Shown here: one piece after another, positions 1-41,984 of the stretch
Layout: the number at the start of each line of letters is the position of its first letter
Numbering within the stretch: position 1 is the stretch's first letter
Assembly: GCA_964636045.1 (NCBI GenBank)
Contig: CAZWRH010000003.1
Span: forward strand, 1 to 41,984
DNA from: an uncultured Gammaproteobacteria bacterium
GTDB lineage: Bacteria; Patescibacteriota; Microgenomatia; UBA1406; HO2-37-13b
Reading direction: 5' to 3'
DNA length: 41,984 nucleotides
The notes under the pieces: generated by a model
What the model was told of the DNA's origin: nothing
The model's database searches: none
What the model saw: only the letters and a program-made list of their open reading frames with translations
Program-made: the position numbers and the translations under genes

Positions 1-158
1 GGATTAGTATATTCCTTACCAGCAATAATATTTAATTTTTTGTAAACTTGTCTTGAGTCAAAAGAAACTAACTCACCATTATATTTTTTAGCCATCTCAA
101 CTGCAAAACTTGTTTTTCCTGTTGCTGTTTGACCAGAGATTATTAATATTTTTTTCAT
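1..158 (-). CDS. miaA: tRNA dimethylallyltransferase (MiaA), N-terminal fragment; continues beyond window start
   Basis: Not in the ORF track because it runs off the window. Manual minus-strand translation from the ATG at 158-156 gives MKKILIISGQTATGKTSFAVEMAKKYNGELVSFDSRQVYKKLNIIAGKEYTN. A P-loop (GxTxxGKT) followed by DSxQVY is the MiaA N-terminal signature. The ATG overlaps the comF stop (ATGA). Confidence 0.7.
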   Translation of the reverse strand, partial: MKKILIISGQTATGKTSFAVEMAKKYNGELVSFDSRQVYKKLNIIAGKEYTN

Positions 159-853
159 TTTGCCATAGCTAAAGTAATAGCATAAACTTTCTTAACGCCA
201 TTTCTTTTAAGTATTTTAACAATTTCTTTTATTGTTGAACCACTAGTTAATACATCATCAAAAATGATGAATGTTTTTTCTAATAATTTTGCATCTATTT
301 TTTTAGATATTGAAAAAACCCCTTTAACGTTTTCTATCCTTTTTTTTAAATCAGACTCATTTGCTTGTGGAGAAGTATTTTTATTTCTAATAATTAAATT
401 ATCTTCTATTTTAATGTCTTTAAAAAGATGTTTAGCAATTTCAAATGATTGATTAAACCCACGAGTTCTTAGCCTATCAATATGTAATGGAACTGGAATA
501 ACTATTATTTTAGATAAATCTTTTGGTAACAAATTTAATTGAAAAAAATTATTTGGAATTAAACTAAAAAAATCATCGATTGCTTCTTTAACTAATTTAT
601 ATTTGATTTTTTTTATTATTTTTTGAAAAACAAAATCATAATAGAAATATGATTTACACCCATCTACTCCATTTTTTTGCCTACATCTAAAATGAGTAAC
701 TCCGTATATATTTGGCTTTTTACAATAAAAACATACATCAGTTTTTATTATTTTTAATTTTGAAAAACAATTTGCACACAAATATCTACCAGGTTTTTTA
801 CATATAAAACAGTATTTTGGAAAAAGAATTTTTTTGAAAAAATCTAAAAACAT
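155..853 (-). CDS. comF: ComF-family protein (phosphoribosyltransferase-like, competence-associated)
   Basis: 232 aa. The N-terminus has Cys pairs (CFICKK...CANC, CFYCKK). The C-terminus has the PRTase motif IIFDDVLTSGSTI, typical of ComF/ComFC. Confidence 0.8.
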   Translation of the reverse strand: MFLDFFKKILFPKYCFICKKPGRYLCANCFSKLKIIKTDVCFYCKKPNIYGVTHFRCRQKNGVDGCKSYFYYDFVFQKIIKKIKYKLVKEAIDDFFSLIPNNFFQLNLLPKDLSKIIVIPVPLHIDRLRTRGFNQSFEIAKHLFKDIKIEDNLIIRNKNTSPQANESDLKKRIENVKGVFSISKKIDAKLLEKTFIIFDDVLTSGSTIKEIVKILKRNGVKKVYAITLAMAK

Positions 854-2299
854 TTATTTTCTTTTTAGGGTTTTAGAGACTCCAATTAAAAGTAAAATTG
901 AAGGAAGTAATAAAATATTTAAATATTTTATTAAATCTTTAGTTTGATCAGGCATATCTTTTATTGGGTAATTACTTATCATTCTTGATCTAATACCTGA
1001 TAAAGCACCGTTTGATGCAAGACTATTTACAACATTTAAAATAAAACTTAAATTATTTGAATTTCTTGATAAAAATTGCTCTTTAATAAATCTTGATGAA
1101 GGAATAACTATTAAAGACCCACTTCCAACCTCAGACATTCCAATAACACCAAATTCTTTCAAATCTTTTTTTTGTGGCATTAAGATTGAGTTTGGAGATA
1201 AGGTAAAATTTTCTTTCTGTTCCCAAGAACTACTCTCTGATTTAACTAATATTTTTGTTTTATAATTTGGATTTTTTGAATCAATAGAAATCGAGCTTAC
1301 CCATGGAAAAATTAAATTATTAATACTTGAAAATTCTGGGGATTTTATATCAAAATTTGTTGTATTTATCCAAAATGGATAAGGAATTAACAAATTAATT
1401 ATTTGAGAAGATAATGACAAAATTAAATTTTTATTTAAATTAATTCCAAATTTACTAAATAAATTTAATAAATTTTCATCTGCAGAAGATGTAGTTAAGT
1501 TATTTTCATCAATACTCACTCCATCAACCATAGCAACTACTTTTCCTCCATTTTTAATATAACCTTCTATTAAATCAACTTCTGGAGTCGAATACTTCTT
1601 TTGTTCACTTGTAAATAAAAGCAATGTTTTTATTTGATTATTTAAATTATTGCTATTAATATCACCCATTGGTGATAATTCAAATTGTTTTTCAAGAACT
1701 TTTTTTAAAGTTAAAATTTCATCTTCACCTGAATTATAATTTATTGCACTACCTACTAATCCAATTTTTGATAATTCTTTTTTAGTAATTTTATAAATAG
1801 CTGATGTAATATCATATTCTAAAGTTTCAAGATTAGTAGCTTGAGGAATAACTTCTTTTTTATCACTATTTGATATTAATAATCCAAAATATGTTGTTGA
1901 AACTGCATACTTGTCCTTATCAACCTGAGAAAACTGTAGTTCTGGGATACCAACACTAGACGCTTCTTCTTTTGCCTCAGTACTTTTTTTTGGGTCAACT
2001 ATTTTAACAACAATTTTACTTTTACTTTCTTTTTGATATTCGTTTATTAAATCTAACAAATCAGTCTTTAACGGAATAAGTCTTGTTGGTAAATCAGCAG
2101 AAATAAATAATTTGATTTCAATTTTCTTATCTAAATTTTTTATTATTTTTTTTGACGAAGATGATAGCGTATTTGATTTATCCTTTGAAAAATCAAAACG
2201 CAAAACAAAAAAATAAACTATTAAATTAATAAAAACAAAAATTCCAAACAAAACTAAAAAACCAACTGTTTTTTTTAACTTAATAAAATCAATTTTCAT
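854..2299 (-). CDS. GldG-like auxiliary component of an ABC-2 transport system (large extracytoplasmic domain between N- and C-terminal anchors)
   Basis: 481 aa with hydrophobic N-terminal (FLVLFGIFVFINLIVYFFVL) and C-terminal (LNILLLPSILLLIGV) segments. It lies directly downstream of the ABC ATPase and ABC-2 permease, as in gldA/gldF/gldG-type operons. The family call rests on architecture and context only. Confidence 0.5.
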   Translation of the reverse strand: MKIDFIKLKKTVGFLVLFGIFVFINLIVYFFVLRFDFSKDKSNTLSSSSKKIIKNLDKKIEIKLFISADLPTRLIPLKTDLLDLINEYQKESKSKIVVKIVDPKKSTEAKEEASSVGIPELQFSQVDKDKYAVSTTYFGLLISNSDKKEVIPQATNLETLEYDITSAIYKITKKELSKIGLVGSAINYNSGEDEILTLKKVLEKQFELSPMGDINSNNLNNQIKTLLLFTSEQKKYSTPEVDLIEGYIKNGGKVVAMVDGVSIDENNLTTSSADENLLNLFSKFGINLNKNLILSLSSQIINLLIPYPFWINTTNFDIKSPEFSSINNLIFPWVSSISIDSKNPNYKTKILVKSESSSWEQKENFTLSPNSILMPQKKDLKEFGVIGMSEVGSGSLIVIPSSRFIKEQFLSRNSNNLSFILNVVNSLASNGALSGIRSRMISNYPIKDMPDQTKDLIKYLNILLLPSILLLIGVSKTLKRK

Positions 2300-2306
2300 A
2301 AAAAAA

Positions 2307-3008
2307 TTAATCTCTTTTTTTCAAATTGATAACCGTTAAAAAAGTAAATAAAAATATGAAGCTTAAAAAATAAACCACAGATCTTAAATCAACTATACCT
2401 TTAATAAAATTATTAAAATGATAGGTTGGAGATAAATAACTTAAAATTTCTTGAATTATTCTTGGAAAAATTCCAACAAAAAAATCACTTCCAATAATTA
2501 ATAAAAAGAAGCAAATAATTGTCGATAATAAATATGAAATTATTTGATTTTTTGTTAATGAAGAAAAATAAATACCCAAAGATATAAAAGAAAATCCAAG
2601 TAACAATGATCCAAAATATCCCACAATTACTTCTGGTATATATATTCTTGAAATAAACGTCAATGTAATTGGAATTGAAAATGTCAAAGACATAGTAACT
2701 ACTAAAAATATTGCAAGGCTATATAATTTAGAAATAACTATTATTGACTCTTTTATTGGTAGTGAAATTAAAGTCTCTATTGTATTTAATCTTTTTTCTT
2801 CAGAAAATATTCTCATTGAAAGAGCTGGAATAAAAAATAAAAAAAGCCAAGGTAAAGAATCAAAGAAAGGTCTCATTGTTGAATCTCCTCTCAAAAACAA
2901 ATCTTTAATAAATAAAAAATTTGCAAAAACAGCAAATAAAAAAGCAACAATATATCCTGTTGGATTACTAAAATAAAATAATAATTCTTTTTTTATTACA
3001 GTTTTCAT
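2307..3008 (-). CDS. ABC-2 type transporter permease
   Basis: The ORF track gives 2307..3083. The internal Met (MKTVIKKELLFYFSNPTGY) at 3008 removes the 71-nt overlap with the ATPase gene. The protein has multiple hydrophobic helices and a GldF/ABC-2-like layout. Confidence 0.65.
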   Translation of the reverse strand: MKTVIKKELLFYFSNPTGYIVAFLFAVFANFLFIKDLFLRGDSTMRPFFDSLPWLFLFFIPALSMRIFSEEKRLNTIETLISLPIKESIIVISKLYSLAIFLVVTMSLTFSIPITLTFISRIYIPEVIVGYFGSLLLGFSFISLGIYFSSLTKNQIISYLLSTIICFFLLIIGSDFFVGIFPRIIQEILSYLSPTYHFNNFIKGIVDLRSVVYFLSFIFLFTFLTVINLKKRD

Positions 3009-3012
3009 ATTT

Positions 3013-3696
3013 TTATTTAACAAGTTTTCTAAATAATTTTTCTGTATCTCCTTTTTTCTTTGGTTTGCTTCCACAATAAACAATCTCTCCTTTATTTATA
3101 ATAATAAGCTTTGAAGCAACCGCTTCAATCTCGGTTAATATATGGCTTGATAAAATAACAGTTCTTTTCTTCCCTAAAGATAAAATTAATTTTTTTATTT
3201 TTTCTTGTTCTAATGGGTCAAGTCCAGAAGTTGGTTCATCTAAAATCAATAATTCTGGATTGCCAATTAATGCTGCAGCAAGACCAACTCTTTGTTTAAA
3301 ACCTCTAGACAACTCTTCTATTTTTGTTTTTAATACATCTTCTACACCAACGCTTTTTACTATATTAAATAGATCGTCAATATCTCCTTTTTTAATATCA
3401 TTAACAAAATGTAAATATTCTTCAACTTTCATTTCTGGATATAAAGGGTTATTTTCTGGCAAATATCCGATTTTTTTTAAATTATTTAATCTATTTATTA
3501 TTGGATTAATACCAAATACTTTTACATCACCTGAAGTTTGTTTTAAAAAACCAACAATTATTCTCATTGTTGTAGTTTTTCCTGCTCCGTTTGGACCTAA
3601 AAAACCAACAATTTCACCAGTTTTAACTTGAATATTGATATTTTTTAAAACCTGTTTTTTATCAAAAAATTTATTAACTTTAGAAAAATTAATCAT
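3013..3696 (-). CDS. ABC transporter ATP-binding protein
   Basis: Walker A GPNGAGKTT, ABC signature LSRGFKQR, Walker B LLILDEPTSGLD. Confidence 0.9.
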   Translation of the reverse strand: MINFSKVNKFFDKKQVLKNINIQVKTGEIVGFLGPNGAGKTTTMRIIVGFLKQTSGDVKVFGINPIINRLNNLKKIGYLPENNPLYPEMKVEEYLHFVNDIKKGDIDDLFNIVKSVGVEDVLKTKIEELSRGFKQRVGLAAALIGNPELLILDEPTSGLDPLEQEKIKKLILSLGKKRTVILSSHILTEIEAVASKLIIINKGEIVYCGSKPKKKGDTEKLFRKLVK

Positions 3697-3737
3697 AAGA
3701 ATTTTAAATTTATACTAAAAAAAATCTAAAATATCAA

Positions 3738-4496
3738 TTACTTAAGCAAATCAATTCTTCTTTTTAAAGTGGTTAAAAATGCCTCTTTTATTCTCCATTT
3801 ATCTATTTCTTTATGATTTCCAGACAAAAGAATTTCAGGGATTTTTTTTCCATTAAAAGTCTCTGGTCTTGTAAATTGAGGATACTCAAGTAATTTAACA
3901 ACAGTTTTCTTTTTTTCTTTTAAGAGTTTAATTGTTTCATTTTCTCCAACGATTTTTTCTAGTTTATTTATTTCAATCTCTAGAAAGCTTTCATTTTGCG
4001 TTGCTTCTTCTTTTTTTAATACATTTGGAATAAGTCTAGTAATAGAATCAATAATTACAGAAGCAGCGATTTCTCCTCCAGTTAAAACATAATCACCAAT
4101 AGAAACTTCCTCATTAAAATAAGCACTAATTCTTTCATCAAAACCTTCATAATGACCACAAAAAATAACAATATTATCTAACCTAGATAATTCTTCTGCT
4201 TTTTTTTGATCATATTTTATGCCTCTTGGAGAAGTTAAAATATAGTGATTTTTTTTACCGATAATGTTTTTTTTAATTTCAGTTATAGCTTTAAATACCG
4301 GCTCTATTTTTAAAACCATACCAGTTCCTCCTCCATATGGCTTATCATCAACAGTTCTATATTTATCAGTAGTAAATTCTCTTAAATTAATAATTTTTAT
4401 TTCAATTATTTTTTTATCAATAGCTCTTTTTATTATGCTTTCTGATATAAAAGCTTCAATCATTTTTGGAAAAAGCGTTACAACAGTAATTTTCAT
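3738..4496 (-). CDS. trmD: tRNA (guanine37-N1)-methyltransferase TrmD
   Basis: MKITVVTLFPKMIEAF start, YGGGTGMVLK and LLSGNHKEIDKWR motifs characteristic of TrmD. Confidence 0.9.
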   Translation of the reverse strand: MKITVVTLFPKMIEAFISESIIKRAIDKKIIEIKIINLREFTTDKYRTVDDKPYGGGTGMVLKIEPVFKAITEIKKNIIGKKNHYILTSPRGIKYDQKKAEELSRLDNIVIFCGHYEGFDERISAYFNEEVSIGDYVLTGGEIAASVIIDSITRLIPNVLKKEEATQNESFLEIEINKLEKIVGENETIKLLKEKKKTVVKLLEYPQFTRPETFNGKKIPEILLSGNHKEIDKWRIKEAFLTTLKRRIDLLK

Positions 4497-4517
4497 ATAT
4501 AATATTTTACTATAACA

Positions 4518-4727
4518 ATGATTAAAAACTGGATTATTAACTTAATAAAAACATACCAAAAGTATCATTTTTTTGGTGAAGGCAATTGTAGATTTATCCC
4601 TACTTGTTCCAACTATACCATCGAAGCAATAAAAAAATACGGAATTTTAAAAGGATTTTTTTTAGGAATAATTAGAGTTTTGAGATGTAATCCTTTATTT
4701 AAAGGAGGAGTTGATCCTTTAAAATAA
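4518..4727 (+). CDS. yidD: membrane protein insertion efficiency factor YidD
   Basis: 69 aa. [19 protein letters not shown] ... [12 protein letters not shown] is the YidD signature. Confidence 0.9.
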
Positions 4728-4925
4728 TTATTTTCGCTCAATTCCTTTTTCATGAAATTGCCTCATTAATTCAAATGGAGAAGCAAATAAACCATTACCT
4801 ACTCCAAGTTTTTTACCAACTTCTTTTGCTTTATGAATTCCAAGCTTTTCATGGGGAGCTTTATTTATCAAATCTGATTTAATTTTTTCATGTGGACTCA
4901 TTAAATAAAAATCTTTTTCAACCAT
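4728..4925 (-). CDS. hypothetical small protein (65 aa from ATG; ORF track extends to a TTG at 4946), divergent from lexA and sharing its operator
   Basis: MVEKDFYLMSPHEKIKSDLINKAPHEKLGIHKAKEVGKKLGVGNGLFASPFELMRQFHEKGIERK. I recognise no family. An extended -10 (TGTTATAAT on the minus strand, plus coordinates 4935-4943) sits 9 nt upstream of the ATG at 4925. It lies inside the longer TTG-started ORF, which argues for the shorter start. Confidence 0.45.
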   Translation of the reverse strand: MVEKDFYLMSPHEKIKSDLINKAPHEKLGIHKAKEVGKKLGVGNGLFASPFELMRQFHEKGIERK

Positions 4926-4959
4926 AGGTTTTAAATTATAACACAATCATATTGACAAT

Positions 4960-4973
4960 CGAACAACTGTTCG
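4960..4973. promoter_or_regulatory. LexA operator (Cheo/Gram-positive-type SOS box) in divergent promoter region
   Basis: CGAACAACTGTTCG is a perfect GAAC-N4-GTTC palindrome. It sits between TTGACA (4952-4957) and TATTAT (4976-4981), which read toward lexA (ATG 4992). It also overlaps the -35 position of the minus-strand promoter. Confidence 0.8.
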
Positions 4974-4991
4974 TTTATTATTAAAAAAGCT

Positions 4992-5558
4992 ATGGAAAAT
5001 AAAGAAAGACTAATCAGTTTAAAAAGGTTTTATAAAAAAAATCAAAGACTTCCTTCATATTCAGAAATGTTATCTATTTTTAATTTAAAATCCAAAGATT
5101 CTGTAGCAAATCAGATCAATAAATTTGTCAAAGAAGGCTATTTACAAAAAAATGATAAAAAAATTACCCCAACTTATAAGTTTTTTAGCCTCCCAATACT
5201 CGGAACTATTAAGGCAGGAATACCCCATAGCACAGAGCAGCAGAATGATCTTTATCCTGCTAATGAGCTCAATTTTATTTTTGAGCCTGATAGAACGTTC
5301 CTCCTCAAGGTTTCTGGAGATTCCATGCTCAGCGCTGGAATTTTTGATGGAGATATGGTTATCCTAGATAAAAATAAAGAGCCAAAAAATGGAGATATAA
5401 TTGCAGCCTGTATAGATAATGAATGGACATTAAAATACTTCTATAAAAATGACAATCAAGTAGTTCTTATATCTGGAAATAGCAAGTATCCACCGCTTTA
5501 TCCAAAAGAAACTTTATCTTCAGGAGGAGTTGTAATAAAAGTTATTAGGAACTTATAA
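4992..5558 (+). CDS. lexA: LexA repressor (S24 peptidase)
   Basis: 188 aa. It has an N-terminal winged-helix region (LPSYSEMLSIFNLKSKDSVANQINKFVKEGYL) and an Ala-Gly cleavage context (GTIKAGIPHS). The catalytic Ser is in VSGDSMLSAGIFDGDMVILD and the catalytic Lys in EWTLKYF. Confidence 0.9.
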   Translation: MENKERLISLKRFYKKNQRLPSYSEMLSIFNLKSKDSVANQINKFVKEGYLQKNDKKITPTYKFFSLPILGTIKAGIPHSTEQQNDLYPANELNFIFEPDRTFLLKVSGDSMLSAGIFDGDMVILDKNKEPKNGDIIAACIDNEWTLKYFYKNDNQVVLISGNSKYPPLYPKETLSSGGVVIKVIRNL

Positions 5559-5568
5559 ATATGTAAAT

Positions 5569-5829
5569 ATGGAAGATGCTATAGGAGATAAAATTAACGT
5601 TATAACAATTTTTAATTGGGAAAAACAAACCGTTATTCCATATAAAATTACTTGGCAAAAAAGAGAATATTTTATTAAAAAATTAAATTATTATTTTAAA
5701 CAAAGAGAGAATGGCATCATTATTCATAACTTCTATGTAAACGATGGACAGTTAGATTTCTATCTAAAATTTAATTCTGATAGTCTAAATTGGACACTTC
5801 AACATATTTATGATGGATCTTCCAATTAA
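5569..5829 (+). CDS. hypothetical protein (86 aa) between lexA and the Y-family polymerase
   Basis: The ORF starts 10 nt after the lexA stop. Its last 20 nt overlap the longest dinB ORF. No motif recognised. Confidence 0.5.
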   Translation: MEDAIGDKINVITIFNWEKQTVIPYKITWQKREYFIKKLNYYFKQRENGIIIHNFYVNDGQLDFYLKFNSDSLNWTLQHIYDGSSN

Positions 5830-7036
5830 TTCAAATAAACCTTTAATAATGCATATAGATATCAATTCTTGCTTTGCTACTGTTTTACAGCAAGCTTATC
5901 AAAACTTAAGAAATAAACCATTAGTCATTGCAGCATATACTTCTCCCGGAGGGTGTATTTTAGCCTCTTCAATTGAAGCTAAGAAATTAGGAATTAAAAC
6001 TGGAATGAAAGTCTATGAAGCACAAAGTATTTATAAAAATATAATAATAAAAACTACAGAAGTTGAACTTATTAATAACTTTCATTCTCAATTTATAAAG
6101 ATATTGCAAAAACATTGCTGTGAAGTAATTCCTAAATCGATAGATGAGGCGATCTTAGATTTTTCTAATCTAGCAGACAATGAAAAAATAAATATGGTTG
6201 AAATAGCTAAAAAAATAAAACTAGATATTAAAAATAATATTGGAGAATGGATCTCTTGTAGTGTTGGAATAGGAACAAATCGTTTTTTAGCAAAAACAGC
6301 AGCTTCTTTTAAAAAACCAAATGGATTAACTATTATTGATAGTAATAATGTAAAAACAATATATTCTCAACTTAAATTATTAGATTTGTATGGTATTAAT
6401 AAACAACTAGCTTGTAGATTACAAATGAATAAGATAAAAACTCCCTTAGATTTTTTAGCTTCCAATATTTTTTGCTTACAAAAAAAAGTATTTAAAAGCA
6501 TTAATGGTTTTTATTGGTATAAAAGACTACGTGGTTGGGAAATAGACAATGTAAAATCCGATAGAAAAAGTTTTGGTCAACAATATGCCCTTCCTAAAGC
6601 TACTAGCGATAAATTTGAAGTTGAAAATATCATATTAAAATTAACAGAAAAAATGAGTCATCGTCTAAGAAATGCTGGATTTTATACAAAAGGAATTTCT
6701 GTCTCATTTTTATATAAAGATTACTCTTCTTTTCAAAAAAACCACTTAACAAACAAAGCTATTTATAATACTTTAGATATTTTTAAAGAATTGATATATC
6801 TTTATAATAAATCTCCTCAAAAACCAATTATTAAAATATCAGTTTCTTGTTTTGGATTGCAAAATATTAAAAATTTTCAAATGGATCTTTTTAACGACCT
6901 ATCTAAACAAAAAAATATTACAGATATTGTTGATTCTATTAATAATAAATATGGAGAACTTACTGTTTTTCCTTGTTCAATAAAAGATATAAATAAAAAA
7001 ATTATCAACCGAATTGGATTTGGTCGGATTAATTAG
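5810..7036 (+). CDS. dinB: Y-family DNA polymerase (DinB/Pol IV-like, ImpB/MucB/SamB family)
   Basis: IMHIDINSCFATV (equivalent to HVDMDAFFASVE) and SIDEAILD (catalytic D-E) are present, followed by GIGTNRFLAKTAS. An alternative start at Met14 (5849) would remove the overlap with the upstream ORF and give a canonical N-terminus. Confidence 0.85.
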   Translation: MMDLPINSNKPLIMHIDINSCFATVLQQAYQNLRNKPLVIAAYTSPGGCILASSIEAKKLGIKTGMKVYEAQSIYKNIIIKTTEVELINNFHSQFIKILQKHCCEVIPKSIDEAILDFSNLADNEKINMVEIAKKIKLDIKNNIGEWISCSVGIGTNRFLAKTAASFKKPNGLTIIDSNNVKTIYSQLKLLDLYGINKQLACRLQMNKIKTPLDFLASNIFCLQKKVFKSINGFYWYKRLRGWEIDNVKSDRKSFGQQYALPKATSDKFEVENIILKLTEKMSHRLRNAGFYTKGISVSFLYKDYSSFQKNHLTNKAIYNTLDIFKELIYLYNKSPQKPIIKISVSCFGLQNIKNFQMDLFNDLSKQKNITDIVDSINNKYGELTVFPCSIKDINKKIINRIGFGRIN

Positions 7037-7039
7037 TTT

Positions 7040-7261
7040 TTATTTAGGCATGACTTCTCTTCCCTCTTCATTAATATTTTGATTAGGAACTATTGGTTTT
7101 TCTAATTTATTATTCTCTTTAATTTGCATAAATCCTTCTGACATCATAGTATTTAGTTTCATTTGATTTCTATATATTAAATATTGACCTATTAAAACCA
7201 ATACAATCAAAATACCCATAATACCCATACATTTCGGACAACATTCACATGTTTTTTTCAT
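7040..7261 (-). CDS. small membrane protein with N-terminal Cys cluster (hypothetical)
   Basis: 73 aa. MKKTCECCPKCMG is followed by one TM helix (IMGILIVLVLIGQYLIY). A strong SD, AGGAGGTG (plus coordinates 7269-7276), lies 7 nt upstream of the ATG. Confidence 0.55.
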   Translation of the reverse strand: MKKTCECCPKCMGIMGILIVLVLIGQYLIYRNQMKLNTMMSEGFMQIKENNKLEKPIVPNQNINEEGREVMPK

Positions 7262-7314
7262 ATATTCTCACCTCCTTTTTTATACCTATATTTATTATAT
7301 AAAATAAATAATAA

Positions 7315-7524
7315 ATGAAAAATAAAATCTTAATATTTTTAACAATTGCTGTTTTCGGAGTTATTTGTTTTTATCTTGGAAAAATATCTAATACTAAAAA
7401 TAACAATATTAATGAAGTTGTATCTCCTGGTATAAAAGCCTGCACTATGGAGGCAAAAATTTGTCCTGATGGATCGTCAGTTGGTAGATCAGGCCCAAAT
7501 TGTGAATTTGCTCCTTGCCCCTAA
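7315..7524 (+). CDS. small membrane-anchored/secreted Cys-rich protein (hypothetical)
   Basis: 69 aa. An N-terminal hydrophobic anchor is followed by a C-terminal 4-Cys motif, CTMEAKICPDGSSVGRSGPNCEFAPCP. I recall this motif from many small CPR proteins. Confidence 0.5.
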   Translation: MKNKILIFLTIAVFGVICFYLGKISNTKNNNINEVVSPGIKACTMEAKICPDGSSVGRSGPNCEFAPCP

Positions 7525-7574
7525 AAGACTCTTCTTAAATATCCTTCTCTTTGTTTTATAATATGTAAATATTT

Positions 7575-8027
7575 ATGGAAAAGATATTAAATAAAAAAAG
7601 TTATAGAGATTATGAAATTATTGATAAAATTGAGGCTGGAATTATCTTAACAGGACCTGAGGTTAAATCTATTAGAGAAGGAAGAATAAGATTAGAGGAT
7701 GCATATGTCAAAATAACAGAGAATGATATTATTTTAATTAATGCAGATATTGCTCCATATAAGTTTAGTAATGATAAAAATTTTGATTCAAAAAGAATTC
7801 GTAAACTACTTTTAAATAAAAAAGAAATATTAAAATTAAGAACTAAAATGAACGCTAAGGGTAATTTGACAATCATTCCTTTAGCTTGTTATAATAAGAA
7901 GAACATAATAAAAATTGAAATAGGACTTGCAAGAGGAAAAAAGAATTGGGAAGTAAAAAAAGTAGAACAAAATAGAGATGAAAAACGAAGAGAAGAAAAA
8001 GAATTTAAAGAATATTACAAATCTTAA
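7575..8027 (+). CDS. smpB: SsrA-binding protein SmpB
   Basis: 150 aa. The sequence NKKSYRDYEIIDKIEAGIILTGPEVKSIR...YVKI...LINADIAPY is typical of SmpB, with a basic C-terminal tail. The gene is immediately followed by tmRNA. Confidence 0.9.
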   Translation: MEKILNKKSYRDYEIIDKIEAGIILTGPEVKSIREGRIRLEDAYVKITENDIILINADIAPYKFSNDKNFDSKRIRKLLLNKKEILKLRTKMNAKGNLTIIPLACYNKKNIIKIEIGLARGKKNWEVKKVEQNRDEKRREEKEFKEYYKS

Positions 8028-8031
8028 AATT

Positions 8032-8451
8032 GGGGATGAACGGTTTCGACGTAAAGAATTGCTCTTTTAAAAATCGCTAGATCGCAACTGTGCGCAAACA
8101 GTAAAATATAAATGCAGATGCTGAACAAGCAGAAGCAGCTTTCTATGCAAGAAATGCAAACTATGCATTTTTAACAGCATAAAGAGCTATTTCCTTTTAG
8201 GAAACGTCTTATTAAATTTTTTCTCATGTTAAATTTATTAAGGCGACAACCAACATGAGATAGAGATAAAAAAAGTTACAAGCTGATTTCTTTTTTTATT
8301 TCAAAATACACTTTAGTAAGTGAAAAAATCATTGCCATAATTTTTTATTTATTGGTTTTAAAAAATTATGTATTTAAACCATTTATTTCTAGCTAAAGAT
8401 TTTTTTAAGTAGCCTTTATGGACTCCGGTTCAATTCCGGACATCTCCACCA
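8032..8451 (+). ncRNA. ssrA: tmRNA (ssrA), one-piece
   Basis: The 5' end GGGGATGAACGGTTTCGACG pairs with the 3' end CATCTCCACCA, giving an acceptor stem with a G3-U pair and an encoded CCA. A T-arm CCGGTTCAATTCCGG is present. An internal frame is open from 8105 to TAA at 8180-8182. A possible resume codon, GCA at 8114, gives ADAEQAEAAFYARNANYAFLTA. The resume position is a guess. Confidence 0.9.
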
Positions 8452-8499
8452 AAAAAATGATGATTTTATTTTTACTAAAAATAGTAAAATAATTTCATC

Positions 8500-9846
8500 A
8501 TGAAATATCAGCAAATCACTTCTGATTTACATATTCATTCAAAATATTCCCAAGCAGTTTCAAACAAGATGAATTTGGAAGAAATTTCTTTATGGGCGTC
8601 TAAAAAGGGAATTGATTTAGTTGCAACTGCTGATTGGACCCACCCTATTTGGATAAAAGAAATTGAAAGCAAATTAATTGAGGTTTCTGAAGGAATTTAT
8701 CAATTAAAAGATAAACCTTTAAATCAAAAAAGAAATGTTAATTTTTTATTATCAACTGAAATATCAAGTATTTATTCTCAAGGTGGAAAATGCCACAGAA
8801 TGCATAATCTAATATTTGCATCAAATATTGAAACTTCAAAAAAAATTACAAACAATTTAATTAAACATGGATGCAAAGTCGTTTCTGATGGAAGACCAAT
8901 AACCGGACTCTCAGCTATTGAAATATTAGAAATAGTTATGGAAATAGATGATAAATCAATTCTTATTCCAGCACATATCTGGACTCCTTGGTTTTCAATG
9001 TTTGGATCAAGATCGGGATTTAATTCTATAGAAGAAGCTTTTGGAAAATATTCAAAATATATCTATGCAATAGAAACAGGACTTTCATCTGACCCTCTTA
9101 TGAATTGGCAAATTAATGAACTTGAAAATAGATCTATTTTGTCATTCTCTGACGCACATTCTGGTCCTAAGCTTGGTCGTGAAGCTACGGTTTTAGTTGC
9201 AAAAAATGAAGTTAATAAAATGTTTAATTTTTCTGACATTACCGATTGTATTAAGCAAAAAAAAGATTCAGTTTATAAAATTGGATATACAATCGAATTT
9301 TTTCCTGAAGAAGGAAAATATCATTGGACTGGACATAGAAATTGTAATATTAAATTAAATCCAATAGATTCTAAAAAAAATGGAATTATTTGTCCTATAT
9401 GCAAGAAACCATTAACAATAGGTGTTGCTGATAGAGTTGTTGAACTTTCTAATAATCCAAACTTTGAAAATGAATATTTAAAAATTGAAAATAAAGTTGG
9501 GGTAAATTTTATTTATGATTTAAAAAAACAAAAAAGACCATTTACCTCAATTATTCCTCTTTCTGAAATACTTCTAGAAACTAATAATAATTCACCAAAA
9601 AAAGCACTAGATCAATATGAGTATCTTGTTAACAATTATGGCTCTGAATTTGATATATTACTGCGAAAGCCAATTGATGAAATAAATAAAATTGACGAAA
9701 AGTTAGCTAAAGCAATAAAAATAGTTAGGTCAAGAAATAGTTTTATTGATCCTGGATATGACGGTGAATTTGGAAAAATAAAAGTTTTTACGGAGGAAAC
9801 AAATGCAGAAAGAAAAAAAGAAAAAAAACAAAACCCTCTTTTTTAA
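8500..9846 (+). CDS. PHP-domain nuclease, endonuclease Q (EndoQ)-like
   Basis: DLHIHSKYSQAVSNKM at the N-terminus, IPAHIWTPWFSMFG, LSFSDAHSGPKLGREATV, EGKYHWTGHRNC...CPICKKPLTIGVADRV zinc finger, C-terminal DPGYDGEFGKI. This matches my recollection of the archaeal/Bacillus EndoQ family layout. Confidence 0.7.
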   Translation: MKYQQITSDLHIHSKYSQAVSNKMNLEEISLWASKKGIDLVATADWTHPIWIKEIESKLIEVSEGIYQLKDKPLNQKRNVNFLLSTEISSIYSQGGKCHRMHNLIFASNIETSKKITNNLIKHGCKVVSDGRPITGLSAIEILEIVMEIDDKSILIPAHIWTPWFSMFGSRSGFNSIEEAFGKYSKYIYAIETGLSSDPLMNWQINELENRSILSFSDAHSGPKLGREATVLVAKNEVNKMFNFSDITDCIKQKKDSVYKIGYTIEFFPEEGKYHWTGHRNCNIKLNPIDSKKNGIICPICKKPLTIGVADRVVELSNNPNFENEYLKIENKVGVNFIYDLKKQKRPFTSIIPLSEILLETNNNSPKKALDQYEYLVNNYGSEFDILLRKPIDEINKIDEKLAKAIKIVRSRNSFIDPGYDGEFGKIKVFTEETNAERKKEKKQNPLF

Positions 9847-11056
9847 AAAAAATATAGGAAATATACTTCTTTTTTTATTTGTCTTTTTATTACCAACCCA
9901 ATTTGGAAAACATTTCTTCTTAAATTTTTCTTATGTAAATGGAGTTAAAATAGACTATCTATCTTTGGTTTTTTACCTAACTGATGTTTTATTTTTACTA
10001 ATATTTTTTAAAAATATCAATTTTTTCAAAAAATATTTATTAGACTTTGCTAAAAAAAAATATTGGGTTTTGTGGTTTCTTTTTTTATTAAACATTGCAT
10101 TTTCTAAATATTATATTCTCTCTTTTTATTATCTAGTTAAAATTGTTGAAATAATCTTAATATATATATTATTTAAAAAAGAAAATGAACTCAATTTAAT
10201 AAATAAAGCATTTTTTTTTGGAGGATTATTCCAATTTTTTCTTGCAATTTTACAATTCATTAATAAAGCATCAATTAATGGTTTTTTTTATTTTTTTGGA
10301 GAAAGACACATTGTTCTTTCTCAAGCAAATATTGCTAAAGCATCAATTAATGGGGTTGAAATGCTCCGTCCTTATGGAACTTTTTCACATCCAAATAGCA
10401 TGGCTGGTTTTTATTTGATTTTATATTTCTATTTTTTATCAAGTAAAAATTTAGAAAAATTTCCTATAAGATATAAGCAATTAGCTTTAATAATGTTTAC
10501 TATTCTTATTTTTATTTCTTTTTCAAAAACAGCGATCATTAGTTATTTTATATTTAATATCCTATATGTAGCTTTTTATAAGAAAAACATTTTTAAAAAC
10601 TATCAAAAAATTTTAATTATATTAATAATTTCTTTATCATTTTTGGTTTTTTCGGCAAAAACAGATCCATTAAGTCTTGAAAAACGAATGTTGGTTTTAC
10701 AAAATAGTTTATCTATTATTACAAATAATTTTATTTTTGGAGTTGGTCTTGGCCATTATTTAATATATCAGGCAAATTTTCCTATTAAATATTCATTTTT
10801 TTTCTTACAACCTGTTCATAATATCTTTTTATTATTTTTTTCACAACTAGGTATACTTTTAAGTTTTTTTATTATTGGCTTTTTAATAAGGATTTTAAAA
10901 AATGAATATAAAAAAATTTCTTTTGTTTTAATATTTGGAGCAATAATCTTTACAGGTACATTTGATCATTATTGGATAACTCTTCAACAAAATTGGCTAC
11001 TTATTGGAATTATTTTTGGATTAATTAAAAGAGAAGAAATTATAGATATCTATTAA
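9803..11056 (+). CDS. O-antigen ligase (Wzy_C)-like polytopic membrane protein
   Basis: 417 aa with about 10 hydrophobic helices. A central loop is followed by FSHPNSMAGFY and QPVHNIFLLFFSQLGILL (the HN..L....E/Q.G motif region). There is no alternative in-frame start after 9846, so a 44-nt out-of-frame overlap with the upstream gene is implied. Confidence 0.6.
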   Translation: MQKEKKKKNKTLFFKKNIGNILLFLFVFLLPTQFGKHFFLNFSYVNGVKIDYLSLVFYLTDVLFLLIFFKNINFFKKYLLDFAKKKYWVLWFLFLLNIAFSKYYILSFYYLVKIVEIILIYILFKKENELNLINKAFFFGGLFQFFLAILQFINKASINGFFYFFGERHIVLSQANIAKASINGVEMLRPYGTFSHPNSMAGFYLILYFYFLSSKNLEKFPIRYKQLALIMFTILIFISFSKTAIISYFIFNILYVAFYKKNIFKNYQKILIILIISLSFLVFSAKTDPLSLEKRMLVLQNSLSIITNNFIFGVGLGHYLIYQANFPIKYSFFFLQPVHNIFLLFFSQLGILLSFFIIGFLIRILKNEYKKISFVLIFGAIIFTGTFDHYWITLQQNWLLIGIIFGLIKREEIIDIY

Positions 11057-11783
11057 TAATTACTTCTCTTGCTTTATTTTCAAATTCAAAATTTTGTTTT
11101 TTTAGATGAATTTTCTTTTTATATTTTATCTCAAGTGATTTTTCTAAAAGTAAATAACTAAGTTCATAATTTTTTGGCAAAATAGGGCCATGAAGATAAG
11201 TTCCAATCGCATTTTTATAAACAGCTCCTTCATATTTATCTTCTCCATTATTTCCAAATCCATGAATTAATGTAGCAAATGGCTCTATATTTTTACCTAG
11301 ATAAGTTCTTCCACCATGATTTTCAAAACCAACAAAATATTTATCTGACTTAATATTTATTGGATTAATAATTACATTTCCAATTAATCTTTTAAATTCA
11401 TTTCCTGGATTAACTGTGTACAAATCAAAAATAGATAACCCTTCAATAATTTTATTATCAGCTGATTTGTAATACTTTCCTAAAAACTGATATGCTCCAC
11501 AAATAAATAAACCTGGGATATTAGAATCAATCATTTTTTTTAATACCTCTCCTTTGTTTTTAAGTAAATCTTTATTGACTATTTCTTGTTGTAAATCTTG
11601 AGCACCTCCCATGAATATTAAATCACATTTTTCCAATACTTCATTTTTTGTATCTAAATTAATTCTTTCAATTTTTATATTTACTCCAGACTCTCGACCA
11701 AGTTGAGTTAAGGCAATAATGTTTCCTCTATCTCCATATGTACTCATTAATTCTGGATAAAGCCAAGCGATTTTTAAATTCAT
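11040..11783 (-). CDS. gatD: lipid II isoglutaminyl synthase, glutaminase subunit GatD (CobQ-type amidotransferase)
   Basis: 247 aa. Nucleophile context FICGAYQFLG and His context GTYLHGPILPKN. The start overlaps the murT stop (ATGA-type, 11780-11783). Confidence 0.8.
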   Translation of the reverse strand: MNLKIAWLYPELMSTYGDRGNIIALTQLGRESGVNIKIERINLDTKNEVLEKCDLIFMGGAQDLQQEIVNKDLLKNKGEVLKKMIDSNIPGLFICGAYQFLGKYYKSADNKIIEGLSIFDLYTVNPGNEFKRLIGNVIINPINIKSDKYFVGFENHGGRTYLGKNIEPFATLIHGFGNNGEDKYEGAVYKNAIGTYLHGPILPKNYELSYLLLEKSLEIKYKKKIHLKKQNFEFENKAREVIINRYL

Positions 11784-13075
11784 AACATTTTTTTCCCAAT
11801 TAAATAATTTCTAACCTCAAGCATTGCTGAGTATGTCGGTAAAATATAATTTTTTTCATTTTTTAAACTATTACACATTTCATTAACTGCTTTTTTATAG
11901 TCTTTATAAAGATATATATATTCTTTTTTGTCTTTTAGTCTAATTGCCATTTCATAACATCTATCTCCTGATATAAACACTTTGCATTTTGTTTTAAATA
12001 GTTGGTCAAAATCAACATCCCATATCCATGAAACATCAGTACCATCAGGAATCCTATCATTTAATAAAATTAAAATATTTTTTTTATCAAGATTTTGGTT
12101 TATTAAATTAATTGATTGATTAAATCCTGTAGGGTTTTTTGAAAGTAATATTGTTATTTTTTTATTTTTATAAACAATTTCTTCAAGTCTTCCAAAAGCG
12201 GGTTTAAAACCAACAAACAAATCTTTATCAATGTCTAAAAATAGAAATATTTTTTTTAAAGTTAATAAAACAGCATTAGTATTGTAAGAGTTATAAACTC
12301 CTTCTAAAGGATATTTTAGATTACTAAAATCACTTTCAACCCCATCTCTTTTAAAACCACATTTATCACAAAAAAAATCACCTAAGTGGGAATATGAAAT
12401 AGCATTATAAGTTAATCTATTTTTACATTCTGGGCAATAATTTGAATCAATATCATGGGATAGGTTTTTGGAAGTCATATTTTCTTTACTAACTCCAAAA
12501 TAATAAATTTCATTTTTAAGTTTTTTTCCTAAAAAATATAATAAAGGATCATCTCCATTTAGTATAAATTTGGTTTTAGAGTTTATTTTTTTAAATGATT
12601 CTAGCCATTTATTCGAGATAGTATTTACTTCTCCATACCTATCAAGTTGATCTCTAAATAAATTTAGAATTATAACGGCTGTTGGGTTTAGATATTTAAT
12701 AATTTGAGGTAAAGTATTTTCATCAACCTCAAAAATTGCAACCTGATTATCAATCTTTCCAAAAAAAGAAGTATTATCTATAATACTTGAAGCAATTCCA
12801 TTTAGTAAATTTGCTCCAGTATCATTTTTTAATATACTTAGTCCTTTTTTTGAAAGAGCATAACTAAGCATTTTTGATGTTGTGGTTTTTCCATTTGTTC
12901 CTGCAATTAATATTATTTTTAAATGAATATTTTTATTCAAAATATCTCTAATTATTCTTCTATTAAGAAACAATGCTATATGTCCAGGCCAAGTTGATCC
13001 ACTACCAAACGAAAAAAATCTAATGAAGAAAAATATGAATTTAATAAAAAGAATTATTATATAGTTATAAAACAT
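11780..13075 (-). CDS. murT: lipid II isoglutaminyl synthase, Mur-ligase-like subunit MurT
   Basis: 431 aa. P-loop GTNGKTTT and a 4-Cys ribbon CPECKNRL...CDKCGFKR. The C-terminal DUF1727-like region is paired with gatD. Confidence 0.8.
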   Translation of the reverse strand: MFYNYIIILFIKFIFFFIRFFSFGSGSTWPGHIALFLNRRIIRDILNKNIHLKIILIAGTNGKTTTSKMLSYALSKKGLSILKNDTGANLLNGIASSIIDNTSFFGKIDNQVAIFEVDENTLPQIIKYLNPTAVIILNLFRDQLDRYGEVNTISNKWLESFKKINSKTKFILNGDDPLLYFLGKKLKNEIYYFGVSKENMTSKNLSHDIDSNYCPECKNRLTYNAISYSHLGDFFCDKCGFKRDGVESDFSNLKYPLEGVYNSYNTNAVLLTLKKIFLFLDIDKDLFVGFKPAFGRLEEIVYKNKKITILLSKNPTGFNQSINLINQNLDKKNILILLNDRIPDGTDVSWIWDVDFDQLFKTKCKVFISGDRCYEMAIRLKDKKEYIYLYKDYKKAVNEMCNSLKNEKNYILPTYSAMLEVRNYLIGKKML

Positions 13076-13614
13076 TAGTGTTTTATTTTATTTAGCTTTT
13101 CTTTAATATCTTTGTTTGTTTTCAATATAGATTCAAAGTTTTTAATCTCTCCTTCAGGAATATTTTTTAAGAATCCTTCAATTACACTTTTATGTTTTGC
13201 ATTACTCAATTCAACTTTAGAAATAAATTCTCCCCCAACTCCTCCACCTTGCTTTTCTGAAAGATTAATATTTTTTATTATTTGATAATAATGATTTTCT
13301 GCCTCTTGTAAAATTTTTCTTGTGGCTACCCATTTATTTTTATTTGCAAGTTCAAGTGCCATAGAAACTTTTTTATCAGCAAAACCAAGTTCAAGCTCTG
13401 CTTTTTTTAAACTGTCTCTTGTAAAAAAGCATAAAAAATTATCTCTTAATAATTTAATTGGGTAAAGCTGATTATCTGGAAGAATGCCGGGATAAGGTAA
13501 GGTATAAGCAACTTGCTTTGATTCTATTTTTAATTCTTGTGATTTAACAATAATATGTGAAAAGCAAAAAACAAAAAAGAAAAACACAAAGCCTAAAACT
13601 ATGTTTTTTAACAT
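13075..13614 (-). CDS. secreted/anchored DUF5667-like protein (hypothetical)
   Basis: 179 aa. An N-terminal signal or anchor is followed by LPYPGILPDNQLYPIKLLRDN...KKAELELGFADKK, which resembles the DUF5667 motif common in CPR proteins. Confidence 0.5.
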   Translation of the reverse strand: MLKNIVLGFVFFFFVFCFSHIIVKSQELKIESKQVAYTLPYPGILPDNQLYPIKLLRDNFLCFFTRDSLKKAELELGFADKKVSMALELANKNKWVATRKILQEAENHYYQIIKNINLSEKQGGGVGGEFISKVELSNAKHKSVIEGFLKNIPEGEIKNFESILKTNKDIKEKLNKIKH

Positions 13615-13652
13615 TTATTAATTATACCAAATATTTAACTCTTATTATTAAA

Positions 13653-13697
13653 TTAAAAAAAACAAATCCACTTATTTTTTAGGTAAAGTGGATTTGT
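13653..13697 (-). terminator. rho-independent terminator of hup
   Basis: On the minus strand, directly after the hup stop, there is a 12-bp perfect stem. It is formed by ACAAATCCACTT and AAGTGGATTTGT (plus coordinates 13662-13673 and 13686-13697), with a 12-nt loop. An 8-nt T tract follows (A run at 13654-13661 on plus). Confidence 0.8.
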
Positions 13698-13708
13698 TAT
13701 AAAGAAAT

Positions 13709-13981
13709 TTATTTAACTAATCTTTTTAAAGATTTTCCTGCTGTAAATCCAGGTGTTTTTGTAGCTGGAATTTTAATTTCAGCTCCAGTTTGTGGATTTC
13801 TACCTTTTCTTGCTGCTCTTTTTCTAACCATAAAGGTTCCAAAGCCTGTAATAACAACTTTTTCACCTCTTTTAAGAGCATCTGAAAGAGTACTAAATAC
13901 TGCATCAACTGCTTCTTTTGCAGCTTTTGCGGTAAGGTCAGCTTTTTTTGCAACTTGTGCAACAACGTCTGCTTTTGTCAT
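13709..13981 (-). CDS. hup: HU-family DNA-binding protein
   Basis: 90 aa. [29 protein letters not shown]...[28 protein letters not shown] is canonical HU/IHF. A strong SD, AAGGAGGTG (13989-13997), is present. Confidence 0.95.
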
Positions 13982-14083
13982 GATTTTTCACCTCCTTCCA
14001 AAGACTTTTAGTCAGTAACAGGATAGTGAAATTTAGGCCTCTTGTCAATCTATATTTAAAACATCTTTTTATAACAATCTACA

Positions 14084-15529
14084 TCAAGAATGGCTTGTTG
14101 CAAAAGTACGAACTTCCCTTATAACCGTAATCTTAACTTGACCAGGGAACGTTGGGAACTTCTCTTCAATTTCTTCTTTAATTTTTTCTGCTAAAACTAA
14201 GGCTTCATCATCAGATATTTCTTGAGGTTTTACAATAACTCTCAATTCTCTACCTGCTTGTAAAGCATATGCTTCTTGAACTCCTTTTTTAGTTTTTGCT
14301 GCATCTTCAATTGTTTTAATTCTTTTTAAATATTCTTCAAAATCTTCGTGTCTGGCACCAGGTCTTCCACCTGAAACTGCATCAGCTATGTATACAATTA
14401 TTCCTTCTATACTTGTAAAGGCTGTATCTTCATGATGCGTGGCAACTGTATCTATGATTTTTTGTGAAAATTTATATTTTTTTAATAAATCAACACCTAA
14501 ATCAACATGAGATCCTTCCTTATCATTAATAACTTTTCCAATATCATGAAGCAAACACCCAAGTTTTACTGTATTTACATCAGCTTTTAATTCATGAGCC
14601 AAGGCTGTTCCAATTTTAGTTTCTTCAAGTGTATGTAAAATCATATTTTGACCATATGAATATCTATATTTGAATCTTCCTAAAAGTTTAATAATTTCAA
14701 AAGGAATATTATAAATACCAACCCTATGGCATAAATCTTCACCAGCTTTTACAATAATTTTTTCAATTTCTTCTTTTGTTTTTTTAACTATTTCTTCAAT
14801 TCTTTCTGGTTGAATTCTTCCATCCTTCATAAGTCTCTCAAGCGATGTTTTTGCAATCTCTCTTCTTACTGCATCAAACGATGAAAATTTAATAACCCCT
14901 TCTTCATCAAGGTCAACGTCGACTCCAGTCGCAATTTCAAAAGCCCTAATATTTCTTCCTTCTTTTCCAATAATCCTTCCTTTAAAATCATCATTTGGTA
15001 AATTTACAACTGATAAGGTATATTCAGCTGTATAATCAACTGCACCATATCTCATTGAATCAACTAATATTTCTTTTGCTTTTTCATCAACTGTATTTTT
15101 TATCTCTTCTTCAGCCGATCTTATTTTTTTAGCAATTTCTCCTTTCATTTTGTCTTCCCAACCTCTCATTATTAAATCTTTAGCATCAGCTTGACTTAAT
15201 TTAGCAACTTTTTCAAGTTTTGTTAAAATCTCATCTCTTTTTTCTGAAACTATTTTTTTTTCATCTTCGAGTTGTTTTTTTGTTTTTTCTAAGTCTTTTT
15301 TTAAATTGTTGATTTCATTTTCTTTTTGCTGTAAATTTTTTTGTAAGTTAATAGTATCTTGTGTGGTTCTTTTTATCTCTTCTTCAGCTGTTTTTTCAAT
15401 TCGAAGAGCTTCTTCTTTTGCTTTAATAAGAATTTCTTTTGCCTCTATCTCAGCTTGTTGGATCTTTTTTTCAAGATTTTGTTTTTTTTGTTTAAAAATA
15501 GGAATGAAATCTAAAATTTTATTGAACAT
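14084..15529 (-). CDS. rny: ribonuclease Y
   Basis: 481 aa. Coiled-coil N-terminal region, KH domain (GRIIGKEGRNIRAFE) and HD domain (LHDIGK ... HHE). Confidence 0.9.
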   Translation of the reverse strand: MFNKILDFIPIFKQKKQNLEKKIQQAEIEAKEILIKAKEEALRIEKTAEEEIKRTTQDTINLQKNLQQKENEINNLKKDLEKTKKQLEDEKKIVSEKRDEILTKLEKVAKLSQADAKDLIMRGWEDKMKGEIAKKIRSAEEEIKNTVDEKAKEILVDSMRYGAVDYTAEYTLSVVNLPNDDFKGRIIGKEGRNIRAFEIATGVDVDLDEEGVIKFSSFDAVRREIAKTSLERLMKDGRIQPERIEEIVKKTKEEIEKIIVKAGEDLCHRVGIYNIPFEIIKLLGRFKYRYSYGQNMILHTLEETKIGTALAHELKADVNTVKLGCLLHDIGKVINDKEGSHVDLGVDLLKKYKFSQKIIDTVATHHEDTAFTSIEGIIVYIADAVSGGRPGARHEDFEEYLKRIKTIEDAAKTKKGVQEAYALQAGRELRVIVKPQEISDDEALVLAEKIKEEIEEKFPTFPGQVKITVIREVRTFATSHS

Positions 15530-15693
15530 AGGAATATAAATATGAATTAACTAAAGGAATTATTATTAAAACAAATGGGCAAAATAGAACATAAATAAAT
15601 TGATTTGCTTCATTTTTTGAAAATTAAATAATAATACCTAGGTTAAAAACTTTTAAAATAATATTTTTAAATATCTTTCCAATTTTAACCTTT

Positions 15694-16152
15694 TTAAACC
15701 AAATCTTCAAACGCATTTTTAGCAACAGAATATGAAAATCCTTTTCTAATAAGAAATTCTATTATTTTTACCTTTTCTTTTTTTAAAACGCTTTTTTTAC
15801 TACTTAAGAGTTTTTTTGCAATTTCAAAATCGTCTTGTTTTTTTAAAGAAAAATAATCATCTATAATTTCTTTTGAAATTCCTTTTTTTTGAAGCTCTAT
15901 TTTTAATAAATTAATACCTCTTGGTTTAAAATAATTTCTCTGATCAATCCACCAAGACACAAACTCTACATCATTGAGAAAAAAATCTTTTTTTAAATCA
16001 AAAACAATTTCATTAATTAAATTAATTTTAAAATCGGTTGGCTTTATTTTTCTATTTAAATAATCAATAACCTCTTTTTCACTTCTTGGTCTAAAAGATA
16101 TATATTTAATACTTTTTTCAAAAAAATATTTTTTAGTTTTCTTGAAATCCAT
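15694..16152 (-). CDS. recX: RecA regulator RecX
   Basis: 152 aa helical-repeat protein (KYISFRPRSEKEVIDYLNRK...). Its start shares one nucleotide with the recA stop (16152). Confidence 0.75.
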   Translation of the reverse strand: MDFKKTKKYFFEKSIKYISFRPRSEKEVIDYLNRKIKPTDFKINLINEIVFDLKKDFFLNDVEFVSWWIDQRNYFKPRGINLLKIELQKKGISKEIIDDYFSLKKQDDFEIAKKLLSSKKSVLKKEKVKIIEFLIRKGFSYSVAKNAFEDLV

Positions 16153-17150
16153 TATTTATTAAACGCTTTTGAATAAACTGATTTAGTTAATTCTTGTTTA
16201 AATTTTGCATCAGTTTTTATCAATTCTTTTATCTGTTCTTTTCCTTGACCCATAACTTTATCGCCCATTTTAATAAAAGATCCACTTTTTGACAATATTC
16301 CTACTAATAAAGCTGTGTCAACCAAGGCTTCTTCTTTATCAATCCCATCTTTATTAATAACAAATTGAGCTTCTTTAAATGGTGGAGAAACTTTGTTTTT
16401 TACAATCTTCACCTTTACTCTTGTTCCAACAACTTCATCTCCTTTTTTAATTGTTTCTATTTTTCTAACATCCATTCTAATAGATGCATAAAATTTCATT
16501 GCCATTCCTCCTGGAGTAGTTTCAGGATTTCCAAACATTATTCCAATTTTCATTCTAAGTTGGTTTGTAAATATAACAATAGTATTTGATCTAGAAACAA
16601 CGCTGGTAAGTTTTCTTAAGGCTTGAGACATAAGTCTTGCCTGAACCCCCATTTGAGCATCACCCATTTCACCTTCTATTTCTGATTTTGGTACAAGAGC
16701 CGCTACAGAATCAACTACTAAAATATCTACTCCTCCTGATCTAATTAGGCTTTCGGTAATTTCCAAGGCTTGTTCTCCAGTATCTGGTTGAGAAATTAAT
16801 AGATTATCAAGATCTATTCCTAAAGTCTTTGCCCAAGAAGGATCAAGCGCATGTTCGGCGTCAATAAAAGCAGCAATTCCTCCTTCTTTTTGTGCTTGAG
16901 CAATTAAATTTAAACATAAAGTGGTTTTTCCAGAAGCTTCAGGTCCATATATTTCAATAATTCTTCCTTTTGGAATTCCTCCAACACCAAGTGCAAAATC
17001 AAGAGGCATTATTCCAGATTTTAAAACATCTAATTGTTCATTGGTTTTATCTCCAAGTTTCATTATTGCACCTTTACCAAATTGTTTTTGAATTTGATCA
17101 ATGGCTAAAGAAACCGCTTGTGCTTTTGGACTTTTTTCATCACTTTTCAT
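16152..17150 (-). CDS. recA: recombinase RecA
   Basis: 332 aa. [17 protein letters not shown] (Walker A), [10 protein letters not shown] (Walker B) and the loop regions are canonical RecA. Confidence 0.97.
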
Positions 17151-17218
17151 ATATAAATATGTTTAATTTTTAAATCAGTAAAATAATATCAAATTTAAAA
17201 AGAATTACAAATTAAAAA

Positions 17219-17539
17219 TTATTTTGAAAAGAAGAAAAAAACAAATACTATTAAAAAACAAAGAGTAGAAAAAAATGAAAGATAATTTAAAAAATATGTT
17301 TCATCTTCATTTTTTCTAAAATAATTTGTGTTTTTAAAAACAATAGCAGAAACTACAAAAACACTTGCTGACAAAACTCCTTTTGCTATCCAATAATTAA
17401 AAAAATATTCACTAAGTATTTTTTTAAAATAAAGATTTATCTCTGATGAAATGATTAATATTGTTATAAAAAATATTGTAAAAATTGCACCCACTAAAAT
17501 TCCTCTATTTAATTTTAACCCACCAAATTTATTGTTCAT
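17219..17539 (-). CDS. hypothetical small polytopic membrane protein (3 predicted TM)
   Basis: 106 aa, hydrophobic. The start overlaps the upstream ORF stop (17536-17539). Confidence 0.45.
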   Translation of the reverse strand: MNNKFGGLKLNRGILVGAIFTIFFITILIISSEINLYFKKILSEYFFNYWIAKGVLSASVFVVSAIVFKNTNYFRKNEDETYFLNYLSFFSTLCFLIVFVFFFFSK

Positions 17540-17943
17540 CCAAATAATTCAATAAAACTAATAATCACAGAAAAACTAAATAAAATAAATACAAAAATAG
17601 AATATGATTTTTTTAAATTACTTTTTGTTTGTATTTCTTTTTCTAAGGAAATACTTAATAAAAATGCAATAAAAGATAAAAAAGGCATCATAAAAAATGT
17701 ATTAATTTTTGTTTTTAATAAAAAATTAAAACCATCCAATTTATTAATAAGAGAAGTAAAATAATACCCTCCAAATAAAAAAGAAATTAAAATAAAAAAG
17801 AAGCAGTAAAATGTTTGAATTTTTAAAGTTCGAGAAGAAGTGTTTTTTTTAGACAATTCAAGTAATGTCAAAAAATATAAAAAAATAATGCTTGCGTTAA
17901 ATAATATATGAATAATAATTGAAATCTTTTGAGTTGCTATCAT
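17536..17943 (-). CDS. hypothetical small polytopic membrane protein (about 4 TM)
   Basis: 135 aa, hydrophobic. It has 4-nt overlaps with both neighbouring ORFs. Confidence 0.45.
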   Translation of the reverse strand: MIATQKISIIIHILFNASIIFLYFLTLLELSKKNTSSRTLKIQTFYCFFFILISFLFGGYYFTSLINKLDGFNFLLKTKINTFFMMPFLSFIAFLLSISLEKEIQTKSNLKKSYSIFVFILFSFSVIISFIELFG

Positions 17944-18452
17944 TCTTTTATTTTAAATATTTTATAAAAATAACCAATTATCAATATGCCTAATAAATTA
18001 AATATTAAATATTGAAAAACTAAGTCAGTTAACCTAAATTGAAGATTTTTTAAAATTGAGATAAAAAAAATAAAAATCCAAGTTGAAAAAACAAGACTAT
18101 TAAACAACTTTTCTTTAAAAAATAAAAAAGCATGAAATACATAAGAAAACATTATCACAAACAATAGTAAAACCCTTATTAAAAGAACTGTCTCTTTAAA
18201 GATATAAGGATATCCTATGGTTTTCCAATATGCTATGTAATAAAAATCTGATATTAAAGATAAAAATATTCCAACCAATATTAAAGTTGTAACAACTTCA
18301 AAAAAATGATGTTTCTTTTTTGTTATCAATCCATATTGAAAAGCCAAAACTCCAAAAACTCCTAAAAAAACACCAAAATTCAATATTAAATTTAAAACAA
18401 TTGTAATGTCCATTAAATTTAGTCTATGAAAACAAAAAGAAAAAATCAACAA
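17940..18452 (-). CDS. hypothetical polytopic membrane protein (about 5 TM)
   Basis: 170 aa, possibly starting at Met14 (MDITIVLNL). It is the first gene of three translationally coupled membrane ORFs upstream of recA. Confidence 0.45.
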   Translation of the reverse strand: MLIFSFCFHRLNLMDITIVLNLILNFGVFLGVFGVLAFQYGLITKKKHHFFEVVTTLILVGIFLSLISDFYYIAYWKTIGYPYIFKETVLLIRVLLLFVIMFSYVFHAFLFFKEKLFNSLVFSTWIFIFFISILKNLQFRLTDLVFQYLIFNLLGILIIGYFYKIFKIKE

Positions 18453-18475
18453 TTTAGTTATAATTATTAATATTT

Positions 18476-18868
18476 ATGAATAATTGTATTTTTTGTAATA
18501 TAGTAAACAAAAAAACTCCATGTTTTAAAATTTTTGAAAATGATGAGTTTATGGCTTTTTTAGATATTTACCCAAGAACTTTTGGACACACTTTAGTCAT
18601 TCCAAAAAAACACTATCGATGGATAAACGACCTATCACAAGAAGAATTTATAAAATGTTGGGATGTTGTTTATAAAGTTACAAAAGCTTTAGAAAATATT
18701 TTAGAAACAAAATTTATTACCTATGGAACTCATGGTCTTGAGATTGAACATGCTCACATACACATTCTTCCAAGAAAAAATGAAAAAGAATTTTTACCTG
18801 AAATAATTCAGGTAAAAAAAGAAGAACTTGAAATTTTGACTAATAAATTGACTTCTTTTTTAAAATAA
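18476..18868 (+). CDS. HIT-family (histidine triad) nucleotide hydrolase/transferase
   Basis: 130 aa. CIFCNIV N-terminus and the histidine triad HAHIHILP. Confidence 0.85.
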   Translation: MNNCIFCNIVNKKTPCFKIFENDEFMAFLDIYPRTFGHTLVIPKKHYRWINDLSQEEFIKCWDVVYKVTKALENILETKFITYGTHGLEIEHAHIHILPRKNEKEFLPEIIQVKKEELEILTNKLTSFLK

Positions 18869-18883
18869 GACACAATAAACTGT

Positions 18884-19387
18884 ATGAATAATCAAGAAAA
18901 TCCCCAAATTATTTATTCATGGGTTGCACCAGTTAGAGCATATAAAAAAACAAAGGGTGGAATATTAAGATTTTATATCGCAGTTTCACTACTTCTCTCT
19001 TTGATTGTTTATTTTTTTGGTGAAAAAATACTTGTTTTACCAATTTGGGCAATTATGTTTCTTTTTTATTCATTAACAATTACTCCTCCAAGTTATATAG
19101 AAAATAGAATTACAAGATTTGGAGTTGAAACAGACCATACAACATATAGATGGGAATATTTATCTTATTTTTATTTTTTAAAAAAATTTGATTACCATGT
19201 TTTGGTAATTGTTGGAAAAGAACCACTAAATCAACATCTATATTTAATAGTTGATGAAAAAGAATCAATTTCGGATTTGATAAAAATTTTATCAGAACAT
19301 TTAATTTATCAAGAAAAGCCAAAAAAAAATTTCGTTGATAAAATGACAGAATCATTAACCAAACTTATGCCAGATTACAAATCATAA
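18884..19387 (+). CDS. hypothetical membrane protein (2 TM hairpin plus soluble C-terminal domain)
   Basis: 167 aa. IIYSWVAPVRAYKK is followed by two hydrophobic helices. No family recognised. Confidence 0.4.
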   Translation: MNNQENPQIIYSWVAPVRAYKKTKGGILRFYIAVSLLLSLIVYFFGEKILVLPIWAIMFLFYSLTITPPSYIENRITRFGVETDHTTYRWEYLSYFYFLKKFDYHVLVIVGKEPLNQHLYLIVDEKESISDLIKILSEHLIYQEKPKKNFVDKMTESLTKLMPDYKS

Positions 19388-19996
19388 AGTTTCTAGTCTC
19401 TTTTTAAAAAGTTGAGGTTCAATTTCTTTAATACCAAAAGTTCTTCCCCATCTTAAAAGACCTTCGTCTGCAGTAATTAAAAAACCATCAATTTCTTTAG
19501 CAAGCGCTATCAATTCAAAATCGGCTGTACTATCTAAGAAATTTACACGTGTCGCTTGTCTATATCTATCTCTTAAATTCTTTACAGTCTCACCGATCAT
19601 TTTTTGAAATTCTATTTTATTTACCTCAGACTTTCCTAAAGATCTTTGTGCCCCTAAAAAAACAAGCTCTTCGGCAACTTTTAAACCCTTATAAGATCTT
19701 TCTCTAATTTCATTTATAAGTTTGTAAAAAACATTAGCTGAAAAAGAGATACTGTTAAGATCAGGTGTTTTAATTGTTACTACGTTCAATAACTCATCAA
19801 CAATTTCAGGCTTATCAAAAAAAGTTTTTAATTCATCAACAATTTCAGGAACCATATAAAACTCTGCTTTTTTATTGTTTTTTAGCTTTTTAACCACTTC
19901 AATAAAATTGTTTATTATTTCAATTGGGTTTTTTCCAAAACCGGACTTAATTTCTAAATTAACAAAAAAATTTGTATCAATAATATATTTTTCCAT
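19382..19996 (-). CDS. PIN-like domain protein resembling the archaeal 'RNA ligase partner' (MJ_0950-type) family
   Basis: The ORF track starts at 20077. I prefer Met28 (MEKYIIDTNFFVN) at 19996. The motifs IIDTNFF, EFYMVPEIVDEL, IRERSYKGLKVAEE and LRDRYRQATRVNFLDSTADFELIALAKEIDGFLITADEGLLRWGRTFGI match my recollection of that family. This is not verified by search. Confidence 0.5.
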   Translation of the reverse strand: MEKYIIDTNFFVNLEIKSGFGKNPIEIINNFIEVVKKLKNNKKAEFYMVPEIVDELKTFFDKPEIVDELLNVVTIKTPDLNSISFSANVFYKLINEIRERSYKGLKVAEELVFLGAQRSLGKSEVNKIEFQKMIGETVKNLRDRYRQATRVNFLDSTADFELIALAKEIDGFLITADEGLLRWGRTFGIKEIEPQLFKKRLETL

Positions 19997-20050
19997 AGGT
20001 ATATTATATAAAATTTTGAATTTTTTATTATTTTTATGCATACTAAAAAT

Positions 20051-20848
20051 ATGGAACCACATGCAGTCCCAAGACAAATAACTACTTTTGAGTTTAAACT
20101 GATTGGTTTTTTGACTTTAAAGCAATTTTTATATCTAGTTTTTGCAACGGGAATTGCTTTAATAGTTTATTACGCTACTCCAATTCCAATTTTTAATTTC
20201 TTATTTGCAGGAATTGTTGTTTTTTCAGGAATTGCACTTGCTTTTATTCCTTATAACGAAAGACCTCTTGATGTTTGGATTAGAAATTTTGTTAAAAAGC
20301 TTTTTTCAGCTTCTCAATATTTCTATATGAAAAAAAATTCAGCGCCAGATTTTTTAAAAGGTGTTTATATAACAAGTCAAAAAACAGCAATTAACCATCT
20401 CGATGCCCAAAACAAATTAAATAAATACTTAGAAAATAACAACATAAGTACAAATAAAGAAGTAAATATTAATCAAAATATAAATATAAAAACTGAAGAT
20501 TTAAAAAATGAAGAAACAAAACAAAACATTATTAATAATGTAGGAAAACCTGAATCGGAAACAAAAATAAATTCAAATCAACCTTTTGTTTGGGGTATTA
20601 TAAAAAATAGTAAAGGCAACAATTTAACAAATATTCTAGTTTATATAAAAAACTCACAAGAAAAACCAATACGAATATTAAAAACCAACACAAGTGGGGT
20701 TTTTGCAACATTCCATCCAATACCAAAAGGTGACTATATTTTTGAAATTAAGGATCCAAACAACAGTTATTTTTTTGATACAATAAAAATTAATCTAACA
20801 GATTCAAACAATCAACCACTAAATTTTGTTTCAAAGGAATTATTATGA
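20051..20848 (+). CDS. PrgI/VirB3-like membrane protein fused to a C-terminal carboxypeptidase-regulatory-like beta-sandwich domain
   Basis: N-terminus MEPHAVPRQITTFEFKLIGFLTLKQFLYLVFATGIALIVYY plus a second TM, giving a PrgI-family (VirB3-like) look. An N/K-rich linker follows. The C-terminus VWGIIKNSKGNNLTNILVYIKNS...TNTSGVFATFHPIPKGDYIFEIKD has a CarboxypepD_reg-like pattern. The start is taken at the second ATG (the track gives 20036). Confidence 0.6.
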   Translation: MEPHAVPRQITTFEFKLIGFLTLKQFLYLVFATGIALIVYYATPIPIFNFLFAGIVVFSGIALAFIPYNERPLDVWIRNFVKKLFSASQYFYMKKNSAPDFLKGVYITSQKTAINHLDAQNKLNKYLENNNISTNKEVNINQNINIKTEDLKNEETKQNIINNVGKPESETKINSNQPFVWGIIKNSKGNNLTNILVYIKNSQEKPIRILKTNTSGVFATFHPIPKGDYIFEIKDPNNSYFFDTIKINLTDSNNQPLNFVSKELL

Positions 20849-21501
20849 GTACTAATTTAAAACCAACATCACCAATAAAATCATCAACTCAAAACTTTGT
20901 TGAGATAGAATATATAAAAGATGATATTGTAATTTTAAAAGATTACTCTGCTTCTATTGTAATTTCTGCTGGAACAACTAATTTTGGATTACTTTCTCAA
21001 GAAGAACAGAATGCCATGATATATTCTTATGCTTCTTTATTAAATTCATTATCTTTTCCTATTCAAATACTAATACTTTCAAAAAGAATGGATATTTCTT
21101 CTTATTTAGATTTTTTAGAAAATAAAGTTAAAAAACAAACAAGTGAAAGAATATCACAAAGATTAATAGCATATACAGAATTTATAAAAAACATAACTAA
21201 AAAAAATACAGTTCTTGAAAAAAAATTTTATTTTGTAGTTCCTTTTTCAGCTCTTGAAATGGGAATTGATATGACTAAAAATGAAAAACTAAACAAAGAT
21301 TATGTTTTTACAAGAGCTAAAACCTCACTTTATCCAAAAAAAGATCATTTACTTAGACTTTTAAAAAAAGCTGGTCTTGATGGTAGGGTTTTATATGAAC
21401 AAGAACTTGGAGAGCTTTTTTATAACCTTTATAACCCTTCACAGTCTGGAAGAAAACTAGCACCTGTGAATAGTTATACAAATATAATATCAACCCAATA
21501 A
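20845..21501 (+). CDS. hypothetical protein of the VirB3/VirB4-like module
   Basis: 218 aa. It has a 4-nt overlap with the upstream ORF and a 1-nt gap to the ATPase. By eye its N-terminal pattern (IEYIKDDIVILKD...ISAGTTNFGLLSQEEQ...) resembles VirB4/TraC N-terminal regions. Confidence 0.45.
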   Translation: MSTNLKPTSPIKSSTQNFVEIEYIKDDIVILKDYSASIVISAGTTNFGLLSQEEQNAMIYSYASLLNSLSFPIQILILSKRMDISSYLDFLENKVKKQTSERISQRLIAYTEFIKNITKKNTVLEKKFYFVVPFSALEMGIDMTKNEKLNKDYVFTRAKTSLYPKKDHLLRLLKKAGLDGRVLYEQELGELFYNLYNPSQSGRKLAPVNSYTNIISTQ

Positions 21502-21502
21502 T

Positions 21503-23266
21503 ATGTTATCTAATTTATTTAGTCCAAAAAAACCAAATCAAAAAAATGAAGAAATAAATGTTAAAAGTAATGCTGGTGAAATACTAGCAAAAGGAATGAC
21601 TTCTGTAAAAGATTTAATAGCACCTTCTTATATTGAAGTTGATTTTAATCATTTAAAAATCGATGATAAATTTTATAGAACTTTATTTGTGGTTGGTTAT
21701 CCAAGATTTGTGTCATCTAATTGGCTATATTCTTTAATTACTTTTGATCACCCCTTATACATTTCTATGTTTATTTATCCAAATGAATCTAAAGAAATAC
21801 TTCACGATTTGAAAAGAAAAATTGCTGAAATGCAAGCAACTATAGAAAACGATATGAAGTCTGGTAAAGTTGTTGATCCATCTGTTCAGGTCGCGCTTGA
21901 TGATGCGCTAACTCTTCAATCGGAACTTGCACAAGGAGCGGAAAAGTTTTTTCAATTTGGTTTATATGTAACAATTCCTGCAGATTCTTTAGAAGAACTA
22001 AACCAAATTACTAAAGAAGTTGATTCAACACTTTCATCCTTACTTATTATTGCAAAAACAGCAACTTTAGAAATGGAAGAAGGTTTTAAATCAACTCTTC
22101 CAATGTTTTATGACAGAATGGGCGTTTGGAGAAATATGGACACTTCATCACTCGCCATGACCTTTCCTTTTTCAACAGCATCTTTAACTGCAAATGAAGG
22201 GATTTTATATGGATTAAATCAACATGATGGGAGTTTGGTTATTTTTGACAGATTTACTCTTGAAAATTCAAACAGTGTTATTTTAGGTAAATCTGGAGGA
22301 GGAAAAAGTTTCTTTGTAAAACTTGAGGCTCTTAGGCTTTTAATGATGGATACTGAGGTTATTATTATTGATCCAGAAAATGAGTATAAAAAAATTGCAG
22401 AAACTGTTGGTGGAGAATTTGTTTCTTTTTCTATAACATCAGATTATAAAATCAACCCTTTTGCTTTAAATTCATATAACAACGAACCAGATGAATTTTC
22501 TAATAAAGTATTAGGCCTTCATTCTTTGATGAAAATAATTATGGGAGATCTTACACCAACTCAAGATGCATTACTTGATAGATCGTTAGTTATGACTTAT
22601 AAACAAAAAGGTATAAATCAAGATCCAAAAACTTTTAATAATGAACCTCCTCTTCTTGAAGATTTATATAAGATACTTCTTGGAATAGAAAGTCCTGAAG
22701 CTGCAGAACTTGCCGCAAGACTTGAGAAATTTATTAAAGGATCAGCTTCTGGAATATTTAATCAACAATCAAATTTTGATATTAAAAATAGTTTTACTGT
22801 TTTTGGTGTTAGAGATATTGAAGACAATCTAAGACCAATAGCTATGTATATAATTTTAGATTATATCTGGAATAGGGTTAGAAAAGATAAAAAAAAGAGA
22901 GTTTTAATTGTTGATGAGGCATGGTATTTAATTAAAAACAAAGACTCTGCTTCTTATTTATATTCTTTTGCAAAAAGAGCAAGAAAATATATGCTTGGAT
23001 TAACAACAATAACACAAGACGTTGAAGATTTCTTAAACACCGAAGAAGGAAAATCTATAATTACAAATTCTAGTTTACAAATCCTTCTTAAACAATCAAC
23101 CGCAGCAATAGAAAAAATTTCTGAAGTATTTAATTTGACTGGTGGTGAAAAACATTTTTTATTATCAGGTGAAGTTGGTGAAGGTTTGTTTTTTGCTGGA
23201 CAATCGCATGTTGCAATTAAAATAATTGCGTGTGAAGAAGAATATAAAACAATAACTAATTCCTAA
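21503..23266 (+). CDS. VirB4/TraC-like type IV secretion ATPase (DUF87/AAA-10-like)
   Basis: 587 aa. N-terminal IAPSYIEVDFNHLKIDDKFYRTLFVVGYPRFV, Walker A GKSGGGKSF, Walker B VLIVDEAW, then TTITQDVEDF. Confidence 0.8.
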   Translation: MLSNLFSPKKPNQKNEEINVKSNAGEILAKGMTSVKDLIAPSYIEVDFNHLKIDDKFYRTLFVVGYPRFVSSNWLYSLITFDHPLYISMFIYPNESKEILHDLKRKIAEMQATIENDMKSGKVVDPSVQVALDDALTLQSELAQGAEKFFQFGLYVTIPADSLEELNQITKEVDSTLSSLLIIAKTATLEMEEGFKSTLPMFYDRMGVWRNMDTSSLAMTFPFSTASLTANEGILYGLNQHDGSLVIFDRFTLENSNSVILGKSGGGKSFFVKLEALRLLMMDTEVIIIDPENEYKKIAETVGGEFVSFSITSDYKINPFALNSYNNEPDEFSNKVLGLHSLMKIIMGDLTPTQDALLDRSLVMTYKQKGINQDPKTFNNEPPLLEDLYKILLGIESPEAAELAARLEKFIKGSASGIFNQQSNFDIKNSFTVFGVRDIEDNLRPIAMYIILDYIWNRVRKDKKKRVLIVDEAWYLIKNKDSASYLYSFAKRARKYMLGLTTITQDVEDFLNTEEGKSIITNSSLQILLKQSTAAIEKISEVFNLTGGEKHFLLSGEVGEGLFFAGQSHVAIKIIACEEEYKTITNS

Positions 23267-24366
23267 ACTTCCTCATCATCTATCCTTACAGGCATTATTA
23301 TGTGAATATAGGAGTCATTTTTATCTGATTTGAATATTCCAGGAGCATTCTTATTCATCATTTCAAATACAATCTTCTTTTCTTTAATATTTGATAGAAA
23401 ATCTAATATAAATTTATAGTTAAAAGAAATTTTTTGCTCCTCTCCTTCAAAATCTATTTCTTGGTGAGTTACCATATTCCCTTCTTCCTTAACCTTTGGC
23501 CTTATATATAATCCCTCTTTTTTAATATCAAAAATAACAATATTGGAAAAATCTCTAGCAAAAATAGAATTTAATTTAATATTTCTTAAAAATTCATCTC
23601 TATCGATAACTATTTTTGTTTTAAAACCATCAGGAATAACTCTTTCAAATGGAGGAAAATCTCCTTCAATCAGTGAGGAATAAATAAAATTATCTCCAAT
23701 TTTAAATAAAACTATTTTCTTTTCTAAATCAAATACAACTTTCACTTCTTTTTGTTTCTCAAGCATTAGTAAAGTTTCGTTTAATACATCAGCAGAAATG
23801 TTGCCTTCTAAATTTATTGATTTGTCAGCTTTTAAAAGAGATAATCTAAATCCATCTGTTGATACTAAATATTTAGTATCATTTTTAATTGAAAAATTAA
23901 TTGATGTTAAAACTGGTCTTGATTCATCTTTAGCTACAGAAAACAAAACTAAAGGCAGTTTCTCTTTTAAAAAGTTCTTCTCAATTGAAAATTCTTCTCC
24001 TTTTATTTCTGATGGTTCGGGAAAATCTTCAGAAGAGATTAAATTAAAAGAACCTTTCGTTTTATCACTAATAATAGTTATTTTTTTATCTTCTATATCT
24101 AATTCAATAAAAGAAGAAGTTATAAAGTTTAAAAATTCAATTATCTTCTTTATATCAATAACTATTTTTTTACTACCATCATTTTCAATATCTATCTCTG
24201 TATAAAAAAATTCTGATAGATTTGTTGTAATTATTTTTATTTTTTTATTTTCTATTTTAAGCAATGCTCCCTGAAGTGAAGAATTGGAAGAGATTCTTGA
24301 TAAACAAAAATGAGAAGCTGTTATTAATTTTTCCAAAAATATTTCTTTATTAAGTTTTATCTTCAT
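23263..24366 (-). CDS. dnaN: DNA polymerase III beta sliding clamp
   Basis: 367 aa with a three-domain beta-clamp pattern (ILTSINFSIKNDTKYLVSTDGFRLS, IHIIMPVRI C-terminus). It lies downstream of dnaA. Confidence 0.9.
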   Translation of the reverse strand: MKIKLNKEIFLEKLITASHFCLSRISSNSSLQGALLKIENKKIKIITTNLSEFFYTEIDIENDGSKKIVIDIKKIIEFLNFITSSFIELDIEDKKITIISDKTKGSFNLISSEDFPEPSEIKGEEFSIEKNFLKEKLPLVLFSVAKDESRPVLTSINFSIKNDTKYLVSTDGFRLSLLKADKSINLEGNISADVLNETLLMLEKQKEVKVVFDLEKKIVLFKIGDNFIYSSLIEGDFPPFERVIPDGFKTKIVIDRDEFLRNIKLNSIFARDFSNIVIFDIKKEGLYIRPKVKEEGNMVTHQEIDFEGEEQKISFNYKFILDFLSNIKEKKIVFEMMNKNAPGIFKSDKNDSYIHIIMPVRIDDEEV

Positions 24367-24488
24367 AATATATATAAATAGTATTAAGTAGGTGTCGTGT
24401 ATAAGTTTATAACAGTGTTTTTTTTATTTCAATAGCTTTTTATAACAATATTTTTGCCACATTTTTAAATGTGGATTATTTGTGTATT

Positions 24489-25835
24489 TTATGTTGATTG
24501 TGGAATTGAATTTACAATTCTATCAATTTCATCCTTAAAAGACGGGTTTTTAATTGAAAGGTTTGTTATTTTATCTACTCCATGGATAATGGTAGTATGA
24601 TCTTTTCTTTTTAAAGTAAATGCAATTTCCTCAAGCTTCATTTTTAAAATATTTCTTAAAATAAACATTATTACTTGTCTAGGCAGTGCTATCTCCTCTT
24701 TTCTTGTTGAATCTTTTATTTGAGATGGTTTTATATTATAGTAGGAGCAAACATACTTAATAACATCTTGAGAACTAATGGTTTTTTTTATTTTTTCTTC
24801 TTTTTTTGAAAATTCATTTTTTACATAATCTATTGTTATTGCTCCTCCATTTTTTATAGTTTTACTATATATTTCAAGTAGTCTTCCCTCAAGTTCTCTA
24901 GTATCTCCTATTTTTTCAGCAAGAAGACTTGCTGATTCAAAGTCAATTTCAATATTTCTTTGCTTTGCTTTTATTAAAATAATAGCAGTTCTTAACTCAA
25001 AATCTGGTGGTTGAATATCTATAGTTAAACCACCTGAAAATCTCGATTTAAGTCTATCCTCAAGCTTGTTAATATCTTTTGGATGAACATCAGAGGTCAT
25101 TATTATTTGCCCTCCTCCATTAATAATAGAGTTGAATGTATGAAAAAATTCTTCTTGAATTGTATTTTTTCCAGCAATGAATTGAATGTCGTCAATTATT
25201 AAAACGTCGAGATTGCGATATTTTTTTCTAAATACTAAAGTGTTTTTTGCCCTAATCGAGTCGATTAGATCGTTAGTAAACTCTTCACTTGAACAATAAA
25301 GTATTTTTTTTGTAATATCTTTTTCAAATATTTTATGCGCTATAGCATGTGTTAAATGGGTTTTTCCTACACCTACCCCACCATATATATAAAGAGGATT
25401 ATATGAAGATCCTGGATTGTCAGAAACAGATAAAGATGCAGCATATGCTATTTCATTATTTTTTGATACTGCAAAATTATCATAAGTATATTTTGCCTGT
25501 ATTCCAGATTTTTTAATAATATCGTTCTTATTGTCTTGAAAAGTTAATATTGATAATTCCTCAAATCCATTATGATTTTCTTTCTTTCTCTCCTTTTCTT
25601 TTATTAAGAATAAAATCTTTAAATCTTCTTTATTAGAGAATTTTCTTAATAAATTTTCCATTTCACCCTTTTTTGAGTTTAAAAATATCTGCATTCCTAA
25701 GTTTTCACATGAAACAAACAAAACATTGTCTTTTATTTCTATTAAAGAAGTTTTTTTAAGTAGTGGAATAAGAACAGGAGAATTTTTACTTTCTTCAAAA
25801 TATGAGATAAAGTTTTTCCAAGTAAATCCTTCCAT
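24489..25835 (-). CDS. dnaA: chromosomal replication initiator DnaA
   Basis: AAA+ core GGVGVGKTHL, LDVLIIDDIQF and a C-terminal DNA-binding domain (KDHTTIIHGVDKI). The ORF track starts at a GTG at 25859, but that extension is made of two DnaA boxes. I prefer the ATG (MEGFTWKNF) at 25835. Confidence 0.9.
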   Translation of the reverse strand: MEGFTWKNFISYFEESKNSPVLIPLLKKTSLIEIKDNVLFVSCENLGMQIFLNSKKGEMENLLRKFSNKEDLKILFLIKEKERKKENHNGFEELSILTFQDNKNDIIKKSGIQAKYTYDNFAVSKNNEIAYAASLSVSDNPGSSYNPLYIYGGVGVGKTHLTHAIAHKIFEKDITKKILYCSSEEFTNDLIDSIRAKNTLVFRKKYRNLDVLIIDDIQFIAGKNTIQEEFFHTFNSIINGGGQIIMTSDVHPKDINKLEDRLKSRFSGGLTIDIQPPDFELRTAIILIKAKQRNIEIDFESASLLAEKIGDTRELEGRLLEIYSKTIKNGGAITIDYVKNEFSKKEEKIKKTISSQDVIKYVCSYYNIKPSQIKDSTRKEEIALPRQVIMFILRNILKMKLEEIAFTLKRKDHTTIIHGVDKITNLSIKNPSFKDEIDRIVNSIPQST

Positions 25836-25841
25836 AATATT

Positions 25842-25884
25842 TGTGGATAAATTATCCACAAATATTAATTAATACTTATCCACA
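25842..25884. promoter_or_regulatory. DnaA-box cluster (dnaA promoter / candidate oriC)
   Basis: There are three perfect 9-mers: TGTGGATAA (25842-25850, inverted), TTATCCACA (25852-25860) and TTATCCACA (25876-25884). Weaker sites are TCAACCACA at 25887-25895 and TGTGGATTA at 24470-24478 in the dnaA-dnaN spacer. Confidence 0.8.
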
Positions 25885-26000
25885 TGTCAACCACATTTTT
25901 ACTATAAGTATAAGAATTAATGTGTATTAATTTTTCTTTAGATTATTATGGAGAGACGAAGATGTGTTTTTTTAGAGAAAGGTTTATATAAAAAAATATG

Positions 26001-26074
26001 TGGACCCGAGGGGACTCGAACCCCTGATCTTCTGACTGCCAGCCAGACATTCTAACCAACTGAACTACGGGCCC
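26001..26074 (-). tRNA. tRNA-Ala (anticodon GGC)
   Basis: The reverse complement is GGGCCCGTAGTTCAGTTGGTTAGAATGTCTGGCTGGCAGTCAGAAGATCAGGGGTTCGAGTCCCCTCGGGTCCA, which folds as a 74-nt cloverleaf. It has a 7-bp acceptor stem with the G3-U70 Ala identity pair, anticodon loop CTGGCAG and T-loop TTCGAGT. CCA is not encoded. Confidence 0.9.
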
Positions 26075-26199
26075 TTCTTATGATAAATAATTATATTATA
26101 TTTATGATTATTTTTTAATTGAAAAAAAGATTGTCATAATAGTCTATGCGTTTTAAATGAGGTTATTATGCGGTAATTTTTATGTTAAAATAAAAACTT

Positions 26200-26730
26200 A
26201 TGTCTCTTACTATAAAAATTCTTGATAAAAAAAACGTATATTCTAGAAATGGATTTGTTATTAATGAATCGAGAGTTAGAATGCCTAACGGTGATGAAAC
26301 AACTTTTATTATGAGAGAATCTGGTGAATTTGCCATTATTATTCCAAAATTAGAAACAGACATGTTTGTTATGGTGAAGCAACATAGGGTAGGAGTAGAT
26401 AAGATATCTTTAGAATTTCCAATGGGATCTGTTTTTGGAAAGAATCCAGATGAAATGTCACATATTGAACTTAAAGAAGAAACAGGTTATATAGCTAAAA
26501 ATATGAAAAAAATTGGTGATTTTTCTGTTTCTCCTGGGTGGTCTAATCAAAAAGGAAATGTATATTTAGCAACCAACTTAATAGAAGGAGAACCTACCCC
26601 AGAACAGTTTGAAGCTATAGAAATAATCACAGTTTCTCAAGATGAAATTGAGAAAAAAATTTTAAATAAAGAGATTTTTGATGCATCAACAATAGTCTCT
26701 TTTTATTTATATAAAGCTTTATTCGGTTAA
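26200..26730 (+). CDS. NUDIX hydrolase (ADP-ribose pyrophosphatase-like)
   Basis: 176 aa. The Nudix box region is GSVFGKNPDEMSHIELKEETGY (Gx5Ex7REUxEExGU pattern, with L in place of R). Confidence 0.75.
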   Translation: MSLTIKILDKKNVYSRNGFVINESRVRMPNGDETTFIMRESGEFAIIIPKLETDMFVMVKQHRVGVDKISLEFPMGSVFGKNPDEMSHIELKEETGYIAKNMKKIGDFSVSPGWSNQKGNVYLATNLIEGEPTPEQFEAIEIITVSQDEIEKKILNKEIFDASTIVSFYLYKALFG

Positions 26731-26732
26731 TC

Positions 26733-26748
26733 TTCGGTAAATATGCGG
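26733..26748 (+). repeat. 16-nt exact repeat copy 1 (TTCGGTAAATATGCGG), intergenic
   Basis: An identical 16-mer occurs at 27272-27287. The flanks also align, following the pattern AGCTTT(A)TTCGG-N6-TTCGGTAAATATGCGG. A 16/18 related copy, GGTTATTATGCGGTAATT, is at 26161-26178. Confidence 0.9.
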
Positions 26749-26785
26749 TAATTATTATTGTTTTTTTTGTATAATACTTTACAAA

Positions 26786-28045
26786 ATGAAAAAAATAGTT
26801 GTTGTTGGTGGTGGAGTAGGAGGATTGGTAATCTCATATTTACTATCTTTAAAAAAATATAAAGTAACATTAATAGAAAAAAATAAATATTTAGGTGGGC
26901 TTGCTTCTGGTTTTAAAGAAAAAAAATGGTTGTGGTATTTAGATAAACAATATCACCACATATTTAACTCCGACAAAGATTTTTTTACTTTTTGTAAGGA
27001 AATAGGTTTTAATGATATTTTTTTTAAAAAACCTGAGTCATATTCTTTTTTTTCAGATAAAAAAATGTATAAATTTGATTCACCTCAAGATTTATTTTTT
27101 TTCCCAAAAATTAATTTTATTGAGAAGATAAGATTTGGAGTGTTTGTTTTGGTTTTAAAAATTAGTCCATTCATATCTTTTTTTGAAAAAAAAACATCTA
27201 AAAAAATTAGTAAATCATTTTTAGGGAAAAATAGCTGGTTTGTGTTGTGGGAAGAGCTTTTTCGGAAAAAGTTCGGTAAATATGCGGAAAATATTTTAGC
27301 TTCATTTTTTTGGGCCAGAATTAAGGTTAGGTCAAATAAACTATGGTACGTAAAAGGTGGTTTTCAGAATTTCGTTAATTTTTTAGAAAAAAAATGTTTA
27401 AAAAATAAAGTTAGGATAGTTAAAAAAACAAATATTTATAGTGTTTTAAATAAAAAAAATGGGGTAGAGGTTAATGGTATCTTGTATGATAAATGTATTT
27501 TAACAGTGTCGAGTAAAATTATTTCTAAAATAGTAAAAAACAAATCGAAAGATATTAGAAATCTTGGCGAGATAAATTATCTAAATTCTCAAGTGTTAAT
27601 TTTTATTTTAAATAAAAAAATTAAAACCAAAGCTTATTGGATTAATGTTTTAGATAAAAATAATCCAATTATGGTTTCAGTGCTTCACACCAACTTTATT
27701 GATTCAAAAAAATATAATAACTCGGAAATATTATATATAGGAAATTACCTAGAAAAAACAAACAAATTGTTTAAATTATCAAAAAAAGAATTGGTTAGTT
27801 ATTATTTAAAATATTTGCAAGAAATTTTCCCCGACTTTGATAAAAAAAACATTAAAAAAACTTATCTTTTTAGAGAGGAAGATTCTCAACCAATTTTTGA
27901 TAAAATTTTTATAAAAAATAAAATTTCTAGGTTTAATACCTTACTTAAAAATATTTATATTTCTAATTTAGATTCTACGTACCCAAACGACAGAGGGGTT
28001 AACTATGCTATTAAAAAAGCTAAAGAGCTTTTAATTGGTTTTTGA
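26786..28045 (+). CDS. FAD/NAD(P)-binding oxidoreductase (amine oxidase / protoporphyrinogen-oxidase-like fold)
   Basis: 419 aa. The N-terminal dinucleotide-binding motif is KKIVVVGGGVGGLVISYLL...LIEKNKYLGGLA. Confidence 0.6.
   Translation: MKKIVVVGGGVGGLVISYLLSLKKYKVTLIEKNKYLGGLASGFKEKKWLWYLDKQYHHIFNSDKDFFTFCKEIGFNDIFFKKPESYSFFSDKKMYKFDSPQDLFFFPKINFIEKIRFGVFVLVLKISPFISFFEKKTSKKISKSFLGKNSWFVLWEELFRKKFGKYAENILASFFWARIKVRSNKLWYVKGGFQNFVNFLEKKCLKNKVRIVKKTNIYSVLNKKNGVEVNGILYDKCILTVSSKIISKIVKNKSKDIRNLGEINYLNSQVLIFILNKKIKTKAYWINVLDKNNPIMVSVLHTNFIDSKKYNNSEILYIGNYLEKTNKLFKLSKKELVSYYLKYLQEIFPDFDKKNIKKTYLFREEDSQPIFDKIFIKNKISRFNTLLKNIYISNLDSTYPNDRGVNYAIKKAKELLIGF
27272..27287 (+). repeat. 16-nt exact repeat copy 2 (TTCGGTAAATATGCGG), inside oxidoreductase CDS
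   Basis: Exact match to 26733-26748. Here it encodes FGKYAE. Confidence 0.9.
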
Positions 28046-29150
28046 GCTTTACTAAGTATGGTTTGTTTATTAATTCTTCAAGCTTTTGCCATCTTTGTTT
28101 TTTAATTTGGAATGAAACATTGTCTATTAAGTTTTTAGTAGCATATGTTCCGGGTCTAGTTGAGTATATTGAAACATAAGCTTTTTCAAAGTTAATTTTT
28201 TTACATAAAGAATAAGTATTTTTAAACTCTTTATCCGTTTCTGTACAAAAACCAACAATAATGTCGGTTGTAAATTTTACTTCAGGAATATTTTTTTTTA
28301 TCTTATTGATAAGTGATAAATATTGTCTTGATGTGTACCACCTGTTCATTAATTTTAAAACCCGGTCATCACCTGATTGTAAAGGTAAATGAATTGTTCT
28401 ATCAATGTTTTTATTTTTTTTAATTACTTTGATTAATTCATTAGAAAAATCCCACGGATTACTTGACATAAAGCTTATTTTTTTAAAACCAATTTTTGAT
28501 ATTTCTTCAAGTAAGTGAGGAAATAAGGTGGGAATTCTATTTTTTCCTAAATGTTTAACATAGGTTACTTTTTTATCATGTTTTTTTAAATCAGCTCCAT
28601 AAGAATTAACATTTTGACCAAGAAGCATTATTTCTTTAAAACCTTTTTTATAAATTTCTTGACATTCTTTAATGATTTTTTCAAACGGCTTACTAATTTC
28701 CTTTCCTCTTGCATAAGGAACAACACAATAACTACAGAAATTATTACAACCATTAGATATGGAGACGTAAGCTGTCTTATTTTTTAAATCAGAATTCCCA
28801 GGTTCTTTTTTAATTAATTTTGAAATATGTACAAACTCATCAATTATTTTTAATTTTTTTTTAAATAATTTGTCTAGTTTAGGATTATTGATTGCCATCC
28901 CAGCCATACAACCAGTAATAATTATTTTTTGTTTTTTTAAACCTTTTTCTTTAAGTTTCTTTAGGTTATTAATAAGTCCATAGACCCTATTTTCAGCAGA
29001 CTCTCTAATCATGCAAGTATTTAAGATGACAACATCGGCATTTTTATAAAAAGAAGTTTTTTTAAAACCAGATTTTTTAAAAGATGATTCTATTTTGTTA
29101 GAATCTGCATAGTTTTGCTGACAACCGAAAGTTTTTAAATAGAATTTCAT
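28020..29150 (-). CDS. radical SAM methylthiotransferase, MiaB/RimO-family, apparently lacking the C-terminal TRAM domain
   Basis: 376 aa. UPF0004 N-domain (MKFYLKTFGCQQNYADS ... NTCMIRE ... GCMA) and radical SAM cluster motif CNNFCSYCVVPYARG. The protein ends shortly after the radical SAM core. Confidence 0.75.
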   Translation of the reverse strand: MKFYLKTFGCQQNYADSNKIESSFKKSGFKKTSFYKNADVVILNTCMIRESAENRVYGLINNLKKLKEKGLKKQKIIITGCMAGMAINNPKLDKLFKKKLKIIDEFVHISKLIKKEPGNSDLKNKTAYVSISNGCNNFCSYCVVPYARGKEISKPFEKIIKECQEIYKKGFKEIMLLGQNVNSYGADLKKHDKKVTYVKHLGKNRIPTLFPHLLEEISKIGFKKISFMSSNPWDFSNELIKVIKKNKNIDRTIHLPLQSGDDRVLKLMNRWYTSRQYLSLINKIKKNIPEVKFTTDIIVGFCTETDKEFKNTYSLCKKINFEKAYVSIYSTRPGTYATKNLIDNVSFQIKKQRWQKLEELINKPYLVKLKNQLKAL

Positions 29151-29578
29151 AGAGAGAGCATATTCATAATCCTTTTAGGATCTGCTTTACTTTTTAGTTT
29201 TCCAATACATATTCCAAAGATTGTTTTTGGATTTTTTTCAATTAATTCTTTATTTTCTTGTTTTATTAATTCAATTTCCTTTTTTAATTCTTCATCAGAT
29301 ATTTCTTGTGGTAAATATTCGTTTAAAATATTTATTTGATAATTGTTTTCTTCAATCAAATCATGTCTGTTTCCTTTTTTAAACATTTCGTTTGCATCAT
29401 TTAATTCTTTAATTTGTTTTCTTATTACTTGAACAATTTCTTCGTCTGTTAATTCAGTTTTTTTATCAATCTCTTTATTTTTAATAGATGACATTAAAAA
29501 TCTAAACACATTAGTTTTTTTTGTATCTTTTTCTTTTAAAGCTGTTATTAATTTTTCTTGTATTTGTTGTTTTAACAT
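29147..29578 (-). CDS. yqeY: GatB/YqeY domain protein
   Basis: Preferred start is Met13 (MLKQQIQEKLITALKEKDTKKTNVFRFLMSSIKNKEID). The YqeY-type pattern and the size (143 aa) fit. The track start is 29614. Confidence 0.7.
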   Translation of the reverse strand: MLKQQIQEKLITALKEKDTKKTNVFRFLMSSIKNKEIDKKTELTDEEIVQVIRKQIKELNDANEMFKKGNRHDLIEENNYQINILNEYLPQEISDEELKKEIELIKQENKELIEKNPKTIFGICIGKLKSKADPKRIMNMLSL

Positions 29579-29622
29579 TGTAATATTATACATTACTTTT
29601 ACTTTAAGATTCATTTTTATTT

Positions 29623-29994
29623 ATGAAAAAAAGAGATTTGTTACAAACAATTGAAAAATTTAATCAAAAAATCAATACCCATACTCCAAGTGAATTAGAA
29701 ATGTTAAGGGAGTTAAAAGTAATGAATTTAAAAATAAAAACGAACAATCTAGACATTAATAAGCTCTTAAAAGAAAAACAAAATATAATTAAAACTATTT
29801 GGAAGGTTGCTATTTTTGAAAAAATGATTTTAAAAGAATCAAAAGGAATGACAAAAAAAGAAAAAAGCAAGTTACTTGATTATTTTAATAATTATTTAAA
29901 AATAAATAATGGTAATAAGTTAGAAACAGCTTCTTCTAAAGATATTATTGAAATATTCCAAGATAATTTATTTGAGAAGAAAATAATTAATTAA
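29623..29994 (+). CDS. hypothetical protein (123 aa, Lys-rich helical)
   Basis: ORF only. No motif recognised. Confidence 0.35.
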   Translation: MKKRDLLQTIEKFNQKINTHTPSELEMLRELKVMNLKIKTNNLDINKLLKEKQNIIKTIWKVAIFEKMILKESKGMTKKEKSKLLDYFNNYLKINNGNKLETASSKDIIEIFQDNLFEKKIIN

Positions 29995-30003
29995 ATTATT
30001 AAT

Positions 30004-30582
30004 ATGAATTACCCAGTAGTTCTCGATGTTGAAACAAAACATACTTTTAAAGAGTTTTCTGATACTAAAAAATTAGGAATTTCTGTGGCATGTATTTATG
30101 ATTTTAAAGACAATAAATTAAAAAGTTTTCTTGAATCAGAGTTGTCGCAACTATTTTCTATTTTAGAAAACTCATCATTAATAATTGGATTTAATGTTGT
30201 AAGTTTTGATTTACAAGTTCTCCAAGGATATTATCCAGGGAAAATGACTCAATTTAAAACTTTTGATATTTTAGAAGATATAAGAGAAATTATCGGAAGA
30301 AGGCTTTCTTTAAACGATTTAGTATCGGCAACGCTTGGAAAGAAAAAATCCGGTCACGGTCTTCATGCTATTGAACTTTATAAAGAAGGCAAATTTGAAG
30401 AATTAAAAAACTATTGTTTTGACGATGTTATTTTAACCAAAGAATTGTTTGATTTTGGCTTAAAAAAGAATGAAATATATTATATGGACTATACAGGTAA
30501 AAGAACCATTGAGGTTAGTTGGAAAAAACATTTAAACACCAATAATCAAAAAAAAGAAATTGCCTTAACTTTACCTTTTTAA
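30004..30582 (+). CDS. RNase H-fold 3'-5' exonuclease (DEDD-type, PolB-exonuclease-like)
   Basis: 192 aa. VVLDVETK (DxE), IIGFNVVSFDLQVL (D) and HGLHAIELY...YCFDDVILT (H...D) give the DEDD pattern. Confidence 0.65.
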   Translation: MNYPVVLDVETKHTFKEFSDTKKLGISVACIYDFKDNKLKSFLESELSQLFSILENSSLIIGFNVVSFDLQVLQGYYPGKMTQFKTFDILEDIREIIGRRLSLNDLVSATLGKKKSGHGLHAIELYKEGKFEELKNYCFDDVILTKELFDFGLKKNEIYYMDYTGKRTIEVSWKKHLNTNNQKKEIALTLPF

Positions 30583-31667
30583 TAAGAGGAGTCAAATAGG
30601 GTAACACTCTTTCTTTTTGTTTTTAATCTTCCAAGTGCATTTAAATATGATCTTTCAAACTCTGCAAGTCTTTCAGGTGAGTAGTTGTTTCTATTTCCAT
30701 AATAAAAAGTATTTAAAAATTTTGGAAAACTTATTTGAGATTGGTCTATTAAAATTGATCCATCTTTAATACAGTAGGATTGGTTGTAGTAAATAAATCT
30801 AACAATATAATAATCCCATAATTTATTTACTATTTTTTCTCCAACATGATTTGGATCATAAATTAATTTACCTCCAATTAACGCCTCAGGAAAAAAACCT
30901 TTGAAATGTATATTTTGATCAGTAAAAAAATTTAAAACTTTATCTCCTGGTTTTGGCGTTGGTTTTTTTTCACCAGTAAAAGACGTTCTAATTTCACTTT
31001 TTGGACTTATTGGAGAAATTCTTTTTATATGTTCATTTTTTTTATGAATATTAAACCCATCTTGTAAACCAAATAAATGAAATTCTACCTCAATAGCGTT
31101 GGTGGTCATGGAATATAATCTAGACAACCCTTTTCCATTTTTTATTATTGGTTTTAGATTGTCAAAAGGACCAAGTTCTTCAGAAAAAATAAATCCTTTA
31201 TCTTTTAATCCTTTTATAATATTAATTTCTCTATCAATATCTTTAATATTATTTTTTTGTGGAAGAATAGATATAAGGTCAATATCAGAATGTGTTCCAT
31301 TAATTTTTCCATTTGCATAAGAACCAAAAGTAAACAAAATTGATTCAGACCCATTCATAGCCAAATGTTCAACTAATTGATTAAGTTTTTGATCAAGGTT
31401 ATTTGCATGTTCTTCTATAGACTCTGATTTACTAAATTTCTTATTAAAATAAGTTTTAAAAACATCTTTTCTAATCTTGTCTAAAGATTCACTTTCTATC
31501 ATAGGAGATGGTATTTGTATTTCACTACATATATTTCCTATTTCAGATATATTAGAAACCGCAAGTCTTGATCTTAAATTAAAAAGTTGAGTAATGTCTT
31601 CGGGTTTAATAGGATCGGTTGAAAAAGGGAGCTCTTGTCTTCTTTGATTATGTTCTATATTGGTCAT
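30579..31667 (-). CDS. Pol-beta-superfamily nucleotidyltransferase, paralog A (OAS/CD-NTase-like core motif)
   Basis: 362 aa. The motif FTFGSYANGKINGTHSDIDLISIL (GS-x10-DxD) follows a helical N-terminal region. A candidate third acidic residue lies in IEVEFHLFG. It is a paralog of 33027..34121. Confidence 0.6.
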   Translation of the reverse strand: MTNIEHNQRRQELPFSTDPIKPEDITQLFNLRSRLAVSNISEIGNICSEIQIPSPMIESESLDKIRKDVFKTYFNKKFSKSESIEEHANNLDQKLNQLVEHLAMNGSESILFTFGSYANGKINGTHSDIDLISILPQKNNIKDIDREINIIKGLKDKGFIFSEELGPFDNLKPIIKNGKGLSRLYSMTTNAIEVEFHLFGLQDGFNIHKKNEHIKRISPISPKSEIRTSFTGEKKPTPKPGDKVLNFFTDQNIHFKGFFPEALIGGKLIYDPNHVGEKIVNKLWDYYIVRFIYYNQSYCIKDGSILIDQSQISFPKFLNTFYYGNRNNYSPERLAEFERSYLNALGRLKTKRKSVTLFDSSY

Positions 31668-31719
31668 AGCCCAACTGTATATATTATGATAGTGTCATAA
31701 TATTTGCAAGGGGTTTTAT

Positions 31720-32985
31720 TTAAAAATAAATAAGAGGAATTTCCATTTCCTCAGGAGTTAATCCACCGTGATGACCGTTGAATTTAAATTCAAATACTCC
31801 TTTTTTATACCACCAAACAGATTCATTTTTATAGGGTAGGATAACTAAGTTTCCAACTCTTTTTAAAAACTTTTTTGTGATTTTTTTTGGATCTCCAAAT
31901 ATTCCTTCCTTAATTAGTTCGCGAGTTTTATAAACCTCTGCTTTACCGACTAATTTTTTTCTTAAAAAGTACAGGACTTTATTTAAATATTCATTTTTAA
32001 TATGTAGAAAAAAATCACGTGGTGAGCCAACTGGAACAATATATTTTCCATCCTTATCTGTTTTTAAGTATTTTAATATGCTCGGATATTTTTTATTTAA
32101 ATAAATTCCAGATTTTTTATTAAGTGCAACTTGACCATGATCGGCTGTAATCATTATTGTTGTATTTTTTAAGTCTATTTTATCTAAAAAATTAGTTTCA
32201 AAATTATTAAAAAAATTTAGAATCTCTTGTTTTACAAATTCAGAATCAGGTCCATATTCATGAGACATAGCATCGATGCTATCAAAATAAAAATAACAAA
32301 ATTTTTTACTAGAAGAATCATTTAAAATGTTGGTCAATTTTAATAATCCTTGAGTTAAAGTTTCAAAAGGCATTTGTTTACTACCAAATAATATTCTATT
32401 AGAATATGCATTATTGCAAATTTTGCTACTTTGAAATGCAAAAGAATCAATGTTTTGTTTTTTTAAATTTAAATAAAATTTATTTTTTGGAATAATATTT
32501 GCGAATTTTCTATTTATTTTTAATAATTCATCTCTATTCATTTTTTCACCTGTTATTGTCATGAGAATAGGAGAAATTACTTTATTAACTTTTGATTCAA
32601 AATAATTCCATTCATAAAGACAATGCTCTGGGGTGGTTAGATTTGTTGTTATTGTGGTGATTTCATTTGTGGTGGTTGATGGAAATTGAGAAGTTAGTTT
32701 TGAAATTATTCCTTGTTTTTCAATTTTTTTAAAAATAGGATGTTCATTTTTCATTTTTTCAAAAAAAGACCAACCAAATCCATCAATTACAAATAGAACA
32801 ACATTTTTAATGTCTTTTTTTTTGTTAAAAACGTCTTCTGAAAAGATATCTTTATTTTTTTTATTAGTTAAAAGGTGCTCAGCGGTATTTAATATTTTTG
32901 TAAAAGAATATTTATTTGATGGTTTTAAAAAATATTTAGAGAATTTGTTTTTATTTATTTCTTGAATAGAGATTTGGTTAATCAT
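31720..32985 (-). CDS. alkaline-phosphatase-superfamily enzyme, type I phosphodiesterase/nucleotide pyrophosphatase (NPP)-like
   Basis: 421 aa. The motifs are VVLFVIDGFGWSFF (metal Asp), QFPSTTTNE (Ser/Thr nucleophile region), YFYFDSIDAMSHEYGPDS (the D..D..H..GP motif), ITADHGQ and NGHHGGLTPEEMEIPLI. Confidence 0.65.
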   Translation of the reverse strand: MINQISIQEINKNKFSKYFLKPSNKYSFTKILNTAEHLLTNKKNKDIFSEDVFNKKKDIKNVVLFVIDGFGWSFFEKMKNEHPIFKKIEKQGIISKLTSQFPSTTTNEITTITTNLTTPEHCLYEWNYFESKVNKVISPILMTITGEKMNRDELLKINRKFANIIPKNKFYLNLKKQNIDSFAFQSSKICNNAYSNRILFGSKQMPFETLTQGLLKLTNILNDSSSKKFCYFYFDSIDAMSHEYGPDSEFVKQEILNFFNNFETNFLDKIDLKNTTIMITADHGQVALNKKSGIYLNKKYPSILKYLKTDKDGKYIVPVGSPRDFFLHIKNEYLNKVLYFLRKKLVGKAEVYKTRELIKEGIFGDPKKITKKFLKRVGNLVILPYKNESVWWYKKGVFEFKFNGHHGGLTPEEMEIPLIYF

Positions 32986-33026
32986 ATATGTTAGAAATTA
33001 TATCAACAATATAAAAATACAAGATA

Positions 33027-34121
33027 TTATTCTATTTTTAGATTATGGCTTGATGCAAGTCTACTTAGATGAAGGTAATAATGTCTTTCAAGCTCAGCTA
33101 ATCTTTGAGGAGAATAATCTTCTTTTTTGAAATGATATAAAGTATTTAAAAATTTTTCAAAATTAATTTTTTCAAAATTAATAATTCTATTTCTCTTATC
33201 ATATGCACAATTAAAATAAATAAATCTTTTTAAAATAGTCATCCATAATTTTTCTCTAATTTTTTCACCAACAAGATTTTTATCGTAAATTATATCTCCA
33301 GTTGCAACATTATCTGTAAAAAAACCTTTATACATCTCTCCATCTTCTTCAACAAAATTTTGAACACAATTAGTTGGTTTGATTAATCCTTTTCTTTCTC
33401 CAGTGAATGAAATTCTAATCTCTACTTTTGGAGATGTTGGAGCAACTCTTTCTATAGATTTTCTTCTTAAATTTAGGGAGTGTGCGTCATCTATGCCAAT
33501 TAAATGGTATTCAGTTTCTAAACCTTCTTCAGTCATAGAATATAACCTTGTCAAGCCTTTTCCAGTTTTTAATATTGGTTTTAAGTTTTCAAAAGGACCA
33601 AGTTCTTCAGAAAAAACAAACCCTCTTTCTTTTAAAGACTCAATTTTATAAATTTCTTCATTTACTTCATCATCAGTTTTCATTTTTGGTAATATGACAA
33701 TAAAATCGATATCAGAATGAGGGCTGCTAATTTTTCCATTTGCAAAAGATCCAAAAGTTATAAAGATTGAGTTTGATTGGTTAAATGTAAAATGTTTTAT
33801 TAACTCATTTAGAGAGTTATTTAATTTAGTTTCATGTTCCTTAATGTCTTGAGAGGTTGGAAAATTTTGTTCAAAATAACTATTGAAAATTTGTTTTTTT
33901 ATTTTTTGATTTATTTCTGGTTCATTTGGAGATGAAATGTTAAATTGATCACAAATATCTATAAGAGAATCAATGTCTTCAGCTCCCCAAATAGCAGTTC
34001 TAACATTAAAGAGTTGTGTTACTTTGTTTTGGGTAATATTGGTTGCTTGAGGTTTTTTTTCAGACTTATAAATTACATTTCCTGATTGTTCAGTAGTTTG
34101 AGGTATGGGTCGTCTTTCCAT
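33027..34121 (-). CDS. Pol-beta-superfamily nucleotidyltransferase, paralog B
   Basis: 364 aa. ITFGSFANGKISSPHSDIDFIVIL and LETEYHLIG. By eye, roughly half of the aligned core positions are identical to paralog A. A 28-nt stretch is identical at DNA level (33589-33616 versus 31162-31189). Confidence 0.6.
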   Translation of the reverse strand: MERRPIPQTTEQSGNVIYKSEKKPQATNITQNKVTQLFNVRTAIWGAEDIDSLIDICDQFNISSPNEPEINQKIKKQIFNSYFEQNFPTSQDIKEHETKLNNSLNELIKHFTFNQSNSIFITFGSFANGKISSPHSDIDFIVILPKMKTDDEVNEEIYKIESLKERGFVFSEELGPFENLKPILKTGKGLTRLYSMTEEGLETEYHLIGIDDAHSLNLRRKSIERVAPTSPKVEIRISFTGERKGLIKPTNCVQNFVEEDGEMYKGFFTDNVATGDIIYDKNLVGEKIREKLWMTILKRFIYFNCAYDKRNRIINFEKINFEKFLNTLYHFKKEDYSPQRLAELERHYYLHLSRLASSHNLKIE

Positions 34122-34240
34122 ATTCTATTATAAACTAATATATTAAAAATCAATATAATTTTTAATTATGTCCTATAGTATACTATATAACTAAATTAGT
34201 TTCAATATTATTTGAATTTAAATTTTATATAATATAAATA

Positions 34241-35158
34241 ATGAAGGAAAAGCTAAAGTATATAATTATTGCTGCTCGACCAAATCAATGGGTTAAAAAT
34301 CTTATTATTTTTACTTCAATTGTATTTTCTGGAAAATTATTTGATGCAAATTTATTAACTAGTACAATTTATGGTTTTATAATATTCTGTCTTCTTTCAT
34401 CAACCTCATATATATTAAATGACATAATTGATTTTCAATATGACAAAAAACATCCAGTTAAAAAAAATAGACCATTAGCTTCAGGAAAAATTACAATTCC
34501 TGATGCAACTTTTGTTGTTTTCATATTGTCTTTAACTTCTTTAACAATTGCTTTGTTTTTTTCTATTCCATTTTTTATTTTGTCTTTTGGGTTTTTGCTT
34601 TTACATTTTTTTTATTCTTTGTTTTTTAAAAAACAGCCAGTTTTAGATATTTTTACAATATCTTTTTCTTTTATGATTAGGGCTTTTGCAGGCCAGATAA
34701 TAACGGGATATCATATTCAAATATGGTTATTGCTTGCTATATTTTTTATTTCTCTTTTTATAGCAACAGTAAAGCGTCATGCAGAGTTAGTTTCTCATGG
34801 TAAAGAAACAAGATCTTCACTTTATTTTTATAAAGAGCATTTGCTTGATTTTTTAACAAACACATTTGCTACCTTAACTATTGTTTCATATTCACTTTAT
34901 ACTTTTTTAGAAAAACCACCTTTGATCCTTACTCCAATTTCTGAATATTTTTCTGGTATTTTTCCTGATTTTGAAGCAAGAAAATGGTTTATGATAACTA
35001 TTCCAATCGTTGTTTATGGAATTTCAAGGTATGCACAGCTTCTTTATGATAATAAACAAGGAGAAGCGCCTGAAAAAATAATCACACAAGACAAACCTCT
35101 TTTAACTGCTATTTTGCTTTGGGGAGTTGTGGTTATCTCTCTTATATATATCTTTTAA
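34241..35158 (+). CDS. UbiA-family prenyltransferase, decaprenyl-phosphate phosphoribosyltransferase (DPPR synthase)-like
   Basis: 305 aa. ARPNQWVKNLIIFTSIVFSG...SSTSYILNDIIDFQYDKKHPVKKNRPLASGKI matches the DPPR-synthase-type N-terminus and the NDxxDxxxD motif. About 8 TM. Confidence 0.7.
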   Translation: MKEKLKYIIIAARPNQWVKNLIIFTSIVFSGKLFDANLLTSTIYGFIIFCLLSSTSYILNDIIDFQYDKKHPVKKNRPLASGKITIPDATFVVFILSLTSLTIALFFSIPFFILSFGFLLLHFFYSLFFKKQPVLDIFTISFSFMIRAFAGQIITGYHIQIWLLLAIFFISLFIATVKRHAELVSHGKETRSSLYFYKEHLLDFLTNTFATLTIVSYSLYTFLEKPPLILTPISEYFSGIFPDFEARKWFMITIPIVVYGISRYAQLLYDNKQGEAPEKIITQDKPLLTAILLWGVVVISLIYIF

Positions 35159-35321
35159 TCAATATTTGTTCAACTTTTTTTTAGTGTTTTTATTTTTTTT
35201 GAAACTATTCTTTTTTTTAAGCATAAAAAAATAACTTGATATATTTTAATATCATTTAGACCGCTTGACATCGTATAAGTGGTGTATTACATTTTTTATT
35301 GACACTAAATATATTAAAAAT

Positions 35322-35768
35322 ATGAAATGTATATTTTGTTCAGATTCTAATACAGATGTAGTTGAGACAAGAGTTTCTGATGATGGATCAACCATAAGAA
35401 GAAGAAGAGAGTGTGGAAAATGTCAAAAAAGATTTACAACATATGAAAGAGTTGAACAGTTACCAATAATAGTTATAAAAAATGATGGAAGAAGGGAAAG
35501 ATTTGATAGAGATAAATTAAAAAAAGGAATATTTATATCAACTGGAAAAACAAGCATTACACTTGATCAAGTTGAAAAAATAGTTTCAGAAGTTGAGACA
35601 GAACTTAAGCAGGAAGATAAGATGGAAATAGAAAGTAAAATGATTGGAAATTTAGTTGCCAAAAAACTAAAAAAAATTGATAAAATTGCCTACATTAGGT
35701 TTGCATCAGTTTTTAAAAAGTTTGTAGATCTTGAAGATTTTGAACAGGAACTTAAAAAATTATTATAA
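35322..35768 (+). CDS. nrdR: transcriptional repressor NrdR
   Basis: The start is taken at MKCIFCSDSNTDVVETRVSDDGSTIRRRRECGKCQKRFTTYERVE, a canonical zinc ribbon, followed by an ATP-cone. The track ORF begins upstream at a TTG at 35265. Confidence 0.9.
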   Translation: MKCIFCSDSNTDVVETRVSDDGSTIRRRRECGKCQKRFTTYERVEQLPIIVIKNDGRRERFDRDKLKKGIFISTGKTSITLDQVEKIVSEVETELKQEDKMEIESKMIGNLVAKKLKKIDKIAYIRFASVFKKFVDLEDFEQELKKLL

Positions 35769-35780
35769 AATTAAAATCCT

Positions 35781-38159
35781 ATGAAATTAACAGGAATCAG
35801 AGAAAAGGTTTTTTTGGATAGATACTCATTAAAAGATAAAAAAGGAAATCCAATTGAGAAGAATCCTGAAAAAATGTGGAGAAGAGTAGCAAAAGGAATA
35901 GCTATGGTTGAGAAAAGAGATCTTCAACGAAAATATGAAAAAGAATTCTATGAACTTCAAAAAGATTTTAAATTTATAGCGGGTGGAAGAATTTTATCTG
36001 GCGCTGGAACAGGATACGAAGTTACTTATTACAATTGTTTTGTTATTCCATCCCCTAAAGATTCAAGAGGTGGTATTTTAGATACTTTAAAACACATGGT
36101 TGAAATTATGGCTCGTGGTGGTGGTGTTGGATTTAATATCTCAACTTTAAGACCACGTGGTGCAAGAGTTAAAAAAGTAAATGGATCATCTTCGGGTCCA
36201 ATTAATTGGGCAGAACTTTTTTCAGTTGCAACAAAAGATATTATTCAACAAGGCGGTACAAGAAGAGGAGCTTTAATGTTAATGCTTCATGATTGGCATC
36301 CAGATATTGAAGAATTTATTACAGTAAAACAAGATCATAGCAAAATAAATGGTGCAAATTTATCTGTTGCAATATCTGATGCTTTTATGAACGCTGTTGA
36401 GAAAGATTTGGATTGGGAATTGGTTTTTCCAGATGTTACAGATGAGGATTATGACAAACTTTGGACAGGAGATATTAATGAATGGAAAAGTCATGGCAAA
36501 AAAGTAGTTGTTTACAAAACTGTAAAAGCCAGAAAGATTTGGGATTTAATTGCTGAAGCAGCATGGAAAAGCGCTGAGCCAGGGGTTGTGTTTTTAGAAA
36601 GATACAATAAATATTCTAATAATTGGTATTTTGAAAGATTAAATTGTGTTAATCCATGTGGAGAACAAGGTCTTCCTGATTGGGGTGTTTGTAATTTAGG
36701 ATCTCTTAATTTAGCCGCTTTTGTTAAGTCTGGAAATATGGATTTTAAAAAGCTCTATGATGCATCAAAAATTGCTATTAGATTTTTGGATAATGTAATT
36801 GATGCAAGTTATTATTTTTACGATTCAATTAAAGAAACTCAACTTGATAGACGAAGAACTGGACTTGGAACAATGGGACTCGCTGATGCTTTAATAAAAA
36901 TGAAAATTAGATATGGAAGTCCAAATTCTTTAAAAGTAATTGAAAAAATTTATAAAACAATTAGAGATGCAGCTTATGAGGCTTCAATAGACCTTGCAAA
37001 AGAAAAAGGAACTTTTGAAAAACTCGATAAAGAAAAGTTTTTAAAAAGTGAATTTGTTAAAGATTTACCTGAAAAAATTAAAGAAAGAATTAGTAAACAT
37101 GGAATTAGAAACTCTGTTTTATTGACTCAAGCACCAACAGGATCAACTTCTTTATTAACAGGAGTGTCTTCAGGTATTGAACCAGTATTTGAATTTGTTT
37201 TTATAAGACATGATAGACTTGGAGAACATAAAATTTATCATCCTCTTTATGAAGAATGGATTAAAAAAACTAAAAATTTAAAAAATAGTAACTTAATTAA
37301 GAAGCCTGATTATTTTGTGTCTGCGTCAGAACTTACACCTGAAGAACATGTTAGAGTTCAAGGAATGATTCAAAAATATACTGACTCTTCTATTTCAAAA
37401 ACAGTTAATGCTCCAAACGATCATAAAGTTGATGATGTAAAAAATATCTATACTTTAGCTTATAAACTTGGATGTAAAGGTTTAACTTATTTTAGAGACG
37501 GCTCAAGAAGTGGAGTTTTAGAAAAGGAAACTACTGTAAAAAAAGATGCTATAGCAACAACAAAGCAAGAAGTAAAGCCAACATTTGCTATTAAACCACG
37601 ACCAATGGTAGTTCATGGTTCAACATATAGAATTAATACTCCAGTTGGAGCAGCATTTATCACAATTAATACTAATGGGGGCATGGAGCCTTTAGAAGTA
37701 TTTATTAATGTTGGTAAAGCAGGAAGTGATGTTTACGCTATGGCAGAGGGACTTGGAAGAATGATTTCTTTAGCTCTTAGGTTCTCATCTCATCTTTCTC
37801 CAACAGAAAGAATAAAAGAAGTAGCCAATCAATTATCTGATATTGGAGGAGCAAGGGTTATGGGTTTTGGAAAAGACAGAATTAGAAGTCTTCCTGATGC
37901 AATTGCTAAAGTTTTATCTACTCACTATAGTATAAATGGTCAAATGGCACCAAAGATGCTTGAGGCAGAAAAAGAAATAAAAACAGAGATTAATCAAGTA
38001 TCAACAACAACTCAAGAAACTTTGCCAATACAACAAAACATTGAAAGTCCAAAAAAAACAGGAAAAAATTTTGATATTTGTCCAAAATGTGGTGAAGCAA
38101 CTTTAGTTTATGAAGAAGGTTGTAAAAAATGCTATAACTGTGGAAATTCTGAGTGTTAA
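35781..38159 (+). CDS. nrdJ: adenosylcobalamin-dependent (class II) ribonucleotide reductase
   Basis: 792 aa. NPCGEQGLPDWGVCNLGSLNL active-site region, SKTVNAP, and a C-terminal 4-Cys ribbon CPKCGEATLVYEEGCKKCYNCG. Confidence 0.9.
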   Translation: MKLTGIREKVFLDRYSLKDKKGNPIEKNPEKMWRRVAKGIAMVEKRDLQRKYEKEFYELQKDFKFIAGGRILSGAGTGYEVTYYNCFVIPSPKDSRGGILDTLKHMVEIMARGGGVGFNISTLRPRGARVKKVNGSSSGPINWAELFSVATKDIIQQGGTRRGALMLMLHDWHPDIEEFITVKQDHSKINGANLSVAISDAFMNAVEKDLDWELVFPDVTDEDYDKLWTGDINEWKSHGKKVVVYKTVKARKIWDLIAEAAWKSAEPGVVFLERYNKYSNNWYFERLNCVNPCGEQGLPDWGVCNLGSLNLAAFVKSGNMDFKKLYDASKIAIRFLDNVIDASYYFYDSIKETQLDRRRTGLGTMGLADALIKMKIRYGSPNSLKVIEKIYKTIRDAAYEASIDLAKEKGTFEKLDKEKFLKSEFVKDLPEKIKERISKHGIRNSVLLTQAPTGSTSLLTGVSSGIEPVFEFVFIRHDRLGEHKIYHPLYEEWIKKTKNLKNSNLIKKPDYFVSASELTPEEHVRVQGMIQKYTDSSISKTVNAPNDHKVDDVKNIYTLAYKLGCKGLTYFRDGSRSGVLEKETTVKKDAIATTKQEVKPTFAIKPRPMVVHGSTYRINTPVGAAFITINTNGGMEPLEVFINVGKAGSDVYAMAEGLGRMISLALRFSSHLSPTERIKEVANQLSDIGGARVMGFGKDRIRSLPDAIAKVLSTHYSINGQMAPKMLEAEKEIKTEINQVSTTTQETLPIQQNIESPKKTGKNFDICPKCGEATLVYEEGCKKCYNCGNSEC

Positions 38160-38167
38160 TTAGCTTT

Positions 38168-38641
38168 ATGAAAATATATACAAAGACTGGTGATACAGGA
38201 TCAACTTCTTTGATTGGTAGACGAGTTTTAAAAACTAATTCTATTATTGAACTGAATGGAAATATTGATGAGTTAAGCGCTTTCATTAGTCTTACTATTT
38301 TAAACATTAAAAACAAAAGCAATATTGATTTATTAAAAGATATTCAAACTGACTTTATACAAATAATGAGTTATATTGCTGGCAAAAAAGACAGTAGTAT
38401 TGATTTTGATAAAAAGATAAATAAATTTGAACAAATGATTGATTTATTATCTTCTAAAAAAGATAAACCAAATCGTTTTATTCTAGTTAAAAATAACAAT
38501 TTAAGTGTTTATTTTAATTTATTAAGAACTATTACAAGAAGAGTGGAAAGAAGAGTAATTTTAAGTTTTAAAAAAGATAAAAAATTAATTAGCTATTTTA
38601 ATAGGTTGTCCGATTTGTTTTTTACTATGTCTTATGTTTAA
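38168..38641 (+). CDS. pduO: ATP:cob(I)alamin adenosyltransferase, PduO-type
   Basis: The start is at MKIYTKTGDTGSTSL, the family N-terminal signature. Later, RFILVKNN...RTITRRVERR corresponds to the FILPGG...ARTVCRRAER region but is divergent. Confidence 0.75.
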   Translation: MKIYTKTGDTGSTSLIGRRVLKTNSIIELNGNIDELSAFISLTILNIKNKSNIDLLKDIQTDFIQIMSYIAGKKDSSIDFDKKINKFEQMIDLLSSKKDKPNRFILVKNNNLSVYFNLLRTITRRVERRVILSFKKDKKLISYFNRLSDLFFTMSYV

Positions 38642-39173
38642 ACAAAATATTAAAAATAGAGCAGCTTTTATTTCTACTTTAGTATTAATATTGACAGGTA
38701 TTTTTTCAAGATTTATTCCTCATCCGCCTAACTTTACTCCAATAAATTCAATTACCTTATTTTCTTCAAGTAAATTTTCTAAGAAAATAACAATCTTTAT
38801 TCCTTTAGTAATAATGTTTATTTCTGATCTTGTCTTAGGACTCCATTTAACAATGATTTTTGTTTATTTAAGCTTAATAATTATTTATTTAATTGGTTTT
38901 TATTTTAAAAAAATAATTAATCAATATAATTTGTTTTTATTTAGCTTTGTTTCCTCAATAATCTTCTTTTTAATAACCAATTTTGGAGTTTGGATGTTAT
39001 TTAATATGTATCCTCATAATTTGTCAGGACTTGTAAGTTGCTATTATATGGCAATTCCATTTTTTAAAAATACTTTAATTGGAGACTTGATTTATAATTA
39101 CTTGTTTTATTATAGTTTTAGATTTTTAAATAATTATTTTTTGAAGAAAATCAATAATTGGGGAATGCTGTGA
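38634..39173 (+). CDS. small polytopic membrane protein (about 5-6 TM; DUF6580-like by recollection), candidate B12-related transporter component
   Basis: 179 aa. RFIPHPPNFTPINSITLF N-terminal motif. The size and topology resemble ECF S-components or solitary vitamin transporters. The gene overlaps the pduO end by 8 nt. Confidence 0.5.
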   Translation: MFKQNIKNRAAFISTLVLILTGIFSRFIPHPPNFTPINSITLFSSSKFSKKITIFIPLVIMFISDLVLGLHLTMIFVYLSLIIIYLIGFYFKKIINQYNLFLFSFVSSIIFFLITNFGVWMLFNMYPHNLSGLVSCYYMAIPFFKNTLIGDLIYNYLFYYSFRFLNNYFLKKINNWGML

Positions 39174-39245
39174 GATTCAGCAACTGTGCCGCAACGGTAG
39201 AAAAGTCCGGATGCCAATTATTTAATAATGTCCTCGAGCTAAGGA
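39153..39245 (+). promoter_or_regulatory. cobalamin riboswitch, compact class-II / AdoCbl-variant-like aptamer plus RBS hairpin
   Basis: P1 is a 9-bp helix, AAUAAUUGG (39153-39161) paired with CCAAUUAUU (39214-39222). The conserved GGGAA is at 39161-39165. A hairpin UGCUG-UGAGAUU-CAGCA spans 39066+100, that is 39166-39182. GCCGCAACGGUA corresponds to the conserved CCCGCNACUGUA, and a B12-box-like AAGUCCGGAUGCC is at 39203-39215. Downstream, the hairpin UCCU-CGAGCUA-AGGA (39231-39245) contains the SD AAGGA, 7 nt before the ATG at 39252. Confidence 0.85.
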
Positions 39246-39251
39246 AAATAT

Positions 39252-40406
39252 ATGAAAGAACAATTACCTTCTCTAAAATCAGAAAATCAAAAAAATTCTA
39301 TTTTTGATTTCTATTCAATAGAAAATGAGATAAGTTTCATAGAAAAAAACGGGTCCTTATCTTTTGAGGATAAAAATTATTATTTAAAAGAAAGTGTTTT
39401 AAGATTTTTAGGTGAATTTGCTGGCAAAATTCCTTATACGAAAATTTCGTATTTTCAAGAGAATGATCAGAAATTATATTCAAAAGGGTTAAAAAAATCA
39501 GCTTCTGAGATATATAAAGAAAACGCAGAAAAACAAGGCAAAAATTCAAGAGAAGAAGCAGACTATATTGGATTCAGTAAAATTGAAAAAGCTTTTATAA
39601 ATGGGTCAAATTTTGCATACTGGATATCTCCTCCATCAAATGAAGAAGGTTTTGGAGATTATGGATTTGCTTTTATCTTAATAAAAAATAATAAAAAAAT
39701 TGATGAATATATCGTTAGATATGATGAAAAAAGAGGGAGTCTTGATGAGAGCAACAAATTAATTGAAGGAAAAACAATGCAATCAGCGCTTGATTTTTTA
39801 AAAAACCCTTTTTTTTCTTTTGAAGAAGATGCTAATCAAAGTTTTCAATGGTTATTAAATAAAAAATTAAATTTTAGTAGTGAACTGATTTATAAATCTA
39901 AAGTTTTTGAGGAAGTGATTAATCAAGAGCTCTCTTCATGGATTGATTTATACTCAAAAGCAATTAACAAAAAAGACATATTCAGTGCAAAAAAGATATT
40001 AACTGCTATTTATAATAGGGCTGTTGAAATAAACAACAATATTGAAAATTATATTTTTACAAAACAGGAAATAAATATTAATCAAAAAAATAAATTAACC
40101 TATTTAAACGAACATTTATTATTGAATGAATATTCAAAAAAACATGCATATGTTTTTGGAGGAGGAAGTTGTCCAACATCATCAAATGAATCGTTAAATA
40201 TGTTTGCAAGTGGAATAAATTATCAAACCGCCAGTTTAATAACAGGAAAAATTGAAGAAAGTAATAAAAAATGGGAATACCACACCGGTAATTGTGTTTG
40301 TTGTGGTGCTAAAAATACTGAAGTTGGACCATGTAAAGTATGTAAAAAATGTGAGAAAAAATTTAATAAAGATGAATTAAATACTTATTTTAAAAAAGCT
40401 GCTTAG
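39252..40406 (+). CDS. hypothetical protein (384 aa) with C-terminal 4-Cys zinc-ribbon; first gene behind the cobalamin riboswitch
   Basis: No signal peptide or TM is visible. The C-terminus is HTGNCVCCGAKNTEVGPCKVCKKCEKKF. No family recognised. Confidence 0.55.
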   Translation: MKEQLPSLKSENQKNSIFDFYSIENEISFIEKNGSLSFEDKNYYLKESVLRFLGEFAGKIPYTKISYFQENDQKLYSKGLKKSASEIYKENAEKQGKNSREEADYIGFSKIEKAFINGSNFAYWISPPSNEEGFGDYGFAFILIKNNKKIDEYIVRYDEKRGSLDESNKLIEGKTMQSALDFLKNPFFSFEEDANQSFQWLLNKKLNFSSELIYKSKVFEEVINQELSSWIDLYSKAINKKDIFSAKKILTAIYNRAVEINNNIENYIFTKQEININQKNKLTYLNEHLLLNEYSKKHAYVFGGGSCPTSSNESLNMFASGINYQTASLITGKIEESNKKWEYHTGNCVCCGAKNTEVGPCKVCKKCEKKFNKDELNTYFKKAA

Positions 40407-40427
40407 TTTTTCTGATATCATAAATTT

Positions 40428-40841
40428 ATGGATAAAAATTTTAGCGATATAAGTGGTCTATTAAATTCTTCGATTGAAAAAGAAAAAAAACCAACCATTT
40501 CATTTCAAAAACCTGAGGAAAAAATTAATATTTTAAGTGATAAAGAGTTGAAAAATGAAGATAAGTTTTTTAAAAAAATTGATGAAGTTATAACTATTCA
40601 TCCAGCAAAACCAGATTTAAAACATTTAAATAATCATGGAGTAGAGAATCATCCAAATGATATGCCAGGAATTGTTTTTAATGTTTCTGATGAAGAAATA
40701 TTTAATAATTTAAAAGGCCCAACAGATTCTTCACAAACTTGGCTTGTTAATTTTTATAAATATTTAGCAGAAAAAACAAAAATAACATTTAAAAAAATAA
40801 AAGGAAAAATCCAAAGAGTTCCTATTAATTCCCTTGAATAA
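40428..40841 (+). CDS. hypothetical protein (137 aa), probably co-transcribed with 39252..40406
   Basis: The ORF starts 21 nt after the upstream stop. No motif recognised. Its 3' end overlaps the convergent trxA by 17 nt. Confidence 0.4.
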   Translation: MDKNFSDISGLLNSSIEKEKKPTISFQKPEEKINILSDKELKNEDKFFKKIDEVITIHPAKPDLKHLNNHGVENHPNDMPGIVFNVSDEEIFNNLKGPTDSSQTWLVNFYKYLAEKTKITFKKIKGKIQRVPINSLE

Positions 40842-41142
40842 TATTTACAATTGATTCTTCTGAAACAACACCAGTTAATTGATTTATTACTTGGCCGTTT
40901 TTGAAGAAAATAATTGTTGGGATTGAAAAAATATTGTAACTACCAGCAAGATCTTGATTTTGATCAACATCAACCTTAACAAATTTAGCACTAAGATTTT
41001 TGTCTTCTGAGAGTTTATCAATTATTGGACCAAGTATTTTACATGGGCCACACCAAGTAGCATAAAAATCAACAACTACAATTCCTGTGTTTTTAATTAC
41101 TTCTGTCTCAAAATTATTTGCATCAATGTGTTGTGCTGCCAT
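40825..41142 (-). CDS. trxA: thioredoxin
   Basis: 105 aa with the WCGPC active site in a canonical context (VVVDFYATWCGPCKILGPI). Confidence 0.95.
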   Translation of the reverse strand: MAAQHIDANNFETEVIKNTGIVVVDFYATWCGPCKILGPIIDKLSEDKNLSAKFVKVDVDQNQDLAGSYNIFSIPTIIFFKNGQVINQLTGVVSEESIVNIIQGN

Positions 41143-41223
41143 ATTTTTATATTTAAATTGATAAAGCCTATTTATACTAATAAAAAAATTTTAAAAATGC
41201 AATTATTGTTTTATAATTGAAAA

Positions 41224-41984
41224 ATGCAAAAAGCTGAAAGATTTAAAAACATTGATTTGTTAAGAGGAATATCTATTGTGGTTATGATCTTAACTCATAC
41301 TAATGCTTATTTTTGGGATAAATGGTCGTCTTTTGTTTGGAATTATTTACATTTTGCAGTTGCAACTTTTGTTTTTTGTTCAGGTTTTGTGCTTATTAGT
41401 AAATATAAATTTGAAAAATTAGACTACAAAAATTACTTGTCATTTATAAAAAAGAGATTTTTAAGACTACTCTTACCTTATTATATTTTTGTATTTTTTT
41501 ATTATTTGATGGTTTATATTCAAGTTAAAAAAATAGATTTTATTGATTTACAACAAGCAATTCTTGTTATAAGAGAACCAGATATTAGCTGGTTAGTTAA
41601 TTTATTTTTACAATTAACTATTTTTTTCCCAATATTTTCATTTTTATTTACAAAAGAAAGAAAAATATTTAATTGGATTTTTGGGGCAATAATTTTTGCT
41701 TCATTTTTAAAAATTTTTATTAATCCAAAAGTAGACTATAAATTAATTATGGTTTTTTTGTGGTTTGTCCCTTTTTTATTATCTTTTTATATTCAAGAAA
41801 ATTATAAAAATTTACAATTTAAAATTAGATTATTTTTAGTATTTATAACTATTCATATTTTGCTTTGGTTTTTATTAAATACAAATAATATGAATTTGGT
41901 CTATCAGAATAACAAATATCCACCAAATTTATATTATTTAACCTATGGAATTAGTTTTTTTATTTTTGCTGATATTATTTTTAC
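41224..41984 (+). CDS. acyltransferase-3 / DUF1624-like membrane protein, N-terminal part (continues beyond window end)
   Basis: Not in the ORF track. Manual translation from the ATG at 41224 gives MQKAERFKNIDLLRGISIVVMILTHTNAYFWDKWSSFVWNYLHFAVATFVFCSGFVLISK... The R..iDlLRG...vv..H start and polytopic character fit the OafA/HGSNAT-like family. Confidence 0.55.
   Translation, partial: MQKAERFKNIDLLRGISIVVMILTHTNAYFWDKWSSFVWNYLHFAVATFVFCSGFVLISKYKFEKLDYKNYLSFIKKRFLRLLLPYYIFVFFYYLMVYIQVKKIDFIDLQQAILVIREPDISWLVNLFLQLTIFFPIFSFLFTKERKIFNWIFGAIIFASFLKIFINPKVDYKLIMVFLWFVPFLLSFYIQENYKNLQFKIRLFLVFITIHILLWFLLNTNNMNLVYQNNKYPPNLYYLTYGISFFIFADIIF

What the first reader, a model, noticed from the sequence alone, without database searches (positions are those of the whole stretch)
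30004..34121. Operon of two paralogous OAS/CD-NTase-like nucleotidyltransferases flanking an NPP-type phosphodiesterase, converging on a DEDD exonuclease
**What the sequence shows**
- Three co-directional minus-strand genes are separated by 41 and 52 nt. The order is NTase B (364 aa), an alkaline-phosphatase-superfamily NPP-like enzyme (421 aa) and NTase A (362 aa).
- Both NTases have a helical N-terminal region and then hhFGS(Y/F)ANGKI..(T/P)HSDIDhIhIL. This is the GS-x10-DxD signature shared by Pol-beta-fold enzymes such as OAS, cGAS/DncV-like CD-NTases and poly(A) polymerases.
- An acidic beta-strand follows (EVEFHL in A, ETEYHL in B), then a conserved C-terminal domain of about 150 aa.
- The middle gene has the metal and nucleophile motifs of type I nucleotide pyrophosphatase/phosphodiesterases (DGFG, PSTT, D..D..SHEYGP, DHG, HHGG). 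That family includes ENPP1, which degrades cyclic and 2'-5'-linked nucleotides.
- The paralogs retain a 28-nt perfectly identical DNA stretch (31162-31189 and 33589-33616, encoding FSEELGPF), although overall they are only roughly half identical by eye.
- A DEDD 3'-5' exonuclease ends 4 nt inside NTase A, from the opposite strand.

**Hypothesis**
- This is a self-contained module that synthesises and turns over a nucleotide-derived signal or oligonucleotide. That could be defence or signalling related.
- The alternative is a nucleotide-activated surface-polymer modification pathway. The UbiA/DPPR-synthase-like gene lies divergently next door.
- I do not recognise this arrangement as a described system.
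Basis: partly seen in the sequence, partly recalled or inferred. Interest (0 to 1): 0.7.

Follow-up and report, generated by a model that had tools for sequence, protein, structure and literature searches.

The report
Novel nucleotidyltransferase–phosphodiesterase gene module in CPR bacteria
Two copies of a very rare, previously undescribed nucleotide-transferring enzyme flank a common nucleotide-cleaving enzyme, and this pairing recurs in 11 lineages of ultra-small (CPR) bacteria, so they almost certainly work together; they look like nucleotide housekeeping rather than an anti-virus alarm system.

Summary
**Observation.** It is confirmed. NTase B (33027-34121), an NPP-type enzyme (31720-32985) and NTase A (30579-31667) lie co-directionally on the minus strand.

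**The NTases**
- They have an intact Pol-beta catalytic triad.
- They belong to a tiny family: 43 clusters among 1.84 billion representative proteins. The named members are all Patescibacteria.
- A confident AlphaFold model (pLDDT 93) has no close solved relative (TM at most 0.28).
- They are not CD-NTase/OAS, aminoglycoside NTases or PAP/TUTases in any testable sense.

**The linkage**
- In 11 of 11 informative lineages the same NPP family lies within 3.2 kb of the NTase. It is directly adjacent in 9, in varied orientations.
- The NTase-NPP-NTase triad recurs once (L015).
- A Cof-type HAD phosphatase is a frequent third partner. It is fused to the NTase in 9 clusters, but none was found in this window.

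**What is not part of it**
- The NPP is a core, widespread, cytoplasmic gene. The NTases are accessory: close relatives lack them.
- The DEDD exonuclease and the UbiA gene do not travel with the module.
- Neighbours are nucleotide or nucleoside metabolism genes. There are no defence effectors.

**Best reading.** This is a nucleotide-conjugate make-and-break module within nucleotide salvage. The substrate is unknown.

The parts
33027..34121 (-). NTase B, 364 aa. It has four parts: an N-terminal helical domain (about residues 31-113), a Pol-beta palm (119-209), a beta-rich conserved region (222-279) and a C-terminal helical domain (284-358).
   Evidence: ORF. PF01909 at E 1.8e-7. AF2 model pLDDT 93, pTM 0.89. 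Family profile.
33705..33752 (-). Catalytic GS...DxD motif of NTase B (G124 S125 ... D137 I D139).
   Evidence: Translation GSFANGKISSPHSDID. G124, D137 and D139 are invariant in 35 members.
33510..33512 (-). Third catalytic carboxylate of NTase B (E204, on strand ETEYH).
   Evidence: The column is E or D in nearly all members.
31720..32985 (-). NPP-type (alkaline-phosphatase superfamily, COG1524-like) phosphodiesterase/pyrophosphatase, 421 aa, cytoplasmic. Nucleophile T104/T105. Metal ligands D68, D238, H242, D282, H283, H406.
   Evidence: PF01663 at E 5.6e-24, full length. ENPP3/5/4 are the best PDB matches. Family invariants. More than 4000 homologues.
30579..31667 (-). NTase A, 362 aa. It is the sister paralogue of B (47% identity).
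   Evidence: PF01909 at E 6.8e-5.
31278..31325 (-). Catalytic GS...DxD motif of NTase A (G115 S116 ... D128 I D130).
   Evidence: Translation GSYANGKINGTHSDID.
31083..31085 (-). Third catalytic carboxylate of NTase A (E195, on strand EVEFH).
34122..34240 (.). A 119-nt AT-rich divergent intergenic region. It presumably holds the promoter of the three-gene operon. This is inferred only.
   Evidence: Sequence. There is a promoter-like match at 34205-34177 on the minus strand, but consensus matches are not significantly enriched in this AT-rich DNA.

Best explanation
**What it is**
- The three genes form a conserved enzyme module.
- The two paralogous NTases are active Pol-beta-fold nucleotidyltransferases of a new, CPR-restricted family.
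- Each would use NTP.Mg2+ to attach an NMP to an acceptor, releasing PPi. The acceptor is most probably a small nucleoside- or nucleotide-like, or phosphorylated, metabolite.

**How the partners fit**
- The resident cytoplasmic NPP-type enzyme acts on the same class of NMP-phosphodiester or pyrophosphate bond and releases a 5'-NMP.
- In many lineages a Cof-type HAD phosphatase, fused to or next to the NTase, removes a terminal phosphate from the acceptor or the product.

**Biological role**
- The module sits within nucleotide-pool and salvage metabolism of bacteria that cannot make nucleotides de novo.
- It is an accessory add-on to a core NPP, not a CBASS/OAS-type immune signalling system.

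**Shown and inferred**
- Shown: family membership at superfamily level, intact catalytic residues, the conserved linkage, the accessory status and the gene context.
- Inferred: the identity of the acceptor, and that the NPP cleaves the NTase product.
For: **Catalytic competence**
- G124/S125/D137/D139 are invariant, and E204 is conserved as E or D.
- All six metal ligands and the Thr nucleophile of the NPP are at least 97% conserved.

**Linkage**
- The NPP lies within 3.2 kb of the NTase in 11 of 11 informative lineages.
- It is directly adjacent in 9, in convergent, divergent and co-directional arrangements: window, L001, L014, L015, L018, L020-23, L025, L026, L027.
- In L009 and L005 the two are separated only by nucleotide-metabolism genes.
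- L015 repeats the pattern NTase-HAD-NPP-NTase.

**HAD partner**
- A Hydrolase_3/Cof HAD is fused at the C-terminus in 9 of 43 clusters.
- It is the next gene in L009 and L015, and lies nearby in L001.

**Small-molecule nucleotide context**
- L009 has Udk and a HIT protein.
- L005 has PyrE, PyrF, PfkB and a second, DxDxT-motif HAD-like gene with no family hit.
- L026 has PfkB. L027 has an AAA_28 kinase. L001 has dCTP deaminase.
- L018 and L022 have Ham1 and LysRS. An NTase-free NPP locus (L013) has GuaB, GuaA and Ham1.
- The window has NrdR and a class II RNR 1.1 kb away.

**Accessory status of the NTases**
- L002 is 82% identical in nucleotide sequence and has the NPP abutting the DEDD gene with no NTase.
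- L003 is 89% identical and collinear with L018, but carries other genes in the slot that holds the NTase in L018.

**No defence signature**
- There are no viral-contig hits.
- Capped Cof-type HADs characteristically act on small molecules (established knowledge of the HAD superfamily).
Against: - No substrate is identified, and the context evidence is guilt by association.
- The simple scheme of NTase making and NPP breaking the same bond is a futile cycle unless it is regulated, or unless the NPP acts upstream by producing the acceptor.
- The weak structural and profile similarities that exist are to polynucleotide-directed enzymes: Pol lambda/mu/TdT, TUTase and PAP.
- This window has no HAD partner within 42 kb.
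- Repeated lineage-specific duplication and patchy presence are also typical of conflict systems.
Confidence: 0.45

Rival explanations
1. **Nucleic-acid 3'-end tailing or repair module.**
- The NTases are template-independent terminal transferases acting on RNA (tRNA or decay intermediates) or DNA 3'-OH ends.
- The NPP acts as a 3'-to-5' phosphodiesterase, or as a 2',3'-cyclic or 3'-blocked-end phosphodiesterase.
- The HAD acts as a 3'-phosphatase.
- This would split into separate proteins the NTase plus phosphodiesterase plus phosphatase activities combined in E. coli CCA-adding enzyme, or in bacterial PolX-PHP.
For: - The best Foldseek hits are TUTase MEAT1, Pol mu/lambda/TdT and PAP, at probability 0.9-1.0 over about 200 columns.
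- The family profile aligns to the Pol lambda helix-hairpin-helix plus palm region, including an 'IWGA' match, at E 0.012.
- NPP neighbours are often RNA or tRNA genes.
  - PNPase lies directly upstream in L015, and rpsO-pnp flanks the cassette in L005 and L009.
  - LysRS, a tRNA-binding-domain gene and SerRS occur in L018 and L022.
  - MiaB-like, YqeY and a DEDD exonuclease occur in the window.
Against: - All structural scores are weak (TM at most 0.28, E at least 6e-4), and PDB is dominated by such enzymes.
- No PAP_assoc, thumb or RNA-binding domain is detected.
- The HAD is a capped Cof-type (TIGR00099), a class that normally excludes macromolecular substrates.
- The RNA-gene neighbours belong to the NPP's own conserved synteny and are present without the NTase (L003, L004, L013, L002).
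- Nucleoside kinases and PyrE/PyrF fit small molecules better.
Confidence: 0.27
2. **Nucleotide second-messenger or defence system.**
- The NTases synthesise a linear or cyclic oligonucleotide signal.
- The NPP degrades it, as ENPP1 does for cGAMP.
- The system serves signalling or anti-phage defence.
For: - The fold class is Pol-beta, with an N-terminal helix before the GS motif.
- There are weak partial matches to CBASS cyclase models (PADLOC E 1e-5, NCBIfam CBASS_cyclase_b E 0.069).
- The distribution is patchy and accessory, with repeated paralogue duplication and cassette replacement in a variable slot.
Against: - No effector, receptor or sensor gene (SAVED, TIR, STING, nuclease, transmembrane protein) is seen in the gene tables of the loci examined.
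- SMODS hits 1 of 38 members. cGAS aligns at TM 0.21.
- The NPP is a core gene conserved with housekeeping synteny and is identical in role with or without the NTase.
- The flanks are not a defence island. Nothing was found on viral contigs.
Confidence: 0.1
3. **Protein nucleotidylylation switch.**
- The NTase AMPylates or UMPylates a protein, possibly the NPP itself at its Thr nucleophile or at a Tyr, to regulate it, as GlnE and GlnD do.
- Alternatively the NPP removes the modification.
For: - The best NCBIfam hits for both paralogues are the N-terminal NTase domain of GlnD, the PII uridylyltransferase (E 7e-5).
- Obligate adjacency of an accessory gene to one specific core gene fits a regulator-target pair.
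Against: - The GlnD scores are about 21 bits against cut-offs above 1000, and no GlnD_UR_UTase domain is detected.
- This idea does not explain the fused capped HAD phosphatase or the recurrent nucleoside kinases.
Confidence: 0.08
4. **NDP-sugar or envelope-precursor pathway.**
- A kinase, a HAD phosphatase and the NTase make a nucleotide-activated sugar, with the same logic as HldE/GmhB for ADP-heptose.
- The NPP-like protein acts as a phosphomutase or pyrophosphatase.
For: - The kinase plus HAD plus NTase combination recurs (L005, L026).
- An RmlC-like epimerase lies next to the NPP in L001.
- UbiA/DPPR synthase lies next to NTase B in the window.
Against: - The UbiA adjacency is not conserved.
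- No glycosyltransferase or flippase is consistently present.
- No sugar-1-phosphate NTase of the Pol-beta fold comes to mind (from memory).
- The NPP matches PF01663 over its full length, and matches the mutase family PF01676 only locally (E 0.0055).
Confidence: 0.07

Closest known systems
Non-canonical terminal nucleotidyltransferases and family X polymerases (TUTase MEAT1/Cid1, PAP, Pol lambda/mu/TdT)
   Same: - They share the Pol-beta palm with hG[GS]-x(9-13)-DxD and a third carboxylate on the next-but-one strand.
- A helical domain precedes the palm.
- They are the top Foldseek and profile matches.
   Different: - TM is at most 0.28 and sequence E at least 0.01.
- There is no PAP_assoc or central domain and no Pol X thumb or 8-kDa domain.
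- The beta-rich region 222-279 and the C-terminal helical domain have no detected counterpart.
- The partners (NPP, Cof-HAD) are different.
cGAS/DncV-like CD-NTases and OAS (CBASS, OAS-RNase L)
   Same: - They share the Pol-beta fold with a helix preceding the GS motif.
- The concept of a synthase paired with an NPP-type degrading enzyme also applies to cGAS and ENPP1.
   Different: - SMODS, PADLOC and NCBIfam models do not match beyond the GS-DxD core.
- cGAS aligns at TM 0.21 and rmsd 15-16 A.
- No Cap effectors are present, and the locus is not in a defence island.
E. coli CCA-adding enzyme (NTase plus an HD domain with 2',3'-cyclic phosphodiesterase, 2'-nucleotidase and phosphatase activities) and bacterial PolX-PHP
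   Same: - They combine the same three activity classes in one system: nucleotidyl transfer, phosphodiesterase and phosphatase. This comparison is from established knowledge and was not tested here.
   Different: - The folds are entirely different for all three activities: class II NTase with HD, or PHP, against this NTase with NPP and HAD.
- No evidence here shows that tRNA or DNA is the substrate.
Type I nucleotide pyrophosphatase/phosphodiesterases (ENPP1-7, Xanthomonas NPP; Pfam PF01663, COG1524)
   Same: - The middle gene has the full NPP core: a Thr nucleophile and six metal ligands.
   Different: - It is a cytoplasmic, about 420-aa stand-alone form conserved in CPR and Ktedonobacteria.
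- It matches no NCBIfam equivalog, and its substrate is unknown.
HldE/GmhB-type kinase-phosphatase-nucleotidyltransferase pathways (ADP-heptose)
   Same: - A PfkB kinase, a HAD phosphatase and an NTase recur together (L005, L026).
   Different: - The NTase fold is different (Rossmann-like cytidylyltransferase in HldE).
- No isomerase or glycosyltransferases are present.
- The comparison is one of logic only.

Membership tests
Pol-beta nucleotidyltransferase superfamily | hG[GS] ... DxD motif plus a third acidic residue on a following beta-strand, in an alpha-beta-alpha-beta-alpha-beta palm. | tested here: met
   PF01909 is above its cut-off for both paralogues (31.9 and 23.6 bits against 21). 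It hits 30 of 38 family members. The AF2 secondary structure fits.
CD-NTase / SMODS (CBASS cyclases) | A match to SMODS/CD-NTase profiles over both lobes. | tested here: not met
   PADLOC cyclase best E is 1.1e-5, covering only residues 76-151. NCBIfam CBASS_cyclase_b scores 12.7 bits against a cut-off of 200. PF18144 hits 1 of 38 members at E 0.024.
CD-NTase / OAS / cGAS | A bilobed cGAS/OAS-like fold (Mab21/OAS1_C C-lobe). | tested here: not met
   Foldseek places cGAS at ranks 16 and 47, with TM 0.21-0.22 and rmsd 15-16 A, using a pLDDT-93 model.
CD-NTase / CBASS | An adjacent Cap effector or sensor gene (SAVED, TIR, patatin, endonuclease, transmembrane, STING). | tested here: not met
   None appears in the window or in the gene tables of the related loci examined. 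Several neighbouring genes there carry no Pfam hit.
Non-canonical PAP / TUTase | A PAP-associated or central domain following the catalytic domain. | tested here: not met
   PF03828 is not detected in any of 38 members. Only the palm model PF22600 matches weakly. MEAT1 aligns at TM 0.22 and rmsd 19 A.
Family X DNA polymerases | HhH fingers plus palm plus thumb. | tested here: inconclusive
   The profile aligns to Pol lambda residues 90-220 at E 0.012. Foldseek gives probability 1.0 but TM 0.23-0.28 over about 200 columns. The HhH glycines are not conserved and no thumb counterpart is seen.
   PDB profile hits to streptomycin 3''-adenylyltransferase and ANT(3'')(9) are at E 0.064-1 and cover the core only. 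None is among the top 50 Foldseek hits.
Type I NPP (PF01663) within the alkaline-phosphatase superfamily | A full-length profile match, a Thr nucleophile and six metal ligands (D, D, H, D, H, H). | tested here: met
   PF01663 scores 85.8 bits against 23, covering profile positions 1-324 of 342. ENPP3/5/4 are the best PDB matches. Invariants are D68, T104/105, D238, H242, D282, H283, H406.
   The window protein has no PF00884 hit. The N-terminal 60 residues are hydrophilic.
Cof-type HAD-IIB phosphatase (the partner found in related loci) | DxDGT motif I, GDxxxD/ND motif IV and a C2B cap. | tested here: met
   TIGR00099 at E 4.6e-15 and PF08282 at E 1e-13 for the L001 HAD. Motifs are visible, though P0132 has NYEGT. 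No homologue was found in this window.

The most novel reading that the evidence does not exclude
- The NTase family is a previously unrecognised class of Pol-beta enzyme that builds a pyrophosphate- or phosphodiester-linked dinucleotide from NTP plus a salvaged mononucleotide or nucleoside. The product could be a dinucleoside polyphosphate, or an NAD- or FAD-like dinucleotide cofactor.
- The resident NPP acts as the matching pyrophosphatase, the Cof-HAD as the mononucleotide phosphatase, and the neighbouring nucleoside kinases feed the cycle.
- Together these would be a non-orthologous, CPR-specific cofactor or alarmone salvage loop.
- The NPP-LysRS operons would then reflect Ap4A housekeeping.
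Probability: 0.15. Interest if true: 0.8.

Novelty: new variant of a known kind. Interest (0 to 1): 0.55.

Why it matters
**Why CPR biology cares**
- CPR/Patescibacteria have minimal genomes and lack de novo nucleotide synthesis. How they manage nucleotide pools is an open question.

**What this finding adds**
- It defines a new, structurally distinct nucleotidyltransferase family with a confident model and no solved relative.
- It identifies two conserved enzyme partners for that family.
- It gives the first functional handle on a very widespread but uncharacterised cytoplasmic NPP-type enzyme, which has more than 4000 homologues and often sits in operons with class I LysRS, Ham1 and GuaAB.

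**Why it can be followed up**
- The module has only two or three soluble enzymes, so it is directly testable in vitro.

**What it corrects**
- A tempting 'CBASS-like defence' reading is not supported.

Tried and rejected
**Searches limited by the tools**
1. The word-indexed homologue search with NTase B found only the query itself. With the 35-sequence profile it found only the query and P0160. The index is too coarse for this family, and the exhaustive HMMER scan was needed.
2. The AF2 model built on a 2-sequence alignment was useless (pLDDT 49). It was replaced by a model built on 38 sequences.
The fused-clade alignment A7 gave no new genomes.
4. A genome scan with the window NPP found no close relative among species representatives, so the window lineage could not be named more precisely than CPR.

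**Negative results**
5. The viral-contig scan and the BFVD fold search found nothing.
6. Rfam gathering-threshold matches in 29000-36000: none.
7. The promoter and terminator scan was uninformative in 25% GC DNA.
8. The repeat search found no terminal repeats or mobile-element hallmarks around either NTase.
9. Three literature searches found no description of this family or module.

**Ideas rejected**
10. I tested whether the 387/401-aa Pfam-less gene near the NPP in L003 and L004 is a divergent NTase. It is not: there is no HMM hit, and its N-terminus looks Ham1/Maf-like.
11. I tested whether the DEDD exonuclease and UbiA belong to the module. They do not.

Full report
**1. The observation**

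The ORF scan shows three co-directional minus-strand genes:
- NTase B, 33027-34121, 364 aa.
- An NPP-like gene, 31720-32985, 421 aa.
- NTase A, 30579-31667, 362 aa.

Other points that check out:
- The spacers are 41 and 52 nt.
- A DEDD-like ORF (30004-30582, +) overlaps the NTase A stop by 4 nt.
- A UbiA/DPPR-synthase-like gene starts divergently at 34241.
- A and B are 47% identical (E 3e-104).
- The 28-nt identity at 31162-31189 and 33589-33616 is real and is the longest shared run.
- With both protein sequences fixed and codons drawn from the window's own usage, a run that long arose in 0.45% of simulations. It is mildly unusual and of no functional weight.
- The catalytic strings are GSFANGKISSPHSDID and GSYANGKINGTHSDID, so the spacing is GS-x11-DxD. 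They are followed by ETEYH and EVEFH.

**2. What the NTases are**

- Library scans recognise only the generic Pol-beta core.
  - PF01909 scores 23.6 and 31.9 bits.
  - PF18765 and PF22600 are below threshold.
  - There are weak partial hits to GlnD, MntA and CBASS-cyclase models.
- An exhaustive HMMER search of 1.84 billion representative proteins with the A+B profile found only 43 clusters at E no greater than 1e-3. The family is real but very rare.
- The named members are from the Patescibacteria group and Candidatus Parcubacteria. They are annotated only as 'nucleotidyltransferase domain-containing' or 'hypothetical'. Genome hits include a Roizmanbacteria MAG.
- Across 35 members G124, D137 and D139 are invariant. 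S125, G129, G187, G189, R192, R225, E234, G266 and F267 are nearly so. The E204 column is E or D in almost all. The enzymes look catalytically competent.
- With the 38-sequence alignment AlphaFold2 gives a confident model: pLDDT 93, pTM 0.89.
- Foldseek finds nothing close to that model in PDB.
  - The best E is 6e-4 and TM is at most 0.28.
  - The top hits are TUTase MEAT1 and Pol mu, lambda and TdT.
  - cGAS aligns at TM 0.21 with rmsd 15-16 A.
- Foldseek also finds nothing in BFVD.
- The family profile aligns marginally (E 0.012) to the helix-hairpin plus palm region of Pol lambda.
- No Pfam model covers residues 210-364 in any member.

Conclusion: this is a new family of the Pol-beta superfamily. 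It is not a CD-NTase/OAS, not an aminoglycoside NTase, and not a PAP/TUTase by any defining feature I could test.

**3. What the middle gene is**

- PF01663 matches end to end (E 5.6e-24).
- The closest solved relatives are ENPP3, ENPP5 and ENPP4.
- The Thr nucleophile and all six metal ligands are at least 97% conserved in 120 homologues.
- There is no signal peptide, no membrane segment and no sulfatase match. It is therefore a cytoplasmic NPP-type enzyme.
- Unlike the NTases it is abundant. More than 4000 homologues have E below 1e-10, with 40-49% full-length identity across CPR and Ktedonobacteria.
- In CPR it often sits in a housekeeping arrangement: class I LysRS, then NPP, then Ham1 and SerRS, or NPP followed by GuaB, GuaA and Ham1.

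**4. The linkage**

I built HMMs for the NTase, the NPP and the HAD and scanned every locus fetched. I then added three loci for the fused clades.

In 11 of 11 lineages with enough flanking DNA, an NPP of this family lies within 3.2 kb of the NTase.

It is directly adjacent in nine, in every possible orientation:
- Window: NTase-NPP-NTase.
- L001, L018 and L020-23: convergent, separated by about 10-16 nt or overlapping by 4 nt.
- L014, L026 and L027: co-directional.
- L025: divergent.
- L015: NTase-HAD-NPP-NTase, which repeats the triad.

In the other two the intervening genes are nucleotide-metabolism genes:
- L009: HAD, uridine kinase and a HIT protein.
- L005: PyrF, a second HAD-like gene, PfkB and PyrE.

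For a single-copy gene in a genome of about 1000 genes this cannot be chance. The variety of arrangements also rules out simple inherited synteny.

A third partner emerges, a Cof-type HAD-IIB phosphatase:
- It is fused to the C-terminus of the NTase in 9 clusters.
- It is the next gene in L009 and L015, and lies nearby in L001.
- The window has no homologue of it in 42 kb.

**5. Core gene and accessory genes**

- The closest relative found (L002) has an NPP 82% identical in nucleotide sequence and 81% identical in protein.
  - It keeps the NPP-DEDD-orf-YqeY synteny of the window.
  - Its NPP stop lies about 25 nt from the DEDD gene, with no NTase A.
  - A different divergent gene occupies the position of NTase B.
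- L003 and L018 are collinear at 82-89% nucleotide identity. The slot downstream of the NPP holds an alpha/beta hydrolase plus a 387-aa Ham1/Maf-like protein in L003, and the NTase in L018.
- A neighbour-joining tree shows window A and B as sister paralogues. L015a/b lie in one clade and L001/L008a are sisters, so duplications are lineage-specific.
- No repeats or mobile-element marks flank the genes.
- The NTases are therefore accessory genes that repeatedly settle next to a resident, core NPP.
- The DEDD exonuclease and UbiA occur only in L002, that is, without NTases. They are neighbours by lineage synteny, not module parts.

**6. Context and mechanism**

- The window flanks are housekeeping genes.
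  - On one side: DnaA, a MiaB-like radical-SAM enzyme and YqeY.
  - On the other: NrdR, class II RNR and a cobalamin adenosyltransferase.
- In the fetched loci the recurrent neighbours are nucleoside, ribose or nucleotide enzymes. They are Udk, PfkB (twice), an AAA_28 kinase, PyrE/PyrF, dCTP deaminase, HIT, Ham1 and GuaAB.
- No effector-like or sensor genes appear, and nothing was found on viral contigs.
- Capped Cof-type HADs typically act on small phosphorylated metabolites.
- My best reading (confidence 0.45) has four parts.
  - The NTases attach NMP from NTP to a small nucleoside- or nucleotide-like acceptor.
  - The NPP handles the same NMP-diester or pyrophosphate bond class.
  - The HAD trims a phosphate.
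  - All of this sits within nucleotide-pool or salvage metabolism.
- Only the catalytic competence, the linkage and the context are shown. The acceptor and the order of steps are inferred.
- The main rival (0.27) is template-independent tailing or repair of RNA or DNA 3' ends.
  - The weak Pol X and TUTase similarities favour it, as do the RNA and tRNA genes near the NPP.
  - The capped HAD weakens it. So does the fact that those RNA genes accompany the NPP even without the NTase.
- Signalling or defence (0.10), protein nucleotidylylation (0.08) and NDP-sugar synthesis (0.07) remain possible.

**7. Novelty**

- Three literature searches found no description of this family or module.
- It is a new family and a new gene module built from known enzyme classes, so I rate it a new variant of a known kind.
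- It is interesting mainly because the pairing is so clean, because the NTase fold periphery is new, and because it offers a route to the function of a very common uncharacterised CPR enzyme.

Noticed in passing
L003:7253-9200 versus L018:6909-8050: There is a variable cassette slot immediately downstream of the core NPP, between otherwise 82-89% identical flanks. L003 carries a dienelactone-hydrolase-like gene plus a 387-aa protein with a Ham1/Maf-like N-terminus (FLATGNQNKAKR...). L018 carries the NTase instead.
   Followed up: partly
L008:175-1284 and L008:1433-1891 (same MAG as L001): Two further NTase paralogues lie in tandem on a short contig of the MAG that also carries the L001 NTase. 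That genome therefore has at least three copies, so paralogue multiplicity is a recurrent trait of the family.
   Followed up: partly
L010:3-842, 1009-1965, 2040-2492: One NTase homologue lies on a 2.8-kb contig binned as 'uncultured Pseudomonadales'. Next to it are a gene whose sequence looks like a cell-wall amidase and a small Cys/His-rich (HNH-like) gene, both judged by eye. This may be a mis-binned or phage-derived fragment. It is the only informative-length exception with no NPP in the 2 kb downstream.
   Followed up: no
window 30004-30582 (+): The DEDD-type 3'-5' exonuclease convergent with NTase A is conserved (74% identity) next to the NPP in the NTase-free relative L002. It is a lineage neighbour of the NPP and not part of the NTase module. 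It only just passes Pfam PF01612 (23.9 against 23.6 bits).
   Followed up: yes
window 24489-25859 (-): A DnaA gene (PF00308 at E 9e-64) lies about 5 kb from the module, so the region is probably near the replication origin. The GC-skew sign changes around 26 kb in the composition table.
   Followed up: no
window 35265-39173 (+): NrdR, a class II (B12-dependent) ribonucleotide reductase with a C-terminal TSCPD/Zn-ribbon tail, a PduO-type cobalamin adenosyltransferase and a DUF6580 protein form a co-directional run. It starts 1.1 kb from NTase B. This looks like a deoxynucleotide-supply cluster with its own B12 activation.
   Followed up: partly
L003:4422-7266, L018:8043-10881, L013:5401-8278: The NPP gene is linked to class I lysyl-tRNA synthetase in several CPR genomes. 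The start and stop overlap by about 11 nt in L003 and L018, and the genes are 19 nt apart in L013. LysRS is the classic source of Ap4A and ENPP-type enzymes hydrolyse ApnA, so the core role of the NPP might be dinucleoside-polyphosphate clearance. This is speculative.
   Followed up: no
L009:10916-11635 (+): A 239-aa protein with no Pfam or NCBIfam hit carries a clear HIT motif (HEHMHAL). It lies between uridine kinase and the NPP in the Roizmanbacteria cassette.
   Followed up: partly
P0132 (L027:8001-10157): In one fused NTase-HAD the HAD motif I reads NYEGT instead of DxDGT. The nucleophile Asp is lost, so its phosphatase half may be inactive.
   Followed up: no
window 33379-33651 (+): A 90-aa ORF lies antisense inside NTase B. 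It is almost certainly a spurious ORF in AT-rich DNA.
   Followed up: no

Follow-up and report, generated by a model that had tools for sequence, protein, structure and literature searches.

A cobalamin riboswitch upstream of a previously undescribed family of predicted cytosolic proteins

In the 41,984-nt stretch of DNA analyzed here (hereafter the window), which comes from a tiny candidate-phyla bacterium, a candidate cobalamin riboswitch lies between genes for B12-dependent ribonucleotide reduction and cobalamin adenosylation and two open reading frames, X and Y, which raises the questions of whether the switch is real, which protein it controls and what that protein does. Candidate-phyla (Patescibacteria) cells have minimal genomes, obtain their DNA precursors through a B12-dependent reductase and cannot make B12; to our knowledge, how they obtain and handle the vitamin is essentially undescribed, and literature searches combining Patescibacteria or Microgenomates with cobalamin riboswitches or ribonucleotide reductase (RNR), and CPR with adenosyltransferase, retrieved no papers. 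The genes of the locus are as follows.

35265..35768, + strand: NrdR repressor (Pfam Zn_ribbon_NrdR, and ATP-cone from residue 20)
35781..38159, + strand: NrdJ, class II (AdoCbl-dependent) ribonucleotide reductase (Pfam RNR barrel, E 8e-128, and TSCPD)
38153..38641, + strand: PduO-type ATP:cob(I)alamin adenosyltransferase (Pfam PF01923, E 1.4e-37)
38634..39173, + strand: DUF6580 membrane protein (Pfam PF20221, E 9e-45), a remote CbrT relative
39252..40406, + strand: X, 384-aa predicted cytosolic protein of a new family (ORF call; no family match)
40428..40841, + strand: Y, 137-aa cysteine-free partner (ORF call; no family or PDB match)
40825..41142, - strand: thioredoxin, convergent with Y with a 17-nt overlap (Pfam PF00085, E 1.6e-30)

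The true start of NrdR is probably an internal ATG near 35319, and the C-terminus of NrdJ carries a Cys-rich zinc ribbon.

Aptamer and expression platform

A first-pass annotation of the window had described an aptamer of about 70 nt with a perfect 9-bp P1, GGGAA and a UGCUG/CAGCA hairpin, and had assigned it to the short class-II type of cobalamin aptamers. These elements are read directly in the sequence, and covariance-model search (Rfam cmscan, gathering threshold) matched positions 39142-39224 to RF01689 (AdoCbl-II), scoring 55.5 bits (gathering score 36.5) with an E-value of 5e-11, over positions 1-81 of the 81 of the model. RF01689 is part of Rfam clan CL00101, membership being defined by a score equal to or above the curated gathering score. 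No other cobalamin match was returned by cmscan in the 42-kb window. The elements of the switch are listed below.

39142..39224, + strand: cobalamin riboswitch aptamer, short class-II type (AdoCbl-II, RF01689), from Rfam and covariation
39153..39161, + strand: P1 5' strand, AAUAAUUGG, within the final codons of DUF6580, the preceding gene
39166..39182, + strand: P4/L4 hairpin, UGCUG-UGAGAUU-CAGCA, from sequence and Rfam alignment
39185..39193, + strand: P5/L5, UGU-GCC-GCA, with G39188-C-C-G39191 as the aptamer side of the kissing loop
39195..39209, + strand: P6 (CGG/CCG) with the B12-box core AGUCC (39204-39208), from Rfam alignment
39214..39222, + strand: P1 3' strand, CCAAUUAUU, perfect complement of 39153-39161
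39225..39230, + strand: J1/13, single-stranded linker from aptamer to regulatory hairpin, from sequence
39231..39245, + strand: P13/L13 regulatory hairpin, present in the MFE fold

P1 (AAUAAUUGG/CCAAUUAUU) is an exact helix of 9 bp, paired in both the MFE and the centroid folds, and GGGGAA is read at 39160-39165. The P4 hairpin, in which UGCUG (39166-39170) pairs with CAGCA (39178-39182) around the loop UGAGAUU, shows covariation in three of its five pairs, and the L5 region, CUGUGCCGCA[AG]C, is near-invariant over about 30 loci. P6 consists of 3 bp and a 9-nt loop, without the class-I peripheral extension, and it is exactly at this position that RF00174-type orthologs carry insertions of 16-100 nt. 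The conserved core is complete (P1, the GGGAA junction, the L4 T-loop hairpin, P5, and P6 with the B12 box), and RNAalifold analysis of 10 orthologous short aptamers revealed compensatory changes in 12 of 19 pairs. Judged by its sequence, the element at 39142-39224 is a genuine cobalamin riboswitch aptamer and belongs to the short class-II type. That aquo- or methyl-cobalamin is the preferred ligand, which the annotation had read from this type, does not follow from class alone, class II cobalamin riboswitches ranging in selectivity from AdoCbl- to MeCbl-selective (PMC6158498). Aptamers at orthologous sites are of RF01689, RF00174 or RF01482 type, a series differing in peripheral elements that is useful for studying the interconversion of class I and class II aptamers.

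One could suspect a fortuitous match, or a degenerate remnant devoid of a regulatory role, in a window with a G+C content of only 26%, in which the whole leader folds no better than shuffled sequences (z 0.93). However, the match covers the full RF01689 model at E 5e-11, the orthologous aptamers covary, and the regulatory hairpin is kept in about 30 loci ranging from 26 to 54% G+C. The aptamer score, the riboswitches at related loci and the covariation effectively refute this reading, the probability of which is negligible.

The Shine-Dalgarno (SD) sequence AAGGA (39241-39245), located 6 nt ahead of the ATG at 39252, lies inside the P13/L13 hairpin, whose stem pairs U39231-U39234 with A39242-A39245 (UCCU/AGGA) around the loop CGAGCUA. 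That the SD is held in a hairpin at 39231-39245, pointing to translational control, had been proposed earlier and agrees with the MFE fold, where the hairpin forms with the SD in its 3' strand; at 4 bp, two of them G-C, this stem is a weak one in the window. L5 and L13 show the complementarity expected of a kissing loop, which the first-pass annotation could not confirm by eye: GCCG (39188-39191) is complementary to CG-A-GC (39235-39239), with A39237 unpaired, and this complementarity is kept in nearly all related loci. An L13 motif C3-4 G N1-2 GCA G3-4, positioned 3-11 nt before the start codon, was found in 23 of 26 loci, the others having CGAGC variants. The unpaired L13 position varies (A, C, U, AA, CA, UU or UC) and the paired positions are fixed; at one locus (L009), a change of GCC to ACC in L5 is accompanied by a change of GC to GU in L13, amounting to one compensatory change. 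A terminator scan of 38000-41300 found no terminator-like sites, and transcriptional attenuation in the window was rejected on this basis. As read from the sequence, the platform is a standard B12 translational OFF design.

The env8HyCbl class-II riboswitch, reportedly the subject of studies by Johnson in 2012 and Polaski in 2016, provides the closest terms of comparison. The window switch shares with env8HyCbl and class-II riboswitches a short four-way-junction aptamer lacking the P6 extension, an L5-L13 kissing loop with one or more unpaired nucleotides interrupting it on the L13 side, and a ribosome-binding site (RBS) housed in P13 behind a short J1/13, together with a predicted translational OFF logic. 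It differs in that the 5' third of its aptamer belongs to the coding region of the gene before it, in that a continuous 9-bp P1, if formed, leaves little or no J1/3, and in that the orthologous positions of relatives hold RF00174- or RF01482-type aptamers; the L13 interruption is of 1 nt in the window, versus two purines and an A-G pair in env8. Placement of the RBS in P13/L13 and a kissing loop interrupted by unpaired L13 nucleotides belong to the documented mechanism, and the wild-type J1/13 linker of env8 measures 7 nt (PMC5028336), a length similar to that in the window.

Based on the conserved design and on the published work on env8 and related switches, the riboswitch is very probably genuine and an OFF switch at the level of translation. 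Bound cobalamin would bridge L5 (GCCG) and L13 (CG-A-GC), and the resulting kissing loop would lock P13, whose 3' strand is the SD AAGGA, thereby blocking translation of X (39252-40406) and with it the expression of Y (40428-40841), which starts shortly after X. When cobalamin is scarce, the loop would not dock and X and Y would be made. The riboswitch itself is ordinary; the lead is X.

Riboswitch association and the X family

Whether X homologs stand behind B12 riboswitches elsewhere was examined in about 30 loci, with a positive answer without exception. At every locus with readable upstream sequence, a cobalamin riboswitch was found directly upstream of X, and each locus has exactly one. 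The riboswitch reached at least the Rfam gathering score in 27 loci and was weaker or visible only by eye in three, one locus was truncated and none lacked it. Matches to the Rfam cobalamin clan were obtained upstream of X in L001-L012, L014-L019, L021-L024, L028, L029, L031 and L035; of the weaker cases, L013 scored 28.3 bits and L026 and L030 were recognizable by eye. These loci include a second lineage (L029-L035) in which nrdJ, pduO and Y are absent nearby, and in several genomes the locus is near the replication genes dnaA/dnaN. The pairing of X with a cobalamin riboswitch holds throughout the related sites examined, which span two lineages and two genomic contexts, and we regard membership of X in a B12 regulon as highly likely.

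Y has a different distribution. Its homolog follows X in all nrdJ-linked loci with downstream sequence but L022 (tblastn or ORF call), and it is absent in the second lineage. Y is probably mostly disordered, with a conserved C-terminal segment, RWL...AHLTLKKxGGKVVRV. The conserved regulated unit is X alone and Y is lineage-specific, so that the description of the switch in the first-pass annotation as regulating two ORFs stands for X, kept behind the riboswitch everywhere, and is narrowed for Y.

A word-indexed homolog search badly underestimated the family, returning 19 matches for X and, for Y, only Y itself, and exhaustive profile search found 423 clusters at 50% identity; X proteins measure 350-540 aa. 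The earlier statement that the 384-aa and 137-aa ORFs match no known B12 family held up in profile, PDB and fold searches. X and Y had no matches in Pfam, NCBIfam, PHROGs or PADLOC, and 56 diverse X homologs had none in Pfam or NCBIfam to known B12-regulon families, those compared being BtuB/BtuFCD, CbrT, BtuM, BtuG/H, cob/cbi, CblC-like, MetE and B12-independent RNRs. In the PDB, single-sequence queries and profiles A1, A2 and A3 retrieved nothing for Y and, for X, no more than generic zinc ribbons. Foldseek placed no PDB entry below E 0.1 for either of two AF2 models of X (pLDDT 78.6 and 85.5, the latter a confident model). In these searches no link of homology or fold was found between X or Y and corrinoid-binding or -processing proteins. 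The top entry of both Foldseek runs, BT_1490, which is a BtuG1/BtuH-type B12-binding domain (PMC8941943), was dismissed as noise (E 0.1-0.16, TM 0.10-0.14, probability 0.12-0.14). X is, from these comparisons, a previously undescribed protein family predicted to be cytosolic.

The model of X comprises an alpha/beta core, a helical bundle, a GGGSC307P loop and a C-terminal four-cysteine zinc ribbon. The ribbon cysteines, C348/C351 and C364/C367, are invariant or nearly so, two short strands are modelled, and the profile matched eL43/L37Ae ribbons with an E-value of 9e-5; with its two CxxC knuckles about 10-15 residues apart, the C-terminus is a predicted zinc ribbon. Such a ribbon could equally indicate nucleic-acid or protein binding. 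Among 56 diverse members, E55, S126 and C307 are invariant along with the ribbon cysteines, and X has neither a DxHxxG-type B12 motif nor an invariant His. Neither transmembrane segments nor signal peptides were found in 158 members, and a model of X as a surface B12-binder was rejected for lack of a membrane anchor or signal peptide in them.

Neighbouring genes and transcript organization

The gene preceding the switch, earlier called only a membrane protein, was assigned to DUF6580, a remote relative of the B12 ECF S-component CbrT. Its profile (A4) matched chain A of 6FNP, the ECF-CbrT structure (PMC5997447), with an E-value of 4.9e-6 over residues 5-123, a remote and partial match. The likeness extends to its being a multi-pass membrane protein of about 180 aa, matched over the N-terminal 120 residues, and to its occurrence alongside B12 genes, accompanied in relatives by a gene for a transcobalamin-like DUF4430 protein, which in six loci is located between pduO and DUF6580. 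Unlike CbrT, DUF6580 is a separate Pfam family, and no ECF energizing module (EcfA, EcfA', EcfT) was found among the 29 window ORFs scanned; as a remote CbrT relative, this predicted transporter is a probable B12 importer. Literature searches on DUF6580 retrieved no papers, and the locus provides a functional lead for both DUF6580 and bacterial DUF4430. DUF6580 is upstream of the switch and so outside its control. Putative importer genes left uncontrolled in this way would be unusual for a B12-supply regulon, an observation that speaks against a role of X in B12 supply.

The DUF6580 ORF ends in ...NNWGML-TGA, its stop codon (39171-39173) falling inside the loop of the P4/L4 hairpin, and its last 32 nt are aptamer sequence, making this a case of a riboswitch aptamer that partly codes for the preceding gene. 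The proposal that the switch is embedded in an nrdR-nrdJ-pduO-membrane protein operon stands as regards the position of the 5' part of the aptamer in the upstream ORF; its operon-internal nature is tentative, promoter-like sites upstream being neither above nor below background. There is an even chance that X and Y are instead transcribed from a promoter of their own in the 3' end of DUF6580, the ORF overlap being a by-product of run-on to the first stop codon. One candidate is the following site.

39087..39116, + strand: promoter-like site TTGATT-N18-TATAGT inside the DUF6580 gene, 9 of 12 matches

This site is 26 nt upstream of the aptamer, the Pfam domain of DUF6580 ends about 11 residues before the stop, which implies that the overlapping tail is not conserved protein, and loci lacking DUF6580 have 39-400 nt between pduO and the aptamer, leaving room for a promoter. 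On a polycistronic mRNA, moreover, ribosomes terminating at 39171-39173 would unfold P1 and P4. By contrast, promoter-like sites are not more numerous in the region than in shuffled sequences, and promoter-like scores upstream of 21 aptamers were similar to locus background (mean 7.8 versus 7.2 of 12, with a consensus that may not be that of the host); no terminator separates DUF6580 from the aptamer, and the overlapping or abutting nrdJ, pduO and DUF6580 genes suggest one long transcript.

Possible roles of X

The best explanation for X, and the most likely one, is intracellular capture or processing of cobalamin, to which we give somewhat less than an even chance by guilt by association only; that X handles cobalamin directly is likewise tentative, to the same or a slightly lower degree and on the same grounds. 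X would act inside the cell on cobalamin supply, capturing, retaining or chemically processing imported corrinoid, possibly by means of the invariant loop cysteine C307 and the zinc-ribbon tail. Import would be performed by the CbrT-like DUF6580 and, in some relatives, by the transcobalamin-like DUF4430 protein, and from there the corrinoid could reach the B12-dependent NrdJ by way of the PduO adenosyltransferase; the genes for both lie just upstream. If X were a trap, its induction by B12 scarcity would serve to pull corrinoid from a solitary CbrT-like carrier towards PduO and NrdJ. A broader proposal, that X represents a new class of cytosolic cobalamin-trafficking proteins (a thiol-/zinc-ribbon trap or a processing enzyme) or else a B12-independent bypass of the class II reductase, has slightly better than even odds. 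Either way, if true, both the fold of X and the step it performs in the B12 metabolism of prokaryotes would be undescribed, and the protein would occur scattered over hundreds of uncultured lineages.

Riboswitch-controlled metE, nrdAB or nrdDG in other bacteria follow a B12-sparing logic, and control by a cobalamin OFF switch is the pattern of B12-independent isozymes. X, together with Y where present, could similarly be turned on when cobalamin runs out and take the place of, or ease the demand on, a B12-dependent reaction, for example the provision of dNTPs by NrdJ. OFF control would fit such a role, as would the location of X directly after nrdJ-pduO in most loci, the position of the B12 importer genes outside switch control, thioredoxin as a conserved neighbour, the invariant E, S and C residues suggestive of catalysis, and a zinc ribbon with terminal Cys superficially like the C-terminal tail of NrdJ. 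However, at 350-540 aa and with an alpha/beta and helical model, X is unlike any RNR barrel, neither Foldseek nor HMM comparison related it to RNRs, kinases or any other known enzyme, and X of the second lineage adjoins no B12-dependent gene. Derivation of X from NrdJ was rejected, the hhalign probability being 22%. Overall, a sparing or bypass function appears unlikely.

The only recognizable module of X, a zinc ribbon like those of ribosomal eL43 or TFIIB-like proteins, would also suit a regulatory or stress protein, for instance a nucleic-acid or protein binder that is induced by B12 starvation and slows replication or growth without contacting cobalamin. The proximity of the locus to dnaA/dnaN in several genomes, the largely disordered and adaptor-like appearance of Y and weak partial fold matches to PAS/GAF-like domains point in the same direction. 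The latter were nevertheless discarded as not significant (probability <=0.57, TM <=0.48), no DNA-binding or signalling domain was detected in X, and S126 and C307, invariant residues that lie outside the ribbon, are more suggestive of a catalytic or ligand-binding site. This reading is quite improbable.

Intracellular capture or processing of cobalamin would set X beside proteins with a similar history of discovery. BtuG and BtuH of Bacteroides, CbrT and BtuM were recognized as B12-related, while of unknown function, through their position behind cobalamin riboswitches or in B12 loci, and were later shown to bind B12 (PMC8941943, PMC6143338, PMC5997447). Like them, X is a protein of undescribed function behind a cobalamin riboswitch, and a protein without recognizable relatives that stands behind a B12 sensor everywhere is the type of signal that led to their discovery. 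Unlike them, X lacks a signal peptide or transmembrane segment and is therefore predicted to be cytosolic; it has no significant sequence or fold similarity to them, and its zinc ribbon and the invariant cysteine of its loop set it apart. Alone or together with Y, X is a concrete, clonable candidate for a missing step in B12 use or sparing.

Class II RNRs are said to have a Cys-rich C-terminal tail (reportedly Loderer et al., 2017), and most X proteins resemble it in having a zinc ribbon followed by a cysteine within the last 1-4 residues. The likeness is limited by the lack of detectable X-NrdJ homology, by a different spacing and by the absence of a terminal Cys from X of the window, and a redox-shuttle role for X is pure conjecture. 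In the same loci NrdJ ends in ...CKKCYxCGYSEC, and thioredoxin is encoded next door, in the same position in nearly all nrdJ-linked loci.

The cobalamin riboswitch and its expression platform

Rfam searches of the window at gathering thresholds returned a tmRNA, a tRNA and one cobalamin-clan match. The latter lies directly upstream of a 384-aa ORF (hereafter X; 39252-40406, +), which is followed by a 137-aa ORF (hereafter Y; 40428-40841, +). A compact cobalamin riboswitch had been proposed at this place by the first-pass annotation from the sequence alone; its aptamer elements were all found again by sequence reading, and the covariance model scored the RNA above its gathering score.

Elements of the riboswitch
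39142-39224 (+), cobalamin aptamer, RF01689 (AdoCbl-II), 55.5 bits against a gathering score of 36.5, E 5e-11, full model
39153-39161 with 39214-39222, P1, AAUAAUUGG with CCAAUUAUU, perfect 9 bp in MFE and centroid folds
39160-39165, GGGGAA
39166-39182, P4 hairpin, UGCUG-UGAGAUU-CAGCA
39185-39193, P5/L5, UGU-GCC-GCA
39204-39208, AGUCC, accompanying P6 (CGG/CCG)
39231-39245 (+), P13/L13 hairpin, stem U39231-U39234 / A39242-A39245, loop CGAGCUA

Segment 39142-39224 was shown to be a real cobalamin aptamer. In a joint alignment and fold of 10 short aptamers from the orthologous position at related loci, compensatory double changes were seen in 12 of the 19 pairs of the common structure. It is a class-II cobalamin riboswitch by every feature of the class that could be tested, and in itself of an ordinary, already-known type. 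The class proposed earlier therefore stands, but the preference for aquo- or methyl-cobalamin deduced from it does not, because class II members range from AdoCbl- to MeCbl-selective (PMC6158498) and the form of the ligand cannot be deduced from the class.

No terminator-like site was detected by scanning 38000-41300. The P13 hairpin starts six nt past the end of the aptamer, and the 3' strand of its stem is the Shine-Dalgarno sequence AAGGA, 6 nt ahead of the ATG at 39252, which bears out the earlier remark that this sequence lies inside a small hairpin. The L5-L13 complementarity that had then escaped notice is present, L5 (5'-G39188 C C G39191) being predicted to pair with L13 (5'-C39235 G, unpaired A39237, G C39239). 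Of 26 loci, 23 have a C3-4 / G N1-2 GCA / G3-4 hairpin placed 3-11 nt ahead of the X homolog's start codon; the L13 loops of L022 and L028 read CGAGCCA and CGAGCUA, and those of a second lineage, described below, CGAGCA or CGCGCA. Across loci the positions proposed to pair in L13 are fixed and the interrupting position is free (A, C, U, AA, CA, UU, UC), while L009 carries a compensatory change, with ACC instead of GCC in L5 and CGGGU instead of CGNGC in L13. The Shine-Dalgarno-sequestering kissing-loop platform was thus shown to be conserved across related loci. In env8, a characterised class-II riboswitch, and related switches, an interrupted L5-L13 kissing loop, a ribosome-binding site in P13/L13 and a short J1/13 are experimentally established, and cobalamin binding stabilises the docked state, blocking ribosome loading (PMC5028336). 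Because the platform in the window matches this mechanism, we infer a conventional translational OFF switch, through which X would be made when cobalamin is scarce.

Association of the riboswitch with X

Homologs of X were examined in 35 fetched loci (L001-L035). Nearly all nrdJ-linked homologs, with identities to X down to about 20%, share the gene order nrdR-nrdJ-pduO-(DUF4430)-(DUF6580)-riboswitch-X-Y followed by a convergent thioredoxin gene; Y is missing from L022 and the adjoining thioredoxin from L026. A second subfamily (P0116, P0126, P0129, P0135, P0140), from a different lineage (for example GCA_002305675.1) and genomic context, neighbours MreB, WecG, GalT-like and citrate-lyase-like genes; nrdJ, pduO and Y were not found near it. 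Its members, of 347-442 aa and ending in ...ITKDEWA...ICD, are encoded by a single riboswitch-controlled gene (L029 5601-6756; L031 6889-8086; L030; L033; L035 152-1665).

Cobalamin riboswitch upstream of X
Clan match at or above the gathering score, 27 loci: window, L001-L012, L014-L019, L021-L024, L028, L029, L031, L035
Below the gathering score: L013, 28.3 bits
Recognisable by eye: L026, L030
P13 alone visible, contig ending early: L033

No locus in this tally had X without a riboswitch, and each had exactly one. The association elsewhere with B12 riboswitches, on which the earlier proposal hinged, is therefore general in the tally, and from this and the second lineage it follows that what is conserved is the riboswitch together with X; proximity to nrdJ and possession of Y depend on the lineage. 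Aptamers at the orthologous position fall in RF01689, RF00174 or RF01482; their core and L5/L13 are almost the same, the differences being a P6 extension and a 5' hairpin (e.g. window 39142-39224; L008 7745-7877; L005 7695-7889; L028 7863-7995). They constitute a natural in-situ series of class I / class II interconversion.

Upstream B12 genes and their overlap with the aptamer

Four genes that abut or overlap precede the riboswitch, all identified with Pfam:
35265-35768 (+), NrdR
35781-38159 (+), NrdJ, class II (AdoCbl-dependent) RNR
38153-38641 (+), PduO-type adenosyltransferase
38634-39173 (+), DUF6580 membrane protein, E 9e-45

As listed, the NrdR ORF opens at a TTG 18 codons ahead of its zinc-ribbon domain; translation probably begins at the ATG near 35319 (MKCIFC...). 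When seven of the DUF6580 proteins encoded at these loci were combined into a profile, it matched chain A of PDB 6FNP with E 4.9e-6, a remote relationship; 6FNP is the vitamin B12 transporter ECF-CbrT (PMC5997447). In six related loci (L008, 6821-7216 and 7216-7764; L010, L011, L014, L018, L021) a membrane-anchored DUF4430 protein (Pfam E 1.4e-20) is encoded between pduO and the DUF6580 gene; DUF4430 also forms the C-terminal domain of transcobalamins (PMC4350170). DUF6580 and DUF4430 look like an unannotated B12 capture/import pair. With PduO and NrdJ, the upstream unit can be read as one of B12 capture, import, adenosylation and use that is under NrdR rather than riboswitch control. In the paper library searched, DUF6580 is not mentioned, and neither are B12 riboswitches or the biology linking RNR to B12 in Patescibacteria. 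In L002 (6289-7833) and L004 (1965-4425) pduO is separated from the riboswitch by the gene of a PurF-like amidotransferase of 514-544 aa, joined in L004 by that of a formyltransferase-like protein; they appear to be purine-synthesis genes joining the RNR cluster, not B12 genes.

The upstream ORF ends in ...NNWGML, and the P4 hairpin carries its TGA stop (39171-39173) in the loop; the ORF thus takes up 32 nt of the aptamer, which confirms the overlap noted in the first-pass annotation. In all eight DUF6580-bearing loci the frame enters the aptamer by 20-73 nt and ends at the first internal stop (e.g. window 39142-39173; L001 7905-7928; L008 7745-7764; L010 7662-7734; L014 1940-1959; L018 1222-1241; L021 1520-1589). 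Because the Pfam domain stops short of the overlap, this tail looks incidental, a by-product rather than conserved protein. If the mRNA is polycistronic, translation ending at 39171-39173 would bring ribosomes into P1/P4, melting these helices and unfolding the aptamer. A promoter scan gave a promoter-like TTGATT-N18-TATAGT at 39087-39116; such scores upstream of 21 aptamers were no better than the locus background. The riboswitch may lie inside the operon, as proposed in the first-pass annotation, or X may be transcribed from a promoter of its own, with about even odds.

Proteins X and Y

Searches of X against Pfam, NCBIfam, PHROG and PADLOC gave no match, and library searches found no relatives of Y, in keeping with the earlier statement that neither belongs to a known B12 family. 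A word-indexed search retrieved only 19 relatives of X, and family size was taken from an exhaustive profile search, in which relatives with E at most 1e-3 formed 423 clusters at 50% identity; for 128 of these, E was at most 1e-30. Over 56 diverse members, which contained no Pfam domain, E55, S126, C307 (in a G-G-x-S-C-P loop), C348, C364 and C367 are invariant and R100, G107, P186 and C351 nearly so. Sequence and profile searches of the PDB identified the C-terminus as a zinc ribbon, as its CxxC...CxxC pattern had suggested; no TM helix or signal peptide was found in 158 members. AF2 models (pLDDT 78.6, or 85.5 with pTM 0.77 using a deeper alignment) predict an alpha/beta core, a helical bundle, a disordered segment (312-339) and the ribbon, and Foldseek gave nothing in the PDB with E below 0.1. 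The repeated top match, BT_1490, a B12-binding BtuG1/BtuH-type protein (PMC8941943), is regarded as a coincidence (TM 0.10-0.14), and derivation of X from NrdJ was rejected by hhalign. X is outside all described B12 families and all solved folds searched, and was shown to be a new cytosolic zinc-ribbon protein family in the B12 regulon of two lineages.

Its neighbours, its cytosolic location and the invariant loop cysteine lead us tentatively to favour direct handling of intracellular cobalamin: X would trap it, or process it thiol-dependently, and then hand it over to PduO and NrdJ. A B12-sparing or bypass function would fit the regulatory logic and the position of the importer genes outside the switch, but lacks structural support and seems unlikely; a starvation-response or regulatory protein is less probable still. 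Whatever its function, X is a well-supported, experimentally tractable lead.

Most X members have a Cys among the last four residues, absent in the window's own lineage, and after the ribbon most end in ...TKEE[FW]A...C (e.g. L002, L007, L012, L031); P0004 and P0126 are among the proteins with the terminal Cys. NrdJ in the same loci ends in a zinc ribbon plus ...CGYSEC (38070-38159 in the window). The parallel is superficial and might be read as a thioredoxin-reducible tail. Y has no Cys, and conserves an N-terminal NYTPIDDL motif and a C-terminal RWL...AHLTLKKxGGKVVRV around a gap-rich, poorly conserved middle, read as disordered. The 3' ends of Y (+) and the thioredoxin gene (-) overlap convergently by 17 nt (40825-40841), with no space for a terminator between them.

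Elsewhere in the window, a Phosphodiest/PglZ-like protein of 421 aa is encoded amid two paralogs of ~363 aa with a nucleotidyltransferase fold (30579-31667, 31720-32985, 33027-34121, all -), and L001 has a similar Phosphodiest/PglZ gene. At 4992-7036, the genes of a LexA-like S24 peptidase and of a Y-family polymerase (IMS), with a small ORF between them, look like an SOS-type cassette. Positions 21503-23266 encode a 587-aa P-loop ATPase resembling TraG/VirB4, and the tmRNA gene (RF00023, 70.6 bits) lies directly 3' of smpB, an ordinary arrangement (7575-8451).
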